From an uncultured virus (IMG/VR IMGVR_UViG_3300018080_006410) (lineage: Duplodnaviria > Heunggongvirae > Uroviricota > Caudoviricetes), in the IMG/VR virus record IMGVR_UViG_3300018080_006410: a stretch of DNA of 64,000 nucleotides; one strand, 5' to 3'. Of this stretch, positions 1-64,000 are shown piece by piece. Each line of letters starts with the position of its first letter. Position 1 is the first letter of the stretch. Position numbers and translations under genes: made by a program. The notes below the pieces were generated by a model, which ran no database searches, was not told the DNA's origin, and saw nothing but the letters and a program-made list of their open reading frames with translations.

Positions 1-65
1 TCCGCCTCCACGGTCTCGTAAGAGATCGCGATCGACTCGGCCATCGTCACCATGTACCTCCTCAT
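1..65 (-). CDS. Partial hypothetical protein running off the left edge (MRRYMVTMAESIAISYETVEA...)
   Basis: ATG at 63-65 preceded by GGAGGACGAGGC; open to the window edge. Confidence 0.5.
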   Translation of the reverse strand, partial: MRRYMVTMAESIAISYETVEA

Positions 66-94
66 GCCTCGTCCTCCATTCTCAGCCTTCGTCG

Positions 95-688
95 TCACAC
101 CTCATCATACGCCACGACCTCTCCGTTCTCGAACCACTCCTTGGCGACCTTCTCCTCCAGGACGTACATCCTCTCGTCCTCGACGTCGCCCGTCACGACC
201 CTTCTCCACTTGGCTATCTCGACGGCCACGTCCCCCATCCGGCCCCCGAAGCCCCTCAGGTCGCCAAGGACCTTGTCGCGCTCGTCGTCGGTTCCGAAGA
301 TCATCACCGACCTGACGTCGACGTCGTGGGCCTCCACGGCCGCGAACGCCTTGTTCAGCCTTTCGCTCTCGTCCGCCTCCTCGTCCATTGCGTGAACGGC
401 CCCATGGAGAACGTTGTCGGAGGCCCTTCTCAGCGGCTCGTCCCTCTCCGTCGTCCTCTCCAGGACGTGGACGGAGCCCTTGCGGAAGCCGTCCGGGGCC
501 TCGCTCACCGCCTCGACGACGCCCTTCTCGACCCACAGCCTCCCGACGTTCCCGCCCAGGCATCTCGGGCAGAGGGTCCGGCTCCCGTTGTTGTCGCCGG
601 CCAGGTCGTCGTCGACCCCCCACCATCCGCAGTCGTGGCATGCGGGCACCCACTCCCTGCCCATCCTCATCTCCTCGTCCACGCCCAT
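95..688 (-). CDS. Zn-ribbon hypothetical protein; probable 3' half of a gene split by the 710-1078 cassette
   Basis: CHDCGWWG...CPRC; its start MGVDEEMRMG duplicates sequence inside the 993-1358 ORF. Confidence 0.7.
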   Translation of the reverse strand: MGVDEEMRMGREWVPACHDCGWWGVDDDLAGDNNGSRTLCPRCLGGNVGRLWVEKGVVEAVSEAPDGFRKGSVHVLERTTERDEPLRRASDNVLHGAVHAMDEEADESERLNKAFAAVEAHDVDVRSVMIFGTDDERDKVLGDLRGFGGRMGDVAVEIAKWRRVVTGDVEDERMYVLEEKVAKEWFENGEVVAYDEV

Positions 689-706
689 CTCCTCGTCGGG
701 AGTTCC
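659..706. repeat. Direct repeat, copy 1 (~50 bp)
   Basis: gcccatcctcatctcctcgtccacgcccatc-tcctcgtcgggagttcc matches 1110-1160 with 2 substitutions and a 3-nt indel. Confidence 0.9.
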
Positions 707-709
707 AAC

Positions 710-1078
710 TCACCTGACGTTCTTCTTCCCACAATGAGTTCCTCCATCCACGGGCCTCATCTCTTTCCCTCGTCTCCTTCCAACCACGAACTCGAGCATC
801 GCGTAGTTGGCCACGTCAACAAGGAACTCGAGATTTCCAGTCTCCTCATACTCACGAAGGCGAGTCCTCAGAGCACCGACGTAGTCATATGAAGCATTTC
901 CAAACTCCATTCCATACCGATGAGCTCCGAAAATGAGCCGGTTCCTCTGAAACTGCTCAAACTCAGAGCTCCATTGACTTTCCCGCATATCTTCAAGTGG
1001 AGGCAGACGGAGGGCGTTCCTCACCCCTCCTCGGGGACGGGTCAGCAGATGTTGCCTCAAGTGTTGGGTTACTGTCAT
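710..1078 (-). CDS. Putative all-alpha dNTP pyrophosphohydrolase-like phage protein
   Basis: RLIFGAHRYG...YEETGNLEFLVDVANYAMLEF resembles the E-x-L-x-D-x-A-N helix of MazG/dATP-dGTP diphosphohydrolase-like proteins; visibly lower GC than flanks. Confidence 0.55.
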   Translation of the reverse strand: MTVTQHLRQHLLTRPRGGVRNALRLPPLEDMRESQWSSEFEQFQRNRLIFGAHRYGMEFGNASYDYVGALRTRLREYEETGNLEFLVDVANYAMLEFVVGRRRGKEMRPVDGGTHCGKKNVR

Positions 1079-1358
1079 CTCTACCACGACTCGACTCCTC
1101 AATGGCAAGGCCCATCCTCATTTCCTCGTCCACGCCCATCACGTCCCCGTCGGGAGTTCCGCAGGCCGCCCTGGCCGCGGCCTCGTGCGCCCTCATGTTC
1201 TCATCCTCGGCCATCACGTCCCCGCTCGGCAGCCTGGCCACGACCCGCAGGCTCGTCGAGCCGCAGGCGCCGCACGCCCGCATCGCCCTGGCCAGGTCCC
1301 ACCCGACGTCGTTCGTGTCTCCCCGCCACCCGCAGGCCCCGCACTTGAAGACCGTCAT
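993..1358 (-). CDS. Zn-ribbon hypothetical protein; probable 5' half of the split gene
   Basis: MTVFKCGACGWRG...CGACG; contains MGVDEEMRMG, then runs out of frame into the cassette. Confidence 0.65.
   Translation of the reverse strand: MTVFKCGACGWRGDTNDVGWDLARAMRACGACGSTSLRVVARLPSGDVMAEDENMRAHEAAARAACGTPDGDVMGVDEEMRMGLAIEESSRGRDDSNPTLEATSADPSPRRGEERPPSAST
1110..1160. repeat. Direct repeat, copy 2
   Basis: gcccatcctcatttcctcgtccacgcccatcacgtccccgtcgggagttcc. Confidence 0.9.
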
Positions 1359-1591
1359 CTCGTCCCCTCCCCGGCCGCCAGGACGTCGCCTCCGAGCACC
1401 CTCTCCAGGACGACCCGCCCCGAGCACCTCGGGCAGCGCCATCCCGTGAAGACCTGCTCGTCCAGCTCGACATGGGCCTCCTCCAGGTAGCCCTGCCAGC
1501 CGCACCTCCCGCATCGGCAGACGACGGCGTCGCCTCTCGACTCGACCTCGTCGGCCATCCTCCTGGCGAGAAACGACCTGCCGTCGGCCAT
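1355..1591 (-). CDS. Small Zn-ribbon protein (CxxCGWxG...CPxC), paralogous to its neighbours
   Basis: CGRCGWQG...WRCPRCSG; RBS GGAG upstream; overlaps the next start. Confidence 0.7.
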   Translation of the reverse strand: MADGRSFLARRMADEVESRGDAVVCRCGRCGWQGYLEEAHVELDEQVFTGWRCPRCSGRVVLERVLGGDVLAAGEGTR

Positions 1592-1592
1592 G

Positions 1593-2126
1593 TCACAGCT
1601 CCTCCCCGGCCATGGCCGAGAGCATCTTCCTGAAGCCGTCGCCATCCTTCTCGCCCCGCAGCCTGTTCACCTCCGCGCCCACTCCCTCGCTGGCCAGACC
1701 CATCTTCAGCTCCATCAACCTGAACTGCCTGACGGCGATCCTGTCCCCGTCCGGCCTCGCGAAGCCGACCAGCAGCCTCCTCGCGTCGTCGGCCCTCACC
1801 CACTCGGCCCCCCTCAGGCATTCCATCAGCTTCTCCAGGCCGCTCCGCCGGCCGTTCTCGCCCATGACCAGCACCTCGCCAGGCGGCAGGTGGCCGGCGT
1901 GCTCCATGGAGACCACCTCGACATCCAGCTCACGGTCCACCCTGAAGGAGACGCCCACCTCCGGCAGCGGCTCGTCCTTCGAGTCGGCCACGACCGAGTA
2001 GCCGACGACGCCCTCGGCCGGCGTCTCGAACGGCCGCACGACGAGGCCCGCCCGCTCCGCCATGGCCCTCAGCAGCCGGACGAGCTCGCAGAACTGGGTC
2101 GCGTCCCTGATCTCGACCTTCGTCAT
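1593..2126 (-). CDS. Hypothetical protein
   Basis: MTKVEIRDATQF...; ATGA overlap, GC3-biased codons. Confidence 0.65.
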   Translation of the reverse strand: MTKVEIRDATQFCELVRLLRAMAERAGLVVRPFETPAEGVVGYSVVADSKDEPLPEVGVSFRVDRELDVEVVSMEHAGHLPPGEVLVMGENGRRSGLEKLMECLRGAEWVRADDARRLLVGFARPDGDRIAVRQFRLMELKMGLASEGVGAEVNRLRGEKDGDGFRKMLSAMAGEEL

Positions 2127-2950
2127 TCCCGTCCCCCCGTCACCTCGAACATGAGCCTGGCCGCCTTGAGGCACTTCCTCCTCCTGCGCCTGTCGTCGAA
2201 GGAGTCGGCGAGCATCGACATCTGCCTGGCCCACCACCTGACGACCTCGACGTCGACGTCGCCGTCGGCCAGCGCGCCCCGGGGCGGCAGGTCCGGGTCG
2301 GGCCCCACGCAGGTGAAGACGTCGTCGCCCAGGCTGGACTCGACCCTCCAGCGGTTGCCGGCCACGACGGAGAGGACGTCCCCCTCCCTCACCTCCCCGT
2401 CGACCGCCACGTCTATCCTCATCTTCCACGTCCCCGGAGCCACCTCCCCCATGAACTCGACGCTCCTGACCGGCCACGTCACCGGCTCCCTCGGCGTGGC
2501 CGGGGCGCTCCAGCGAACCCACTCCCTCTTGATCTTGACGATGTCGGCCACCGGGATCGCGTCCGCCAGGGAATCGTCCAGCTCGCCCCAGACCCTGTTC
2601 CAGCCCATGCCGGACATCAGAGTGCCGTAGCCGAGCATCACGACGCCGTCCTGGTCGATGCTGACGCGGACCAGCGAGAGCCTGGACGCCAGGGACTCCC
2701 CGCTCAGGACGATCTCGTAGCGCTGCCTGTCACAGCAGGTCGCGCTCACGAGCGCGACTTCCAGCGAGGTGCTCCCCAGGAACGCCCTGATTCCCTCCAG
2801 GACCCCCTTCATGGCCTCGGCCACCCTGGCGCCCGACTCCTCCCGGGTCGCGTCGGCCTCCACAAGCATCTCCACGACCCTGTCACCCAGCGAGGCCGCC
2901 CTCGCCGCGTTGCCAGCATTGCTCTCCCTCATGACCTTCTCCTTCGCCAT
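2123..2950 (-). CDS. Hypothetical protein
   Basis: MAKEKVMRES...; plausible composition, operon packing. Confidence 0.65.
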   Translation of the reverse strand: MAKEKVMRESNAGNAARAASLGDRVVEMLVEADATREESGARVAEAMKGVLEGIRAFLGSTSLEVALVSATCCDRQRYEIVLSGESLASRLSLVRVSIDQDGVVMLGYGTLMSGMGWNRVWGELDDSLADAIPVADIVKIKREWVRWSAPATPREPVTWPVRSVEFMGEVAPGTWKMRIDVAVDGEVREGDVLSVVAGNRWRVESSLGDDVFTCVGPDPDLPPRGALADGDVDVEVVRWWARQMSMLADSFDDRRRRRKCLKAARLMFEVTGGRE

Positions 2951-3012
2951 GTTGTCCTCGCCAATCTCATGGCCATCTCCTCGTCCGTCGCCATCACCGC
3001 CATCGACCATCC

Positions 3013-3243
3013 TCAATCCGTCAGGACGGCCCCGGACAGGTGGTGGACCTCCCGCTCCAGAACCTCCTTCTGCTCCTTCGCCTGGCGATGGAGGGTCACG
3101 GCGTTGCCGTTCATGTCGCCAAGCTCTGCCTCGACCTTGGCGATGGCCTCCTCTTTCCTACCTCCGTCGTAGCCCTCGGGGTCCTCGACCGCCACCTCCT
3201 GGACGATCCCGTGCCTCACCAGCAGATCAGACAACACGCCCAT
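3013..3243 (-). CDS. Small hypothetical protein
   Basis: ORF track, packing. Confidence 0.6.
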   Translation of the reverse strand: MGVLSDLLVRHGIVQEVAVEDPEGYDGGRKEEAIAKVEAELGDMNGNAVTLHRQAKEQKEVLEREVHHLSGAVLTD

Positions 3244-3246
3244 CCC

Positions 3247-3543
3247 CTAGCCCTCCAGCATCTCTCTGTACGTCATCCCGTTGTCGTAGCGAGCCTTCGA
3301 GTCGAAGGCGTCATTCGGCCCTCCGTCCTTCAGAAAGTCATCCTCAACCACGACCCAGGCCCTCACGATCAAGGCCTGTCTGGCCACCTCGAAGGCTACC
3401 CTCACCTTGGGAGGACCACCGAAAACCCCGGCGTCCGTATCAATCACCGTCCCGACGCAGCCCCTGGCCACCACGATCTCGGCTCCCGGAGAACTTCCCG
3501 CGACAAGGCCCTGCTTCAACGCGACCCAGTTCCCGACCTTCAT
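3247..3543 (-). CDS. Small hypothetical protein (SH3/KOW-like MKVGNWV start)
   Basis: ORF track; RBS AGGAGGAG. Confidence 0.6.
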   Translation of the reverse strand: MKVGNWVALKQGLVAGSSPGAEIVVARGCVGTVIDTDAGVFGGPPKVRVAFEVARQALIVRAWVVVEDDFLKDGGPNDAFDSKARYDNGMTYREMLEG

Positions 3544-3839
3544 AACTTCTCCTCCTTGCTCGTCCTCACATCCCCGTCGTCGCCAACCAGGAACTGAATC
3601 GGCAGCCGCAACCCCTTGGCGACTGCCAGCTCGATCTCCTCCATGTCCGCGGCCATCGACCCGTCGACGAAGGCGAAATCGTCCATCACGACAGCAGACC
3701 CCCTCTCACCTCGAACCTTCCCCATGGAGGCCCGCCGCCTCCGGGCCACCTCGTCGTCGGTTCCGAATATCCGCTCATAGCCCTCGTCGTACCTGGCCCT
3801 GTTCACCGGCCTCGGCGTGTCACCCTTGCCCGCCATCAA
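3540..3839 (-). CDS. Small hypothetical protein (GKGDTPRPVN...YDEGYERIF)
   Basis: N-terminal motif typical of short phage proteins. Confidence 0.6.
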   Translation of the reverse strand: MMAGKGDTPRPVNRARYDEGYERIFGTDDEVARRRRASMGKVRGERGSAVVMDDFAFVDGSMAADMEEIELAVAKGLRLPIQFLVGDDGDVRTSKEEKL

Positions 3840-3858
3840 CTCTCCTCCAGCTCGGCCT

Positions 3859-4272
3859 TCATACCTCGACCTCCTTGTGCCCCGTCGTCATCTCCTGCCA
3901 CTCGGCGCTCTCATGGTCCGGGACCCCCTGCCCCTCCAGGAACGCCCTCACGTCGTCGCTGAGAGGCGGCGAGTGGCCCATGAGGACCCGACACCGCTCC
4001 AGCAGGCCGAGAGCCTCCGAGAGGCTGTCCTCGACGCTCACAGGGCCATTCCCGAACCGCTCGCCCGACGGCAGCGTGACGTCGACGAGCCGGCACATGC
4101 CGAGCGGGTACGACTCCACCTTCTCGACCGGCTCGCTCCCCTGGGGCTCCTCAGGAGGCTCGTATCCGACGGTCTCCTCCAACGTCCTCAGACCGTTGGC
4201 ATCGGCCAGGTGGGCGATCCGCCTCTCAAGATGCGTGACGCGCCTTTCCAATGCTTTAATCTTGCTCATCAT
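3859..4272 (-). CDS. Hypothetical protein with N-terminal coiled coil
   Basis: ORF track. Confidence 0.6.
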   Translation of the reverse strand: MMSKIKALERRVTHLERRIAHLADANGLRTLEETVGYEPPEEPQGSEPVEKVESYPLGMCRLVDVTLPSGERFGNGPVSVEDSLSEALGLLERCRVLMGHSPPLSDDVRAFLEGQGVPDHESAEWQEMTTGHKEVEV

Positions 4273-4619
4273 CTTCCTCCTTCGGCGATCTCGATTGCGG
4301 CGACGCCCGAACCGCCCTCCAGGACGAGGTACTCCACTCCGGTCCCCACGTCCCGCAGCACGACGGCCCGGATGCCGACCGGCAAGCTCCTCCAGGCCCG
4401 TATGTCCTGGTTCGACACGACCTCGAACCTAACCGGCATCAGAAACGGCGTATTCGGCTCCTTCTCGATCTCGCCAGCCACCTCCGCAGCCTTCGGCTCC
4501 TCGCCCAGCGGCGTAATGCCCCGAGCCCTGTCCATCCGGGCCCTAACGACCCCGTACAGCATGACGAAGACGATCATCACGGCCGCGAACTGCCACCCCA
4601 TCTCCATCTTCCTACCCAT
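4269..4619 (-). CDS. Membrane-anchored hypothetical protein
   Basis: N-terminal hydrophobic helix WQFAAVMIVFVMLYGVV. Confidence 0.6.
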   Translation of the reverse strand: MGRKMEMGWQFAAVMIVFVMLYGVVRARMDRARGITPLGEEPKAAEVAGEIEKEPNTPFLMPVRFEVVSNQDIRAWRSLPVGIRAVVLRDVGTGVEYLVLEGGSGVAAIEIAEGGR

Positions 4620-4896
4620 CGGCCATCTCCTCTTCTTCGGCCCTCACGTCCGTCTGCGTCAGCTGCGCCGAGCAGACCCCGCAGGTCCACCCATGAGTCT
4701 CGTACACGTCCCTCAAGCCCCACCGCCAACCCTCCAGGGCCACCATCCGCCTGACCGAGTCCGTCTTGCTCTTCGAGTAGCTCCACCCCTCCGTCTTGCA
4801 CACGTCGCACTCGAACACGACGCCGTCGCCCTGCCAGACGGCCCTCATGGCCCTGGCCGGCACCTCGACCGGCCCGGTTGGCGTGTCGACCGTCAT
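4612..4896 (-). CDS. Small Zn-finger hypothetical protein
   Basis: CDVC...CGVC. Confidence 0.6.
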   Translation of the reverse strand: MTVDTPTGPVEVPARAMRAVWQGDGVVFECDVCKTEGWSYSKSKTDSVRRMVALEGWRWGLRDVYETHGWTCGVCSAQLTQTDVRAEEEEMADG

Positions 4897-5522
4897 CCCG
4901 GCCTCTCGAACCAGATTATCGCGCCCATCGGGTTCCAGGTCACGTTCTCGCCCACGATCCGGAAGCCGGCATCCCCGACCGCGGCCCTCATCCTCGCCGG
5001 GTCGTTGTCGGAGAAGCCGGTGTTGGCCAAACCATTCGGCTTGGTCTTGTCGGAGTAGTGGATGACGCCCTGGCCGCCCCGCCTCAGCACCCTCCACATC
5101 TCCTTCAGGTAGGCCCGTATCGCGTCCAGCTCCAGATGGACGAAGACGTCATACGACCAGACCAGGTCGGCGCAGCCGTCAGGCACGCCGGCCAGGTCCG
5201 TGCCGCCACCCAGGACGGGCACCAGGAACGGATGCCGGAACGAGCGCGCCAGCTCGTCGAGCATCTCACGGGAGACATCGACGGCGTAGACCTTCCTGCA
5301 TCCCGTCATGTACCTGGTCCACCTGCCCCCTCCCGGCCCTATCTCGACCACCGTGGAGGACGGCCCCAGCAAGGGCAGCAGGTAGTGGTCCCTGGCGAGG
5401 GTCACGATCTCGTGGCCCTCCTCCGGGTCGCCCCACTGGCAGCCGTACAGGTCGCCCCTGGGGTCGTCCTTCCACCTTCGGAGCATCCCCACGTGCATGG
5501 GATGGTTGACAGCCGGCATCAC
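4893..5522 (-). CDS. Class I SAM-dependent methyltransferase
   Basis: Motif I VVEIGPGGG, motif II AVDVS, DLVWSYDVFVHL, EMWRVLRRGG. Confidence 0.9.
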   Translation of the reverse strand: MMPAVNHPMHVGMLRRWKDDPRGDLYGCQWGDPEEGHEIVTLARDHYLLPLLGPSSTVVEIGPGGGRWTRYMTGCRKVYAVDVSREMLDELARSFRHPFLVPVLGGGTDLAGVPDGCADLVWSYDVFVHLELDAIRAYLKEMWRVLRRGGQGVIHYSDKTKPNGLANTGFSDNDPARMRAAVGDAGFRIVGENVTWNPMGAIIWFERPG

Positions 5523-6445
5523 TCGTCCCTCCTATTCACGATGCACTTGGGCTCGGAGCAGCGCGTCCCGTTCTCGTCCCAGCTCAGCACGTGGCACCTG
5601 ACACCCTTACAGAGGACGTGCTTGACGTACGCCGGATCGCTCGCCGGCTCCTCGGGAGGCTTGAACCAGGACTCGATGCCCGGGACACAGATCGTGTCGC
5701 TCGACGGAATCTGGCCGGCAGGCTCCGAGCCGGGACCAAGCTGCTCTTTCTCGGCAACCACCTGGCCGGCCTTGACGTTCTCGGGGCACGCCCCCATCGG
5801 ATCAACCGGGCCGCCGCTCCTGGTAGGCCCCATCCAGCAACCGCACCCATGGGAGCAATCGCTCGTTCCGTCCTGGTGCGGATATGAGTGGGGTCCGAAC
5901 ACCTCCGGGTCGACCCGGGGCGCGTGCTTCATCCCACCGTGCTGATGCCATACGGCATGGCCCTCGTCCTTCCAGCGCTGCTCCTCGTCCTGGCGCTGGC
6001 GCGCGGCCTTCATCGCATCCCTTTTAACGCTGGCCTCCGCGGTCGTCACGCCGCCGGCGAACTCCGGGCCGGCCTCCGCCTCGGGCACCAGGTAGGCCTT
6101 CGAAAAGAAGGCGTGCGGGCACGCCACCCTCTGGCCGCCCGGCAGCGTCACCACCCAGTCGCCCGGGCAGACGGTCTGACCATCACCACCGCTGTCGATC
6201 CAACCGTGAAGATGATTGACCTCGTGGCAGATCGGACAGTGATCGTGACCCGGATGGCCCGGATGTCTGAACCGTCTGACCACCTTGCCCTCGGTCAGCT
6301 CATCCCACTTACCCTGAACAACCGATCCGTCATCCTCGACCGGCACCGACTCGTCCTCCGGATGGTCGCCATTCCTGAACCACCGGGTCGCCTCGACCTC
6401 GATCCGCCTCGTCTTGAACCTCATCTCCGGACTCCTTCCCGTCAT
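5519..6445 (-). CDS. Phage hypothetical protein, composite (IEVEATRW...PGDWVV...FSKAY N-domain plus Cys-rich tail)
   Basis: N-terminal domain resembles the widespread phage PGDY/W family. Confidence 0.65.
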   Translation of the reverse strand: MTGRSPEMRFKTRRIEVEATRWFRNGDHPEDESVPVEDDGSVVQGKWDELTEGKVVRRFRHPGHPGHDHCPICHEVNHLHGWIDSGGDGQTVCPGDWVVTLPGGQRVACPHAFFSKAYLVPEAEAGPEFAGGVTTAEASVKRDAMKAARQRQDEEQRWKDEGHAVWHQHGGMKHAPRVDPEVFGPHSYPHQDGTSDCSHGCGCWMGPTRSGGPVDPMGACPENVKAGQVVAEKEQLGPGSEPAGQIPSSDTICVPGIESWFKPPEEPASDPAYVKHVLCKGVRCHVLSWDENGTRCSEPKCIVNRRDE

Positions 6446-6654
6446 ATCTTGGTCCGCATGGCGTGGGCTATGGAAAACAGCTCGTCCCTCGCCTTCTCGA
6501 AAGCCTTCTCGTCACAAACAGGCCTTCCCCCCTTCCTCAGCATCTTCTGATTCGCAACCACTATCTTGACAGCTTCAATCTCAGCCACCACGGCGTGCAT
6601 CTCGGCCTGGAGTGCGAACAGCTGTGCCAACTGCCTTATCTCACCTTCGTTCAT
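6442..6654 (-). CDS. Small hypothetical protein
   Basis: RBS AAGGAG; lower GC; promoter-like motif upstream. Confidence 0.6.
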   Translation of the reverse strand: MNEGEIRQLAQLFALQAEMHAVVAEIEAVKIVVANQKMLRKGGRPVCDEKAFEKARDELFSIAHAMRTKI

Positions 6655-6681
6655 CGCCTGACTCCTTCCTGCCTTTCACCT

Positions 6682-6691
6682 AGCATACGCC
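6682..6691 (-). promoter_or_regulatory. Class 2 promoter-like -10 motif (GGCGTATGCT)
   Basis: GCGTATRVT about 30 nt upstream of the ATG at 6654. Confidence 0.45.
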
Positions 6692-7201
6692 GCGCCATGT
6701 CAGTCCCTGGAGGTTTCCGGCAGAATAATCTCGTCGCCGGCCTGCACCGAGCCGTCGTCCGGGGAAACGCCCAGGGAGAAACCGACGGCGCCGAGGAAGT
6801 CGTCCCTGTTCATGGGTCGGACCTTCCCGTCCTCCCCCGCAACGAGAGCCGTCCCCATCTGGATGAAGACCCCCTCCTTCACCTCGGCCTCGACCACGAC
6901 CCCGGCGTCCGTCCGCATCATGACCGTCACGCTCACCGCCGGCCCCCTCCATGCTTGCGCTGGAGCCACCGGGTCAGCGGGTGCCGGCCAGGTCGCCGGC
7001 GGAAGGTCGGAAGAGAAGCCCGGAACTGGCCGGCCGAGAGCGTCGGAGGCGGAGGAGGCTCCGGCGGCTCGTCGTCCCGAGGATCGCCGGCCGTCCCCGC
7101 CGCACTCCCGAACATCTTCGGAAAGCTGTAGCTCCGAAGCTCCTCCTCCGGAACCCCGCATCTCCTGGCCGCGTCGGCCACCATCTCCTCCGGACTCATG
7201 G

Positions 7202-7462
7202 TCATCTTCCGTCCTTGTGCTCCGGGCCGGGAGGGTCGTCGCCAATCACCTCTCCCACCGCCTTTCCCACCTTGACGCCCACCACCGCCGTCCTCGGCCG
7301 GACGGCGTGCCGCCAGCCCCTGACGACCGTGAAGTCGGTCGCGGGGTGGCCCTCCGTCACCTTCCCGGCGATCCACTCCTCCATCTCCGCCTTGGCCTCC
7401 TCGGGGAAGCTCTTAAACCCACGGACATCCCCCGGAGCCGAATGAATGACGAACCACCTCAT
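7202..7462 (-). CDS. Small hypothetical protein
   Basis: MRWFVIHSAPG... Confidence 0.55.
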   Translation of the reverse strand: MRWFVIHSAPGDVRGFKSFPEEAKAEMEEWIAGKVTEGHPATDFTVVRGWRHAVRPRTAVVGVKVGKAVGEVIGDDPPGPEHKDGR

Positions 7463-7463
7463 G

Positions 7464-8027
7464 TCACTTCCCCCAGACGTGCCCGGGGTCGGGGACGAAG
7501 GCGAGGCTCGGCCTCCAGTCCTCCCCATCCCGCCTCGAACCACCATCGAAATGAACCACCTTGTCCATGGTCTTGACGAGCCAGCCACCTGGCACCGGCG
7601 CACGCCACTCGAAGCCGTCGTCGTCCATCTTCTCCCACTGGAGCAGCCTCCGGGCCTGCCGGTTGCCCTCCGGCTCGGGCGTCTTGGGGAAGGCCATCAC
7701 CCTGGGCTTTCCGGCCATCTCCCCGGGCGCCTCCGGAGGCGCCCCGCTCATCATGACCGCCAGCCTCATCCTCCCGTCGACGCCGGCGAACAAATCCTTG
7801 AAGCCGCCCTCGAAGCTGGGGTCGGCCTGGAGCACGGAGCCACGGACGGCGAACGACTCCCCGCACCCCCGGCAGACGTACCCGATCCGCGGCGCCGCCT
7901 TCCCGTCCTCCTCGCTCTCGGGATCGTCGTCCGGGTCGAACCTCCTCGGGTCGGCCATCGCGACCGACTCGGGACACGCGTGCCCCCTCATCGCGTCCAT
8001 CCACTCCCTCACCGTCTCGCAAAGCAT
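7464..8027 (-). CDS. Hypothetical protein
   Basis: CRGCG; RAPVPGGWLV...FVPDPGHVW C-terminal motif. Confidence 0.6.
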   Translation of the reverse strand: MLCETVREWMDAMRGHACPESVAMADPRRFDPDDDPESEEDGKAAPRIGYVCRGCGESFAVRGSVLQADPSFEGGFKDLFAGVDGRMRLAVMMSGAPPEAPGEMAGKPRVMAFPKTPEPEGNRQARRLLQWEKMDDDGFEWRAPVPGGWLVKTMDKVVHFDGGSRRDGEDWRPSLAFVPDPGHVWGK

Positions 8028-8031
8028 AACG

Positions 8032-8331
8032 TCACTCCTTCAGCAACGGCGCCAAGTCCGGCGCCAGCTCCAGGTCCGCCCACAGCCTGGCGGCGAGCTC
8101 CTCCAGCATCAGGGCGCACGCCTTCAAGGCGTTGGCCCCCGGCGGCAGCGGAGCCGAGGCGCAGGCGCAGACGCTCACGCTCCTCTTGCCCCTCGTCGGA
8201 ACCGCCACGTCTATCGTCACCTCCGCCGGCGGCAGGTCCGGGTCGATCGGCACCTCGGCCTTGATCGACGCCGTGCCGACCCCCGCCACGGAGTCGGCCA
8301 CCTCCACCTCGGTAAATCTCGTTCGAGTCAT
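8032..8331 (-). CDS. Hypothetical protein
   Basis: ORF track, ATGA overlap. Confidence 0.55.
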   Translation of the reverse strand: MTRTRFTEVEVADSVAGVGTASIKAEVPIDPDLPPAEVTIDVAVPTRGKRSVSVCACASAPLPPGANALKACALMLEELAARLWADLELAPDLAPLLKE

Positions 8332-8867
8332 ATCTCCCCCATCTCGCCGGAGACGGCGCCAGGATCGCCACCCGAGCCCTCAGCCTCGACCGCCCCCGTG
8401 GTGCCCGTCGGCCCCGTGGTGCCCGTCGGCCCCGTGGTGCCCGTCGGCCCCGTGGTGCCGTCGCAGCACTCCGGCCGCCCGCTGGCCCCGAAAAGGACCA
8501 ACCCCTCGAAGACCTCGTCCAGCGCCCTCGCCACGTCCGTCCCGGCCTTGAAGACCACGTCGACGTCGCCCATCCGGACCACGTAGCCGTTGTCGGCCAT
8601 CGTCACCGCCGCGACCGACTTGCCCCACGACAGCTCGTGGCATCGCAAGGGAACGGCCGACTGGCAACCACACGGCTCCGGCCCCCCTCCCATCCACGGC
8701 TCCATCCCGCCCATCAGGCGCTTGAAGCCCCTCGGCAGTTCGCCCCCGTAGTAGGCGGCGAGCCCCTTCAGGTCCGCCGGCGCTCCGACGAACAGCTTGC
8801 ACCCAACCCTCGCCACGACGTTGCCGTCCGCGGCCTGCGTGATCGTCGTCTTGAAACCCCTCTTCAT
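8328..8867 (-). CDS. Hypothetical protein with an internally duplicated beta motif and GTTGPT repeats
   Basis: ADGNVVARVG / ADNGYVVRMG; (GTTGPT)x3.5. Confidence 0.65.
   Translation of the reverse strand: MKRGFKTTITQAADGNVVARVGCKLFVGAPADLKGLAAYYGGELPRGFKRLMGGMEPWMGGGPEPCGCQSAVPLRCHELSWGKSVAAVTMADNGYVVRMGDVDVVFKAGTDVARALDEVFEGLVLFGASGRPECCDGTTGPTGTTGPTGTTGPTGTTGAVEAEGSGGDPGAVSGEMGEI
8395..8460. repeat. 18-bp tandem repeat, ~3.5 copies (cccgtggtgcccgtcggc)
   Basis: Read directly; encodes collagen-like GTTGPT. Confidence 0.9.
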
Positions 8868-9268
8868 CCTTCCATCTCCTTTTCCAGCTTGGCCATCCTC
8901 GCCCTCATCATCAGGCCGTCAGCGATGACCGAAGACAGCTCCACGGCCGTCATCAGAGGCCCTCCGTGCTCGTCCACCTTCCTGCGCACGCTCTCGGCCG
9001 TGGACAGGCCCCAGCGGCTCGATATGCGCCCATACAGCGTCTCCACGGGCGTCCTGGCAAGCGAGTGGGTCGTCCGAACCCCCGCCGCCAGCACCATCAC
9101 CCTGAGACTCTCGCCAACCTCGGCCATGTCGGACTCCAGCTTCCGGAGCTCCTCCCACGCCCTCACCTCGTCGTGGTCGCGGCAAGCCCGGCCTCCCTCG
9201 ATCAGCAGCGTCTTCCGCTTGCTGACCTCCTGGCCGCAGACCACGCATGTCACCGTCTTCGGAGGCAT
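8864..9268 (-). CDS. Zn-finger hypothetical protein
   Basis: MPPKTVTCVVCGQEVSKRKT...ACRDH. Confidence 0.65.
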   Translation of the reverse strand: MPPKTVTCVVCGQEVSKRKTLLIEGGRACRDHDEVRAWEELRKLESDMAEVGESLRVMVLAAGVRTTHSLARTPVETLYGRISSRWGLSTAESVRRKVDEHGGPLMTAVELSSVIADGLMMRARMAKLEKEMEG

Positions 9269-9666
9269 CAGCCCAGCTCCTCGAACCAGTCCGACAAGGG
9301 CTCGAAGAAGGCCCCGTCGTAGACCATGCACCAGCTCCGACTGTCGCCCTTCCCACAGGAAACGCTCCTGACGTTGCCGCGCTTGTCCAGAAAGGCCACC
9401 CGGCTGCCAGAGACCGAGGCCCGAGCCCCTCGCCGAATGGAGACATGGCTCGCGGCATCCCGGAATGGCTTCCTGAGCCGATGAGTCGCCTGCAGGGGGC
9501 ACTCCCCGGCCGGGGAGCCGGCCCCCGCCTCTCCCCCGCGTGCGTTCAGGGCCTTGACGACCATGTCGGCATCGTCACTCTTCGCGCACATGGCGACAAC
9601 GCGGTTCTCCACGGAGTCCACCACGAAGAGCTGGGCCATGAACTCCTTGCGGCCAAACCTCCCCAT
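9268..9666 (-). CDS. Hypothetical protein
   Basis: MGRFGRKEF... Confidence 0.55.
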   Translation of the reverse strand: MGRFGRKEFMAQLFVVDSVENRVVAMCAKSDDADMVVKALNARGGEAGAGSPAGECPLQATHRLRKPFRDAASHVSIRRGARASVSGSRVAFLDKRGNVRSVSCGKGDSRSWCMVYDGAFFEPLSDWFEELG

Positions 9667-9668
9667 CG

Positions 9669-10202
9669 TCAATCTCCCGCCTTCCTCTTTCCTCGCCATT
9701 CCATCAGCCGGTCCCGAAGACCCTTGTCCAGACCCTTGATGTCTAACAGGTCGAAAAGAAGAACGCTGCTCTCCGCGACACCTGTCAGCTCGGCGTACTT
9801 GGCGAACCCGATACGCCTGTTCTGCGGGTCGTCGCACTTCACCCAGCCTTCGCCCATGCACTCCTCGATCAGCTCCTCGAAGGTCGGAGGCTCAAGCGAT
9901 CTGGCAGGATCATCAGGTTCCAGGCTCTCCAGCATCCCGATGATCTTGAGACGCTCCTCCTCCTCGTACTCCCTGCGGTCGTAGACCTTCACCATGGGAA
10001 CCTTGGCGAACCGCCACTGGAAGCAGATCGTCCGCTCCTCCCCGTCGTCGCCCTCGTAGAAGGCGACATGCCCCTTCGTCGCCCTCTGCAGGTCATCGCA
10101 GGCGAGCACGGTGACGCCCTCCAAGGGCCCCAGGAACTCCCGGAGGGCCTCGACCGACTCCCGGCTCGTCATCACTTCTGCCTCCACGTACCTCATCGCC
10201 AT
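9669..10202 (-). CDS. Hypothetical protein
   Basis: ORF track; RBS GGAGGGG. Confidence 0.65.
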   Translation of the reverse strand: MAMRYVEAEVMTSRESVEALREFLGPLEGVTVLACDDLQRATKGHVAFYEGDDGEERTICFQWRFAKVPMVKVYDRREYEEEERLKIIGMLESLEPDDPARSLEPPTFEELIEECMGEGWVKCDDPQNRRIGFAKYAELTGVAESSVLLFDLLDIKGLDKGLRDRLMEWRGKRKAGD

Positions 10203-10209
10203 CCCCTCC

Positions 10210-10533
10210 CTATATCGTCGCCTGAACGATGCCGCCAGCCATGTCCACCACGATCTCGGACGCGGCCGTCATGTCGACGAGGACCCCGTAGCCCAGGTTG
10301 AGCCTGTCGTTCCAACTCAGGTTCCTGGCCAGGGTCGCGTCGGACAGCTCGGAGCACAGCATCACGCTTCCCCGAACCTCCCCGTTCACCTCGATCCTGA
10401 CCGCCCGCATCGACTCCCTGGAGACCCCAAGCAGACCGTCCGCGTCGGAGACGACATGGCTTCCAGGGTTGGACAACGTCTTAGGATCGATCCTCGCCAT
10501 GTAGTCCTCTCTGCTCTCGAAAGCCATCGTCAC
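10210..10533 (-). CDS. Hypothetical protein
   Basis: ORF track. Confidence 0.6.
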   Translation of the reverse strand: MTMAFESREDYMARIDPKTLSNPGSHVVSDADGLLGVSRESMRAVRIEVNGEVRGSVMLCSELSDATLARNLSWNDRLNLGYGVLVDMTAASEIVVDMAGGIVQATI

Positions 10534-10626
10534 GCCTCCTCTGGTGTCCGGACCCCGCCTCCGTTCCGCCTCATGAGCCCGTCCAGGCCATGACGCGCGG
10601 CTGCCTTCAATCTATCATGCGCATAG

Positions 10627-11607
10627 TCATCCGTCGCGGTCGGCCCCCCACATATCCACCTTCGAGACGGCGTTCGGGTTGTAAACGCCAGGCCCCACCC
10701 GCAGGCCGGCCCAGAACTCGGCCTCGCCCACCTCCCGAAGCGGCAGGACCGAACGCCTGATGGCCTCCTCGTACTCGTCGCCCAGCATGACACTGTCCGA
10801 CCAGACCAGCGTCGTGACGTCCACCCCCTTGCAGCCGCGCAGAACCTCGTGCCAACACTTGAAGACGAAGGTCTCTCCCCTCTTGGACGTGACCCTGGAC
10901 GCCGTTTCGGACACCCACTCCCTGCCCCGGCTCAGGCATTCCCTCATCCTCGCGACATCCTCGTCGACTGACGAGCAGACGAACAGGGTCACGCCGTCCG
11001 TCGCGGGAGGAGCGGCCTTGTCCTTCCGGTCCCAGGCCGCGGCCGCCGCGTTCCCGCACGCCCCGCACTTCCCGGCACACCCCATCATGGCCTTGTCCTC
11101 CTCGGCCTCGATCCTCGCCTGAATGGTGTCCATCGAGCTCGTCGGAGCCGAGAACGGGAGCCTCGGCTCCTCCATCCGGTCGGCGCCATGGCCGTTTCTC
11201 TCGGCCTCGGAACACACCTCCCGCAACTTCAGAAGCGCTTCCTGGAGCCGGTTCTCCCTGGCATGCCTCGGACAAGGACTGTCGCCCATCTCGTCGCAGG
11301 TGCAGGGGTCACGTCTCCCAAGCTCCGCCTTCAACCGCTCGACCTTCCGCTTCAGCTCGACCGCCTCGGCCTTGAGCCGCCTCACCCGGCTCGGCTCGGC
11401 ACAGCACTCGTTGTGAGGCCATCCCCGCGCCTTCTCCTTGAACCAGTTCCCGCACTGGGCCATCTGGTCGCAGTCCTCCCGGGTCCTGCCCCAGGTGACG
11501 ACATGCTCCTTCCCGGTCTCACGATCCCACCCGAACAGCATGAGCTGGTCGAGCCCCAAACTCTTGCCCAGCTCCCTGGCCACCTTGACCGGTATTCTCT
11601 TCGGCAT
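10627..11607 (-). CDS. Composite hypothetical protein
   Basis: MPKRIPVKVAR...EHVVTWG; coiled coil; Cys motifs. Confidence 0.6.
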   Translation of the reverse strand: MPKRIPVKVARELGKSLGLDQLMLFGWDRETGKEHVVTWGRTREDCDQMAQCGNWFKEKARGWPHNECCAEPSRVRRLKAEAVELKRKVERLKAELGRRDPCTCDEMGDSPCPRHARENRLQEALLKLREVCSEAERNGHGADRMEEPRLPFSAPTSSMDTIQARIEAEEDKAMMGCAGKCGACGNAAAAAWDRKDKAAPPATDGVTLFVCSSVDEDVARMRECLSRGREWVSETASRVTSKRGETFVFKCWHEVLRGCKGVDVTTLVWSDSVMLGDEYEEAIRRSVLPLREVGEAEFWAGLRVGPGVYNPNAVSKVDMWGADRDG

Positions 11608-11813
11608 CACTTCACCTCCCTCTCCTTCGCCTGCCTGAACGCGGCCTGGACGCACAGCGCCGCGTACTTCGCGTCGTCGAGGGCGTTGTGAGCCCCCAGG
11701 CCCTCGACAACAAAGGTGCTGCGGTCGAACCCCAATACGTCACACGCGGTCCGCACGTCCCTCGCGGAGTCGTAGGAGAAGGGCCATCCCTTCTTGTAGT
11801 GGTCGAAGGCCCA
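11607..11813 (-). pseudogene. Headless C-terminal remnant of a DEDDh 3'-5' exonuclease (Rv2179c/ExoVIII-like)
   Basis: Not in the ORF track; reads WPFSYDSARDVRT...HNALDDAKYAALCV with the ExoIII H-x-A-L-x-D motif; preceded by an in-frame TGA, no ExoI/II motifs. Confidence 0.7.
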
Positions 11814-12012
11814 TCAGGAAATCACCAAAGCGCTTCTCGGCAGCCTGCAGCATCCGAAGCTCGTGACTGATCGTCAGTCCTGTCGGGCTTGATTTGCTTC
11901 CAGGTCTCATCACCTTCCCCCCGCAACTCCCATCATGAAACCTGTCGGCAAACTCCCGGCGAGCCATGACCCTCCGGCAGACCTCCAGCTTGAGTATCTT
12001 TTCCTCGAACAT
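11740..12012 (-). CDS. Hypothetical protein (lower GC) overlapping the exonuclease remnant
   Basis: ORF track. Confidence 0.5.
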   Translation of the reverse strand: MFEEKILKLEVCRRVMARREFADRFHDGSCGGKVMRPGSKSSPTGLTISHELRMLQAAEKRFGDFLMGLRPLQEGMALLLRLREGRADRV

Positions 12013-12015
12013 CGC

Positions 12016-12552
12016 TCAATCCTTCCCGCAGCCCTTGCAGGGCTTCTTGTTGTCCGTCAAGATCCTGGCCTCCCGAGCCTTGATCCTCCGGGCCGTGTTC
12101 ACGAAGACGGCCGTCAGGACAGGCCCCATGCCGAACCGCTTCTCGTTGTGCTCGATGCTCTTGAAGATGTCGCCGTCGTCGTGTCTGTCGCATGCCGAGA
12201 CCCAGTCCGCGAACATCTCGTCGAGGTCGACCAGGTCCATGTCCAGGACGCCGTTCTCGTGGAACTCGGGATGGTGCCGGTTGGCCGCCCGGTGATGGTG
12301 GACGGCGCTCGTCAGAGGCCCTCCCACCTTCGGGTCCTCCAGCTGCGCCTTGTACTCCGGGCTCCCGTAGGTCAGCCCCCGGAGCCGATGGAAGGCCCCG
12401 CTGAAGCCCTCCCGCTCGCACTGGTCCGTCAGCTTGCTGGCGTCGTGGCCCCTGGCCCTCTCGGCCAGCTCGGCGATGAAACCCCCGATCAGCTCGCGCA
12501 CCCTCTCGACGTGCCTCAGATGATCCTCTCTCCAGGTCGTCTCGTCAGCCAT
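12016..12552 (-). CDS. DUF5662-like HD-type metal-dependent hydrolase
   Basis: HDASK...HHRAANRHHPEFH...DLVDLDEMFADW. Confidence 0.8.
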   Translation of the reverse strand: MADETTWREDHLRHVERVRELIGGFIAELAERARGHDASKLTDQCEREGFSGAFHRLRGLTYGSPEYKAQLEDPKVGGPLTSAVHHHRAANRHHPEFHENGVLDMDLVDLDEMFADWVSACDRHDDGDIFKSIEHNEKRFGMGPVLTAVFVNTARRIKAREARILTDNKKPCKGCGKD

Positions 12553-12847
12553 CGCCCAACCTCCCCTTGTCCTTCGCGTACTTCATCCATCTCAAGACCG
12601 CCTCCTTCTTGTCCTGAGCGGCATCGGACAGGTGGTCGTCCCATCCCGGCGGGATGAGGTCGTCCTCCTCCAGCATCCTGGCCACCGCCACGACATGGGC
12701 CAGCTCAGTGGCGATCCTCTTCGCGCTCGTCCCCCCGTCAACCGGGTTGCAATCCCCAAGGCCGAAGCGAAGGGCCTTGCAGACCTGGTGCCCCACCTCG
12801 GCGCACTCCTCCGCCAGACACACGAGCAAATGGTCTTCGACGGTCAT
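12545..12847 (-). CDS. MazG-like nucleotide pyrophosphohydrolase
   Basis: LAEECAEV...KALRFG...ELAHVVAV (EExxE/ExxD-type helices; final D appears as H). Confidence 0.7.
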   Translation of the reverse strand: MTVEDHLLVCLAEECAEVGHQVCKALRFGLGDCNPVDGGTSAKRIATELAHVVAVARMLEEDDLIPPGWDDHLSDAAQDKKEAVLRWMKYAKDKGRLGDG

Positions 12848-13224
12848 GACCCCACCCCTTCGTCCTCTTCCGGCATCACGCGCCAGAGGTCCACCCGGGC
12901 GAACCAGGCCACCTTGCGGCCCCTCAGGAAGAAGGACATATCTCCCTCCCTCCCCCTCTTCCAGGAGTCCGCCTCGGCCACCGTCCTGACAGTATCGCCA
13001 TTCGGGTCGAAGACCAGCACCTGGTAGGACCGGACGGAATCGTTCGCCTCCGCGGCGGGGAAGGACTGGCCATCTCCCATCAGGCGAAGCGTCGCCCCCC
13101 TCATGACGGCCTCCAGCACGTCCGACCCCCGAAAGGCCATGGCCTCCAGGATGGCCTCGGCCTCCTCGTCGACGCCCCTGGCGGCGGCCAGCACCGCCGC
13201 CAGACTCTCGCTCAGCTTGCTCAT
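12844..13224 (-). CDS. Hypothetical protein
   Basis: ORF track. Confidence 0.6.
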   Translation of the reverse strand: MSKLSESLAAVLAAARGVDEEAEAILEAMAFRGSDVLEAVMRGATLRLMGDGQSFPAAEANDSVRSYQVLVFDPNGDTVRTVAEADSWKRGREGDMSFFLRGRKVAWFARVDLWRVMPEEDEGVGS

Positions 13225-13616
13225 GTCCTCTCCTCCAAGAGGCCCGCCAACCGCGGACCGTAAAGCTCGACCAACTCCTTCGCCGCCGGCGTCCCGTCAG
13301 TCATCTCCGGCACGTCGACCACCACAGCCTCCACCTCGATCGCCTCATCCCGAACCGGAAGCGCACCCGCCGGCGGAAGCTCCCTTCCCTCAACTATACG
13401 TGCCCAGTCCCACTTCTCCATGCTGGTGTTCCTCGGCTCCGCTAAACAACTCCGGATGGGCTTGCCCTTCCAGGTCGCCAGGAACCCGACCCCGCACTTG
13501 TGGCACCTGTACCGGCGGACGTTGCCCGTCCGGTCCGAGACGTACCTGAACGCGAAGGTGCCCTCGCAGGCCGGGCATCTGACCGGCCAGCCAGATGGGA
13601 AGTCAGCCGCCGGCAT
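13221..13616 (-). CDS. Zn-ribbon hypothetical protein
   Basis: CPAC...YRCHKCG. Confidence 0.6.
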   Translation of the reverse strand: MPAADFPSGWPVRCPACEGTFAFRYVSDRTGNVRRYRCHKCGVGFLATWKGKPIRSCLAEPRNTSMEKWDWARIVEGRELPPAGALPVRDEAIEVEAVVVDVPEMTDGTPAAKELVELYGPRLAGLLEERT

Positions 13617-14112
13617 CCTTCCCCTCCTTCCAGACCATCTGCATGTTGGTGTAGACCGCGATGTCGATGCCGTTCCGCCTGGCCCGCATCGTGATCGGGA
13701 ACGGGATTCCGGGGCCAATCGGCGACGGCTTCGCGCACTCGTCGATCATCATGGCCACATGGCCCGAGGGCAGGTAGAAGACGGCCTTGCTCGTAGCCAT
13801 CTCGGAAGGCGCGCCTAACCACTCGGACCTGGTTTCCTCGACAAGCCACGGGACCGTGACGACCCCGTCGCCCAGAAGGTGCAGGAGAAAGCCCTGATAG
13901 CCAATGGCGGACGCATCCGCCATGAACCGCCTCCGGCCCCAGTTCGTCAAGCTGTACGGCAGCTCCACGCAGGAAATCGTGCTCGGCTCCCAGACCGAGA
14001 CCGCCGACAGGTACTCGTCCGGCATGTGCTCCGCCCCGCAGCCGGGGCAGATCGCCGGATGGCCGTACTCGTGCGTCGCCGCCCTCTCGCACTTGCCGCA
14101 CTCCGAGACCAT
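13603..14112 (-). CDS. Zn-ribbon hypothetical protein
   Basis: CGKC...CPGCG. Confidence 0.6.
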   Translation of the reverse strand: MVSECGKCERAATHEYGHPAICPGCGAEHMPDEYLSAVSVWEPSTISCVELPYSLTNWGRRRFMADASAIGYQGFLLHLLGDGVVTVPWLVEETRSEWLGAPSEMATSKAVFYLPSGHVAMMIDECAKPSPIGPGIPFPITMRARRNGIDIAVYTNMQMVWKEGKDAGG

Positions 14113-14600
14113 CAGCCATGCCCCCTCAAGATGTCGGCCCTCTCACGATCCCGACACCTCTCCATGCCGTCCTGAACCCTCTTCAGGACGGCCTCGTGAA
14201 GCAGGTTGGGAATGATGTTGGCAAGGTCTCCCTGGCCACCCTTGTGCCTCTGAGAAGCCATCTCGCAGGCGTCCTTGCCCGTCGCCTCCTTGATGAAGCC
14301 AACCACCGCGGCCACGACGGAGGCGTTCTTCTCACTCGTCGCCCTGAGGCGCCTGAGCTCGTTCTCGGCAGCCTCCAGCTGGACCTTGAGGACCGAAGAC
14401 GGATTAGCCCTGGCCCGATCATCCAGCTCGATGACGCAAAGAGGACAGAACTGGGCCTCGTCGAGCCTCTCGTTCATCTCCTCGAAAGCATCCTCGTCGT
14501 CCTCGTCCATCTCCTCGCGGTCGACGACCAGAGCCTTGGCCATGGCCGCACGCCAGACCTCGGTCCCCGGATTGCATTTGGTATGCACCATGCAGTTCAT
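14112..14600 (-). CDS. Hypothetical protein (Cys motif plus coiled coil)
   Basis: ORF track. Confidence 0.6.
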   Translation of the reverse strand: MNCMVHTKCNPGTEVWRAAMAKALVVDREEMDEDDEDAFEEMNERLDEAQFCPLCVIELDDRARANPSSVLKVQLEAAENELRRLRATSEKNASVVAAVVGFIKEATGKDACEMASQRHKGGQGDLANIIPNLLHEAVLKRVQDGMERCRDRERADILRGHG

Positions 14601-14603
14601 AAC

Positions 14604-15719
14604 TCACCCCACCTTCACGTCGTCCAGATTGCCCGGGTCCTTCCAGGAGTCCTCGGCGAAGACCGCCGTGAACAGCGGGATCGGGAAGTCCTCCCTCTCG
14701 ATCCACAGGATGAAGGGCCTGTCCAGGACGTACGGGGGACGGGCGGCACCAGCGGCGGAGCACCTGAAGCTCATGGCCGCCGCGCTCTCGGCCCTGGCGC
14801 CCGTCTCGTTCATCCGGAACCTCGTCTGCTGAACCGCCTCGGCCACGTGCCAGCCCTTCCCGCCGGACCTGACCACCAGGCCGCACAGGAAACTGATGTC
14901 CTCGTGCCGGTCATAGGAGACCATCGGGAAGACGACGCCCTCGTAGCGGTAGTCCGGGGCGTCCGCGAACCGGAGGCTCCTCACCTTCGAGTGGAGTCCG
15001 AAGTCCCCCGGCGGCATGCCCGACGCCACCGTCATGCAGACGCGGTAGCCACCCTTGGCCGCGATCCGGACGACGGGATGGTCGTGCAGGTCCGGATGCT
15101 GGACCAGGCTCACACCCTCATCCAGCCTCACGGCGTCGTAGGAGGCCCCGGCCTTCTCGATGGTCCTCCGGGTCCCCCTCTCCAGCCACTCGCACAGCAC
15201 GTCCAGGATCGACGCGACCGCGAAGCCCTCGGACCCCGGGTCGACCGTCAACTCGATGGTGAAGCCGCGCTCCCTGAGCCACCGGTTGAGCGGGGCGATG
15301 TCAGAGTCGGCCCGGCTCTCCAGGCACCCGACCCGCTCCTCAAGGACGTCCACGGTCGGGATATGCCCGGAGAAGATGTCCATGAACTCCCTCTGCTTGT
15401 CGTCGGAGGGCAGCCAGGCCCCGGTCCCGGCCCCGACGAACCTCTCGGCCGCCCTCAGGCACCCCAGGACGGGCCACACGGCGCTTGTCCCGGAGACGGC
15501 CTCCAGGGTCGTGTCGTCCAGCCTCTCCACCTCCTTCAGGAAGTCGGTCTTCGCGAGGAGCCTCCCCACGAACAAGGCCGCCTGCTCGCCTCCGATCTCC
15601 CGGCCGCCGACCCTCACGAAGTCGGCACCGACCTCCAGGCCGGTCCCCTTCCTCAGCATGCCCCCCAACGGGGAGGCGTGCACGTCCCTCTCGACCCGGT
15701 AGCACGTCACCGTCGCCAT
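14604..15719 (-). CDS. Serpin-like protein
   Basis: C-terminal QQTRFRMNETGARAESAAAM...VLDRPFILWI...PLF matches serpin s5A-hinge-RCL-s1C/s4B signature; ~371 aa. Confidence 0.75.
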   Translation of the reverse strand: MATVTCYRVERDVHASPLGGMLRKGTGLEVGADFVRVGGREIGGEQAALFVGRLLAKTDFLKEVERLDDTTLEAVSGTSAVWPVLGCLRAAERFVGAGTGAWLPSDDKQREFMDIFSGHIPTVDVLEERVGCLESRADSDIAPLNRWLRERGFTIELTVDPGSEGFAVASILDVLCEWLERGTRRTIEKAGASYDAVRLDEGVSLVQHPDLHDHPVVRIAAKGGYRVCMTVASGMPPGDFGLHSKVRSLRFADAPDYRYEGVVFPMVSYDRHEDISFLCGLVVRSGGKGWHVAEAVQQTRFRMNETGARAESAAAMSFRCSAAGAARPPYVLDRPFILWIEREDFPIPLFTAVFAEDSWKDPGNLDDVKVG

Positions 15720-15720
15720 G

Positions 15721-15915
15721 TCATGTCTCCTCGCATTCCGGCTCGACCACCAGGCCGAGCAGCTCCTGAATGTTGTCCGCCACCTCGTCGACGACGGCCT
15801 CCCTCTCCTCCTGGTCGGCGCCCTCCCACTCGTCCGCCCCGAAATGGGAGACAACCGTCTCCGCCACGGCGGCCGCCACGTCGCGCAGCCGCCCCTCTCT
15901 TATCCGCAGGTCCAT
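15721..15915 (-). CDS. Small acidic hypothetical protein
   Basis: ORF track. Confidence 0.55.
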   Translation of the reverse strand: MDLRIREGRLRDVAAAVAETVVSHFGADEWEGADQEEREAVVDEVADNIQELLGLVVEPECEET

Positions 15916-15927
15916 GAGAACGTCCTT

Positions 15928-16572
15928 CTAGGCCGGGTTCTCCGCGCACTCCCTGGCGACGCGGCACCCCATGCACTCCTCGGCCTCCGGGTCGTGGTAG
16001 CCGAAGCACCCCACCCCCGGCGCAGCGGCCACCAGCTCCCTGGCCGCGGCCTCGGCCTCCTCCACCGGGTCAGGCTCCCCAACGGCAGTCGTCGCCTGCT
16101 CGCAGGCCGCGGAGAGGTCGCACTTCCGGCAAGCCTCGTCCTCCGGGCCGTGATGGCCGAAGCAGGGAGGCGGCTCCTGCATGTCGTCGAGGATCGAGCC
16201 ATCCTCCGAATCCAGAGGGACGTCCTCGTCCGGAGCGACCTCCGAGACCGCGACCTCTCCGTCGAGCTCGGCTATGGCCCTGTCCATCACCGCGACATCC
16301 TCCTCGTCCGCCGCCTCGGCCTGCGACTGCGCCTTCTCGACGTCGGAGATGACGAACGGGGTCGCCCCCGGAGGACTGACGACCACGGTCCACGGAGGCT
16401 TCCCGGGGCACCCCTTCTCGCGATGGGCCCGATAGGACGAGCGGGCCTGCGCCCGCCCCTCGAAGCCGCCCTCGCTGGCCCCGCACCTCGGACACCCCCA
16501 GGACCATTCCGAGACGACCCCGGACTTGGCCTCGCCTGACACCAGCATCCTCGCCTTGACGTCACTCATCAC
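15928..16572 (-). CDS. Acidic protein with two CFG-x8-CxxC-x4-C modules
   Basis: CFGHHGPEDEACRKCDLSAAC / CFGYHDPEAEECMGCRVAREC. Confidence 0.65.
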   Translation of the reverse strand: MMSDVKARMLVSGEAKSGVVSEWSWGCPRCGASEGGFEGRAQARSSYRAHREKGCPGKPPWTVVVSPPGATPFVISDVEKAQSQAEAADEEDVAVMDRAIAELDGEVAVSEVAPDEDVPLDSEDGSILDDMQEPPPCFGHHGPEDEACRKCDLSAACEQATTAVGEPDPVEEAEAAARELVAAAPGVGCFGYHDPEAEECMGCRVARECAENPA

Positions 16573-17386
16573 CCAGCTCTCCCTTGGTGTTCCCGTTGGC
16601 CCCGGGCGACTTGCTGAAGTCCGGCCCGACTAGCCTCTCGATGTCACTGGCAACCTCGTCGACGGACTTCCTCATCCTCACGACGCCACGGCCGATCCTC
16701 TTCAAGTACTCGCCCCTCGTGCGCGCCTTCTCCCTCACCTGGGGGTCGACGCACCCCGGGCACGGCTTGACCACCAGCTTCACGCGGCCCCCGACGATCC
16801 GCCATCCCACGCTCTCGAGGTCGTGCTTCTTGCAGCTGCAGCAGACAACGATCTCGCCGTCGACCGGCAACGCCGCCTTGCGCGCCACTGGCGCCGGCAC
16901 GCCGGCGGACCGACGGAGCGTCTCAAGCTCGTCGGCCGCCTCCTTGAGCCTGCGAGCCAGGTCCCCGTTCTCGACGTTCAGCGCGTCGACCGTCTTGTTG
17001 AGGGCCGTCAGCTGCCTCGCCCTCGCCCCCAGCCTCGCCTTCAGCTCCGGGACAGTCGACCCTATGGCCCTCTCCCTCATCCAGCTCTGCGTCCGGGCCG
17101 GGTCAGGATCGACCCACCCGCACGCTTCCAGCTCGTTCGGAATCAGGCACGCCAGCGCCAGGAGCTTGTCGCCGCAGCAGCTGTCAGGCGGAGCCACCTC
17201 CCTGCCGGCCCTGTTCCTCTCCCCGTTGACATCCCGGGTCCAGTTCCGGAGCATCCCCACGCTGACGCCGATCCTGTCGGAAATCTCCTTGAACTGCGTG
17301 TGCGTGGGCTGCCCGGTCTCGCTCCCCGTGCAGTGGAGCCTGATCGCCCTTCCGATGGCCGCGTCGTAGTCGTAGCTCTTCGTCAT
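16562..17386 (-). CDS. HTH and coiled-coil protein with a Zn motif
   Basis: FKEISDRIGVSVGMLRNW HTH; CCSC...CPGC. Confidence 0.65.
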   Translation of the reverse strand: MTKSYDYDAAIGRAIRLHCTGSETGQPTHTQFKEISDRIGVSVGMLRNWTRDVNGERNRAGREVAPPDSCCGDKLLALACLIPNELEACGWVDPDPARTQSWMRERAIGSTVPELKARLGARARQLTALNKTVDALNVENGDLARRLKEAADELETLRRSAGVPAPVARKAALPVDGEIVVCCSCKKHDLESVGWRIVGGRVKLVVKPCPGCVDPQVREKARTRGEYLKRIGRGVVRMRKSVDEVASDIERLVGPDFSKSPGANGNTKGELGDE

Positions 17387-17436
17387 TTCCCGATCTCCTT
17401 GCCTCTTTTGCCTTTATTGCCCGAGCTCGCGGCCAC

Positions 17437-17799
17437 CTAGCCGCCAAGCCGCATCGGCTTCCCGCCAGGCCCCAGGAGCGGGGGCACATGGCGGGCGGCC
17501 ACGATGGACCGCTCCTTCTGCTTCTCCAGCTGCTCCTCCTCGTACTTCTTGATGGCCTTCCCCGCCACGGCGTCGAAGGTGTCCATCGCCCGCCTCACGG
17601 TCGTGCCGCCCGGAAAGGCGAACTCGAAGCCCTGCTCCCTCTCGACCACCTCCTTCGTCTGGGGATGGACACCCTTCACCTTCAGCATGCACACACCCCG
17701 GACGACCTTCCCCTCCCCACCCCTGCAAGGAGTGAAAACGACAAGCTCGCGCCGCTCCTTGTCCCTGTAGCGCTCGATCTTCGCCCAGTCGTTGGCCAT
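17437..17799 (-). CDS. Hypothetical protein
   Basis: ORF track; RBS GGAG. Confidence 0.65.
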   Translation of the reverse strand: MANDWAKIERYRDKERRELVVFTPCRGGEGKVVRGVCMLKVKGVHPQTKEVVEREQGFEFAFPGGTTVRRAMDTFDAVAGKAIKKYEEEQLEKQKERSIVAARHVPPLLGPGGKPMRLGG

Positions 17800-17822
17800 T
17801 GCTCGTCTCCCATATTTGTCAA

Positions 17823-17832
17823 ACTATACGCG
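17823..17832 (-). promoter_or_regulatory. Class 2 promoter-like -10 motif (CGCGTATAGT)
   Basis: AT-rich gap about 25 nt upstream of the ATG at 17799. Confidence 0.5.
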
Positions 17833-17845
17833 CGAAACCGGCATC

Positions 17846-18721
17846 TCAGGAAGACTTTCCTGAAAATCTCCTAATAATCTCGTCTCTCCAGTGCGGCAGC
17901 GCCCATCCCGTCCTGGCCAGCAGCGCCCCGTCCATGCACGAGTTCCGCGGCCTCGGAGACACGACCCCGGGCGCCGACGCCGAATTGTCCCGGACGTACT
18001 CGGCCGTCGAGATGGGAACCACCTCGGCCGAGGCCCTGGCAGCCTGCAGGGCCGCCACCGCCAGCTCGTGCTTGGCGCATCCGCCCCCGGAGCACGAGGC
18101 ATGGAAGGTCCCCGCCAGGCGAGCCTCGCACGTCCACCAGATCGCGTCCGCCAACGCCGTCGCCGACGTCGGGTCGCCCCTCTGGTCGCCCACGACCGTC
18201 AGCGGCTTGCCGGCCCTCGCCATCTCCACCACGCGCTCCGGGAAACCCTTCCCCTCGTCCCCGTACAACCACGTCGTCCGGAGGATGACATGGTTCGGGC
18301 AGTGGGCCCTGACCGCCTCCTCTCCCTTCAGCTTGCTCAGGCCGTAGACCCCGAGAGGACCCGTCTCGTCCCACTCGACGTAGGACCCCGGCTTCTTCCC
18401 GTCGAACACGAAGCTCGTCGAGACGTAGACCATCTTGGACTTGGCCATCGCGCAGGCCACGGCCACGTTGGCCGTCCCGACCCAGTTCGCCGCCATGGCC
18501 CCGACAGGGTCGGCCTGGCAGCCGTCCACGTCCGTCCTGGCCGCGCAGTGGACCACCACGTCGGGCTCGTAGCTCTCCACGGCCACCTGCACGTCGAAAG
18601 GCGCCTCCACGTTCAGCAAAGGCAGGTCCACCCCGAAGACGTCGCACTTTCCGTCCTTCTCGAACCTCCGCATCACGACCTTCCCGAGCTGGCCGTTCGC
18701 ACCCGTCACAAGAACCTTCAT
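17846..18721 (-). CDS. rmlD: dTDP-4-dehydrorhamnose reductase
   Basis: VLVTGANGQLG, HCAARTDVD, VSTSFVFDG, YGLSKLKGE (YxxxK), VVGDQRGDPT. Confidence 0.92.
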   Translation of the reverse strand: MKVLVTGANGQLGKVVMRRFEKDGKCDVFGVDLPLLNVEAPFDVQVAVESYEPDVVVHCAARTDVDGCQADPVGAMAANWVGTANVAVACAMAKSKMVYVSTSFVFDGKKPGSYVEWDETGPLGVYGLSKLKGEEAVRAHCPNHVILRTTWLYGDEGKGFPERVVEMARAGKPLTVVGDQRGDPTSATALADAIWWTCEARLAGTFHASCSGGGCAKHELAVAALQAARASAEVVPISTAEYVRDNSASAPGVVSPRPRNSCMDGALLARTGWALPHWRDEIIRRFSGKSS

Positions 18722-18725
18722 GTCG

Positions 18726-20165
18726 TCATTCCTCGTCCAGGACCCTGCCGTAGAACTCCCTGACCTCCGGGGTCGCCCTCTCCCGCAGCGTCCCCTTCTC
18801 CGCCATTCCCTTCAACTCCAGCATGCACCACCTGTGGGCCCTCCGGTAAGCGTCGACCGCCTCGTCGGCCCGCGTCTTCTGGGCCTCGTGGTCCTCGGCC
18901 CGGTAGACCGTGTCCCTGATGTCGTGCCGGCCCGTGTTCCGCTCGTCGTCGACCCCGAAGGCCAAATTCCTGACATGCTGCTTCATGTTCGCCAAGTACC
19001 GCCTCGGGTCCCGCGGGAACCACCAGGAGCACGCGTTGAAGCCCTGCACGCACTGGTTGCTCGCCCGGCAGTAGCCGGTCACCCTCCTGCCCTGGCGCCC
19101 CACCTCGAACTCGAAGAGCCCGCAGTTGGCGCAGCACCTCGCCTCCTCCAGGCAGAACCGGTTCTTGGCCGGCCTCCGCATCATGAGAAGGCTGATCTCG
19201 CCGTCGGCCGAGTCGTCGACCACCAGGGCCCTCTGGCTGCACATGCAGCATACGAAGATGTGCTCCTCCCCGTAGCCCATCGACTGAGCCATGGCCCATC
19301 CGCATATCGGGCACTCGCACTGCTCGGCGTCCTCCCTGCGGCGCTGCTTCTCCCCCTTCTGCGGAAAGACCGGGATCGCCCACGGGCCCTTCCTGGTCGC
19401 CGCCCTGTAGAGGCGGGCCCCCTTCTCGACCACGAAGGAGAAGGCGGCGTCCAGCGACCCATGGACGTCCTCCGGCCGCTCCGGCCTCTCGTCCGGCATC
19501 CGCTCCATGCCCCGCCAGGACACGTTGCTGTAGGTCCCGTCCGGACGCCTGACCTTGGCCTTGGCGTTCAGGGCCTCCAGAACCCCCTCGCCGAAGGAGC
19601 CCCTCACCCGGTCTCCCGGAAGGAAGGGCGGACGGTCCTCGCCGTCAGCCCGGCACTCCTTGAGGGAGGCCGCGCTCACGACCTTCCCTTCCATCATCTC
19701 CAAAAGCCTCTGAAGGGGCATCTGCTTGTCGGCGACCCTGACGCTGGCGCCGGGCAGGTCCTGCCACCGGGACACCGTATGGAAGGCGTCGACGATCTTC
19801 CCATGGACCTCCTCGCCGATCTCCCGGCCGGCCACCATCCATTTCCGGTCCGAACGCGTCCGCCCCGAGCAGGGCGACCACCAGCCATACCTGGACCTGT
19901 CCTCCATGTCGACCTCGAGATGGCCGTCGTCGGCGGTCCTCACGGAATCGGCCGCCCAGTCGAGCCCGGCGCCGACCAGCGCCTTCCTCGCGATCCCCAG
20001 CGACGGGATGGCCGGCCTCCCCTTCCTCACCCGGGCGAACTTGACCTCCTCGATGCCGGTCTCGGTCTCCACCCCCATCCTCCACGGCTCGGTGTCCCGC
20101 CAGGGCGCGGCCAGAAGGACATCGACCTCCTCGTGGCCCCGCACGCATGTCAGCTTCATCATCAT
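18726..20165 (-). CDS. Multi-domain hypothetical protein with several Zn motifs
   Basis: CPICG...CCMC, CCANC...YCRASNQC...ACSWW. Confidence 0.7.
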   Translation of the reverse strand: MMMKLTCVRGHEEVDVLLAAPWRDTEPWRMGVETETGIEEVKFARVRKGRPAIPSLGIARKALVGAGLDWAADSVRTADDGHLEVDMEDRSRYGWWSPCSGRTRSDRKWMVAGREIGEEVHGKIVDAFHTVSRWQDLPGASVRVADKQMPLQRLLEMMEGKVVSAASLKECRADGEDRPPFLPGDRVRGSFGEGVLEALNAKAKVRRPDGTYSNVSWRGMERMPDERPERPEDVHGSLDAAFSFVVEKGARLYRAATRKGPWAIPVFPQKGEKQRRREDAEQCECPICGWAMAQSMGYGEEHIFVCCMCSQRALVVDDSADGEISLLMMRRPAKNRFCLEEARCCANCGLFEFEVGRQGRRVTGYCRASNQCVQGFNACSWWFPRDPRRYLANMKQHVRNLAFGVDDERNTGRHDIRDTVYRAEDHEAQKTRADEAVDAYRRAHRWCMLELKGMAEKGTLRERATPEVREFYGRVLDEE

Positions 20166-20434
20166 GTCGTCACCTCCTGTCCCACTATACGCCTCCGGGC
20201 CAGCTTCCCGTCGCGCCTCTCGTTGAAGAGCGTGCTGGAGCAGCCGGAGCCCATCATCGGATAGCTGGCCCCCCGCTCGCGCTCCACGATCTCGTCGTGA
20301 AGAGAGCAGAGGTCGTCATCCGTCAGGAACCGGCAGGGGCCGCTGCCGCTGGCGCCGGCATGCAGCCCGTAGAGGCACGGGCGCTGCCGACAGCAAAAGC
20401 CGCATTGGACGCAAGAACCGTCATCCTCGGTCAC
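20162..20434 (-). CDS. YkgJ/FliB-like cysteine-cluster (Zn or Fe-S) protein
   Basis: CVQCGFCC...CRFL...CSLH. Confidence 0.7.
   Translation of the reverse strand: MTEDDGSCVQCGFCCRQRPCLYGLHAGASGSGPCRFLTDDDLCSLHDEIVERERGASYPMMGSGCSSTLFNERRDGKLARRRIVGQEVTT
20184..20193 (-). promoter_or_regulatory. Class 2 promoter-like -10 motif (GGCGTATAGT)
   Basis: About 20 nt upstream of the ATG at 20165. Confidence 0.45.
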
Positions 20435-20664
20435 GGGCCCGTCTCCCTCGGCAGGCGCTCCTTCGTCTCTCCCAGATCAACACCCAGCTTGCCCAGGAGC
20501 CACTTCACCCCTCGGCGATGGCATCTGGAGTCCCCGTTCAGATAGCCAATCTGCGGATCGTCGCAAACGCCCTCCTCGGACTCGCCGTTGTAGACGCAGT
20601 CGTGGTAGGGGCACGGCGTCGGGATCGACGGGATATGGTTACTACTGAGAATCACGTTAATCAT
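20431..20664 (-). CDS. Small Cys-rich hypothetical protein
   Basis: ORF track. Confidence 0.55.
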   Translation of the reverse strand: MINVILSSNHIPSIPTPCPYHDCVYNGESEEGVCDDPQIGYLNGDSRCHRRGVKWLLGKLGVDLGETKERLPRETGP

Positions 20665-21080
20665 GATCCGCCCTCCTTCCCGGCAGCGTCCGCCTTCCTC
20701 TCCTCACGCGTGTCCACCAGCCCTTTTACGAACTCCTGCACCTGCCGCAGCTCGTCGCCGGTGAGCTTCCTCCAGGGGTAGTCCTCCAGCTTCCGGGCCA
20801 GGCGGGAGCGCCGGCGCTCCTCGACCGCGACCCGGATCGCCTCGTCGTCATAGGGATCGATGCGCCCCGAATAGAAGTCGGAGGAGGAGGAACCGCTCAC
20901 CTTCCCGCTCCGCTTGAGGTAGCTCCCGACATACTGGCCGTCACGACCAAAGGCCACCCTCCAGAGCGTCTTGGTCTCGCCCGTGATCTCGCCACCGACG
21001 ATGCGCCCCTGCGCCATGAGGCCGCCCGGGACCACCGTCACCTTGTCGCCGACCTTCAGATTGTCAAGCCACTCAGACAT
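20661..21080 (-). CDS. Beta-barrel (KOW-like) hypothetical protein
   Basis: WLDNLKVGDKVTV. Confidence 0.65.
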   Translation of the reverse strand: MSEWLDNLKVGDKVTVVPGGLMAQGRIVGGEITGETKTLWRVAFGRDGQYVGSYLKRSGKVSGSSSSDFYSGRIDPYDDEAIRVAVEERRRSRLARKLEDYPWRKLTGDELRQVQEFVKGLVDTREERKADAAGKEGGS

Positions 21081-21712
21081 CACTCGCCTCCTTCGTCGAG
21101 CCACTCCCGCAGCTCGTCGTCGCTGAGGGGGCTCAAGGTCTGCACCTTCGTCCAGTATCCGTGGTTCGTGTAATCCTGGCCCGCAAGGTCGAGCTCGGCC
21201 ATGCGAGGCCAGTCGCCACGGAGGTGGGCCCTCACCCGCTCCCTCACCATCTCGTCCACCGTCATCCTCTCCGACGTCCCGGTCATGATCCCCTTCCCAT
21301 GCCGCCTCTGCCGCTTCCGGTGGGCCACGACAGCCCTTCCAGCCGCGCTCCTCATGCCCCTTATCACCCCGATCACGGTCATCTTGCAGGAGTGGCAGAG
21401 CCAGGTGCCCTCGCTCCCAATAATGTGGAGAGGGAGGAACTGGACCTCCGTCTCCGCCCCGCACGCCGAGCACACGCCGGCCTCCTCCTCGCGAGACTTC
21501 CTGCACCCGACGCAGACAGGGCCCTCGTCGCCGGAACGGCTCGGCTCGGCCTCGACCAGCCTCCCGTCCCGACCGAACCGGACGTCGGGCTCCGCGTCGA
21601 AGTCGTGGTCATCCTCGGCCCGGCACTTCGCGCAGACGACGTTCCTGTCGCCGTTCGGGTCCTCGTCGAGGCAGTTCAGCTCGGTCCCGCAATTAAGGCA
21701 ATACTCGCTCAT
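21080..21712 (-). CDS. Multi-Zn-finger hypothetical protein
   Basis: CLNCG, CAKC, CSACG, LCHSC. Confidence 0.65.
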   Translation of the reverse strand: MSEYCLNCGTELNCLDEDPNGDRNVVCAKCRAEDDHDFDAEPDVRFGRDGRLVEAEPSRSGDEGPVCVGCRKSREEEAGVCSACGAETEVQFLPLHIIGSEGTWLCHSCKMTVIGVIRGMRSAAGRAVVAHRKRQRRHGKGIMTGTSERMTVDEMVRERVRAHLRGDWPRMAELDLAGQDYTNHGYWTKVQTLSPLSDDELREWLDEGGE

Positions 21713-21863
21713 CAGTCGACCTCCTCCACTATCAGCCCGGCCACGCAAAGCAGCCGGAAAACCTTCTCGCGACTCTTGATCCAGGCCTGAAGGTCGAACT
21801 CGGGCCCCACCCGAAACAGGTAAGACTCGTGCCCGTCGTCGAACCTGGCAAAGACCAGCCTCA

Positions 21864-22127
21864 TCACACACCCTCCATCAGGATTACCTCTTCGCCGGAC
21901 GCAGCGATCTCGCCGACCTCTCCCGGGCTGATGTCAATCCCCATCATGGCCGGCTGGAAGACCCTCGCCCCGCAGCGGCGGCACTCGTAGAGGTCACCCT
22001 TGTAGGCCCGCCTCATCGCGCCGCCCGGACACACCACCATCGCGTCGTTCCTGACGACGCGCATGGTGTCCAGGCACCCCACGCAGAACGGAACCCCGGC
22101 CATGATGCACTTGCTCCCATCCATCAC
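21864..22127 (-). CDS. Zn-ribbon hypothetical protein
   Basis: CVGC...GDLYECRRCG. Confidence 0.6.
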   Translation of the reverse strand: MMDGSKCIMAGVPFCVGCLDTMRVVRNDAMVVCPGGAMRRAYKGDLYECRRCGARVFQPAMMGIDISPGEVGEIAASGEEVILMEGV

Positions 22128-22454
22128 TCACCTCCTGTGCGGGACCAGCTCTGCTTCATCAGCTCGTCCCGGCAGCGCTGGCAGAGCCGGACCTCCAGCG
22201 TGCGAAGGCTCGACCTGCCCTTCACCACGTACACCTTCCGATGGGGACGCAGGCAGAAGTTGCAGGAGCCGTCACGGCCCCTGTCGGCCCATCTCGCCGT
22301 CAACCCGTCCCTCTCGTCCGCGTCCATCAGGTCGCCTCCCGAATCAAAGCGTTGCCGTTCCGCCGCGCCCGCCTGTTGGCGAGCCTCTTGTTGGACTTGA
22401 CCCACGCCCGGCTCAGGGCCTGGCGGTCGTTCCTGTGAGTTCTCAACAGCCTCG

Positions 22455-22997
22455 TCATCCCACGTCCCTCCCGGCTTTCAATCTCACGCTCTCCCCAACC
22501 ACGCGCCGAACAACGTAGCTGGAAATCCCCAGCTCACGACCCAGCTCGGCAAAGGTCTCTCCCTGCAAACAATGACGCCGAACCACCTCCATGGCCAACG
22601 GCTTGGGAATCTCAAGGCGGGGGCGTCCCCGCGTCCTCCTCTTCGTGATGCCCTTCTTCCACCCGACACCCCTCTTCCGACACCACACGACGCCGCCATC
22701 CTTCAACCGCCTGGCCAGCGTCTGTCTCGGAAGCCCCATGCCCTCGGCTATCCTCGAAATCGGCTCCCCGTCGACAAATCGTCTCCGGAAAGCCTCCTCC
22801 ATGGCCTCTTCCGCGAACTCGATTCTGGGGCGCCCGCGCCCCTCCGGCTCGGGCGGCAACTCGGCCAGCGCCGCCTGTGCCTTTTCGCTCAACCCCAGGG
22901 CAATTCCGCGCTCGTCCGCCCCTTCAGGCAGCCGCATGGCGAGGCGCCTCATCGCAGCGCCCACCATCTCCAGCTCTTTTCTCGACTCGATGTTCAT
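22455..22997 (-). CDS. DNA-binding protein with two GRPR + Hin-like HTH modules
   Basis: GRPRIEF...ISRIAEGMGLPRQTLARRL; GRPRLEI...FAELGRELGISSYVVRRVV. Confidence 0.75.
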   Translation of the reverse strand: MNIESRKELEMVGAAMRRLAMRLPEGADERGIALGLSEKAQAALAELPPEPEGRGRPRIEFAEEAMEEAFRRRFVDGEPISRIAEGMGLPRQTLARRLKDGGVVWCRKRGVGWKKGITKRRTRGRPRLEIPKPLAMEVVRRHCLQGETFAELGRELGISSYVVRRVVGESVRLKAGRDVG

Positions 22998-23023
22998 CTA
23001 GCTCCTCCTGACAGTCTCTACCC

Positions 23024-23053
23024 CCATATTGCCAAAAAGAGTCAGTTTTCCAC
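23024..23053 (-). promoter_or_regulatory. Class 1 promoter-like motif GTGGAAAAC-N8-TTTGGCAATATGG, copy 1
   Basis: ccatattgccaaa-aagagtca-gttttccac, 27 nt upstream of the ATG at 22997. Confidence 0.8.
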
Positions 23054-23065
23054 TCGGAGCGCCAA

Positions 23066-23494
23066 CTATTTTCCCCGAGGAACGTGCCTGAGGCCCCCGA
23101 ATCGCCTTCCCCGGTAGTCGTCGACAGCGTCCTTGTTGTCGTCATACCAGGCCTTCCCGCCCTCGTCGATCGTCCGGGTGACGACGGCGTTCGAGAGCTT
23201 GAGCCTCTCGGCGATGGCCGCCATGCTCATCTCGGTCAGGTAGTACCGGAACAGGATGGTCTCCTTGGTCTCATCCGGGAGCGCCTTCCTGGGCCTGCCT
23301 CTCTTCCCGCCCACCCTCGACAGCGGGAACCTCTCCCGGAGCTCGGCCATGGCCTCCTGCCGGATGTCCGAGGCCAGCCTGGCCTTCCCGGTGCCGTGGC
23401 CGCCGCGGTCCATCTCGACCTCCGAGTCGATGACGGCCTCCATGCCCTCCTTGACCAGCAGCAGCTTCCTCCTGGACTCGATCTTCATCACCAA
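23066..23494 (-). CDS. DNA-binding protein with one GRPR + HTH module
   Basis: KRGRPRK...SMAAIAERLKLSNAVVTRTI. Confidence 0.7.
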   Translation of the reverse strand: MVMKIESRRKLLLVKEGMEAVIDSEVEMDRGGHGTGKARLASDIRQEAMAELRERFPLSRVGGKRGRPRKALPDETKETILFRYYLTEMSMAAIAERLKLSNAVVTRTIDEGGKAWYDDNKDAVDDYRGRRFGGLRHVPRGK

Positions 23495-23967
23495 AGGTCC
23501 TCGCTCGTCAAGTTGCGGACAATCTCGGAAGTCTGCCCGTGCTCATGGGCGTAGATGGCCGCCGCCTCCCTCGACAGGAAGACTCCCTTCTCGGTCACGA
23601 AGCCCTGCTCGTGCCGCCTGACCGGCGGCTCGCACCCGGCCTCGATCATCCTGGCGATGATCCAGCCATGCCGAGTTCCCCGGTAAACCTTGCCATCCCG
23701 CTGGCACGCGGCAGCCACGAGGCCCTTCCACTCGGTCCTCAGGGGGCGCTTCCACATGTCGGGCCTGATCGGGTGCCTCTCGTACCAGCGATCCAGGACC
23801 GTCCCACACTCCGGACACCAGTAGACGTACTCGTCGGCCGTCCCCGTGCAACGGCAGGACATCTCCTCCATGGTCTCGCCACAGGTGTCGCACTCCTCGT
23901 CGAACACGTAGGCCGAACCGCCCTCGTGCCACTTCAGGTGCGGAGCTTCCTTGACGACCTCTTTCAC
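23488..23967 (-). CDS. Phage hypothetical protein (Zn ribbon + QGFVT...SEDLW domain)
   Basis: RH...EQGFVTEKGVFLSREAA...LTSEDLW, a common phage family pattern. Confidence 0.7.
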   Translation of the reverse strand: MKEVVKEAPHLKWHEGGSAYVFDEECDTCGETMEEMSCRCTGTADEYVYWCPECGTVLDRWYERHPIRPDMWKRPLRTEWKGLVAAACQRDGKVYRGTRHGWIIARMIEAGCEPPVRRHEQGFVTEKGVFLSREAAAIYAHEHGQTSEIVRNLTSEDLW

Positions 23968-24203
23968 CTCATCGCCTCCGCCTGCACTCTCAGACTGTTC
24001 GCGTCAGTCCAGTTGCCAACGTTCACGCTCTGATCGTCCCTCGTCATCTCGCCATCGTCCCACCTCGTCGGGATGGTAAACTCGATGCCTGTCTTCACGC
24101 GGTCGTAGCCCCGAACCTCGTCGGTCGCCTCGACCTCCTCGACGCCGAACTTGTCCATCAGATCGGCAAGCTCAAGTAGGAATTGCTTTGCGTCAGTCAT
24201 CAT
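23964..24203 (-). CDS. Small hypothetical protein
   Basis: MMTDAKQFLLELADLMDKF. Confidence 0.55.
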   Translation of the reverse strand: MMTDAKQFLLELADLMDKFGVEEVEATDEVRGYDRVKTGIEFTIPTRWDDGEMTRDDQSVNVGNWTDANSLRVQAEAMR

Positions 24204-24336
24204 CTCTCCTTGCGAACACGTTCTCGAACTCCCGAATACGGTCGGAGAAAGCCTCCAAGGCCTTCTCCTTCGGCCCCTCGTCAACAACCTTCATCGCCTG
24301 GCCTCCACGTCATAGACGCGCTTGTCCTCCCACGGC

Positions 24337-24639
24337 TCACCTCTCCCTCTTCGCCATCGCCTCGGCGTAGCCCGACAGCTCCTCGGCCCTCTTCCGGTCC
24401 ATCGCAAGCAGCGTCAGCGGACGCCGATCTCCAGGCGCCAGGAACACCTCCAGCTCCCGCTCGTCGAACGCGAAGGCGGCCGCGTCGAACGGGCCGTTCT
24501 CAACCACCGCCACGACGCCCATGCCCTCGGCGTAGGCCCGTCTCGCCGCCTCGGCCGTCGGAAGCACCGTGACACCCTCCTCGTGCGTCCGGATGTACTG
24601 AGCCTTGCCTCTCATCGGTCCCTGGATGTAGTATCCCAT
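24337..24639 (-). CDS. Hypothetical protein
   Basis: VVENGPFDAAAFAFDERE. Confidence 0.65.
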   Translation of the reverse strand: MGYYIQGPMRGKAQYIRTHEEGVTVLPTAEAARRAYAEGMGVVAVVENGPFDAAAFAFDERELEVFLAPGDRRPLTLLAMDRKRAEELSGYAEAMAKRER

Positions 24640-24824
24640 CTCATCTCCCCTTCAGCTTGTTCGCGGGCTCGAACTTCCCGCAGTTGCAGATGTGCCGGCA
24701 GCACCGGCAGTTCTTGCAGAACCTGGTCGTTCCGAACATGCACATCGTACAAAGTACTCCACGGATTTTCTCACCGCTCAACTTCGTGCTCCAGGTCTTC
24801 ACGTCGTCACCTCCACAGAGTCGC

Positions 24825-25874
24825 TCACCCGATGTTGATCGTGACATGCGCCCCGGCCGCCACATAGACAACCTTGCCGCCCAGCCGCAGGATCGCAGCC
24901 ACCCCCTCCTCGGACCCCGGCGCCAACCGGACATCCTCAGCGGACGCCTCGGGAACCACCTCTGGCGCCTTCACGCCCTCACTTGCCGCCGGAGCCTTCG
25001 GAACGGCCACCTCCGCGTTCTTCTCGGACCACGACGCGTCGGCCTCGACGCCCACGGACGCCAGCGAAGCCCCGACATTCTCCCCCATCTCCTCGTTGTA
25101 GAGGTCGACGGCCTTGCAGATGCGCCCCCACTGGAGCACCCCGCAGTTGGCAATGATGTCGTCACCCTTCTCGTCCGAGCCCCGCACGAACAGGGTACTC
25201 TGGACAGGAGACCCCTTCCACTTCGGCTTGGTACTCGAAACCAAGGCCACCCCCGCCTCGGGAACGCTGAAGCACCTCGGAGTCTCGGGCCGAGTCCACG
25301 CGAAATTCTCCCCGCGCAGCTTCTGCTCCACGATCCTGAACCGAACTCGGCCCTTCTCTATCGCCATCGCCTTCAGCCCGAGCCACTCCCCGCCGCACGA
25401 CCACCTTTCAGCCCCAGGCTCACTGGAGGCGGGAACGGGAACCAAAGGCGCCGACTCCTCCAGGGAAGCCCCCACGCCCCCGACGTTCCGCCCCATCTCC
25501 TCATTGTAGCTCTCAACGGCCGTGCAGATGCGCCCCCACTGGAGCACCCCGCACTTGCAGCTCGTGCCATCCGCACCCCGCTCCGAGCCCCGCACGAACA
25601 AGTTGCACTCCAAATCGGACGTGGAGAAACCGATCCTGTCATCCGAGATGAGCACCATCCGCGCCTCGGGAACGCTGAAGCACCTCGGAGTCTCAGGCCG
25701 AGTCCACGCGAAATTCTCCCCGCGCAGCTTCTGCTCCACGATCCTGAACCGAACGGCGCTTTTATACACCGACAGCGCGTCAACGCGGAGCCACTCCCCG
25801 CCGCACGACATCTGGATCGGCTCTCCAAACGCGTCCACCAACGTCTCACCGGGTGCCAAGTCCCTTACGTGCAT
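24825..25874 (-). CDS. Hypothetical protein with two ~105-aa internal repeats (paralog A)
   Basis: SCGGEWL...RFRIVEQKLRG...LFVRGS...WGRICxAVxxYNEEM twice. Confidence 0.8.
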   Translation of the reverse strand: MHVRDLAPGETLVDAFGEPIQMSCGGEWLRVDALSVYKSAVRFRIVEQKLRGENFAWTRPETPRCFSVPEARMVLISDDRIGFSTSDLECNLFVRGSERGADGTSCKCGVLQWGRICTAVESYNEEMGRNVGGVGASLEESAPLVPVPASSEPGAERWSCGGEWLGLKAMAIEKGRVRFRIVEQKLRGENFAWTRPETPRCFSVPEAGVALVSSTKPKWKGSPVQSTLFVRGSDEKGDDIIANCGVLQWGRICKAVDLYNEEMGENVGASLASVGVEADASWSEKNAEVAVPKAPAASEGVKAPEVVPEASAEDVRLAPGSEEGVAAILRLGGKVVYVAAGAHVTINIG

Positions 25875-25887
25875 CGTCCTTCTCCTT

Positions 25888-25932
25888 TGTCTGCCCTGTC
25901 TGCCTTGTCTGCCTTGTCTGCCTTGTCTGCCT
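25888..25932. repeat. 9-bp tandem repeat x5 (TGTCTGCCY) in the 5' leader
   Basis: Between the class 1 motif and the RBS of the 25874 gene. Confidence 0.9.
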
Positions 25933-25941
25933 TGTTCTACC

Positions 25942-25971
25942 CCATATTGCCAAAAGAGCGAAGTTTTCCAC
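25942..25971 (-). promoter_or_regulatory. Class 1 promoter-like motif, copy 2
   Basis: ccatattgccaaa-agagcgaa-gttttccac. Confidence 0.8.
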
Positions 25972-25992
25972 ACGTCCCGCGAATTATTTTTC

Positions 25993-26508
25993 TCATTTCT
26001 TCCCGCCACCAGCCGGCGGAAGCCCCTTCCGACCATTCGCCGAAGCCAGCTTCCTGCGGAGCCTGGCACCCTCCCTCGCCTCCAGGAGCGCTATCTTCGT
26101 CGCCAACCTGACAAGGTGCTTGCGCTTGATCCTGTCACTCGCGTCCAGCTTGGACACCGGCGTCCTCAGCGCTATCTCAAGGGCGCGACGTGCCGAGTTG
26201 ACACTCCTGCTCATGTGGCTGTTGCTGACGACGACACGCTCGCTGTCGTTCGCCACCACGAAAGCCTTCCCCCTATCGCATATCAACTGCACCACCCGCT
26301 CCGCCTCCAGGCGCTTCCGCCACCCGGAGACGACGGTTCCCCACCGATGGCTATCACGTCGAACCCCCAGCATCCTCTCTATCTCCAGATACGGGATTCG
26401 GTTCCCCTCCGACACATCCACCTTGTCGAGCAACAGCTCGACGTCCGGAGGAACCGGAATGCCCGCGAAATACATGGCCTGCTTCTGTCCCATCTGCCCA
26501 TCCTCCAT
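25993..26508 (-). CDS. Basic hypothetical protein, possibly winged-helix (paralog of 27810-28328)
   Basis: FAGIPVPPDVELLL...IPYLEIE...WRKRLEAE. Confidence 0.75.
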   Translation of the reverse strand: MEDGQMGQKQAMYFAGIPVPPDVELLLDKVDVSEGNRIPYLEIERMLGVRRDSHRWGTVVSGWRKRLEAERVVQLICDRGKAFVVANDSERVVVSNSHMSRSVNSARRALEIALRTPVSKLDASDRIKRKHLVRLATKIALLEAREGARLRRKLASANGRKGLPPAGGGKK

Positions 26509-26516
26509 TTCCTCTG

Positions 26517-26663
26517 TCACGTCACACTCCCGGATTGCCTGACGGGCAAGGTCATCCCTTCGCACGCCCGGCCGACATGGCTCCTGAACGCCTCGACCAC
26601 ATCGCACAGCGCGCCCCTGATCCTCTCGCCGCTCAACTTCTTGCTCCAGGTCTTCGCCTTCAC
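26517..26663 (-). CDS. 48-aa chimeric ORF at the duplication junction
   Basis: VKAKTWSKKLSGERIRGAL (as in the ~24641-24802 gene) fused to CDVVEAFRSHVGRACEGMTLPVRQSGSVT (as at the end of 28337-28702). Confidence 0.6.
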   Translation of the reverse strand: MKAKTWSKKLSGERIRGALCDVVEAFRSHVGRACEGMTLPVRQSGSVT

Positions 26664-26684
26664 AAGTCACCTCCACAGAGTCGC

Positions 26685-27707
26685 TCACCCGATGTTGATC
26701 GTGACATGCGCCCCGGCCGCCACGTAGACAACCTTGCCGCCCAGCCGCAGGATCGCGGCCACCCCCTCCTCGGACCCCGGCGCCAGCCGGACATCCTCGG
26801 CGGACGTCTCGGGAACCACCTCTGGCGCCTTCACGCCCTCACTGGCCGCCGGAGGAGCAAGCCCCTCCGGATCGCCGAACGGGTCGCCAGCCTCGGCGCC
26901 CGCGGACGCCAGCTGAGCCCCGGCGCACCGCTCCATCTCCTCGTTGTAGAGGTCGACGGCCTTGCAGATGCGCTCCCACTGGGCCGACCCGCATCTGACA
27001 GTGACATCGTCAGACCTCTCGTTCGAGCCCCGCACGGACAAGGTACTCTGGACAGGAGACCCCGTCCACTCCGGCCTGACGTTCGAAACCAAGGTCATCC
27101 CCGCCTCGGGAACGCTGAAGGACCCCGGAGTCTCGGGACACATCGGGGCGAACTCGCTTCCGCGCAGCGCCTGCTCGACGATCCTGAACCGGACAAAACC
27201 ACTCCCGCGACCCATCAACCCCACCCTCAGCCATTTCCCTCCATGGTATTCCGAAGGCAGAACCACCCCCTCGTCGTCCACGGCCTTCCGGACCATCTCG
27301 GCAACCACGTCGCCGGAGACATTCACGGCCACGTGCCTTTCCATCTCCTCGTTGTAGAGGTCGACGGCCTTGCAGATGCTCTCCCACTGGACCGGACCGC
27401 ACCGAGAGGTGACGCCATCCTTCTTCCGGTCCGTGCCTCGCACGAACAGGTTGCAGTTGGGCTTCCCAGGCTCCCACCCCGGCCCCTCGCCCGAGATCAA
27501 CGCCAGGTCCCCCGCCTCGAAGGACCAGGGAGTCTCGGGACACATCGGGGCGAACTCGCTTCCGCGCAACACCTGCTCGACGATCCTGAACCCGACACGG
27601 CAACGACCCACCGACGTCACATCGAGCCCCAGCCACCTCCCGCCGCACGAGGCTTGGACTTCATGCCCCCCTGAGCACACAACTACTTCATTCTTTTCCT
27701 GAGCCAT
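26685..27707 (-). CDS. Hypothetical protein with two ~105-aa internal repeats (paralog B)
   Basis: FRIVEQxLRGSEFAPMCPETP...VRG...WExICKAVDLYNEEM twice; C-terminus nearly identical to paralog A. Confidence 0.8.
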   Translation of the reverse strand: MAQEKNEVVVCSGGHEVQASCGGRWLGLDVTSVGRCRVGFRIVEQVLRGSEFAPMCPETPWSFEAGDLALISGEGPGWEPGKPNCNLFVRGTDRKKDGVTSRCGPVQWESICKAVDLYNEEMERHVAVNVSGDVVAEMVRKAVDDEGVVLPSEYHGGKWLRVGLMGRGSGFVRFRIVEQALRGSEFAPMCPETPGSFSVPEAGMTLVSNVRPEWTGSPVQSTLSVRGSNERSDDVTVRCGSAQWERICKAVDLYNEEMERCAGAQLASAGAEAGDPFGDPEGLAPPAASEGVKAPEVVPETSAEDVRLAPGSEEGVAAILRLGGKVVYVAAGAHVTINIG

Positions 27708-27771
27708 CTTCCATCTCCTCTGTCTGCCTCGTCTGCCTTGAAGTGCCTTGAAGTGCCTTGTCTCATCAACC

Positions 27772-27801
27772 CTATATTGCCAAACGAGCAACGTTTTCCA
27801 C
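27772..27801 (-). promoter_or_regulatory. Class 1 promoter-like motif, copy 3
   Basis: ctatattgccaaa-cgagcaac-gttttccac. Confidence 0.75.
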
Positions 27802-27809
27802 TCGTCGCG

Positions 27810-28328
27810 TCACTTTTTCCCGTTATTCGTCCCGGAAGGAAGCGCCTTGGCCTTCCTCAAGGCCGAAAGCGCCATGTGAAGTCCGCTCCTCTCCTGCGCC
27901 ACCAGCGAGGCCAGCTTGTCCGTCAGCCCGATGACGTAGGCGCGCCTCAGCTTGTCCTCGGCTCCCAGGTCCGCCTCCGGCGTCCTCATCGCGATCTTGG
28001 CGGCGCGAGCGGCCGAGTTGACCATCCTCTTCACATGGCAGGTGCTGACGACGACGCGCTCTGGCGGGTTCGCCACCACGAAAGCCTTCCCCCTATCGCA
28101 TATCAACTGCACCACCCGCTCCGCCTCCAGGCGCTTCCGCCACCCGGAGACGACGGTACGCCACCGGCTACCGTCTCGCCTGATGCCCAGCAACCTCTCT
28201 ATCTCCCAGTAGGGGATTCGGTTCCCCTCCGACACATCCACCTTGTCGAGCAGCAGCTCGACATCCGGAGGAACCGGAATGCCCGCGAAATACATAACCT
28301 GCTTCTGTCCCATCTGCCCATCCTCCAT
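27810..28328 (-). CDS. Basic hypothetical protein (paralog of 25993-26508)
   Basis: Near-identical N-terminal 100 aa, divergent C-terminus. Confidence 0.75.
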   Translation of the reverse strand: MEDGQMGQKQVMYFAGIPVPPDVELLLDKVDVSEGNRIPYWEIERLLGIRRDGSRWRTVVSGWRKRLEAERVVQLICDRGKAFVVANPPERVVVSTCHVKRMVNSAARAAKIAMRTPEADLGAEDKLRRAYVIGLTDKLASLVAQERSGLHMALSALRKAKALPSGTNNGKK

Positions 28329-28336
28329 TTCTTCTG

Positions 28337-28702
28337 TCACATCACACTCCCGGATTGCCTGACGGGCAAGGTCATCCCCTCGCACGCCCGGCCGACATGG
28401 TTCCTGAACGCCTCGACCACGTCGCACTTCGCACCGGCGTGGAAATTATACTTGCCCGAGTGCGGGTTGAACCGGTTGAGCCCCAGGGTCGCCGCCCGCC
28501 CGACATCCTCGAAGCGGCAGAAGACGGTGCAGCCCCCCTTCGGCTCCCTCTCGACGTCGGCCGTCAGCCTGCCGACCGCCGTCTCCAGCTCGAAGGCCTC
28601 CCACCTCTCGGCGTCCAAGTGGCCCTCGACCCTCCTCGCGCCCTCGTGCTCCAGGATCGCCACGGCCTCCCTCAGGAACGTCTCCTTGTCCTGCTTCTTC
28701 AT
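28337..28702 (-). CDS. Hypothetical protein
   Basis: LETAVGRL...VFCRFED...NPHSGKYNFH. Confidence 0.7.
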   Translation of the reverse strand: MKKQDKETFLREAVAILEHEGARRVEGHLDAERWEAFELETAVGRLTADVEREPKGGCTVFCRFEDVGRAATLGLNRFNPHSGKYNFHAGAKCDVVEAFRNHVGRACEGMTLPVRQSGSVM

Positions 28703-29145
28703 ATCAGATTCTCCTCTCTGAAGCTCAGGTAGTCCTTCTCCCTCTGCCCGGTCCTGCTTCCCATGATCACGTGATCTATCACCTCGATGCCGATGATCTT
28801 GCCAGCCTCCACGAGCCCTCCCGTGGTGTGAATGTCGTTCGGCGACGGGGTCAGGTCCCCGGACGGGTGGTTGTGCGCGAGGACGATCCTGCTCGCGTTC
28901 GCCACGATCGCCTCCCGGAAGACCTCCCGGGCGTGCACCATGCTCCTGTCGGCCAGCCCCCGCGTCACCATGACATCCTTGACTATCCTGTTATTCGCGT
29001 TCAGGAGGATGACATGAAACTCCTCCTGCCGGAGGCCGTGGAATATCGGGCGCATCATCCTCGCCATGTCGGTCGGGGACTCAACCCGGGGCTTCTCTTC
29101 CTTCACGTACTGGCTGAAGGCCTCCATGATCTCGCGGTACTCCAT
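28699..29145 (-). CDS. radC: RadC-like JAB/MPN domain protein
   Basis: QEEF...VHAREVFREAI...LAHNHPSGDLTPSPND...IEVIDHVI. Confidence 0.92.
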   Translation of the reverse strand: MEYREIMEAFSQYVKEEKPRVESPTDMARMMRPIFHGLRQEEFHVILLNANNRIVKDVMVTRGLADRSMVHAREVFREAIVANASRIVLAHNHPSGDLTPSPNDIHTTGGLVEAGKIIGIEVIDHVIMGSRTGQREKDYLSFREENLI

Positions 29146-29182
29146 CTCTCGTCCTCCTTTGGTTCAGACTCGTCTCACACCC

Positions 29183-29212
29183 CCATATTGCCAAAAGAGG
29201 ACAGTTTTCCAC
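29183..29212 (-). promoter_or_regulatory. Class 1 promoter-like motif, copy 4
   Basis: ccatattgccaaa-agaggaca-gttttccac upstream of radC. Confidence 0.8.
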
Positions 29213-29220
29213 GCGTCACG

Positions 29221-30270
29221 TCAACTTTCCTCCACTCCCTCGACCTTCACGCCCTTGAATCCCACGACCACGAGCCTCCCGGCGTAGCGGATGGCCTCCA
29301 GGTGGGCTCTCGCGCCCCGAAAGACCTTGTCGGGCCCCGCGAGCGTCGGATGGTCTCCCACGACCCTCCACGCGTTGCCGAGCGGGCAGCTCTCGCCGTT
29401 CGCCGGGTCCTCGGTCAGCCGGCAGCCGACAAGCTCCCTGACCCCCGACGCCGTCTCCTTCGTCAGCGCGTCCGAACACTTCGCGCAGAAGCCCGCGGAC
29501 GGCCTCACCATGTCCGTCGCCTCGATCGCCGTGAGGGGATGCGCCCGGACGATCTTGGTCCGGCCCTCCCCGAGGAGGGGAGCCGAGACCTCCCGGTAAA
29601 TCCTCTCCTCCGGATGGTCCACCACCGCGTCGCCCACGCACTCCTCCGGCACCGGGGCGAGGTCCTCCTTCCGGGGCTTCGGCCTCTCGGGCCTCATGCC
29701 CCTCGCCTCCTCCTGGAGAATGTCAACCATCTGGTCGCGGGTCATGCCGCGGCTCCCGCACTCGGCCACCCACCGGCGCAGCCGGCTCCTCGCGTCCGTC
29801 GCCGGGTCCGGCCTCACGGGCCTGGGAGGATCGGGCTCCGTCGGCGCGGGCTGCTCACTCGGCGCGGGCTGCTCGCTCGGCGCCACCTCGACCCTGAAGT
29901 CGCCCTTCTCGTAGACCACCGTCTTTCCCCGCTTGTGGAGAAGAAAGACGCTCTTGGTCCCGTTCCTCAGCCGGAGGAAGCCCCTGATGCGGGTGTCCAT
30001 CCCTCCCAGGAGCGCCCGGGACAACCTGCCCCCGCTCCGAAGGGTCTCGTTCTTCTTCCAGGACTGCCAGCCGGACGGCAACGGCCCCTCCCGGACCACC
30101 ATCTCCAGGGAGGCCTCGTGGTAGGACTGCTCCCCGAGGCCCGACCAGCACATGGACCCCTTCTGCCAGATGACCTCGCGACCCCCGGCCTGGGCGACCA
30201 CGACCCTCTCGGCGCCATAGTCGACGCCTCCCTCCTGCCTCGGCCTCACGATCCTGTCTACGATCCTCAT
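29221..30270 (-). CDS. Composite hypothetical protein with an APSEQP linker
   Basis: ORF track; 18-bp repeat at ~29843-29885. Confidence 0.65.
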   Translation of the reverse strand: MRIVDRIVRPRQEGGVDYGAERVVVAQAGGREVIWQKGSMCWSGLGEQSYHEASLEMVVREGPLPSGWQSWKKNETLRSGGRLSRALLGGMDTRIRGFLRLRNGTKSVFLLHKRGKTVVYEKGDFRVEVAPSEQPAPSEQPAPTEPDPPRPVRPDPATDARSRLRRWVAECGSRGMTRDQMVDILQEEARGMRPERPKPRKEDLAPVPEECVGDAVVDHPEERIYREVSAPLLGEGRTKIVRAHPLTAIEATDMVRPSAGFCAKCSDALTKETASGVRELVGCRLTEDPANGESCPLGNAWRVVGDHPTLAGPDKVFRGARAHLEAIRYAGRLVVVGFKGVKVEGVEES

Positions 30271-30491
30271 GTCCGCCTCCTCTTCTCTATCAAGGTCTCC
30301 TCCTCATCTGTCGGCCCCGCAAACCGCGGGGCATTCGGGTCCATCGTGTCATGCTTCTGCCAATGCTCGCAATAGCCACGGACATAGGCGACGACATAGT
30401 CCGCCGCACGCCCTTCCGCCTGAAGCCGCCCGATCAGGTCGCCAACCTCTTTGAGAGTGCCGTGCGTGAACGCGTCGCTCATGATGCTCAT
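30267..30491 (-). CDS. Small hypothetical protein
   Basis: ORF track. Confidence 0.55.
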   Translation of the reverse strand: MSIMSDAFTHGTLKEVGDLIGRLQAEGRAADYVVAYVRGYCEHWQKHDTMDPNAPRFAGPTDEEETLIEKRRRT

Positions 30492-30495
30492 GGAT

Positions 30496-30754
30496 TCACT
30501 CCTCCATCGCCTTCCGGGCCTCGAACTCCTCCCGACGCCTCTTCATGTTCTCCTTGCGGACCTCGAACCCCTTAGCGGTCAAGTCGAACGTGCTAAACTC
30601 CTCGTGGTGTCCTTTGAACCAGTAGTGCTTCACGGTCTCCGGTCATCAGGCCCTCCCGGACGTGCATCCGGTTGTGGGCCGTCCGGGCGAAGCCGGCACA
30701 GGAGACGTCCTTGCCGCAGACGTAGCACGGGCCTCTGTTGTACGTCCTGCTCAT
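30496..30754 (-). pseudogene. C2H2-type Zn-finger protein, apparently frameshifted near 30640
   Basis: MSRTYNRGPCYVCG...HNRMH continues plausibly in another frame as ETVKHYWFKG...LTAKG...EE*. Confidence 0.45.
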
Positions 30755-30758
30755 ATCC

Positions 30759-31415
30759 TCATCCCATCCTGAACTTGGTCGTGCCGGCGGAGACGAAGCC
30801 GCCCTTCTTCTCCGGCAGCTCGAAAGCCCCGGACATCTTGGCGATGTACTCCGCAACCTTCTCGTCGCTGTGGGCGTGGAGGTAGCATCCGTGACGGTCG
30901 AAGCCCTTGGTCACCCTCTCGCCCTCGAACTCGGCCTCCAGGCCCCGGAGGTCCGTGTCCGACTCCGGCTTTCCCACCTCCAGCCCGACGTGGAAGACGC
31001 GCTTCCGGCTCCCGAACGTCAGGACCAGATCGAGAGACGACACCAGCTTCACCTTGTACCAGCAGGTGTTCCAGGCGCCCCAGTACTGGTTCTCGATCTG
31101 CCTGACCTCCTCGATCATGAACCCAGACTCGGCAATGGCGTCCATCAACATGATCCTCTGCCGGAACTGAAGATAGCGCTCGAGGCACGTGACGTGCACG
31201 AGGCAGCCTGCCTGCCCATGGTGGTACTGGTCCTTCACCGACTCCGGCGTCAGCTCCCAGCCCTCCCCGCAGATGCCGCAGGTCCGGCCCCGAACGTCGA
31301 TCGGCCAACACGTCATCTCGTAGCCCTGGCTGTCCATCGTCGTAATTATTAACTGCCCGAACTCGTCGATGGCGACGGTCCCGTCCTCGTTCAGCTTTTC
31401 TCTGATCTTGTTCAT
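30759..31415 (-). CDS. Hypothetical protein with a RING/PHD-like CxxC...HxxC motif
   Basis: CGICGE...LVHVTC; IENQYW; GSRKRV. Confidence 0.7.
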   Translation of the reverse strand: MNKIREKLNEDGTVAIDEFGQLIITTMDSQGYEMTCWPIDVRGRTCGICGEGWELTPESVKDQYHHGQAGCLVHVTCLERYLQFRQRIMLMDAIAESGFMIEEVRQIENQYWGAWNTCWYKVKLVSSLDLVLTFGSRKRVFHVGLEVGKPESDTDLRGLEAEFEGERVTKGFDRHGCYLHAHSDEKVAEYIAKMSGAFELPEKKGGFVSAGTTKFRMG

Positions 31416-31642
31416 CGTCTTAGCAGTCCCCTTTCCACGAGCTCCTGATGGTACTCCTTCCGGCACTTCGGGCAGAGAATCATCACCTTCGTCTCGCCCG
31501 TGACGGGATGGGTGAGGATTTCCGGCTCCATGTCACCGCCGCACCTGTCACAGACGCCCGCCAGCGCCTGCTCCTCCATCTTCGCCCGGGCCGCGCCCCT
31601 CATGGCCGAGATCGTCTCCTTGATCGCCACGTAGTCAATCAT
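31412..31642 (-). CDS. Small Zn-ribbon protein
   Basis: CDRCGG...LCPKC. Confidence 0.6.
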   Translation of the reverse strand: MIDYVAIKETISAMRGAARAKMEEQALAGVCDRCGGDMEPEILTHPVTGETKVMILCPKCRKEYHQELVERGLLRR

Positions 31643-31652
31643 GTCGCACTCC

Positions 31653-32396
31653 TTAGTACAGCCCCTTCCGGCTGGAAACCCTGCCACTCTTCATCCGCTT
31701 CTTTTGATTCCTACATTGATCCTCAGCCCAGCATCCTTGCCAATCACAACGCCGACAATAACGACGCTTTAGACGAGTCATGAGGGGCAAATTGTCGGCA
31801 CTAATATCATCAAAAATGTCGTGCCAGACGACGTCGTACCGGACGCCCCTCGGCGGGACCCACTCGAAGGCGTCGCCGTGGACGATCTCCAGGCGGTCGC
31901 CATGGCGGGCCCGGTAGTGAGGCCCCACCAGGGCGATCACGTCCTCGGAGAGCTCCACCACCGTCACCCGCTCCACGTCCGGCCTCCGGAGCATCCCCTC
32001 GGCCACCATGCCGAGCCCGAGCCCGTTCACCAGGCAGCGCCCCCTCGCCCTCCTCATCGGCTCCATGTGGTCCATGATCTCGTCCGGGGTGTCCGACATC
32101 ACGACGCCGTTCCCGCGGACCAGGCGGGTGTAGTCCCCCACCGGCGCGAACCTCGCCACCCGCTGCGGATTGAAGGCGCACCTCATCTTCTCGAACGACT
32201 CCTCCTCCGGCGTGACGGAGAAGCGCTCCACGGCCCAGTCGCCGGAGGCCCCCTCCGGCACGTCGACCTTATGACGCTCCCAGGAGGGGACCCGGTCCGC
32301 CTCGGCCCGGATCACCTCCCGGACGCCGTCCTCGAAGGTCCTCTGGACCGTCTCGACCAGGTCCTCCATCAACATCGCCATGTGCGTCCCCGTCAT
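31653..32396 (-). CDS. SAM-dependent methyltransferase (spermidine-synthase-like phage family)
   Basis: MSDTPDE, LVNGLGLGM, VTVVELSEDVI, HGDAF, YDVVWHDI. Confidence 0.85.
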   Translation of the reverse strand: MTGTHMAMLMEDLVETVQRTFEDGVREVIRAEADRVPSWERHKVDVPEGASGDWAVERFSVTPEEESFEKMRCAFNPQRVARFAPVGDYTRLVRGNGVVMSDTPDEIMDHMEPMRRARGRCLVNGLGLGMVAEGMLRRPDVERVTVVELSEDVIALVGPHYRARHGDRLEIVHGDAFEWVPPRGVRYDVVWHDIFDDISADNLPLMTRLKRRYCRRCDWQGCWAEDQCRNQKKRMKSGRVSSRKGLY

Positions 32397-33085
32397 GCCT
32401 TCCTCCCGTCAACCGTCACCCTCTTCTCCTTCCGGCGAACCCACATGTCGTTCAAGAACCTGTACTGAATGGCCTCGCACGCATGGGATGCGCCAATCTC
32501 GTCGCACCCGTCCAGGGCGGCTATCGTGGCCGCCACCCGAACCGTCCTGTCATAGTCGAGGTTCCCCAGATCGCCCATCGCGAGCCTCATCATGGCCTTC
32601 GCGCCATCGTCAAGCTCCTTGGGACGCTCCCTGTCCCCGGACTTCCGAACGCGCCGCATCACGACCTCCGCGCTCTCGCCCTTCCTTCCCGACACGACCT
32701 CCTTATGTCTCGGCCGGACACACTCGACCACCAGATCGAAGCCGTCCAGCTCGGCCGCCAGGACGTCGTAGTGCTCCTCCAACTCCTCGACGCCGCACTT
32801 GCACTCCACGTCCGGCGTGCCGTGGGCCCCACAGGGACACACGGGATAGACGAGACAGTCGAAGAAGAGCCCGGCCTCCTTCGCCATCACGCCCCCGGCC
32901 TCCGCCAGGGCGTCCCCGTACGACCCCGCGCTCGCAAGGAGCAAGATCGGATGGCCACCGGCCAAGGCGACCTCCAGGCCGCGCTTCACGATCTCGCTTC
33001 CCGGTATGTCCTCGAACTCCATCGGAGAAACCTCCAGGGGCTCACCGACCTTGACTCTCCTCGCCTTCATGTCAGCCATGGTCAC
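32393..33085 (-). CDS. Degenerate ComM/YifB (Mg-chelatase-related AAA+) homologue lacking ATPase motifs
   Basis: DIPG...KRGLEVALAGGHPILL, CPCG...CKC, FDLVVE, GESAEVVMRRV, RVAATIAALDG...HACEAIQYR; no GKT, no Walker B. Confidence 0.8.
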   Translation of the reverse strand: MTMADMKARRVKVGEPLEVSPMEFEDIPGSEIVKRGLEVALAGGHPILLLASAGSYGDALAEAGGVMAKEAGLFFDCLVYPVCPCGAHGTPDVECKCGVEELEEHYDVLAAELDGFDLVVECVRPRHKEVVSGRKGESAEVVMRRVRKSGDRERPKELDDGAKAMMRLAMGDLGNLDYDRTVRVAATIAALDGCDEIGASHACEAIQYRFLNDMWVRRKEKRVTVDGRKA

Positions 33086-33408
33086 TTCTCTCCGTTCTTT
33101 TCGTCGATCACCATCATCAGAACCGCCTCGTTCTCCTTGGCCTTATCCAGCAGCTTCGGCCCCTCGGCCCCCGGCGCCACGCCGAGAAGGCAGAAGGTCG
33201 CCAGGTCCCGGTTGCACATGGCGTCGCGCTCCAACAGCCCCCAGGAGGGGCCGAACAGCGCCTTCGCCGCGATCTCCGAGATCAGCCGCTCGCCGCCAGA
33301 GTCCTCCTTGACGACCTCGATGTCGAAGCAGCCCACGTTGTCCGCCGCGACATCGTAGGCGAGAGCCTCGCTGTCGGCCTCGACCTCGTATGACAACCTG
33401 TACCTCAT
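33082..33408 (-). CDS. Hypothetical protein
   Basis: MRYRLSYEVEADSE... Confidence 0.6.
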   Translation of the reverse strand: MRYRLSYEVEADSEALAYDVAADNVGCFDIEVVKEDSGGERLISEIAAKALFGPSWGLLERDAMCNRDLATFCLLGVAPGAEGPKLLDKAKENEAVLMMVIDEKNGEK

Positions 33409-33434
33409 GTCACCAGCTCCGTCATGTCGTCGCC

Positions 33435-33689
33435 TCACAGCATTTCCAGCATCTCGGCCATGTACTCCGCCGCCTGCACGATCGACGGGAAGGTCCCGCT
33501 CGTCCCATGGCCGCCACGGCCCCGGTGCGTCACCGAGTAGCCGTGCTCGTCGCTCCATAGGACCACCTCCTCGCCGCCCTTGCTCCGTTCCGCCGCGTGA
33601 ACGGCGTAGCCCTCTCCGAACAGGGCCTTCCAGTACGAACCGTCCCTGTCCAGCCCGACGGCCCCGATCTGACGCTCCACGATGTTCAC
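33435..33689 (-). CDS. Small hypothetical protein
   Basis: GTG start overlapping the upstream stop; VNIVERQIG... Confidence 0.55.
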   Translation of the reverse strand: MNIVERQIGAVGLDRDGSYWKALFGEGYAVHAAERSKGGEEVVLWSDEHGYSVTHRGRGGHGTSGTFPSIVQAAEYMAEMLEML

Positions 33690-33892
33690 TGGCCCACCTC
33701 GCACGGGTTGTCGAACAGCAGCCGGTTCCAGCCGCTCACGGTCGCGTCGTTGGCGTGGCTGAACGGCGGGCTCGGCGCGTAGAGGGCCTTCGAGTCCTCG
33801 ATCAGCCTGCACGCCTCGCACTTGCCGCACCGCGGGCCCCTGGCCACGATCTCGTCCGTCTCCCGCTCGGTCAGTCCGGGGTAGTTCCTCAT
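33686..33892 (-). CDS. Small Cys-motif protein
   Basis: RCGKCEAC; RBS AGGAGG. Confidence 0.6.
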   Translation of the reverse strand: MRNYPGLTERETDEIVARGPRCGKCEACRLIEDSKALYAPSPPFSHANDATVSGWNRLLFDNPCEVGQ

Positions 33893-34000
33893 GTCGCCTC
33901 CTACTCCCTAGCCTCGCTCGCCGCACAATCCGCGCGCCCCGAGCCATGATCTCCTCGATCTCCTGCTCAGTCAATCCCGAATCGTTCTTCATGTCGCTTC

Positions 34001-34141
34001 CTACTTCTTGACCGTGATGCCACGGCCCTGCTTCCGACGGGTGACCCGGCCGAGCATCCTCTCGCGCTTGGCCTCGGAGCCCTTCTCGGCGCGCCGGGCG
34101 CGCCGCTTGTCAATCGCCTGACTCTGTTTCTTGGTCCTCAT
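34001..34141 (-). CDS. 46-aa highly basic peptide
   Basis: Not in the track; MRTKKQSQAIDKRRARRAEKGSEAKRERMLGRVTRRKQGRGITVKK*; RBS AAGGAG; directly behind a class 1 motif. Confidence 0.65.
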   Translation of the reverse strand: MRTKKQSQAIDKRRARRAEKGSEAKRERMLGRVTRRKQGRGITVKK

Positions 34142-34162
34142 CGTGATCTCCTTTGCTTACCT

Positions 34163-34192
34163 CCATATTGCCAAAAACGGGCGGTTTTCCAC
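34163..34192 (-). promoter_or_regulatory. Class 1 promoter-like motif, copy 5
   Basis: ccatattgccaaa-aacgggcg-gttttccac; flank near-identical to copy 6. Confidence 0.8.
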
Positions 34193-34417
34193 GCGGACCG
34201 GAGAAAAAAGCTGAAGTTTTCTGCCTGAACTCGTATTCCGGGCACTTGTCGTTGCCGCACCAGAAGCGGGTCCTGCCCCCACGCCGAACCGTTCTCATCC
34301 GCTCCCCGCAGCCTGGGCACCTCGGGCACAAGAGCCTGCGGACGTCCACCACATGGCAGATCAAGGTCACCAACCCGGGGACCATCGCATACACGCCCAC
34401 CAGCAGAAGGACGCTCC

Positions 34418-35167
34418 TCATGGCCCCACGACCCCCTTGCTCCGGACCACCTCGTCGGTCGCCCTTCTCACGCACCGCCAGATGCTCGTGCGGCCATGCC
34501 TGACCTCCTCCGCCTCGAAGCACGGGCTCAGCATCTCCCGGAACTCCTTCGGGCTGATCCAGAGGAAGCTCGTCACGTGCGGGCGGTAGCCCTCCCGGCA
34601 CTGGACGTGGTGGACCACGTCGCCGACCCGGTAGCCGATCTCGGTGCAGAGGTCCTGGCCAACGAAGTATGACGTCGCGTGCGGCTCCTCCTTGGGCTTC
34701 GTGTTGAAGGTGTTGAAGACGAAGACGGACGCCGCCGGCATCAGGCCCGCGAGCGCCTTGGCCGCGGCGGTGTCAATCCAGTAGTTCACCGCCTGCCGGC
34801 AGAAGACGAAGTCGGGCCCCAGCCTCGGCGCGTCCCGGTAGAGGGGCGCCGCGACGGCGAGCATCTCCTGGACCCTCCCGGGGAAGAGCCGGATGCCCCG
34901 CTTGCGCCTGAGGCGCCCGGTCATCCGGCGGCTCTCGTCCACCAGGAGGACGTCGGCCGCCCCGCGCCCGACGCACTCCTCGGCCAGCCGCCCGGAGCCC
35001 CCGCAGAGGTCCAGGACGCGCTTCCCCCGGACGTCCCCGGCCACGTCGACCAGGTCCCCGACCGGCCTCTCCTGGTAGCGCTGGTAGAGCGCCTCGTACG
35101 TCCTCCAGTCGGGGTATTCCTGCTGCCGCATGTCGGCTATCACGTTCGCGAAACCGTCCCTGCTCAT
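34418..35167 (-). CDS. Class I SAM-dependent methyltransferase
   Basis: VLDLCGGSGRL, LLVDES, DFVFCRQAVNYW, FVFNTF. Confidence 0.85.
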   Translation of the reverse strand: MSRDGFANVIADMRQQEYPDWRTYEALYQRYQERPVGDLVDVAGDVRGKRVLDLCGGSGRLAEECVGRGAADVLLVDESRRMTGRLRRKRGIRLFPGRVQEMLAVAAPLYRDAPRLGPDFVFCRQAVNYWIDTAAAKALAGLMPAASVFVFNTFNTKPKEEPHATSYFVGQDLCTEIGYRVGDVVHHVQCREGYRPHVTSFLWISPKEFREMLSPCFEAEEVRHGRTSIWRCVRRATDEVVRSKGVVGP

Positions 35168-35178
35168 GATCCTTCTCC

Positions 35179-36081
35179 TCACATGTTCGCCATGGCCGTC
35201 GCCAGCTTGGCGCGGCCACTCTCCTCCTCCTCCAGGGCGTCGTCCCACAGGCCGTCGTCCCGGAGGCCCTCGATCTCCTGCCCCACCAGGTCCGAGATCA
35301 CCTGCGGCGGGAGCGAGTCCAGCTCCCACGACTCGTAGCCGTGAAGGTCCACGTAGGACCCCGGCGTCACGTTCCCCTGCCTGTCGACCCCGGCCCGCAC
35401 GTCCGACAGCTTGGCCGGGTTCGGGGGCGGCCCGTGGAGCCTCACCTGGTCCATGTTCAGCGCCAGGCGCCGGACCTCGACGGGGCCGTCCACGAACAGG
35501 CTCAGCCTCTCCTCGATGTCCCTCGTCATGTCGATCCCCGAGGGGTCGTGGTCCCCCAGGTGCAGGACGATCGGCGCCCTTCCTGCCTGGACGCGACGCG
35601 CCATGCGCTCCGCCGCCTCGTGCATGAAGCTCTGGGAGACGTAGCCGCGGCAGGCGAAGTAGGGGACCTGGTGCTGGTCGCACACCCCGTCAATCACGCC
35701 GACAAGGGCCTGCTTCTCGATCCACACCTCCAGGGCCACCTCCTGGCGGGCCCACTTGTCGATCCGGAACTGCGAGACCACCGACGACATGATCTCCCTC
35801 GGCCCGTCCCAGTGCGGCAGGCTCCGGAGCGTCCTGGTCCTGTCCTTGATGACCCCCCAGTCGATCAGCCCCGCCATCCTGGCGTCGCTCACGATCGACT
35901 GGAGGCGCTTGTACGACCTCTCGGTGTTCGGCAGCAGCGCCCGGGCCACGAACTGATAGAACAACTGGCGCAACGTCAGGTCGTATCCCTGCCCGACATA
36001 CTCGTCGATGATGTCGTTGGCCTGATCGACGACGTCCAGCGCCGGCCCCATAAACCTCCTGTCCACGTAGGCGATCTTCAT
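35179..36081 (-). CDS. Topoisomerase VI subunit A-like (Mini-A/Spo11-like TOPRIM) protein
   Basis: LTLRQLFYQ (5Y-CAP Tyr), EVWIEKQAL, RGYVS, LGDHDPSG (DxD), WELDSL. Confidence 0.8.
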   Translation of the reverse strand: MKIAYVDRRFMGPALDVVDQANDIIDEYVGQGYDLTLRQLFYQFVARALLPNTERSYKRLQSIVSDARMAGLIDWGVIKDRTRTLRSLPHWDGPREIMSSVVSQFRIDKWARQEVALEVWIEKQALVGVIDGVCDQHQVPYFACRGYVSQSFMHEAAERMARRVQAGRAPIVLHLGDHDPSGIDMTRDIEERLSLFVDGPVEVRRLALNMDQVRLHGPPPNPAKLSDVRAGVDRQGNVTPGSYVDLHGYESWELDSLPPQVISDLVGQEIEGLRDDGLWDDALEEEESGRAKLATAMANM

Positions 36082-36599
36082 GTCATCCCCCCCCTGTTCG
36101 GCAAAGGCTCGTCCACGAAGACCCTCTCGGCCCTCGGGTCGTCCTCCATCTCCACGGCCATCCTCGCCACGACGTCGAGCGGGACTCCGTGCGTCCCTCG
36201 CTCCAGGCAGAGCCGGACGTCGTCCAGGTCCTTGCACCACATCTCGACGATCCTGACCACGTATCCCATCAGCATCCCGATCTTGACGTAGTTCTCGTAC
36301 ATCCACCGCTTGACGTGCGTGTTCGCGACCACGATGGTCCTGCGCACGTCCCCGAAGACCTCCACGGAGGCCCCGGGGCCGGTGGCGTCCAGCAGCATCG
36401 CCGACAAGACCTTGGCCATGCACGCCGACACAGCCTCGGACTGCCTCTTGATGTCGAATCGGTACTCGCGAATGCCGCTGTCCAAGAGGGCCATGTGGAA
36501 GTCGTCGTTGCAGCAGTGGACGGCGTCCGGATAGACCGCCTTCGCCCAGCTCGTCTTGCCCGAGCCCGGAATTCCCCGCATGATGACCAGCGTTGCCAT
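36078..36599 (-). CDS. AAA_33/polynucleotide-kinase-like P-loop protein
   Basis: IMRGIPGSGKTSWA, NDDF, VVANTH, HGVP. Confidence 0.85.
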   Translation of the reverse strand: MATLVIMRGIPGSGKTSWAKAVYPDAVHCCNDDFHMALLDSGIREYRFDIKRQSEAVSACMAKVLSAMLLDATGPGASVEVFGDVRRTIVVANTHVKRWMYENYVKIGMLMGYVVRIVEMWCKDLDDVRLCLERGTHGVPLDVVARMAVEMEDDPRAERVFVDEPLPNRGGMT

Positions 36600-36603
36600 G
36601 ACG

Positions 36604-37140
36604 TCACTCCTTCTCTTTCCGCCTGGACGCGCGCGCCTCCCGGCGATCCTTCCAATGCTTCCTCAGGGTCTCCTGGTGGGCAGCCAGCTTGGGCTCGTCC
36701 ATCAAGGCCCTGACCGTACCGCCGAACCGGTCGACGTGCTCCCGAGCGACCTCCTCGGTCTCCCACACCGTCGCGTGGTAGGGACTCTCCTGCGGATAGC
36801 TCGCGCCGAGCTGCTGCTTGGCCCACGTGCCATCGTCGTTCACCACTATGAAGCCGACGCCCTCACCCGTGCAGTCCAGGGAGACCTTGCCGCCCTTCTC
36901 GACGTAGTAGCCGCCGAACTCCTCGGTGACCAGGAGGATGAAGCTCCAGACGGAACCGCCCCTCGGCCTCTCCCAATACGGGAAACGGTCCTTGTAGGCG
37001 TCGAGCGGCCAGAAGCCGTACTCCCCGACGGAGGAAAGAGACCTCCCCACGTCAGCGACGTGTTCGCCGTCAACCTCGACACGAAACGCCATACCTGAAT
37101 TCACATCCTCGACCTCGACCAACACAACCCTCTTCATCAC
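36604..37140 (-). CDS. Hypothetical protein
   Basis: ORF track. Confidence 0.6.
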   Translation of the reverse strand: MMKRVVLVEVEDVNSGMAFRVEVDGEHVADVGRSLSSVGEYGFWPLDAYKDRFPYWERPRGGSVWSFILLVTEEFGGYYVEKGGKVSLDCTGEGVGFIVVNDDGTWAKQQLGASYPQESPYHATVWETEEVAREHVDRFGGTVRALMDEPKLAAHQETLRKHWKDRREARASRRKEKE

Positions 37141-37325
37141 GGACCTCCTTTCGACGCCGTTCTCTCAATAACGGCCCCGAGAGGCTTGATCCCATGCGAG
37201 CCCGCGTCGCCTCGGACGACCCGACGCCTCACCCAGCCGGTCCCGATGCTGCTCGGACCCGTCATATCACGACGCTCGCGCGTGACCACGTTCTCCACCA
37301 TCCACGTCTCGCCGGCCGGAACCAC

Positions 37326-37640
37326 CTAGGCACCCTTCCTCGTCCTCCGAATGCACTCCTCGCTCATCCGACAATTAGAGCACGCAGTGGACAAGGCATA
37401 GAAATGCCCAAAGCACGACCCCACATCAAGAACTCGACCATCCCCGTCCCAGATCGGATAGCGATCATCGTCGCACTCCACGGCCGGAACCGTCACCACC
37501 ATCGGATGCCGATCCAAGGCGATCCCGTCGGCGTACCCCAAGGCGTCGGCCTCGGTCTCGAACCGACGACGCGTCACCTGGACGTACTTCCGCTCCTTCG
37601 GCTCCCCGTCCAGGCAGATTACCACTATGCTCAGCTTCAT
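37326..37640 (-). CDS. Hypothetical protein with a CFG...CxxC...C tail
   Basis: Same CFG module as 15928-16572. Confidence 0.55.
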   Translation of the reverse strand: MKLSIVVICLDGEPKERKYVQVTRRRFETEADALGYADGIALDRHPMVVTVPAVECDDDRYPIWDGDGRVLDVGSCFGHFYALSTACSNCRMSEECIRRTRKGA

Positions 37641-38101
37641 GTCGCCTCCATCTTGGGCATCCCCAGCGTGACCGCCAGAACGTCCAGGTCGTCAGGTGCC
37701 GACCGCAGCCCCAGACCCGTAGACCCGAGGCCGATGATCTTCACATGGTCGTCGAGGACCACGATGGCACCGGCGGACAAGGGACTCCCGCCGGCGTCGC
37801 GGACCATCTGCCTGTGGCTCGTTCTCTCGATGTCCCCGAAGACGACGCGCCCGCTCCTCATCCGCACGTACTTGTAGACGCCGGGCTCCAGGGTCGTCCC
37901 GGGCCGGACGCCGGCATCGCCACCGGAATGCCGCGGGCAGACCACGCGGCCCTCGACGAGCGCCGCGTCGTCAAGAGGCACGGCGCGCTTGCAGACGTGG
38001 CACGGGACGAAGCTCTCCTTCTTGGTCGGGTTCTGAATGCTCCCGCACCTCTCGCACGGATCGCCCCTGCGCTCCTTCTGGCCCTTGTGGATCTTGTCCA
38101 T
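37637..38101 (-). CDS. Zn-finger hypothetical protein
   Basis: CERCG, CHVC, CPRH. Confidence 0.6.
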   Translation of the reverse strand: MDKIHKGQKERRGDPCERCGSIQNPTKKESFVPCHVCKRAVPLDDAALVEGRVVCPRHSGGDAGVRPGTTLEPGVYKYVRMRSGRVVFGDIERTSHRQMVRDAGGSPLSAGAIVVLDDHVKIIGLGSTGLGLRSAPDDLDVLAVTLGMPKMEAT

Positions 38102-38305
38102 CAGACGTCCTCCGTCACCAGCGGCCTCTGCCAGGTCTCCTTGGCCTCGGAGTCGGAACCCTGGCGGCTCACCGGCCCGAAATCGACCCTCAGAAGCCGC
38201 CCGCAGTCCGGGCACCAGAAGACCCTGGCAACCGTGTCGCCGTAATCCTTCTCATGGGCCACCCGACTCATGACCTCGCCGCACTTGCACTCGCGCTTGT
38301 CCATG

Positions 38306-38707
38306 TCAGACCTCCAGTCCTCGCCTCTTGGCCTCCGCAATCACGATGGCCCTGTGCTCCTCTTTCGTCGCGCTGCCGAGGACCTCGTACTCGGCCCCCA
38401 TCTCGTCCAGGTCGGCCCTGTAGAGGTCCGTCACGATCCTCCTGTCGCCCTTCAGGTGGACGAGCACGTCGTTCGTCACGCCGTCGGCCACGGCTTCGCC
38501 CGAGGCCACCACCGGGCGCCGCCACACGTCCTTCCTGAACCGGACCAGGTAGTACATCTTGATCTCGGGCATCGCCTCGCAGATCGGACACGGCCGCGTG
38601 CAGGCCAACGCCTGCGCCTCCCCGGGACTCACGTGCCGGACGAACGGCGACGGCTTGCCCAGCAACCTGATCTTGTCACCCTGCTTGAACTTGTAGAACT
38701 CAGTCAT
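38306..38707 (-). CDS. Hypothetical protein
   Basis: MTEFYKFKQGDKIRLLG...CPICE. Confidence 0.6.
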   Translation of the reverse strand: MTEFYKFKQGDKIRLLGKPSPFVRHVSPGEAQALACTRPCPICEAMPEIKMYYLVRFRKDVWRRPVVASGEAVADGVTNDVLVHLKGDRRIVTDLYRADLDEMGAEYEVLGSATKEEHRAIVIAEAKRRGLEV

Positions 38708-38717
38708 GTCAGGTCTC

Positions 38718-39149
38718 CTAGTTGAAACTAGGGACGCCCCTGTGGAAGCGCCCGGCCAGCCCCTCGATCTCCGTCCACGGCCCCAGGGTCGCGCCCGAGC
38801 CGTGGCGCAGTATCGACGCCATCTCGGAGCTGGCCTCGAGCCCATGGTAGAAGTTGGCCAGCACGACCTCCTCGCGCTCGGGATCGTCCTCCGGGGCCAT
38901 CTCGTCCTGCTCCGACGCCCACGCCTCCGAGACGAAGGCGAACAGCACCATCGCCGCCCGGAGCTCGCAGATCGCCTCCGCCAGCATCTCCTTCTGAGCC
39001 TCGTCGGCCGTGGGGACCTGAATCACCGCCACCTCTCCCGGAGGAGCCCCGTGGGGAACCGCGTAGATGGCCGGCATCAACTCGCCGTCCCGGCTCAGCA
39101 TCTCCTCCGCGACACCCTTTACGGCTCTCTCGAACTCATGCCTTTCCAT
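38718..39149 (-). CDS. Hypothetical protein
   Basis: FVSEAW...PEDDPEREEVV phage family pattern. Confidence 0.65.
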   Translation of the reverse strand: MERHEFERAVKGVAEEMLSRDGELMPAIYAVPHGAPPGEVAVIQVPTADEAQKEMLAEAICELRAAMVLFAFVSEAWASEQDEMAPEDDPEREEVVLANFYHGLEASSEMASILRHGSGATLGPWTEIEGLAGRFHRGVPSFN

Positions 39150-39411
39150 GCTTCATCTCCCTGATGAAAGCCACGAGACTATCCACCGAGACCGAGCTTC
39201 TCACGCTGTACCGCACGCCACTCTCGTCAAGCTCCGCCTTCCTCTTGTCGTCAACAACCGCATGCTCGCCCGCCTCATAGAGACTCACGCCGACATCTGG
39301 CTCTTCAGTCACGATTGGCGTCACGATCCTCCGACTGCCAGGCTCGGGACGGATGTTTCCCACGTCGGCCCACACGTCGGTTTCCGGAACGATCACGTGA
39401 AGCATCCTCAT
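39136..39411 (-). CDS. Small hypothetical protein
   Basis: MRMLHVIVPE... Confidence 0.55.
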   Translation of the reverse strand: MRMLHVIVPETDVWADVGNIRPEPGSRRIVTPIVTEEPDVGVSLYEAGEHAVVDDKRKAELDESGVRYSVRSSVSVDSLVAFIREMKHGKA

Positions 39412-39629
39412 ATGTCGTCCCCCTTCAGGATGGTGTCGATGTGCTCGGTGGGGCGACCCCCGACGAAGTCCCGGCGCCCCGCGCGCTCCTCGTCCAGGGC
39501 GCCGGCGAACACCTTCATGTTGGTGGCCAGCGTCCCCATCACGTCCTTCCGCCCAGGGCTGTGGTAGAGCAGCGTCAGGTCCCACCTGATCGCGTCCGAC
39601 ACCTGCACCATGTTCGCTCTCGTCCTCAT
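39408..39629 (-). CDS. Small hypothetical protein
   Basis: MRTRANMVQV... Confidence 0.5.
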   Translation of the reverse strand: MRTRANMVQVSDAIRWDLTLLYHSPGRKDVMGTLATNMKVFAGALDEERAGRRDFVGGRPTEHIDTILKGDDI

Positions 39630-39639
39630 TCGTTCCTCC

Positions 39640-40434
39640 TCACGCCATCCGGAAGCAGCCGCCGCCAGCCCGCTCGAAACGCCCGTCGCCCTTGCGCATG
39701 GCCTTGGCGATGGCGTCCCTGAGGGAGTTGGCGGGATTGCTCGCGGTGGTCTTGTAGACGCCACTGGCGATGGCCCGGTCGGCGATCTCACTGTAGTGCA
39801 GCCCGCCCGAGGAAGCTTCCGCCAGCACCACGCACGCCGCGTCGAGGATGGACATGCCCGCGCCAGCAGCCTTCGAGGCAGCCTTCGGAGCAGCCTTCGG
39901 GGCAGCCTTCCTGGTCCTCTTCGGAGCGGCCTTCGGAGCGGCCTTCGGAGCGGCGAGGGTCTCGTTGACGATCCCCGCCAGCTTGTCGCCGTGCTTCTTG
40001 ACGAGCCAGTCCTTCATGTCGGGCGAGAACGCCTCGTTGATCGTGTGGTACTGGCCCTTCTCGTCGTCCTTCAGGTTGAACACGGTCTTCGTCCGGCAGC
40101 TCCGCTTGAGCCACTTCGCCGTCTCGCAGGCGTCCACCAAGGCGCAGACGAACTTGTCCTCAGGCTCGAACTTTTCGTCGGTCACCGACCGGACGTGATT
40201 CACGAAGAGGGCCTCCTCCGGCGTGCACCGGAGCGTCCACGGCTTATCCTCGTGGTTGACTATGTCCACCTCGACGCGAGTCTCGGCGTAGTCGAGCCAG
40301 TGGTAGTCGTAGCAGCCGCCGTTGGCCGAGTCGTCGACCGTGGCCACGCGCTTGCCGTCGCGATAGAGGGTGGCGTTGAAGCCTCTACCCTCAAGGCCCC
40401 TGAGGCTCTTGACGTTCCTGATCTCGTAGTTCAT
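39640..40434 (-). CDS. Protein with N-terminal phage domain, histone-like (PKAA)n linker and C-terminal HARE-HTH
   Basis: SILDAACVVL...LHYSEIADRAIASG...NPANSL...RFERAGGGCF. Confidence 0.8.
   Translation of the reverse strand: MNYEIRNVKSLRGLEGRGFNATLYRDGKRVATVDDSANGGCYDYHWLDYAETRVEVDIVNHEDKPWTLRCTPEEALFVNHVRSVTDEKFEPEDKFVCALVDACETAKWLKRSCRTKTVFNLKDDEKGQYHTINEAFSPDMKDWLVKKHGDKLAGIVNETLAAPKAAPKAAPKRTRKAAPKAAPKAASKAAGAGMSILDAACVVLAEASSGGLHYSEIADRAIASGVYKTTASNPANSLRDAIAKAMRKGDGRFERAGGGCFRMA
39867..39953. repeat. 12-bp tandem repeats (gcrgccttcgga) encoding PKAA
   Basis: About 6 copies, read directly. Confidence 0.85.
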
Positions 40435-40467
40435 CTCGATTCTCCTTTGTCGACCGCGTCTCCACCT

Positions 40468-40497
40468 CCATATTGCCAAAAGAGGGCGGTTTTCCAC
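40468..40497 (-). promoter_or_regulatory. Class 1 promoter-like motif, copy 6
   Basis: ccatattgccaaa-agagggcg-gttttccac. Confidence 0.8.
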
Positions 40498-40541
40498 GCG
40501 GACCGGAGAAAAAAGCTGAAAAAACACCAGGAAGGGACCCG

Positions 40542-40925
40542 TCACTCCGCCTGACGGCTCGACGGGCGCCCCCGGCTCCTCTTGACCTTGAAAGTCGGGA
40601 AACGGTCACGGGCACGCTTCCGGAGCGGGCAATGGGCGAGTTTCAGCGGAACGCCGCAGAAGGCCAGGAAGTTCCTGGCGCTCACGCAGGCCGCCCGGTT
40701 GTCCTTCGGGCTGGCGATCCTGACGGCGCCCTCGTCCGGGTGGTTCACGAAGTCGACGCCGACCCTGGAGCGCTCCCTGTCGAAGTAGAAGACGGCGTGC
40801 GAGAACTCCCTGATGCGGAAGCGGACGCACGCCGCCGTGTTGAAGCCGATCTTGCCATTGGCATAGATCACCGCCATTGGCTCGTCTACGCGTCGCCTGC
40901 CCCCCGCGAACTTCTCGAACGCCAT
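40542..40925 (-). CDS. Hypothetical protein, possibly a swapped-hairpin DNA-binding fold
   Basis: IYANGKIGFNTAA...FYFDRERSRVGV. Confidence 0.6.
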   Translation of the reverse strand: MAFEKFAGGRRRVDEPMAVIYANGKIGFNTAACVRFRIREFSHAVFYFDRERSRVGVDFVNHPDEGAVRIASPKDNRAACVSARNFLAFCGVPLKLAHCPLRKRARDRFPTFKVKRSRGRPSSRQAE

Positions 40926-41006
40926 CTCGTCGCCCTCCTCGCTTTGCAGTCACACGCGAGGAAAGGCCATTCCCGAAACCCCTCGGCGACCTCCTCGCTC
41001 CATCAA

Positions 41007-41016
41007 TCATACGCGA
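41007..41016 (-). promoter_or_regulatory. Class 2 promoter-like -10 motif (CGCGTATGAT)
   Basis: Intergenic, upstream of the 40925 gene. Confidence 0.45.
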
Positions 41017-41062
41017 GAAGAGGCCGTTCTCCGAACCCCTCGTCGAATTTTCACGCCCCTCG

Positions 41063-43141
41063 TCACCTCTTCCACCACCACTCGTTGTTCTGGTACCACC
41101 TCACGGTCTCGTACAGCCCGACCCCGAACAGGACCGCCGGCGTCCATCCGAGCTCGTCCGTGGCCCTCCCGAAGTCGATGGCGTACCTGAAGTCGTGACC
41201 CTTGCGATCCTCCACGAACTCCATCAGCCCGGCGTCCAGGTTCAAATTCGCCAGGATCGTCCTCACCACCGTCAGGTTGTCCAGCTCGCTGTCCCCGCCG
41301 AAGTTGTAGACCCTTCCCGCGCGACCATTCAGGAGCGCCGCCATGATGCCCCGGCAATGGTCGTTGACGTGTATCCAGTCCCGGACGTTGGTCCCGTCGC
41401 CGTAGACCGGCAGCCTCTCGCCCCGGATGGCCCTCGTCGTCATCAGCGGGATCAGCTTCTCCGGGTCCTGCCAGGGCCCGTAGTTGTTGGAGCACCTGGT
41501 CACGACCACGTCCAGCCCGTGCGTCCGGACGAAGCTCAGGGCCAGCAGGTCCGCCGCCGCCTTGGAGGCGGAGTAGGGCGAGCTCGGCAGGAGCCGGTCG
41601 TCCTCCCTGGACGGCCTCGCCCCCTTCCCGATGTCCCCGTAGACCTCGTCAGTGTTCCCGCAATAGTCGAATCTGCCGTTCCTCTCGACAACAAAGTTGG
41701 CATTGTCGCGTACCTTCAAACACCATATCTTCCCACAATAGTCAATCGTCGACACATGGCTCCCAGTCAACGACTTCGTGGTCTTGGCCAAAAACACATA
41801 GTAGCCATCACCCTCAACCACCCTGCCATCAATCACCGACTTCATATGACGGAACCGCCTTTGCGGCTTCAATCCGATCTTGAGGGCAATCTCGCACACG
41901 GCATCAACCAAAAACACCGAACTTGAATAGAAAATCCGAAGAGAGCCGTCTCCTTTCCTACTGCCATCCGAATCGACCAGGCCCTCCAGAAGACATCTTA
42001 GATAGGCCGGCCCATATTCCTTCGCCCACATGGGCACTCTCTTGTTCTTTGCCCCCCTCATGCAATTCCGATCAAAAAACCGGCACCACTCCTTCGAGGT
42101 GAAATACAAATGCTCTCCCGACGCACCACGATACCCATGCCAAGCAATCCCCAGACGGGTCAGCGTCTCCTCCACCCTTTTGCGGCACGCATCACTCTCT
42201 GGTATGTCTATAAAGATTCGATAGCTTCTGCACGTAGACTCGGTATGTTCCCCAACCATCCCAACATCCTCAAACTTCCCACCACGACCTCTTGCCTCCT
42301 TCAACCAATCCTCCTTCGCCAAACCACTCTTGTTCGGAACATTCCTCTCCTGATAGGCGGTAAATCCGTCTCCAAGAAAAATGCCCATCAAATACATCAG
42401 GTCACGACTGTCCACCAAACCCAGACCCTCCACTCTCGTATGTGGCAGATCACGCCCCACCCACTCCCCTGTAGGAAAGTAGAAACGGCTTCTCATCGCC
42501 GTCTTCCTGGCCTCCTCGACAACAAGATTCCTAGAACGGTTCAAGATGAACATCCGATGATTGGGAGTCACACAGAGATCAACCCTCTGACCTGAAAAAC
42601 AAAGCATCTCCCCCTCATAGTCCTGTACGATCACCTTGTCTACTGGCTTCGTCTCAATCTCCCCAGTCGAAGGATTGATCGAAATAACCTCGTCACCCTC
42701 TTCTATTTCGTCATACTCTTTCAATCCAGAGGTCGTCAAAGCCCTGGTCTTGTCGTCATAGCACGAGACCTGAAGGAACCGCTCGACCCCGAACGACCTG
42801 GCGCACTCCAGGAGCACCTGCGTCCCGAGCACGTTGGTCCGGACAAAGGCCGACGAGTCCTCGATGGACCTGTCGACATGGCTCTCGGCCGCGAAGTGGA
42901 CCACGTAGTCCGGCCGGTGGACCTCGAAGACCGACCTCATCAGGCGCTCGTCCGCGATGTCGGCCGTGACGTGACGGTAGTCGTGGCCGTCCAGGCGCCG
43001 GCGGTCGCCGGCGTAGGTGTCCCAGTCCACGTTCACGATCTCCGCCGTGCCATCCCCCGACAGCATCCGTACGAACTCGCTCCCGATGAAGCCCCAGCCG
43101 CCCGTGACCAGGACCTTCTTGCCGTCAATCGCCTTCTCCAT
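41063..43141 (-). CDS. rmlB: dTDP-glucose 4,6-dehydratase containing an intein
   Basis: VLVTGGWGFIGS, HFAAESHVDRSI, TNVLGT, QVS|intein|TDEVYG, PYSASKAA, RCSNNYGP, RDWIHV, DRKGHDFRYA. Confidence 0.95.
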   Translation of the reverse strand: MEKAIDGKKVLVTGGWGFIGSEFVRMLSGDGTAEIVNVDWDTYAGDRRRLDGHDYRHVTADIADERLMRSVFEVHRPDYVVHFAAESHVDRSIEDSSAFVRTNVLGTQVLLECARSFGVERFLQVSCYDDKTRALTTSGLKEYDEIEEGDEVISINPSTGEIETKPVDKVIVQDYEGEMLCFSGQRVDLCVTPNHRMFILNRSRNLVVEEARKTAMRSRFYFPTGEWVGRDLPHTRVEGLGLVDSRDLMYLMGIFLGDGFTAYQERNVPNKSGLAKEDWLKEARGRGGKFEDVGMVGEHTESTCRSYRIFIDIPESDACRKRVEETLTRLGIAWHGYRGASGEHLYFTSKEWCRFFDRNCMRGAKNKRVPMWAKEYGPAYLRCLLEGLVDSDGSRKGDGSLRIFYSSSVFLVDAVCEIALKIGLKPQRRFRHMKSVIDGRVVEGDGYYVFLAKTTKSLTGSHVSTIDYCGKIWCLKVRDNANFVVERNGRFDYCGNTDEVYGDIGKGARPSREDDRLLPSSPYSASKAAADLLALSFVRTHGLDVVVTRCSNNYGPWQDPEKLIPLMTTRAIRGERLPVYGDGTNVRDWIHVNDHCRGIMAALLNGRAGRVYNFGGDSELDNLTVVRTILANLNLDAGLMEFVEDRKGHDFRYAIDFGRATDELGWTPAVLFGVGLYETVRWYQNNEWWWKR
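41654..42763 (-). mobile_element. 370-aa intein with LAGLIDADG homing endonuclease in rmlB
   Basis: Starts CYDDKTRALT; block B VTPNH; LMGIFLGDG and LEGLVDSDG; ends FDYCGN before Thr+1; lower GC than exteins. Confidence 0.92.
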
Positions 43142-43355
43142 CTCGCCTCTCCCAGAACACCCAGGCCCATTCCTTCGAGAACGCCGCCTTGAAGTGCCTG
43201 CGGCACCTCTCGCACTGCACCCTGCATATCTTGTAGTCGGAGTTCGCCGACTCCACCAGCTCCGGCCGGCCGCCGCACTCGCATCCCCTCGCGTCGTCGT
43301 CGTGGCGCCTCGCCCGTCTCGGCTCCACCCATTCAACCTCGGCTGCCATGACCAC
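43125..43355 (-). CDS. Small Zn-ribbon protein (Lar-like)
   Basis: CECGGRP...VQCERC...WERR. Confidence 0.55.
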   Translation of the reverse strand: MVMAAEVEWVEPRRARRHDDDARGCECGGRPELVESANSDYKICRVQCERCRRHFKAAFSKEWAWVFWERRDGEGD

Positions 43356-43743
43356 CCACTCCTCTCCCCATCCTCTCCCGCAGCCTCCTCCTGACCATGG
43401 CCGCCGCGGCAGCCGGCGCCTTGACCACCACCGCCGCCGGAATCCTGAGCGTCTCCACCCCGACCCTCCCCAGCCTCTCGTCCCGCTTCCTGTCTCCCGC
43501 CCTCCTCCCGGCGTGGTGCGGCCCGTCCACCTCGACGGCGAGCCCGGCCGCCGGGCACCAGAAGTCCAGAATGTAGCCTTTCATCACCCTCTGCTTGTAG
43601 AACCAGACGCCCAGCTTCCTCGAGCACAGGCGCTTCCACATGGCCCTCTCCGGCCCGGTCTGGTTCCTGGCCATCCGCGCCGCCTTCCGGCGCTTCCACT
43701 CGGCCGACCCGCGGCCCAGCCCCCTGTAGCTCCTCCTGATCAT
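43333..43743 (-). CDS. DUF559/Vsr-like endonuclease
   Basis: TGPERAMW...FYKQ...YILDFWC...AVEVDGPHH...RDERL. Confidence 0.88.
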   Translation of the reverse strand: MIRRSYRGLGRGSAEWKRRKAARMARNQTGPERAMWKRLCSRKLGVWFYKQRVMKGYILDFWCPAAGLAVEVDGPHHAGRRAGDRKRDERLGRVGVETLRIPAAVVVKAPAAAAAMVRRRLRERMGRGVGGHGSRG

Positions 43744-44897
43744 CCGAACACCTCCACGAGCCTTCTCCTGAGGGCATACGGGTCGGCCCACGCCGGCATC
43801 TCCCCGGGACGGAACGGCGGCTGCGCCAGCATCGCCATGTAGGCGTCGTCGTCCCGGTCCAGCTCGACCACCCTGTCGACCGCGGCCCCCACGTCGTCGA
43901 AGTCGTGGCAGTTGACGAAGGCCAGCGGGTTGAACTCCTCGGCCGCGCGAGGATCGCCCCAGTAGATCGGCACGCTCCTGGCAGCCAGCGGCTCGGCCAG
44001 CTTCTCGGTGACGTAGCCCGGCTTGGAGTCGTTCTCGAACGCCACCGTGAACTTGTATCGGCGAAGGAACGCCCTCGGCTTCATGGCCAGCATGTCCGAG
44101 GTGCCTTTCGGCACGAGCCTGCCGCCCATGTTGTTCAGGCCGGTCGGCCCGAAGGCGTCCACCCCCCGGTAGGCCGACAGCAGCTCGAACACCTCCCGTC
44201 TCCGGTCGGTGTCGTGCCCGTACACGAAGGAGCAGAAGCTCGTCTTCCGACGAAGCTCGGCGAGCGGGCTGAAGTCCGGGCGCCCGAAGAAGTCCCGCGG
44301 CCTCTGGTGGACCGCCGACGACGCACAGGGCATCCGCATGTGCCTGGGGTCCCGGACCTCGTCGTCGAAGCCGTGGGAGAAGGCCCACTCGCAGCCGCCC
44401 ATGTCGGCGTCGCAGGCCTCCATCGTCCCGAAAACCCTGTCGTGGGGGCCGGCCCCCACCTTCGGCATCTCGAACTCGTAACGGCCGTCCCGGAGCGCCT
44501 TGACCTTGTTCTCCTCGCCCACGTCGAAGACCACAACCTCCGGGTCGGACTCCTCGTCGACGTCGTACCACTCATCGGCGAACCAGCGCCACATGCCGAC
44601 GCCGTCCTGGGAGTGCATCCACCTGGCCCGCAGAGGGCGCCTCACCCCGCCCACCGCCTCGCGCCAGCCGTAGACGCCCCTGCCGAACGTCCTGCGGCGC
44701 CAGAAGGCCGCCACGCCCCTCCCTCCGTCCAGAACCCCCGACTCGTGCGCCCACGCCATCTTGTCCATGCAGAACGCGTCGCCGCCCCGGGCGCCGTCGG
44801 CCCACGCGGAGACGGCTCCGGCCTCGTCTCCCGACAGCCACCGGTCCCACCCCCTGCCGAGGGGGACGCTGAACCGTGAGCCTGGAGTCGCCCTCAT
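43740..44897 (-). CDS. GT10 alpha-1,3/4-fucosyltransferase-like glycosyltransferase
   Basis: FCSFVY...YKFTVAFEND...GYVTEKL...VPIYWGDP...FNPLAFVN. Confidence 0.9.
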   Translation of the reverse strand: MRATPGSRFSVPLGRGWDRWLSGDEAGAVSAWADGARGGDAFCMDKMAWAHESGVLDGGRGVAAFWRRRTFGRGVYGWREAVGGVRRPLRARWMHSQDGVGMWRWFADEWYDVDEESDPEVVVFDVGEENKVKALRDGRYEFEMPKVGAGPHDRVFGTMEACDADMGGCEWAFSHGFDDEVRDPRHMRMPCASSAVHQRPRDFFGRPDFSPLAELRRKTSFCSFVYGHDTDRRREVFELLSAYRGVDAFGPTGLNNMGGRLVPKGTSDMLAMKPRAFLRRYKFTVAFENDSKPGYVTEKLAEPLAARSVPIYWGDPRAAEEFNPLAFVNCHDFDDVGAAVDRVVELDRDDDAYMAMLAQPPFRPGEMPAWADPYALRRRLVEVFG

Positions 44898-45337
44898 CAC
44901 TGGAGACCCTCCCGCGAGGACTCCAGGGACGCCTCCAGCGCCGCGATCTCCTCCTCGACTATCCTGGCGCCGCTCAGGATCGCCGCCTCCCGGTGCTCGT
45001 CGTTGCCCACGTTCCTGAACAGCTCGCTCGCCATCCTCACCGCCACCCGGTCGGCCACCGCCTGCGCCGACATCGAGACCAGCGGACCCACGCCGCCCAT
45101 CCCCTCGCGCATGACGGCCTCCATGGCCTCCCTCCCCCTCTCCATCTCCAGGAGGCGAATCGCGTCCTGCCTCCTCCCCACCACGTACCCGACCAGCATC
45201 CCGAAGAAGCAGCAGAAGCAGGAGAGGACGGCCGAGAGCGACGCCACGAGCGGCCACGGCACGAAACTCGCCATGCCGCCCCCGAAGGCCCCGAGGACCG
45301 CCGAGCACAGGATCGCGTGCTGCGCCTTCCACCTCAT
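44897..45337 (-). CDS. Membrane protein with two hydrophobic helices
   Basis: MRWKAQHAILCSAVLGAFGGG...CFFGMLVGYVVG. Confidence 0.6.
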   Translation of the reverse strand: MRWKAQHAILCSAVLGAFGGGMASFVPWPLVASLSAVLSCFCCFFGMLVGYVVGRRQDAIRLLEMERGREAMEAVMREGMGGVGPLVSMSAQAVADRVAVRMASELFRNVGNDEHREAAILSGARIVEEEIAALEASLESSREGLQ

Positions 45338-45596
45338 CCGAAGTCGCCCCTTCGAAATCTCGCCACCACCCTCCTCGGAATCCTTCCCGTCCCCCTCATC
45401 TGGGCCATCTCCAGCTCGTCGACGCCCTCCCCCACCTCCAGGACCCTCAGGTACCTGTCGGCGTCCCCCAGGGCCTTCAGGGCCCTGCAGCGGGCCCTCA
45501 CGGAGGCGTGGCGCTCCTGCGCCTCCTCCCTCGTCCCGGGCCACAAGGCCAGCCCATGCTTGAAATCGGCCACGACTGCCGTCACGACCCGCGCCC

Positions 45597-45911
45597 CTAG
45601 AGGCTCGCCTTCTTCGCCTGGACCCTGGCCAGGGCGTCCTGGAGGGCCGCGACGACGGCGTCGCATTGCTCCGCGCCGATGTCGGAGCCCTCGACGGCGG
45701 TGGCGAAACGACCCAGGAAGATCGGCGACGTCTTCGCCATGATCTCACCGAGATGATCCTCCCTGAGCCGCCGCATCACCATCGGGACGGCGCCCCGACC
45801 CTCCGGGATGTTGCTGGAAATCCACTCGCGAACGGCGATCTGCGGCATCTCGTCCGACGCCCTGACCGCCTCCATCACCTCGTCAACCTGTTCCTGTGTC
45901 AACTCCATCAT
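45597..45911 (-). CDS. Hypothetical protein
   Basis: RBS AAAGGAG; MMELTQEQVDEV. Confidence 0.6.
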   Translation of the reverse strand: MMELTQEQVDEVMEAVRASDEMPQIAVREWISSNIPEGRGAVPMVMRRLREDHLGEIMAKTSPIFLGRFATAVEGSDIGAEQCDAVVAALQDALARVQAKKASL

Positions 45912-45922
45912 GCTCTCCTTTG

Positions 45923-47920
45923 TCAGTCCCACTGCGGCGGCCACCTCTTCACCCACTTGAAAACGACCTTGCCCACGCCACTATCGTCCTCCCACGAACC
46001 GAAAAACTCATCCGTCAACCTGTAGTCGTTCAAGGTCGCGAAAGGCACGGTCGTAATCTTCTCCAGCTGCGCGAAAGGGGTCTGGATGATGGGAGCGTAA
46101 AACCACGGTCGCCAATACTCCCTTCGATCCCTTCGGCCATCAACTGTCAACCAGTTCCAAGCTCTGGCATTGTAGAAATCGTACGGCGGAAGCAGCCTGT
46201 ACTCCTCCAGGCGCAAACGTGTCATGTTCAAGTCAGTCGCTTCCCATTTATGGCAGTGGATAAACCGCTTCAGAGGCACCAGGGGGGTCGTCTCTGTTGT
46301 CTTGGACAGCCGATACAGATCGGGACAGATGGTCACGGACTCGCCCGAGCGCTTGTCGTTCGGGCTCAGCGGGTCCACGGAGGGAGGCTGCCAGGTGATC
46401 CCGCACCACGTCTTAGGAAGGTCCCCCTCGGGATTCTCGGCCGTGATCGTTATCTCCATCTGCGGACACTGAACCTGCTCGCCGAGTCTCGTGCAATTCA
46501 TCACGCAGTTGTGGGGGGCCGAGTTGAGATTGCCGAGGCAGGTCTGGTCGCGACCCTTCGCCGTGCCACCAACCCGGGGATCAAGGTCGTCAGACCAGCT
46601 CGTGTAGAAGGCCCTCGCGCCCCCCGGCCCGCCATTCGGCTTGTTGGAGAGGCATGTCGTCTGCTGCGAGACCTGCATCAGGGACGTCCAATCCTCGTTG
46701 TGGGCCATCCCGAGGTAGTGCCCTATCTCGTGGAACACGCAGTACGCCATGCTGAGGCTGAACGGATCGGACCTGGCGTCCGGGCGCCAGCGGTACTTGG
46801 AGTTGATCCTGATGTTGGAGCCTATGGAGACAACCTCCCCGAGAGACGGATGCTCAAGACACAGGGGGCGCCTGTTCGTGCGGCCAGCTTCGTCAAGACC
46901 CATCGTTGCCATGGAGAAGCGTATGTCGGCCGCCTCCGGATGGTCCGAGACCCTGAACAGGGGAAGGCCGGGAAGCGGCCCGGTAAGACCCCAAACCTCA
47001 TCAGCTATGTTCACGAAGTTGACGATCAGACCCGGATACTTCTCCTCCAGTATCTCCTTCCACTTGGCGAACGCCAACGCGATGTCGGCCCTCCATTCGT
47101 CGATGCCTGGTATGTTCTCGTTGTGACCCTTGAACCAGAAACCGCCCCCCACCGACGCGGCCTCCGCGGCGTCCCTGATCGGATGCGGAGCCGTCTGCGG
47201 GAACGGCACCTTGTAGTAGCCGTAATCCGGGTCTCCCGGAATTATCGACCATCTGAAGGTCAACGTCGTAGGTGTCGGCAAATTGTCGATAGCACACTGA
47301 AGGTCCAAGAGAGGACCCCCGTTCGAAACGGCCTGATTGGACTTGCACGAAACAATAGGATTGGCCTTCGCGAACCTCTGCTCGCTTTCAACCTCCCAGT
47401 CCTTCGGAACGAACTTGCCCGAATATTCATACCTGTCGTCATGCTGCCAAGGCTCGCCCCAGCTGGCTTTCTGCTTCGGATAGAGAAGGTAGAAAAAATG
47501 GTCGCCCTCCGCCGGAAAGCCAGCTTGCGCCGCCGTATACCAACCAGGATATTCATGCGGCCGAATCACGTTCTTCCCATAGTGCAGCATACCCCCGATA
47601 TCCGGCAATTCCTCCTCGAAAGGCGGAATGCTCTCGTACGACAGCGCATACGCCATCACCTCCAACGCCTCCGGCTCCGAGGCCACGCCCGGCCTGGAGT
47701 CGTCCCACGCACGGTCGCTGTACCAGGAAACGACACCGGGATTCTGACTGGGAGCCTGAGCCCTCCCGTACGCCTTGGGGATCACACCACCCCCGGAGAC
47801 GGAGCCGCCGGAGAAGACACGGGAGCCACCAGCCCACTCGGCCTCCTCCAGCCTCTCCTGCTCGTCGTTCGACGGGTTCGGCCTGTACCTCGGTCCAGGG
47901 CTCTGTCCTTGATCCGCCAT
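45923..47920 (-). CDS. M10/matrixin-like zinc metalloprotease, paralog 1
   Basis: AFAKW, ADIRFS, HEIGHYLGMAH, Met-turn SLM. Confidence 0.85.
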   Translation of the reverse strand: MADQGQSPGPRYRPNPSNDEQERLEEAEWAGGSRVFSGGSVSGGGVIPKAYGRAQAPSQNPGVVSWYSDRAWDDSRPGVASEPEALEVMAYALSYESIPPFEEELPDIGGMLHYGKNVIRPHEYPGWYTAAQAGFPAEGDHFFYLLYPKQKASWGEPWQHDDRYEYSGKFVPKDWEVESEQRFAKANPIVSCKSNQAVSNGGPLLDLQCAIDNLPTPTTLTFRWSIIPGDPDYGYYKVPFPQTAPHPIRDAAEAASVGGGFWFKGHNENIPGIDEWRADIALAFAKWKEILEEKYPGLIVNFVNIADEVWGLTGPLPGLPLFRVSDHPEAADIRFSMATMGLDEAGRTNRRPLCLEHPSLGEVVSIGSNIRINSKYRWRPDARSDPFSLSMAYCVFHEIGHYLGMAHNEDWTSLMQVSQQTTCLSNKPNGGPGGARAFYTSWSDDLDPRVGGTAKGRDQTCLGNLNSAPHNCVMNCTRLGEQVQCPQMEITITAENPEGDLPKTWCGITWQPPSVDPLSPNDKRSGESVTICPDLYRLSKTTETTPLVPLKRFIHCHKWEATDLNMTRLRLEEYRLLPPYDFYNARAWNWLTVDGRRDRREYWRPWFYAPIIQTPFAQLEKITTVPFATLNDYRLTDEFFGSWEDDSGVGKVVFKWVKRWPPQWD

Positions 47921-47953
47921 GTCCATACTCCCTTACACTACCAAACCAACGCT

Positions 47954-48664
47954 TCATCTCGATGATCTTCGAATGCTTCCTGCTCCATTCCCCACAGCGT
48001 CTTCTTCCTTGATCTCGACATTCCGAAGCCGAGCCCACATGGCCTCCCTCCCCTCGGCCGACTTGGCCTCGACCAGCTCAACCAACCCGACCCACTCGGG
48101 ATCGTCGGCCCACCGGCGCTCGACCCTCTTTGCCTCCAGCCACTCGACCCACACTTTCCGCGTGAAATCGCATGGCGAAGGACGCTCGACCCTCTTTGCC
48201 TCCAGCCACTCGACCCACTCGACCTCGGCCTTCATCAACCGGTCCTCGCCATACGCGGCACTTTCCAACGCGAGCCACACAAAGTCGTTCCTCGGCCACT
48301 CGGCCCTCATCCGCTCGACCCACTCGTCATCCTCGGCCCTCGTCGACTCGGCCTTCATCAACTCGGCCCACGCGGCATCGTCGGTCCTCACCCACTCGAC
48401 CCACCCGACCCACGTGGCCCACGCGGGAGCGCCAGCCCCGATCCTCTTCTGGCGCTCAATCAACTCGGTCCACACGACCCTCAGCATCTCGGCCAACTCG
48501 ACCCACTCAGGATCGCGAGCCGCCCGCCTCTCGGCGAGCCTGACCCACCCGAAATCCGTCTCTTGAACGAGTCCCTCGGGCCTTCTCTCGTCGGGGTGGG
48601 TGTCCGCCCGGACCGACGACCCCACGCCAAGGGCCAGAAATAAAAAGAAAAACGCACATCTCAT
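47954..48664 (-). CDS. Signal-peptide protein with Trp/Glu-rich repeats, paralog 1
   Basis: MRCAFFFLFLALGVGSSVRA; repeated WVEWLEAKRVER. Confidence 0.7.
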   Translation of the reverse strand: MRCAFFFLFLALGVGSSVRADTHPDERRPEGLVQETDFGWVRLAERRAARDPEWVELAEMLRVVWTELIERQKRIGAGAPAWATWVGWVEWVRTDDAAWAELMKAESTRAEDDEWVERMRAEWPRNDFVWLALESAAYGEDRLMKAEVEWVEWLEAKRVERPSPCDFTRKVWVEWLEAKRVERRWADDPEWVGLVELVEAKSAEGREAMWARLRNVEIKEEDAVGNGAGSIRRSSR

Positions 48665-48669
48665 GACAT

Positions 48670-48735
48670 CACACCCCTTCCTTCCGTTCGTCGTTCGGCG
48701 GGTTCGGCCCGCAGCTCCATCCCCGACCCGCCATG
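48670..48735 (-). pseudogene. Degenerate third copy of the metalloprotease 5' end
   Basis: ggacATGGCGGGTCGG...CCGAACCCGCCGAACGACGAA resembles MADQG...RPNPSNDE. Confidence 0.5.
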
Positions 48736-48791
48736 TCCGCGATTCCTCATGCGAGATGCGCCCGGGCCGACAGCCCTCGCGCCCTCCTTTG

Positions 48792-50777
48792 TCAGAGCCA
48801 CTGGTCGGGCAACTGCTTCTTCCACGTGAAAGTCACGCCGCTCCCATCCGTCACCAAGCCGAAAAAGGGGTTCGTCAGCCTGTAGCTGTTCAAAGTCGGT
48901 ATCGGCACACCCAGAATCTCTCCCAGCTGCGAGTGCAAGATGTAGGTGAAAGGCTGACCGAAGTGGTACCAATAGAACACCTCGTCCTGTCGGCCGTCAA
49001 CTTGCAGATGGTTTGTGGCCGCCCGCTGCCACAGCCACCACTCCGATGGATCGGGTTGTACGTATATGTAGCGATCCAACTCCAGGCCAGTCACATGCCA
49101 GTATTGCCAGCGGTTGATCCGTCTGTCATACGGCGGGGGGTCTGGCAGCAACGTTGTCCGCTTGGCCAGATCATATCGGTTGGGACAGACGGTCGCGGAC
49201 TCGCCCGAATACCTCTCATTCCAACCCAAATCCTCAACGGAACTAGGCTGCCAGGTGATCCCGCACCATGTCTTCGGAAGCGAGACGTCGGCAGCTGTGA
49301 TCGTTACCTCCATCCGGGGACACGGAACTCGCACGCCAAGTCTCTCGCAGTTCCCCGCGCACTTGTGGGAAATCCCGTTGATCTCGTCAAGGCAGTTCAT
49401 GTCGCGAGCCTCCGCCGTGCCGCCGACCCTCGGGTTCAGGTCCTCAGACCAGCTCGTGTAGAAGGCCTTGTCGCTGTTGCCGCCGGCATTCGGCTTGTTC
49501 TCAAGGCAGAGCGACTGCTGCGAAACCTGCATCAGGGACGTCCAGTCCTTGTTGTGGGCCATCCCGAGGTAGTGCCCTATCTCGTGGAACACGCAGTACG
49601 CAATGCTGAGGCTGAACGGGTCGGACCTGTCGTCCGGACGCCACCGATAGTCGGGGCTGATCGTGATGTTGGAGCCGATGGAGACGAACTTCCCTAGAGA
49701 CGGGTACCCGAGACACAGGGGGCGACGGCGGGTGCTGGCAGCATCATAGTCAAACTGCGGAGCCATGGAGAAACGTATATCAGCCGCCTCGGGATGGTCC
49801 GCGACGCTGAAAGGGATGCCACCGTTAAGCGGACCAGCAGCACCACCCCAGGTCTCGTCGGGTAGTTGCACGAAGTTGATGGTCAGGCCCGTGTACCTCG
49901 TCTCCAGCATCTCCTTCCACTTGGCGAACGCAAATATGATATCGCTCTTCCATTCGTCGATGCCAGGTATGTTCTCGTTGTGACCCTTGAACCAGGGACC
50001 GGTCCCCGCGTCCGCCGCGTTGGCAATCGGATGCGGCGTCGTCTGCGCGAACGGCGTCTTGTAGTAGGTGTAAGTATCCTTCCCATCGATTATCGACCAT
50101 CTGATGGTCACCGTCTTTGGCAGGTTATCAATGGCGCACTGGAGGTCCAAGAGCGGACCGCCATCCAGAGCGGTCAGGTTGGTCTCGCGCGAGATGACCG
50201 GGTCGTACTTCGCGTACCTTGGACTTACACCTTCAACCCGCCAGGTCTTGGGAACGAACTTACCCGACTGGGCGTATCTGTCTTGATGTACCCACGGCGT
50301 GCCCCACGAGCGGTCCTGCCACGGATAGGCAAGGAAAAACACGTCCTTGCTCGGAGGGCTAAGTTGAGTCCCAAAATGCCAACCAGGAGTGTAGGGCAGA
50401 TTCGTACCACCCCGAAAGTAAGCCTCCAGCGGACCCATGCCCCCAAAACTCCGCCAGTCGAGCGGGCCAGGTGGATCTAGGTCATCGACGCTCTTGTACC
50501 GACAAACCCACTGGCCCCATCCTGAAGCCTTCGGCTCCGAGGCCACGCCGGGCCTGGAGTCGTCCCACGCACGGTCGCTGTACCAGGAGACCACGCCGGG
50601 ATTGCCACCCTCCTGGGACCTCCCGTACGCCCTGGGGATCACCCCGCCCCCGGAGACGGAGCCGCCGGAGAAGACGCGGGAACCGCCAGCATACGCCTCA
50701 TCCTCCAGCTTCTCCTGCTCATCGTTCGACGGGTTCGGCCTGTAGGTCGGCCCAGAGCTCTGTCCTTGATCCGCCAT
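48792..50777 (-). CDS. M10/matrixin-like zinc metalloprotease, paralog 2
   Basis: HEIGHYLGMAHNKDWTSLM; colinear with paralog 1. Confidence 0.85.
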   Translation of the reverse strand: MADQGQSSGPTYRPNPSNDEQEKLEDEAYAGGSRVFSGGSVSGGGVIPRAYGRSQEGGNPGVVSWYSDRAWDDSRPGVASEPKASGWGQWVCRYKSVDDLDPPGPLDWRSFGGMGPLEAYFRGGTNLPYTPGWHFGTQLSPPSKDVFFLAYPWQDRSWGTPWVHQDRYAQSGKFVPKTWRVEGVSPRYAKYDPVISRETNLTALDGGPLLDLQCAIDNLPKTVTIRWSIIDGKDTYTYYKTPFAQTTPHPIANAADAGTGPWFKGHNENIPGIDEWKSDIIFAFAKWKEMLETRYTGLTINFVQLPDETWGGAAGPLNGGIPFSVADHPEAADIRFSMAPQFDYDAASTRRRPLCLGYPSLGKFVSIGSNITISPDYRWRPDDRSDPFSLSIAYCVFHEIGHYLGMAHNKDWTSLMQVSQQSLCLENKPNAGGNSDKAFYTSWSEDLNPRVGGTAEARDMNCLDEINGISHKCAGNCERLGVRVPCPRMEVTITAADVSLPKTWCGITWQPSSVEDLGWNERYSGESATVCPNRYDLAKRTTLLPDPPPYDRRINRWQYWHVTGLELDRYIYVQPDPSEWWLWQRAATNHLQVDGRQDEVFYWYHFGQPFTYILHSQLGEILGVPIPTLNSYRLTNPFFGLVTDGSGVTFTWKKQLPDQWL

Positions 50778-51285
50778 GTCCTCGCTCCCTTGCATGGATG
50801 TCAAACCAACGCTTCATCCGCACGGTTCTCGGATGTCCTCTCCGCCATTCCTCGTCGGTCTCCTCGGCCTCCTCGGCCTCGATTTCCCTCAGACACTCGG
50901 CCTTCTCAGCCTCGATCATCTTCTGGCGCTCAGCCTCCTGGCGTTTCTTCACAAGCCCTAACCAGAACTCTAATTCCTCATTCGAAACCACAACAAGTAT
51001 CGTGCCCTCGTCAAGCCAGAAACGGACATGGAAGTACGGCCAATCCATCTCGGACACTTCGGCCTGCTTGACGTTAGCCGACTCAACCAACCCGGCCCAT
51101 TCTCCCCAGTCGGCCCACCCGACATCCTCGACCTCGGCCCACTTGGCGTCCAACCACCTGGTACACCTGGCATTTTTGGCCCAGTAGGCCCTCACCTGCT
51201 CCATGAATCCGTTTGGACCGATGTCCGCCCGGACCGACGACCCTACACCAAGGGCCAGAAATAAAAATAAAAATGCAAACCTCAT
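50719..51285 (-). CDS. Signal-peptide protein, paralog 2
   Basis: MRFAFLFLFLALGVGSSVRA; mature part highly diverged from paralog 1. Confidence 0.7.
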   Translation of the reverse strand: MRFAFLFLFLALGVGSSVRADIGPNGFMEQVRAYWAKNARCTRWLDAKWAEVEDVGWADWGEWAGLVESANVKQAEVSEMDWPYFHVRFWLDEGTILVVVSNEELEFWLGLVKKRQEAERQKMIEAEKAECLREIEAEEAEETDEEWRRGHPRTVRMKRWFDIHARERGHGGSRTELWADLQAEPVER

Positions 51286-52445
51286 GTCATCAGGTCCCTT
51301 CTTCTCGCCTCCTCCACCGCCGCCTGAGCGGCCGCCGAGAAGACCCCCGCGTCATCCGCGTCGTTGTGGCGCCCGAAGCTCACCCTGATCGTCGACGCGC
51401 GCTGTGCCCTCGTTCGCCCCATCGCCTCCAGGACATGGGAGCTGGCCCCCCTGGAGCAGGCCGCCCCGGTACCCACGCAAATCCCGTACCTGTCGTCCAG
51501 GATCGCCGCCACCAGAGCCGCCTCGGCCCCGTCGAAGGTCAGGCTCACGATGTTAGGCAGCCTCTCGGCGCCGCCCCCGTTGACCGTCACGCCGCCCAGC
51601 GCCGCCAGCCCCTCGACCTCCCGCCTCATGCCTTCCCACTTGGCCCGGCTCGCCCGGAGGGAGCTCCAGGCCATGTCGCAGGCCACCCCGAAGCCGACCA
51701 CCTGCTGCACCGGGATCGTCCCGGCACGCATGCCGCCCTGCTGGCCGCCCCCGTGCAGGAGCGGGTCGATGCCGACCTCCGGCCCCACGTAGAGGGCGCC
51801 GACGCCCATCGGGCCGTGCATCTTGTGGGCCGAGAGAGTCATCAGGTCGACCCCCATCTCGCGCGGGTCGAACTCCATCTTCCCGAACGTCTGGGAGGCG
51901 TCCACGTGCAGGAAGCACAGGCGGTCCCTCAGCCTCTCGCCAATCTCGGCCACCGGCTGGAGCACCCCCGTCTCGTTGTTGGCGTGCTGGACGGAGACGA
52001 GGACGAGCCCCCTCTCCAGCTCCTCGTCCAGGGCGTCCAGGGAGACGACGCCGTCCTGGTCGACCGGCAGCTCCACGAGCTCGACGCCCCTGGTCGCCGC
52101 CAGCCACCTGGCCGGATCCAGCACCGAACCGTGCTCGACGGCCGAGACAGCGATCCTCGCGCCCTCCGAGGCCCTGAAGCCCTTCAGGGCCCAGTTGTTG
52201 GACTCGGTGCCTCCGGACGTGAAGCAGACCTCCCCTGGAGGGTCGCCCAGCAGGCCCATCACCTTCTCCCTGGACTCGTCGACGGCGCGCATGGCCTCTA
52301 CCCCCAGGTGGTAGGACGTCTCCGGGTTCCCGAAGCGCTCCTCCAGATACGACATCATGGCCTCGACCACGCCCGGATCGACCATCGTCGTCGCGGCGTT
52401 GTCCAGGTACGTCTCGCGGCTCCTCAGCTCAAAAGACGGCCTCAT
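51282..52445 (-). CDS. iscS: PLP-dependent cysteine desulfurase (IscS/NifS group)
   Basis: YLDNAATT, FTSGGTESNN, NNETG, HVDASQ, SAHK, GAACS, IRVSFG. Confidence 0.92.
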   Translation of the reverse strand: MRPSFELRSRETYLDNAATTMVDPGVVEAMMSYLEERFGNPETSYHLGVEAMRAVDESREKVMGLLGDPPGEVCFTSGGTESNNWALKGFRASEGARIAVSAVEHGSVLDPARWLAATRGVELVELPVDQDGVVSLDALDEELERGLVLVSVQHANNETGVLQPVAEIGERLRDRLCFLHVDASQTFGKMEFDPREMGVDLMTLSAHKMHGPMGVGALYVGPEVGIDPLLHGGGQQGGMRAGTIPVQQVVGFGVACDMAWSSLRASRAKWEGMRREVEGLAALGGVTVNGGGAERLPNIVSLTFDGAEAALVAAILDDRYGICVGTGAACSRGASSHVLEAMGRTRAQRASTIRVSFGRHNDADDAGVFSAAAQAAVEEARRRDLMT

Positions 52446-52683
52446 CCTCCACTCTCCTTCCGCTCATCCAGTCTGCGAACTCGGGGTCCGCGTCCTGCAT
52501 GGCCAACACGTGCTCCAACCTGAAAGGGCAGTCGCCGGGCGGATCGTCGCGCATGAGGAGCAGCCCCGAGTCGGCCAGGTCGCACGCGACCGACGGGCTC
52601 ACCTCCAGCTCGCCCCGCTCGTTCCTGCGGGACCGCGACAACCGGCCGTGCCCGCATCTCCGACATAGAGAGAACAGAACCAT
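52429..52683 (-). CDS. Small Cys-rich protein
   Basis: CRRC...C...CPFRLEH. Confidence 0.6.
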   Translation of the reverse strand: MVLFSLCRRCGHGRLSRSRRNERGELEVSPSVACDLADSGLLLMRDDPPGDCPFRLEHVLAMQDADPEFADWMSGRRVEDEAVF

Positions 52684-52943
52684 CAGGCCTCCAGCAGGGC
52701 CACCACGAGCGACTCCTCGTCGAACACCTTCACGAAGGTGCCCGTGAAGAACGTCGCGCTCGCGTCGGACCCCTTGTCCTTGCCGCTCATGATCGTGTAC
52801 CCGAACCGCTTCTTCTCGTGGTCCACCCAGTTCACCTTCGCGACGTTCCTCGCGCCGCTCCGGCGGACGAAGATGTAGCCCCCCACCGCCTTCTCGAACT
52901 CCTTCGACGGAATCTCAGTCACCATCGTCGTCCCCTCCATCAT
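52683..52943 (-). CDS. Small hypothetical protein
   Basis: ORF track. Confidence 0.6.
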   Translation of the reverse strand: MMEGTTMVTEIPSKEFEKAVGGYIFVRRSGARNVAKVNWVDHEKKRFGYTIMSGKDKGSDASATFFTGTFVKVFDEESLVVALLEA

Positions 52944-53574
52944 CTGTCTGGTTATCCAACTTTTTTAGCTTCCTCGCCAGCTCGGCCTTGACGACGCCGA
53001 TCATCTTCCCCTGCCCCAGGAGCGTCCGCATCCCGAGGTCCAGGGCGTCCTCCCCCTCCACGACCTCGTCGTCCCCGATCTCCTTCCGGCCCTCCAGGAG
53101 CGCCATGAAGAGGGTGTCGCTGTCGACCTTCCCGAGCCTCTCCTCGACGCGCCTCGTCATCTCCTCGACGTCCACGACGTCCCGGTCCAGGTCGATCATG
53201 TCCTTGCGGAGCGTCGTCACCCCGCGGACCTTCCTGGCCTCCATGAACATCCCCTCCTTGCCCTCCCGGAACTTCCCGTCGGCGTCAACGGTCCCGGCCG
53301 ACCGAAGGTGCGGCGCGTCGATGACGTTCGGGTAGAACACCCGGAAGCGCTTCAGGTCCGTGCTCCGGAGGTACCTGACCACCCTGTCGTCCAGGATGAA
53401 GACCTCCTTCTCGCCCTGCATGGTGTTGACCATGGCCTCGTCGACGATCCTGCCGAAGCACGACCCCCCGTCAGCCTGGTCGTAGACGACGTACTTCCCG
53501 ATCCACTTCGACCCCGGCGTGTTGCCACCGTCCGGAATGCGCTTGTGGTCGGCCGGAACATGCTTCTTGGCCAC
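52915..53574 (-). CDS. Hypothetical protein
   Basis: GTG start; RBS GGAGG. Confidence 0.65.
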   Translation of the reverse strand: MAKKHVPADHKRIPDGGNTPGSKWIGKYVVYDQADGGSCFGRIVDEAMVNTMQGEKEVFILDDRVVRYLRSTDLKRFRVFYPNVIDAPHLRSAGTVDADGKFREGKEGMFMEARKVRGVTTLRKDMIDLDRDVVDVEEMTRRVEERLGKVDSDTLFMALLEGRKEIGDDEVVEGEDALDLGMRTLLGQGKMIGVVKAELARKLKKLDNQTDDGGDDDGD

Positions 53575-53610
53575 GAGTCACCTCCTGCCGCGAAAGGCGG
53601 CTGCTACCCC

Positions 53611-53620
53611 ATTATACGCC
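53611..53620 (-). promoter_or_regulatory. Class 2 promoter-like -10 motif (GGCGTATAAT)
   Basis: Perfect TATAAT, ~37 nt upstream of the 53574 start. Confidence 0.6.
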
Positions 53621-53638
53621 GGGAAAGTGGGAAATCGA

Positions 53639-54028
53639 CTACTTGGAGGCTCTCTTGAGCTTGGCCATTATCATGGCCTGGAGGTACTGGGAGGCGAAAC
53701 CCTGGATGGTTCCGTCCGGATAGATCAGCCGAAGGCCCTTGAGCCTGGAGAAGAGGCCGGAGGCGTCCTGGGCGCGGCATCCCGCCACGACGCCGAAATG
53801 GGCGACGTCGAACTCCACCCTGGACCAGAGCCAGTCCCACTGCCGCGCCGGGTCGGACTCCCCGCACTGCTCGCCGGCCCCGCACCTGATGCTGGTGACG
53901 ACCGACTTCCACGCGATCACGCCGTTCCGGAGCGTGTCGTCCTCCACCAGCGGAGCGACGTTCTCCGCCTCCTCCGACTCCTTGAACTGCGCCAGCACCT
54001 CTCCGAAAGTAGCCATGTCACTCTCCAA
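53639..54028 (-). CDS. Hypothetical protein, possibly winged-helix
   Basis: RLKGLRLIYPDGT. Confidence 0.65.
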   Translation of the reverse strand: MESDMATFGEVLAQFKESEEAENVAPLVEDDTLRNGVIAWKSVVTSIRCGAGEQCGESDPARQWDWLWSRVEFDVAHFGVVAGCRAQDASGLFSRLKGLRLIYPDGTIQGFASQYLQAMIMAKLKRASK

Positions 54029-54082
54029 TCTCGAACTCGTCCCTGGCGTCCGGCACCCACTTGTACGGGAAGCGATGGGCCA

Positions 54083-56320
54083 TCACGCCCCCCACGCCGC
54101 GTCTATCGTCCCCGCCGGCACGTCGAACCACTGCTCGGCGACCCTCGCCGCGATCTGGGCCGTCATCACCGGAGGCACGCTCATGCCTACGCAGTACACC
54201 TTCAGCCGGCTGGAGCGCCCGAGGTAGTCGTAGTCGTGCGGGTAGGACCCCACCAGGCTCACCTCCACCCAGCTCAGCCGCCTGAACTCCTCGTGGTGCG
54301 ACAGCTTGTCCACCGACGACCCCAGGACGGTCGGGCACGGCCGCTCCCCGCTCACCCTGGCGAAGTTGAAGTAGGAGCCCCCGGCCGCCACGCTGTACGA
54401 GTCCCCCGGACGCGTCCTCGACCAGAAGGCCCGGTGCGTCCCGCTCATCTCCGTCTCCGAGACGTCCTGGAAGGGGAGCGCCTGGCAGACCTCCCCGAAC
54501 GTGATGGGCTCCTCGTCGAACTTGAGCCGGAGGGCTGGAAGCCCGAGGTCCCTCCTCCTCGCCACGAAGAAGACCCTCTCCCGGAGCTGCGGGACGCCCA
54601 TGGTCGCCGCGTTCAGCAGGAACAGCTGCATGTCGTAGCCGAGCTCCTCGAACCGGTCCCGGATCAGCTTGCAGTAGCCCTTCGCCCTCCCCAGGATCAT
54701 GCCCTTGACGTTCTCGGCCACGACCACCTTCGGCTTGAGCCTGTCGACCACGTCGAGGAAGTCGAAGAAGAGGTCGGACAGGACCTGCTTGGCCTGCCCC
54801 TCCCTGAACCTCTTCTCCTCGCCCCAGACCTCCTCGCGGCTCCCGGCCATCGAAAAAGTGGAGCAGTTGTGCACCACGTAGCCGTCAGCCACGAAGCTAT
54901 GATCCTCCTCCACCGTCAGATCGTGCACCGTCGTCAGCTCGCTGGCCGGCACGACGGCCCTTCTCATCTTCCGCCACCGCATGCCTTCGTCCACCATGGT
55001 GTATCGACCGTCGTCCTCCCTGATCGACAGATGCCACGACACGGACACATTGACCTTTCGGCCCTCGATCACGTCGCTGTTCGGTTTGCGCCTGACGATC
55101 GAGGTCGTGAACCCCAGAGAGCTCGCGAGAAGGTTCATCCCGGCCAGCAGGCACCTCCCGACCGTGGTCGCCACCCAGTAACCCTCATCATACCGCGTCC
55201 CGTCCGCGTCGAGATACCCCGACAGCAACGCACTCCTCCACTCCCTATTCATCGAGAACACGAAGCCTGGCATGGTCTTCCCAGACGCACCCTTTCCGAA
55301 GTGCCCCATCAGCCAGAGAACCAGAGCCTTGCTGTTCACGAACTTCCTGGTCACCGTCTCCTGGTCGCCACTGCCAATATGACAGCCAACCTCCTCCAAC
55401 CTCCCCTGGAGGTCCTCCGACTCGTCATCGCAGCAGCAAATGATCGCCACCGCCCTTCCACGCTTATGGCGCCCGTCCTTGAACTGGCGCCTGCACCTCT
55501 CCGAGCAATACGACGTCCACCACCCTTCGTACCTGGCATGCGGCCTCGCCATCTCCGTCTCGCAGTTGGCACAATGGCGCTGCTCGGAAACATACCTCGG
55601 CTGCTTCCGATATGGCTCATCCCCAGCCTCCTCGTACCTCACCCACCCATCGCCAAGCCACCTTCCAACCATGTACCAAAACGGAGCCGAATACTCGAAA
55701 CCCTCCGGGGATGCGACCCAGTCCGCCAACCCCATCTCCGTCGGGGTCGCCAGAAACATCCCTCCCACATCCTTCGCCTGAACCCACCCCTCTTCTCCAA
55801 GGTTCTTCGCCTCCGGACTCCTCTCTGGCTTCCTGGCGAGAAAAGGGTGGTCCGGCGTCACCTCGATCCTGTTATCCAGGAGCACCGTCGGACTCGTCCT
55901 GCTCATCGTGTCCGTCACGCGCCGCCACCTGCGCATGTGCGTCAGGACGAGGTCGCCGACCCTCACCTGCTCGATCGGCAGAACCCCCCTCATGGTCAGA
56001 ACCGGGGTCCCGGCCGCGAAGCAAGGAGGGCTCCCGTCCAGGATGTCCAGGTCGTAGAGCTCGTCGGGGTAGTCCTCGCGCTCCTTGAACTCCTGTATCG
56101 GCTCCAAGAAGGAGTGGGTCGGATGATGGTTGGCCTGGTACAGCTCCATCATCTCCTTGTCGATCTCGACGCACCCGACCACGTCGAAGCCGGCCATCTT
56201 GTATCCGAAGGAGCTGCCCCCTCCGCACGAGAACGTGGAGAAGACCTTGTGGCCATGCCTGTCGACCCGGTCCAGGTCGGACCTCACCCAGCAGAACGGG
56301 AACCTGTGGCTACTCGTCAT
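54083..56320 (-). CDS. C5-cytosine DNA methyltransferase containing an intein
   Basis: FSCGGG (I), DILDGSPP|intein|CSTFS (IV), AENVKG (VI), QLRERVF (VIII), GMSVPP (X). Confidence 0.93.
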   Translation of the reverse strand: MTSSHRFPFCWVRSDLDRVDRHGHKVFSTFSCGGGSSFGYKMAGFDVVGCVEIDKEMMELYQANHHPTHSFLEPIQEFKEREDYPDELYDLDILDGSPPCFAAGTPVLTMRGVLPIEQVRVGDLVLTHMRRWRRVTDTMSRTSPTVLLDNRIEVTPDHPFLARKPERSPEAKNLGEEGWVQAKDVGGMFLATPTEMGLADWVASPEGFEYSAPFWYMVGRWLGDGWVRYEEAGDEPYRKQPRYVSEQRHCANCETEMARPHARYEGWWTSYCSERCRRQFKDGRHKRGRAVAIICCCDDESEDLQGRLEEVGCHIGSGDQETVTRKFVNSKALVLWLMGHFGKGASGKTMPGFVFSMNREWRSALLSGYLDADGTRYDEGYWVATTVGRCLLAGMNLLASSLGFTTSIVRRKPNSDVIEGRKVNVSVSWHLSIREDDGRYTMVDEGMRWRKMRRAVVPASELTTVHDLTVEEDHSFVADGYVVHNCSTFSMAGSREEVWGEEKRFREGQAKQVLSDLFFDFLDVVDRLKPKVVVAENVKGMILGRAKGYCKLIRDRFEELGYDMQLFLLNAATMGVPQLRERVFFVARRRDLGLPALRLKFDEEPITFGEVCQALPFQDVSETEMSGTHRAFWSRTRPGDSYSVAAGGSYFNFARVSGERPCPTVLGSSVDKLSHHEEFRRLSWVEVSLVGSYPHDYDYLGRSSRLKVYCVGMSVPPVMTAQIAARVAEQWFDVPAGTIDAAWGA
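54866..56023 (-). mobile_element. 386-aa intein with LAGLIDADG endonuclease and an inserted Zn finger
   Basis: Starts CFAAGTPVLT; block B VTPDHPF; VGRWLGDG and LSGYLDADG; ends GYVVHN before the catalytic Cys+1. Confidence 0.93.
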
Positions 56321-56924
56321 CCTCTTCCTCCTCGGCCTGCGGCTCGACCACGGCCTCGACGTCCTTCGCGTCGATCTCCCACTCGAACGAGCAGCACGGG
56401 CACTTCACGTCGCAGTCGGACGTCAGGTCGTCCACGTCGACCTCCCGGTTCTTGCCCTCGTAGCTCTCCTCGCCGGTCTTCGGCGCCATGGCCTCCACGG
56501 CGTCCCGAAGGCCGCCGAAGTCCAGCTCGCCGAACAGCTCCGGCCGGGAGTCCTCCAGCCTGGAGATGAGGTCCAGGATCGGATCGTCCCACTCGCCCTC
56601 GATCTCGGGGTTGTTGAGAGTCAGGTTGGCCGCGACCTCCTCCTCGTCGGAGAAGTCGACCACCACGACCGGCGCCTCCTCGACGCCCTGGTCCATCAGC
56701 AGGGAGTGCCTCTGGTGGCCGCCGACGATCCTGCCGGTCCTCTCGTTCCAGACGATGGGCTCGACGTAGCCGAACCTCCGGAGGGACGCCGAGAGCGCCC
56801 TCATGGCGCCTCCGTCGATCTTCCTGGGGTTGTAGGCCGACGGCTCCAGGTCCGCCAGCCTAGCCCTCCTGATCTCCCACCGGCTCCGGCTCTCCGTCTT
56901 CGACTTCCTGCTCTTCGAGGGCAT
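56310..56924 (-). CDS. ParB/Srx N-terminal domain protein with C-terminal Zn ribbon
   Basis: YNPRKI...SLRRFGYVEPIVWNERTGRIVGGHQR...LNN; CPCCSFEW. Confidence 0.88.
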   Translation of the reverse strand: MPSKSRKSKTESRSRWEIRRARLADLEPSAYNPRKIDGGAMRALSASLRRFGYVEPIVWNERTGRIVGGHQRHSLLMDQGVEEAPVVVVDFSDEEEVAANLTLNNPEIEGEWDDPILDLISRLEDSRPELFGELDFGGLRDAVEAMAPKTGEESYEGKNREVDVDDLTSDCDVKCPCCSFEWEIDAKDVEAVVEPQAEEEEDDE

Positions 56925-57462
56925 TCCGCACTATCCTTCCGCTTGTCATCTCCCACCTGCTCCGGCATCTCGGGCACGTCACCACCACCTCCGCCTGCGG
57001 CCCGTCGTCGGGCGGAGGCGGCGGAGGGGGAGGAGGAGCACCCTCGTCGAACCTCAGCCTCTTGACGAAGTTGTGAAGGTCCTCCAGCCCGATCTCGGCG
57101 AAGGCGTCGCCCATCGACTCGGAGGCCTCCTCCAGCATCCCGACCACCTCCTTGGTGAAGGTGCCTCGCAGGCGCGGGCTGTTCAAGGTGATGTTGAGGG
57201 CCACCTCGTCCTGGTCGTCCAGGTCGACGACCACCACGTCGACCTCCGACTCGCCGGCCTCCGCCAGGTGCCGGAGGCGCTGGTGGCCGCCGACCACGTT
57301 GCCGGTCCTCTCGTTCCAGACGATGGGCACCAGCATCCCGAAGCGGTCGATGGACTTCCCGAGCCCGCCCATCGCCACGTCCGAGATCCTCCTCGGGTTG
57401 TACTGGGCCGGCTGAAGCCGGTCGAGGGCCATCCTCCTCACCTCGCAGTCGCCGAGCTCCAT
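56860..57462 (-). CDS. ParB/Srx N-terminal domain protein with poly-Pro linker and Zn ribbon
   Basis: YNPRRI...IDRFGMLVPIVWNERTGNVVGGHQR; CPRC. Confidence 0.88.
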   Translation of the reverse strand: MELGDCEVRRMALDRLQPAQYNPRRISDVAMGGLGKSIDRFGMLVPIVWNERTGNVVGGHQRLRHLAEAGESEVDVVVVDLDDQDEVALNITLNSPRLRGTFTKEVVGMLEEASESMGDAFAEIGLEDLHNFVKRLRFDEGAPPPPPPPPPDDGPQAEVVVTCPRCRSRWEMTSGRIVRNALEEQEVEDGEPEPVGDQEG

Positions 57463-57463
57463 G

Positions 57464-57895
57464 TCACACCTCTCCGTCGTCCTTCATGCGCCCGTAGAGC
57501 CCGTCGACCGCCATGCCGGCGGCGAAGGCCACGACGGCCCGCTCCATCCTGCGCTCGAACGAGCCCGCCAGGAACGGGATGTTGATGTTGTTCCGCTTGC
57601 CGTCGGGGAAGGTGTCCACGAGCCGGTAGACCAGCCACACCACCTCGATCACGAAGTCGCGCCTGGCGAGCCCCCCGTAGTCCTTGAAGCCGGCCGCCAT
57701 CCTCATCACGTCCGGCACGATCTTGCCGATGACCGAGACGTCGGACCACTGGAGGCCGTCCGAGATCGCAACCTCGACGGTCGAGACCACCTTCGCCACC
57801 TCCGCGATGTTCTCGTTCACCTTCGCCACGTTCTCCGGCGAAGCCTCATTCGCCCCGATCTGCTCCAGCAGCGCCTTCACTTGCTCGATTCCCAT
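57464..57895 (-). CDS. Helical hypothetical protein
   Basis: RBS AAAGGAGG; ORF track. Confidence 0.65.
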   Translation of the reverse strand: MGIEQVKALLEQIGANEASPENVAKVNENIAEVAKVVSTVEVAISDGLQWSDVSVIGKIVPDVMRMAAGFKDYGGLARRDFVIEVVWLVYRLVDTFPDGKRNNINIPFLAGSFERRMERAVVAFAAGMAVDGLYGRMKDDGEV

Positions 57896-57922
57896 GACCG
57901 TCCTCCTTTGTGCCCTCGCAGC

Positions 57923-58492
57923 TCAATACCAGTCGTCGTCCTCCAGCGGATGCTCCCTCGCCACCTCCTCCAGCGTCTCGTAGTCTATCACGTCGAGGCC
58001 CAGGAAGCGACCTCCCCCGCCGGACGCCGGGCAGTCCGTCGACAGCGTGCCGCCAACCGACGGCCACGCCACGCGCTCGGCGGAGCTCGCCAGCTCCATC
58101 ATGCTCGAAGCCATGATCGCCTCCCGCGGCTCCCCGCGGTCAACCGACCCGGCCTCGACGCCTCCGCCGGCGCCACGCATGCCCGGCTGCATCACGGCCC
58201 ACGCCCTCATGGCCGCCTGGATGGCCGCGACCTCCCCCTCGGCCGGCTCGGACGCCGCCATGCGCCGAAGCACCGTCGGGGGCTTGTTGACGTGCCGGAG
58301 CTCGCCGTCGTACTCCTGGTCGGCCTTCCCCCACCCCTCGTCCTCCTCCGGGTCGTAGACGAACTCGATCTCGTCGACGGCATCAATCACGAAGTCCATC
58401 TTCTCCGGAAAGGAGCCCTGCTCATGGTCCCCGTCGCCCACGGTCGCAACCGTGCCCCTGGCCAACTCCAGCATCGAGCTTCTCCGACTCAT
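57923..58492 (-). CDS. Acidic hypothetical protein
   Basis: MSRRSSMLELARG...; ATGA overlap. Confidence 0.55.
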   Translation of the reverse strand: MSRRSSMLELARGTVATVGDGDHEQGSFPEKMDFVIDAVDEIEFVYDPEEDEGWGKADQEYDGELRHVNKPPTVLRRMAASEPAEGEVAAIQAAMRAWAVMQPGMRGAGGGVEAGSVDRGEPREAIMASSMMELASSAERVAWPSVGGTLSTDCPASGGGGRFLGLDVIDYETLEEVAREHPLEDDDWY

Positions 58493-59355
58493 GACGCCTT
58501 CTCCATCTCCTCGGCCCTGGACAGCCACGCCGCCGCCCTGGCCTCGTCCACCGACACGCCGAACCCGCGGGAGTAGGCCCAGGCCAGGTTTCGCATGCAC
58601 TGCGCCCCGCCGGCCTCGGCCCCCTTGGACCAGCATTCGACAGCCTTCCTGTGGTTCGGCTCGCAACCCCTCCCGTGGAACCAGTCGTCCCCCTCCAGCT
58701 GCATCCTCGCCGGCGTCACGCGCCTGTCTCGCCCCGCCGCCAGGTCGCTCGGGGACGACGTGTCGTGCCCGACGAACCCTATCACGTCCGCGCCGACCTG
58801 CGACGCCTCCATCAGGGCGTAGAACCTGCACTCGCCTCCGAGCTGGAGGCCCACCATGAAGTCGTCCGCCGGGACCGCCGGGTCGAACTCCACGGCCGCC
58901 AGGCTCGCCGCCGGGGCGCCATCGACCCTCAGCCCGTACGAGACCAGCAGGTAGGCGCAGAAGACCCGGTGCCAGCCGCCCGACACGGGCACCGGCCTGC
59001 GCTCCTCCTCCTTCTCCGTCGCCGGGGTCCAGTACCACGCCCCGAGGTAGACGCCGTCCCAGTCCCCCGGCAGCTCCGGCATCCCGGCGTCCAGCCTCTC
59101 GTCGAAATCCTCCGGCAGCAGCGCGTCGTCCTCGAATACGAAGTAGGTCGAGAGCCCCCTGTCCCGCGCCATCCTGGCCACCTCGCGATGGGACATGAAG
59201 CAGCCCCTCTCCGGGTTCTCCGCGTCGTCGACCGCGGAGAAGCGCTCGGCCTCGATGCCGTGGGCGCCAAGCTGCGCCTCGATGGCCTCGCGCCGGTCGC
59301 CCCGGCGATCCAGGTTGATGTAGAAGACCGCGTCGAAATAGTCGCTAAGGGCCAT
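58489..59355 (-). CDS. GT25-like glycosyltransferase fused to a C-terminal Sel1-like repeat
   Basis: YINLDRRGDRR, RFSAVD, GCFMSH, FEDDA; AVECWSKGAEAG...LAWAYSRGFGVSVDEARAAAWLSRA. Confidence 0.85.
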   Translation of the reverse strand: MALSDYFDAVFYINLDRRGDRREAIEAQLGAHGIEAERFSAVDDAENPERGCFMSHREVARMARDRGLSTYFVFEDDALLPEDFDERLDAGMPELPGDWDGVYLGAWYWTPATEKEEERRPVPVSGGWHRVFCAYLLVSYGLRVDGAPAASLAAVEFDPAVPADDFMVGLQLGGECRFYALMEASQVGADVIGFVGHDTSSPSDLAAGRDRRVTPARMQLEGDDWFHGRGCEPNHRKAVECWSKGAEAGGAQCMRNLAWAYSRGFGVSVDEARAAAWLSRAEEMEKAS

Positions 59356-60061
59356 CGAACAGGCTCCCGTGCCTCTCCGAGAACGTCGCCTCGATCTCGT
59401 CGACGTTCTCGATCATCCGATAAGCCTCGGCCGACAGATGCCTGCGGCCCGGGGCCACATGGCCCGTCACCTCCGGGCCGTCCTCCCGGGACATGCCCAC
59501 GAACTCGAACACGTCGCCCAGGGCCGCCACCCGCGACTCCATCGCCCCCCCGTAGAGCTCGGCGTGCTCCACCCACATGACGTCCAGACCCTCGGCCAGG
59601 CGCCTGACCCGCTCCACCTGCCCGACCCTGCGGGCGGCCATCTTCTCGATCTCCGGCATCGGCAGCGCGCCCAGCGAGTCCCGGCCCCGGAGGAACCTCC
59701 TCACGTCGGCCTCCATCCACACGTCGTTCACCGTGCATATCGCCTCGCTCACGACGGCCCTCAGGACGTTGCGCCGCCACAGGACCACGAACCTGACCGG
59801 GCAGTCGCGGTAGCCCATGACCTCGTCGACGAAGCCGTCCTTCCAGTGCGGCGTGAACATGAAGCCGTCAACCTGGCCGAACAGCCTGCCGATCGCCTCC
59901 CGGCCAGGAGGCGACCCGCAATAGCTGCTGTCGTCCGGGTTGAAGACGTCGCCCTTGAAGCTCGCGTCCGGATGCGCCCACATCGCGTGCTTCAGCGACG
60001 TCGACCCGCTCCTCGGCCAGGTCACGACCACGAACTTGCCGGCCATGTCAGCCCTCGCCAT
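59345..60061 (-). CDS. Sulfotransferase (Stf0/Sulfotransfer-like)
   Basis: 5'-PSB WPRSGSTSL; 3'-PB LWRRNVLRAVVS. Confidence 0.8.
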   Translation of the reverse strand: MARADMAGKFVVVTWPRSGSTSLKHAMWAHPDASFKGDVFNPDDSSYCGSPPGREAIGRLFGQVDGFMFTPHWKDGFVDEVMGYRDCPVRFVVLWRRNVLRAVVSEAICTVNDVWMEADVRRFLRGRDSLGALPMPEIEKMAARRVGQVERVRRLAEGLDVMWVEHAELYGGAMESRVAALGDVFEFVGMSREDGPEVTGHVAPGRRHLSAEAYRMIENVDEIEATFSERHGSLFDGP

Positions 60062-60740
60062 CGAACAGGCTCCCGTACTCGGCCGCCAGGGCAGCCTCTA
60101 TCTCGTCCACGTTCTCGATCTTCCGGTATGTCGCGGTCGAGTTGTGCTTCCGCTCGGGCCTCAGGTGGTCCACGATCCCCGGATGGTCCCCCATCGGAAA
60201 CCCGATGAAATCGAAGACGCGCCTCATGACCTCGACCCTCTTCTCGAAAGGGCCGGAGAACAGGTCCTCGTGGAAGACCCACAGAGCCTTGCGGCTCCCG
60301 AGCAGGTCCTTGACCTTCTCGCACTGCATCCTCCTCTCCTCGGCCTTGGCCCGGACCTCGTCGACGGGGAACGACCCGAGCGTGGCCACCCTGCGCATGT
60401 GGCTCCTCACATGCCCTTCCCACCACACCCCGCAGCGCCGGCACGTCAGCTCGGAGATGAGGGCCTGAAGGATGTTCCTGCGCCACAGGACCACGTACCG
60501 GACATCCCAGTTGCGACACGCGAAAAGCTGCTCGACCTTCCAGTGCGTCAGGAACATGAAGCCGTCGTTCTCGCGGAACAGGCGGTCGAGCAGCTCGGTG
60601 CTCGGCGGCTCGTCGACGTACATGTCCGTCCCCTCGGTGAAGATGTCACCCAGCATCCTGATGTCGGGATGCGCATGAAGCATCGCCCGGAGCGCGGTGG
60701 AGCCCGTCCGCACCCACGCCACCGCCACGAACTTGCTCAT
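60048..60740 (-). CDS. Sulfotransferase (paralog)
   Basis: WVRTGSTAL; LWRRNILQALIS; HEDL; FDFIG. Confidence 0.8.
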   Translation of the reverse strand: MSKFVAVAWVRTGSTALRAMLHAHPDIRMLGDIFTEGTDMYVDEPPSTELLDRLFRENDGFMFLTHWKVEQLFACRNWDVRYVVLWRRNILQALISELTCRRCGVWWEGHVRSHMRRVATLGSFPVDEVRAKAEERRMQCEKVKDLLGSRKALWVFHEDLFSGPFEKRVEVMRRVFDFIGFPMGDHPGIVDHLRPERKHNSTATYRKIENVDEIEAALAAEYGSLFDGEG

Positions 60741-61174
60741 CGCCCCTCCTCGGCCGGCTTGTGCTCGTCCTTGTAGAGACCGGCCCCGTACAGGGCCCCG
60801 TCCCTCAGGAAGCTGACGAGCGCCGTCCTGACCTCCGCCGGTATCTGCTCCTCCAGCTCCACGTTCCCGATCACCAGGAACAGGGCGTCGACCCAGTCCG
60901 CGTACGCCACCGGGACGAGCTTGTAGACGTACTTCTGGAAGACCTCCTTCGACACGGCCCCGCTCTCCAGGTACTCCGCTATCGACCTGCACACCTCGAC
61001 CGCCTCCGCCTTGTCGACGCCCTGGTCCAGCAGCGCCGTCATGGCGATGTCGCCGCCGGACCTCGACAGGGCCTGCCGCTGGTTCCACGTCCAGACCTTC
61101 CCGCCACCCATGCTCGCGCAACCCGTGAGGGTCGCCGCCACCGCCATCAGAATCAGACCTGTCCACCTTCTCAT
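60737..61174 (-). CDS. Predicted lipoprotein
   Basis: MRRWTGLILMAVAATLTGC lipobox. Confidence 0.75.
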   Translation of the reverse strand: MRRWTGLILMAVAATLTGCASMGGGKVWTWNQRQALSRSGGDIAMTALLDQGVDKAEAVEVCRSIAEYLESGAVSKEVFQKYVYKLVPVAYADWVDALFLVIGNVELEEQIPAEVRTALVSFLRDGALYGAGLYKDEHKPAEEGR

Positions 61175-61189
61175 AGCCAGCTCTCCTTT

Positions 61190-62050
61190 TTACGACGGGG
61201 CCGCCTCATGGGCCCTCTCCGTCCAGAGCGCCACCTTTTCCGGGTCGGCCTCCGTGCCGATGCCCTCCGTGTACGCCCAAACCAGATTCATTATGCACTG
61301 CCGATGCCCCAGCGTCGCGCCCCTCTCCCATTCCTCGAACGCGCCGCCGTGGTCGCCGGCATGGTAGCACTCGTCCCCGGCCACGTGCGCCCTGGAGCCG
61401 GCCCTCCTGCGCCGGCTCCTGCTCTCCTCCAGGTCGCTGTCCAAATGCCTGTTCTCCTGGATCGCCAGCCCCCAGTCCCCGATCCTGCTCGCCTCGTCCG
61501 CCGTCATCAGCCCGTACCACCCGCAGTCGAAGCAGCCGCCCGAGAAGCGCCCCCGGATCACGTCGTCGAACGGAGCCCCCAGCCACTCCTTGCCGGCGAA
61601 CTCCTCCAGGACGTCATGGCGGAACGCGCAGAAATGGGCGCAGAACTCGTCCCTCAGCTCCCAGCAGTGGCCGGCCACGTGCCGCGGCCTGATGTCGTCC
61701 AGGACGCACCCGGGCGGAGGCCACCTGGAGCCCCCGAGGTGGATGCAGCCCCAGTCGCCGGGGACGTCGTCCAGCCATTCCAGCTTCTCGTCGAAGCGGT
61801 CCGTGAAGACCGCGTCGTCCTCCAGCACCACGACACTACCCATGCCCCGCTCCAGCGCCATCCGGTAGACGGAGCGGTGAGACATGAAGCAGCCCCTCTC
61901 CGGGTTCTCCGCGTCGTCGACCGCGGAGAAGCGCTCGGCCTCCACGCCGACCTTCGCGAGCTGGGCCTCGAAGGACTCCCGCCTGTCAGGCCTGCGATCC
62001 AGGTTGACGTAGAAGACCCCGTCGAACTGCTCGTTTAGCCTCGATGCCAT
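61190..62050 (-). CDS. GT25-like glycosyltransferase fused to a Sel1-like repeat (paralog)
   Basis: YVNLDRRPDRR, GCFMSH, LEDDA; AFEEWERGATLG...AYTEGIGTEADPEKVALWTERA. Confidence 0.85.
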   Translation of the reverse strand: MASRLNEQFDGVFYVNLDRRPDRRESFEAQLAKVGVEAERFSAVDDAENPERGCFMSHRSVYRMALERGMGSVVVLEDDAVFTDRFDEKLEWLDDVPGDWGCIHLGGSRWPPPGCVLDDIRPRHVAGHCWELRDEFCAHFCAFRHDVLEEFAGKEWLGAPFDDVIRGRFSGGCFDCGWYGLMTADEASRIGDWGLAIQENRHLDSDLEESRSRRRRAGSRAHVAGDECYHAGDHGGAFEEWERGATLGHRQCIMNLVWAYTEGIGTEADPEKVALWTERAHEAAPS

Positions 62051-62061
62051 TCTCTTCTCCT

Positions 62062-63975
62062 CTACACCAGGTCCACGACCTCGCAGGCACCCTTCTCGCC
62101 CGTGCAGGCATAGGACTTCGGGCCAGCCGTGTGATCCTCCGTCTCGAACTCCCTCAGCCTCGACCAGTCGACGGCCCTCGGCATCTGCTTTGCCAGCCTT
62201 TCATACTCGTCCTCAGAACACTCCCCGTATGGAGCCTGAACATAAGAATGCGTCGACCTTGGGAAGAAGGTTATACCTCCCACCTCGTCAAAATGCTTGT
62301 AAACCCACGCCCCCACCTCCATCCAGTCACTCTCCTCCAACTCGACGGTGCAGCTCGGATTGTGATGGCACCAATGCTTCCTGTATACGCGCCATATCTC
62401 CAAATGCCTGATAGCCGTCAAGTCCTTAGAAACCACCGTCTTACCTGAAAAATGGTGGGCAAACGAAAACACCCAATTGTTGTCCGGCTTGGTCACATCG
62501 TCCTCGCAAGGCACTCCAAGCTCCACCATCATTCTTGCCAACGGATCATTCTTGGCAGCCCGAACGCGCCGAACATAATACTTGGCATATCTCGGATGAA
62601 TACCCGAACTACACGAGCAGAGCTGTCCAACAGTACCGCTGGGCTTGACGCACGTGACCGCTGCTGCCCTGTTCACGCCCAACTTTTCCGCCCACTCCGC
62701 ATTGACGCTCACCACACCCTCCCGAAGCCGCTCCAACATCTTACCAAGTTCCCGCTTGTTGGTGTACATCAGCGGATTGTCGAATATGCCAGTCAGACTA
62801 ACCCCGAGAAGCGCCTCTTCCTCTGCGTTCCTCCTCCAAACGTCCCGCAAGTAACGAAAATCGACCAGGGTGGCCTGCATCGTTCCGAGAATCGTGGCAA
62901 GACGCGCTTTCCGCCGCAACGAAGACTCATCGTCGTCCGGACGCACAACCACCTCCGACAAGTTGCACAACCCCCCTTCGAGATTCAGAAGAATCTCGCC
63001 GCAAGGATTCAACCCGTAATCAACATCTACCGAGCGCCCCAGCTCAGCGGCACGGACCAAAGCCGCCTCCCGATTGAAAATGCCTCGCTCGCCACTCTTG
63101 CTTTCAAAAAGAGCAAACCACTCCCGAAAAAACACATCCATGCTCGGCTTCTCCGTGTAAGCCGAACTTATATTCGCGAGAGCCCTCTGCGGCTCGGTTT
63201 TATACCAATCCCCACTCTTGGCATGCCTCATTCTGTCATCGCTCGGATTACTCAGGCTCAAAGTCGCGCTACGCCTAACCCCGCCAACCACCACGGCATC
63301 CGCGATCTTACAAACAAGATCGTGACATTCAATCGACGTCAACCTCCTACCACACGCCCCCTCAAAAAGGCGAACCACGAACCCGAACAGGTCGACAAGC
63401 GGCTGCGGACCCGACGCTCTCCCGCCAAACGTCTTGAGTCTAGAGCCAGCAGGTCGAATGTCGTCAACGTTCCACTTCGGCACCCTGCCCGAATACAACA
63501 TGCCGATCAGCTCCCTCAAGGCGTCACACCAACCGATCTTCGAATCCTCCACTTTGATCACAGTCGGCGAAGGATAAAACCTCTCCGCAACGACGGGAAG
63601 CCCACAAATAAACTGCCTTTCCACCGAGAACCCCACACCGACACCACACATCAAGAGGAATAATATCTCGTCAAAGACAACCGGATGGTCAATCTTTACC
63701 GCGCTGCAGTTGTATCCCGCCACCTCGTCCCTCTCCAAAGCAGGCCCCGCCGACATCATGCACCGCATGCTCGGCATCACCTCCAGGTTCAGAATGCCAT
63801 TCCTAAGCTCTCCTCTCGTGACATCGTCAATCTTACCCCGGCACTTGACGTCACACATGTGGTCCATGTACCGGTCGACCGTCTCCTCCCAGGTCTCGCG
63901 CCGGCCCTCGGACTCGACCCACCTGGCGTACCTTGAGAGATGGACAAACTGCTGATAGGTAGTGGGAAGCTCCAT
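62062..63975 (-). CDS. nrdJ: Class II (adenosylcobalamin-dependent) ribonucleotide reductase
   Basis: RRETWEETV, MPSMR, YNCS, GGVRRSA, NPCGEI, CNLSEV, TCVKPSGT, QAPY, C-terminal ACTG..GACE. Confidence 0.95.
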   Translation of the reverse strand: MELPTTYQQFVHLSRYARWVESEGRRETWEETVDRYMDHMCDVKCRGKIDDVTRGELRNGILNLEVMPSMRCMMSAGPALERDEVAGYNCSAVKIDHPVVFDEILFLLMCGVGVGFSVERQFICGLPVVAERFYPSPTVIKVEDSKIGWCDALRELIGMLYSGRVPKWNVDDIRPAGSRLKTFGGRASGPQPLVDLFGFVVRLFEGACGRRLTSIECHDLVCKIADAVVVGGVRRSATLSLSNPSDDRMRHAKSGDWYKTEPQRALANISSAYTEKPSMDVFFREWFALFESKSGERGIFNREAALVRAAELGRSVDVDYGLNPCGEILLNLEGGLCNLSEVVVRPDDDESSLRRKARLATILGTMQATLVDFRYLRDVWRRNAEEEALLGVSLTGIFDNPLMYTNKRELGKMLERLREGVVSVNAEWAEKLGVNRAAAVTCVKPSGTVGQLCSCSSGIHPRYAKYYVRRVRAAKNDPLARMMVELGVPCEDDVTKPDNNWVFSFAHHFSGKTVVSKDLTAIRHLEIWRVYRKHWCHHNPSCTVELEESDWMEVGAWVYKHFDEVGGITFFPRSTHSYVQAPYGECSEDEYERLAKQMPRAVDWSRLREFETEDHTAGPKSYACTGEKGACEVVDLV

Positions 63976-64000
63976 CACGCGAAATCCTCCACGCATAGGA

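Follow-up and report, generated by a model that had tools for sequence, protein, structure and literature searches.

ComM of the ComM/YifB family is the closest described system, and the Legionella numbering of its structural study (PMC11612176) is used for all ComM motif positions given here. In the available text of that study, R463 in the C-terminal domain is the arginine finger, supplied by the lid in trans to the ATP of the neighbouring protomer, and R316 is sensor 3; a zinc finger was seen in the cryo-EM maps and not modelled. ComM is also recruited by a partner. As described in the accessible portion of a recent preprint (bioRxiv 10.1101/2024.10.21.619469), the winged helix of DprA binds the Mg-chelatase domain of ComM and thereby recruits it, and point mutations in this interface phenocopy deletion of comM. 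In Vibrio, according to the same portion, the interface contains a salt bridge between a ComM Arg and a DprA Glu, and L455 and R497 are the ComM interface residues (bioRxiv 10.1101/2024.10.21.619469).

Mobile elements are described as acting against ComM. The part available to us of a 2025 review on conflict between competence and mobile genetic elements (PMC12378983) describes elements that insert into comM (AbaR islands, prophages), lists such insertion and sRNA silencing of comM/radC among other mechanisms, and asks whether ComM acts directly in the removal of mobile elements. In that same part, the terms 'decoy' and 'dominant-negative' do not occur (PMC12378983). The silencing RNA, RocRp, acts on comM and radC in the available text of its description (PMC11441513). 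A literature search, supplements and figures aside, returned no description of a short, ATPase-less ComM. Here we analyse such a protein, mini-ComM, encoded in a viral DNA window, by which we mean the whole 64 kb stretch that was analysed.

The window has a GC content of ~65%, and all its credible genes lie on the minus strand, most of them without a family. An earlier note, made from the sequence alone, had singled out one ORF as colinear with the AAA+ region of ComM/YifB (Table 1), and Pfam, TIGR00368 and alignment to 8rxd all confirmed this. The ORF list starts translation at the GTG given in Table 1. An alternative ATG at 33079 gives a protein of 228 aa, is preceded by a GGAGAG Shine-Dalgarno sequence 8 nt 5' of it, and is the start from which identical database copies are called (228 aa, P0155). 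The ATG is thus the likelier start of the two. The TGA of the upstream gene (33084-33082) falls 3-4 nt before the mini-ComM start, and the mini-ComM stop overlaps the ATG of the next gene (ATGA, 32396-32393). Position-specific GC was 0.67/0.43/0.85, following the same pattern as the surrounding genes. An intact, GC3-biased and translationally coupled ORF, as the earlier note had described it, was therefore found.

Table 1. Features of the mini-ComM gene and their counterparts in ComM
Feature	Position	Strand	Remark
mini-ComM ORF	32393..33085	minus	230 aa from listed GTG at 33085
AAA+ N-terminal helix (KRGLEVALAGGH), strand beta1, helix alpha1	32900..33022	minus	residues 22-62, corresponding to ComM 189-229
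Degenerate Walker A ASAGSYGD, residues 51-58	32912..32935	minus	aligns to ComM G218-T225 (GAPGSGKT)
Deletion junction, residues ~70-74	32864..32878	minus	full-length ComM has 99-103 extra residues here
Putative Cys4 zinc ribbon CPCG...CKC (from sequence), residues 83-97	32795..32839	minus	invariant Cys4
LDGFD, residues 113-117	32735..32749	minus	LDR[IF]D motif (LDRID), ComM R381 replaced by Gly115
Mg-chelatase-C (lid) domain, residues 137-212	32450..32677	minus	four helices

The element that carries mini-ComM is most likely a large phage, because copies identical to the mini-ComM protein occur in three assemblies on contigs of 120, 139 and 298 kb, and because one neighbouring gene in the window resembles 'DNA topoisomerase / DNA binding protein' genes of several phages. 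RadC, which the earlier note had placed nearby, is indeed encoded at 28699-29145 (Pfam E 2e-38), and a scan of 80 window ORFs across the 64 kb revealed no integrase. An exact 50-mer of the mini-ComM gene had no match in the viral contig collection, and a single-protein search of metagenome contigs with mini-ComM likewise gave none.

Pfam recognised the two ends of the protein, both above cut-off: PF01078 (Mg_chelatase) over residues 24-60 (E 1.1e-7), covering the first 38 positions of the model, and PF13335 (Mg_chelatase_C) over residues 156-209 (E 4.5e-8; 34 bits, cut-off 26), covering the last two thirds of it. The NCBIfam YifB model TIGR00368 matched at E 9e-18 but with only 64.1 bits against a cut-off of 362.4, and NF007365 also remained below its cut-off (32.5 bits vs 530). 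The sole solved relative was Legionella pneumophila ComM (8rxd), found at E 3e-5 with the single sequence and at 8.3e-31 with a family profile; mini-ComM is colinear with its residues ~187-235 and ~329-499. Judged by these sequence matches, the homology of mini-ComM to ComM/YifB is far beyond chance. No dedicated Pfam or NCBIfam model for mini-ComM was matched, the query hit 0 families in PHROGs at E<=0.1, and PADLOC gave 0 matches; related short proteins matched generic ATPase or clamp-loader PHROGs only, and weakly. Among INPHARED phages there were 9 weak partial tblastn matches, none full-length colinear, and a short analogue was absent from BFVD, where the top match was a full-length phage protein of 478 aa.

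The predicted structure led to the same family. An AlphaFold2 model built from a 49-sequence alignment had a mean pLDDT of 91 and a pTM of 0.88. Its alpha/beta part comprises a helix at 31-43, a strand at 47-51, a helix at 57-71 and a strand at 76-81, followed by the ribbon loop, a helix at 99-113, a strand at 118-122 and a four-helix C-terminal domain. The top Foldseek match to this model was ComM; VIA-align to ComM 8rxt_A gave Z 13.8 with an rmsd of 2.5 A over 176 residues (model 23-215 vs chain 190-500), and the TM-scores to full-length ComM clusters in the ESM Atlas were 0.78-0.79. As modelled, mini-ComM retains the fold of the ComM AAA+ module and lid in the parts that remain.

What is gone from these parts is the catalytic machinery. 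The Lon-like N-domain (ChlI, PF13541), which the earlier note had reported missing, was absent from the query in Pfam, whereas a full-length control (G008) does match PF13541, and the ComM alignment starts only at residue ~187. The degenerate Walker A held up on alignment (Table 1), with Lys224 of ComM replaced by Gly and Thr225 by Asp. So did the deletion of a ~100-aa block: the query has 0 residues there, and the profile alignment skips ComM ~236-328, a block that contains Walker B with the catalytic E302, the sensor 3 arginine R316 and the pore loops. By homology to MCM and BchI, we take the LDR[IF]D arginine (R381) to be the arginine finger; the note had made the same assignment, and the replacement of DR(F/I)D by DGFD was confirmed. 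The structural study instead names R463 (PMC11612176, available text). This residue is gone as well: R463, which falls in an insertion relative to the short-family profile, corresponds to Leu176 in a lid that otherwise retains VAATIA and H..EAIQYR, and both candidate fingers are thus replaced. With Walker A, the central block, R381 and R463 all lost, the description of the protein as catalytically stripped was correct. The ATP binding and hydrolysis of ComM are impossible for mini-ComM, which is neither an ATPase nor a helicase; it also lacks everything that ComM uses to form a ring on DNA.

The same architecture recurs widely. A search that was exhaustive over 1.84 billion cluster representatives gave 1982 matches at E<=1e-3 and 267 at E<=1e-10, from which the best 150 of the 1982, together with those of another search, made up the 154 proteins analysed. 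We aligned 115 of 185-260 aa and 15 of 495-525 aa, excluding 24 of other lengths. The 115 of 154 with the short architecture were colinear with mini-ComM from end to end, at ~30-50% identity. The central block was reduced to 0-4 residues in 97 of them and to 5-46 in the other 18, as against 99-103 in full-length proteins. Cys83, Cys85, Cys95 and Cys97 were invariant in both groups (115/115 and 15/15). K34, R35, G43, H45, E204, A205 and Y208 were each retained in 103-113 of the 115 short forms and in 12-15 of the 15 full-length ones, and V39, A40 and A189 in 104-109 short forms; A40 and A189 are conserved in full-length proteins too, where the V39 column is mostly Ile (11/15). The most strictly conserved parts of the short proteins were the N-terminal helix and the zinc ribbon.

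Catalytic residues behaved differently from these. Walker A (GxxxxGK[ST]) was present in 29/115 short forms vs 15/15 full-length proteins, the arginine at the LDR column in 10/115 vs 15/15, and that at the R463 column in 15/115 vs 15/15. All three features were lost together in 81 short forms and kept together in 4. The window protein has every feature of the short family, namely a length of ~190-240 aa, absence of the block, Cys4, KR..E..A..G.H and H..EA.QY, and we regard this architecture as solidly established. In the ESM Atlas, three short clusters of 198-216 aa had 94-142 members each; the nearest short clusters were 65-83% viral among members with a record, vs 100% bacterial for full-length clusters, and the mostly viral character of these nearest clusters is likewise solid. 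Charge also differed. The query has a pI of 5.2 and a net charge of -9, while the same region of full-length ComM was basic in 15/15, and the median net charge of the lid was 0 in the short forms vs +5 in ComM. A DNA-binding role for the window protein was considered and is disfavoured by its pI and net charge.

The history of the family was read from a FastTree tree of the shared columns, rooted on full-length ComM and sampling the best matches to the query. All 115 short forms fell in one clade with moderate support (0.71), within which the forms that still bear Walker A made up a basal grade and a derived clade of 78 without it, including the query, was again moderately supported (0.775). 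Because of this single clade with its Walker-A-bearing basal grade, the short forms read as the product of one ancient deletion that was followed by decay of the orphaned P-loop.

Selection on the family was estimated by the Nei-Gojobori method, with DNA from ~30 further short-form loci. Eleven pairs, some of which share sequences, were chosen from 25 pairs at >=55% identity, and dN/dS was <0.5 in 11/11. The six pairs with dS 0.14-0.94 gave 0.011, 0.147, 0.180, 0.205, 0.206 and 0.234. The top value, 0.467, belonged to two sequences that show only 16 differences, where the ORF is probably over-extended, and the window compared with L074 (49% identity) gave 0.226 at saturated dS. Mini-ComM is under purifying selection and is maintained; the evidence for selection is solid. 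The earlier note had proposed to collect homologues and look for purifying selection with consistent motif loss, and this check came out in its favour, with 115 short relatives, motif loss in most of them and dN/dS of 0.01-0.23.

The neighbourhoods of the short forms were compared over 29 dereplicated loci, many of them short contigs. On six IMG/VR phage contigs, the gene lies near genes for a DNA ligase, DNA methyltransferases, a ParB-methyltransferase, an HNH nuclease, a dNMP phosphatase and a dCTP deaminase. Two loci in bacterial MAGs (L013, L014) place it near integrases, and a third (L015) contains a module of helicase, clamp, short form and primase-like gene together with an invertase; here the short form sits between the sliding clamp and the primase-like gene, with the helicase upstream. 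At metagenome loci its neighbours were mostly small proteins without a known family, the others being resolvase/integrase, RadC, SprT/YgjP-like peptidase, PD-(D/E)XK nuclease, GmrSD_N and NADAR. Even the commonest neighbour families were rare: one unknown downstream family and a second small unknown one at 4/29 loci each, and RadC at 3/29, including the window. A conserved operon partner was rejected, the short form alone being common to all 29 loci.

All three MAGs with a short form (3/3) also encode full-length ComM and a long DprA, and the DprA_WH domain was found in the one DprA that was scanned (G008). One matched set from a single genome consists of the short form at L015 7953-8564 (plus), DprA at L069 1216-2337 (minus) and ComM at L061 1168-2697 (minus). 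The co-occurrence of short forms with ComM and DprA is uninformative, because both proteins are near-universal in control genomes. DprA was encoded in 0/5 phage records that carry a short form. Host tracking in three matched genomes showed that the short forms are no closer to the ComM of their own genome than to that of others.

These results bear on four explanations. That the gene is a decaying pseudogene or a functionless fragment of a captured comM could be argued from the loss of every catalytic motif and from a YifB score far under the NCBIfam cut-off (64 vs 362 bits). However, its frame is intact with a GC3 of 0.85, it is predicted to fold with confidence (pLDDT 91), the cysteines are invariant in its 115 colinear relatives, six unsaturated pairs gave dN/dS of 0.01-0.23, and identical copies occur in three assemblies. 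Family conservation, fold and dN/dS led us to reject this explanation, which can hardly be correct; in this the earlier note, which saw a maintained rather than a decaying gene, was borne out. The note's own proposal, a poison subunit that enters host ComM rings, fared worse. Mini-ComM would dock on a ComM protomer as a ring neighbour, or cap it, and, having neither the arginines nor a P-loop, stop ATP hydrolysis or ring closure, so that the helicase would be inactivated directly. Part of the trans face would survive for this, since the helix of the LDR[IF]D motif and the lid are retained while the cis face is deleted, and the common disabling of comM by insertion of mobile elements implies selection to disable ComM (PMC12378983, part available). 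In the available text of the structural study, however, oligomerisation of ComM needs the Lon domain, the protein stays a monomer when ATP and DNA are absent, and the Mg-chelatase-C domains surround the ring without mutual contact (PMC11612176). Mini-ComM has no Lon domain, P-loop, Walker B, R316, R381, R463 or pore loops, and the loss of P-loop, Walker B, arginines and pore loops means that every ring contact bridged by ATP or DNA is gone. Its entry into the ring would depend on contacts of which none is known. Lacking the Lon domain, the ATP-site faces and the pore loops, mini-ComM is disfavoured as a poison subunit, and we consider such a role improbable.

A serious rival, though less likely than not, is that mini-ComM serves the replication, recombination or establishment machinery of the element itself, as an accessory or scaffold unlinked to host ComM or DprA. 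Mini-ComM would then bind a phage protein through its zinc ribbon, N-terminal helix or lid. It is the N-terminal helix and ribbon, and not the lid alone, that are most conserved; the gene lies in the helicase-clamp-primase module of L015 and elsewhere among DNA methyltransferases, ligase, ParB-like genes and RadC; and the window phage has no integrase in the 64 kb examined. Against this, the commonest neighbour families occur in only 3-4 of the 29 dereplicated loci. With no conserved neighbour, there is no obligate phage-encoded partner nearby, and if diverse phages share a partner of mini-ComM, that partner is more likely a conserved host protein. In the fourth explanation, the partner is a host protein, most likely DprA. 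Mini-ComM is probably a partner-binding protein rather than an enzyme, because the motor core is lost whereas the zinc ribbon and the DprA-docking outer domain are kept. DprA is the favoured target since its winged helix docks, as published, on the peripheral Mg-chelatase-C domain, which mini-ComM retains. We tentatively favour, at somewhat less than an even chance, interference with the ComM-DprA axis through binding, most likely as a mimic of the DprA docking site. We infer a decoy role here from domain retention and published ComM biology, and the wider idea of a decoy for which DprA is a likelier partner than the ComM ring is plausible.

Mini-ComM represents the outer shell of the ComM AAA+ module, consisting of the N-terminal helix, beta1, beta5, the Cys4 ribbon and the lid. 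An internal deletion appears to have excised the core for ATP hydrolysis and the DNA pore, and the leftover P-loop and arginines to have decayed afterwards. In the DprA-decoy model, the protein would work by stoichiometric binding, mimicking the one ComM surface that was kept intact, and occupy DprA or another partner of ComM. Two outcomes can be envisaged. DprA could be uncoupled from ComM, which would block both ComM-driven branch migration and the removal by recombination of elements that have integrated; or DprA-RecA might be redirected to the element's own DNA. The general form of this model, that phages and integrative elements carry a docking-domain mimic which titrates DprA (or caps ComM) and disables branch migration in trans, is less likely than not.

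Several observations on the lid, the hosts and the elements sit uneasily with the DprA-decoy model. The lid of the short forms does not have the positive charge of that of ComM, although the Vibrio interface contains an Arg-Glu pair. For a pure DprA decoy the lid would suffice, yet the N-terminal helix and ribbon are the most conserved parts. The host-tracking result was flat in the three matched genomes. The window ORFs scanned include no integrase, and identical copies lie on contigs of up to 298 kb; if the phage is lytic, its gain from blocking transformation or curing is unclear. The helicase-clamp-primase setting of L015 is just as compatible with a part in replication of the element itself.

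If the DprA-decoy model is true, mini-ComM would do at the protein level what mobile elements are well known to do by inserting into comM. It would also be the first inhibitor encoded by a virus to act on transformation and chromosomal curing at their recombination step. A widespread, selected dead remnant of ComM would reach in trans the same end as insertion into comM. Existing assays of ComM and DprA would allow a direct test of this hypothesis. Whatever its function, the family shows that a stable domain persists after excision of three central strands and both ATP-site faces of the AAA+ module, and it provides a natural minimal construct for the study of the ComM zinc ribbon and lid.

Compared with known systems, mini-ComM shares with ComM/YifB (8rxd/8rxt) the N-terminal AAA+ helix, beta1, beta5, the Cys4 ribbon and the C-terminal Mg-chelatase domain. 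Unlike ComM/YifB, however, it has neither the Lon-like domain nor the central ~100 residues; substitutions affect Walker A, R381 and R463; the protein is acidic in a region where ComM is basic and has less than half the length of ComM; and its nearest Atlas clusters are mostly viral. Because most of the defining features of ComM/YifB fail, it ought to be classed not among the ComM helicases but as a derived variant of the family without catalytic activity. Within the same AAA+ clade, the fold also matches the Mg-chelatases BchI/ChlI (Z 12.9-13.0 over ~175-190 residues) and MCM (Z ~11-12.7 over ~175-190 residues), in both cases more weakly than ComM, and these proteins differ in being active ATPases with no match to the CPCG..CxC ribbon by sequence. 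The strategies by which mobile elements counter ComM resemble the present case in that mini-ComM is borne by a mobile element and, should the favoured reading hold, targets the same recombination step. Those strategies target either the gene itself, in cis, or the mRNA, whereas mini-ComM would be a trans-acting protein mimic.

The surroundings of mini-ComM, the short ATPase-dead ComM relative, were compared among 29 dereplicated loci including the window (Table). At locus L082, ~350 bp separate a mini-ComM relative from the type I-E Cascade genes downstream of it, and at one MAG locus, L013, the direct upstream neighbour of mini-ComM is a MetK-like gene. A protein family without a Pfam match adjoins mini-ComM directly downstream in four of the 29 loci and is absent from the window.

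Within the window, an adjacent pair of ParB_N-domain proteins, a HARE-HTH protein and several orphan methyltransferases together form a pattern typical of a counter-restriction or establishment region; a C-5 cytosine DNA methyltransferase is also encoded, and it is interrupted by an intein. One gene shares 65-72% nucleotide identity, over ~200-600 aligned bases, with genes of Xylella, Xanthomonas, Microbacterium, Curtobacterium, Pseudanabaena and Pseudomonas phages, which carry the annotation 'DNA topoisomerase' or 'DNA binding protein' or are listed as hypothetical proteins, and its product had no match in Pfam. The sugar/cell-envelope set comprises an RmlD-like reductase, a GT10 fucosyltransferase-like protein, a class-V aminotransferase and two GT25 glycosyltransferases, one of which carries a Sel1 repeat. 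Two large paralogous proteins each gave a weak matrixin match, which is unusual in phage, and a C-terminal serpin match in a third protein fell under the Pfam cut-off. GC content is ~0.65 over most of the window vs 0.60 at 46001-48000 and 0.56 at 62001-64000.

Features of the window and of other mini-ComM loci
Feature	Locus	Position	Strand	Match
RadC-like JAB protein	window	28699-29145	-	Pfam E 2e-38
RadC	L077	4368-4850
RadC	L081	3368-3832
Paralogues, 667 and 670 aa	window	45923-47926, 48792-50804	-	Peptidase_M10
416-aa protein	window	14604-15854	-	serpin, E 1.5e-5, 24.8 bits (cut-off 27)
Sugar/cell-envelope set	window	17846-18721, 43740-45332, 51282-52445, 58489-59355, 61190-62050	-
Gene similar to phage genes	window	35179-36423	-
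C-5 cytosine methyltransferase, 745 aa	window	54083-56320	-	Hint, intein-splicing, LAGLIDADG
ParB_N pair	window	56310-56924, 56860-57462	-
HARE-HTH protein	window	39640-40545	-
Orphan methyltransferases	window	4893-5522, 31653-32396, 34418-35683
mini-ComM relative	L082	2087-2701
Cascade genes	L082	3047-6995		Cse1; CT1975-like (Pfam Cas_CT1975); CRISPR_assoc
Downstream family	L002	2871-3347
Downstream family	L091	4007-4726
Downstream family	L086	798-1652
Downstream family	L105	1425-1781
S-adenosylmethionine synthetase (MetK-like)	L013	6889-7998		phrog_1569, E 2e-129

The RadC-like gene of the window lies 3.2 kb from mini-ComM, on its downstream side, and RadC is found within a few kb of the mini-ComM gene in 3 of the 29 loci. 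The association of RadC with mini-ComM is weak but suggestive. In Legionella, according to a passage in a review on competence and mobile elements, the plasmid sRNA RocRp silences comM and radC jointly (PMC12378983).
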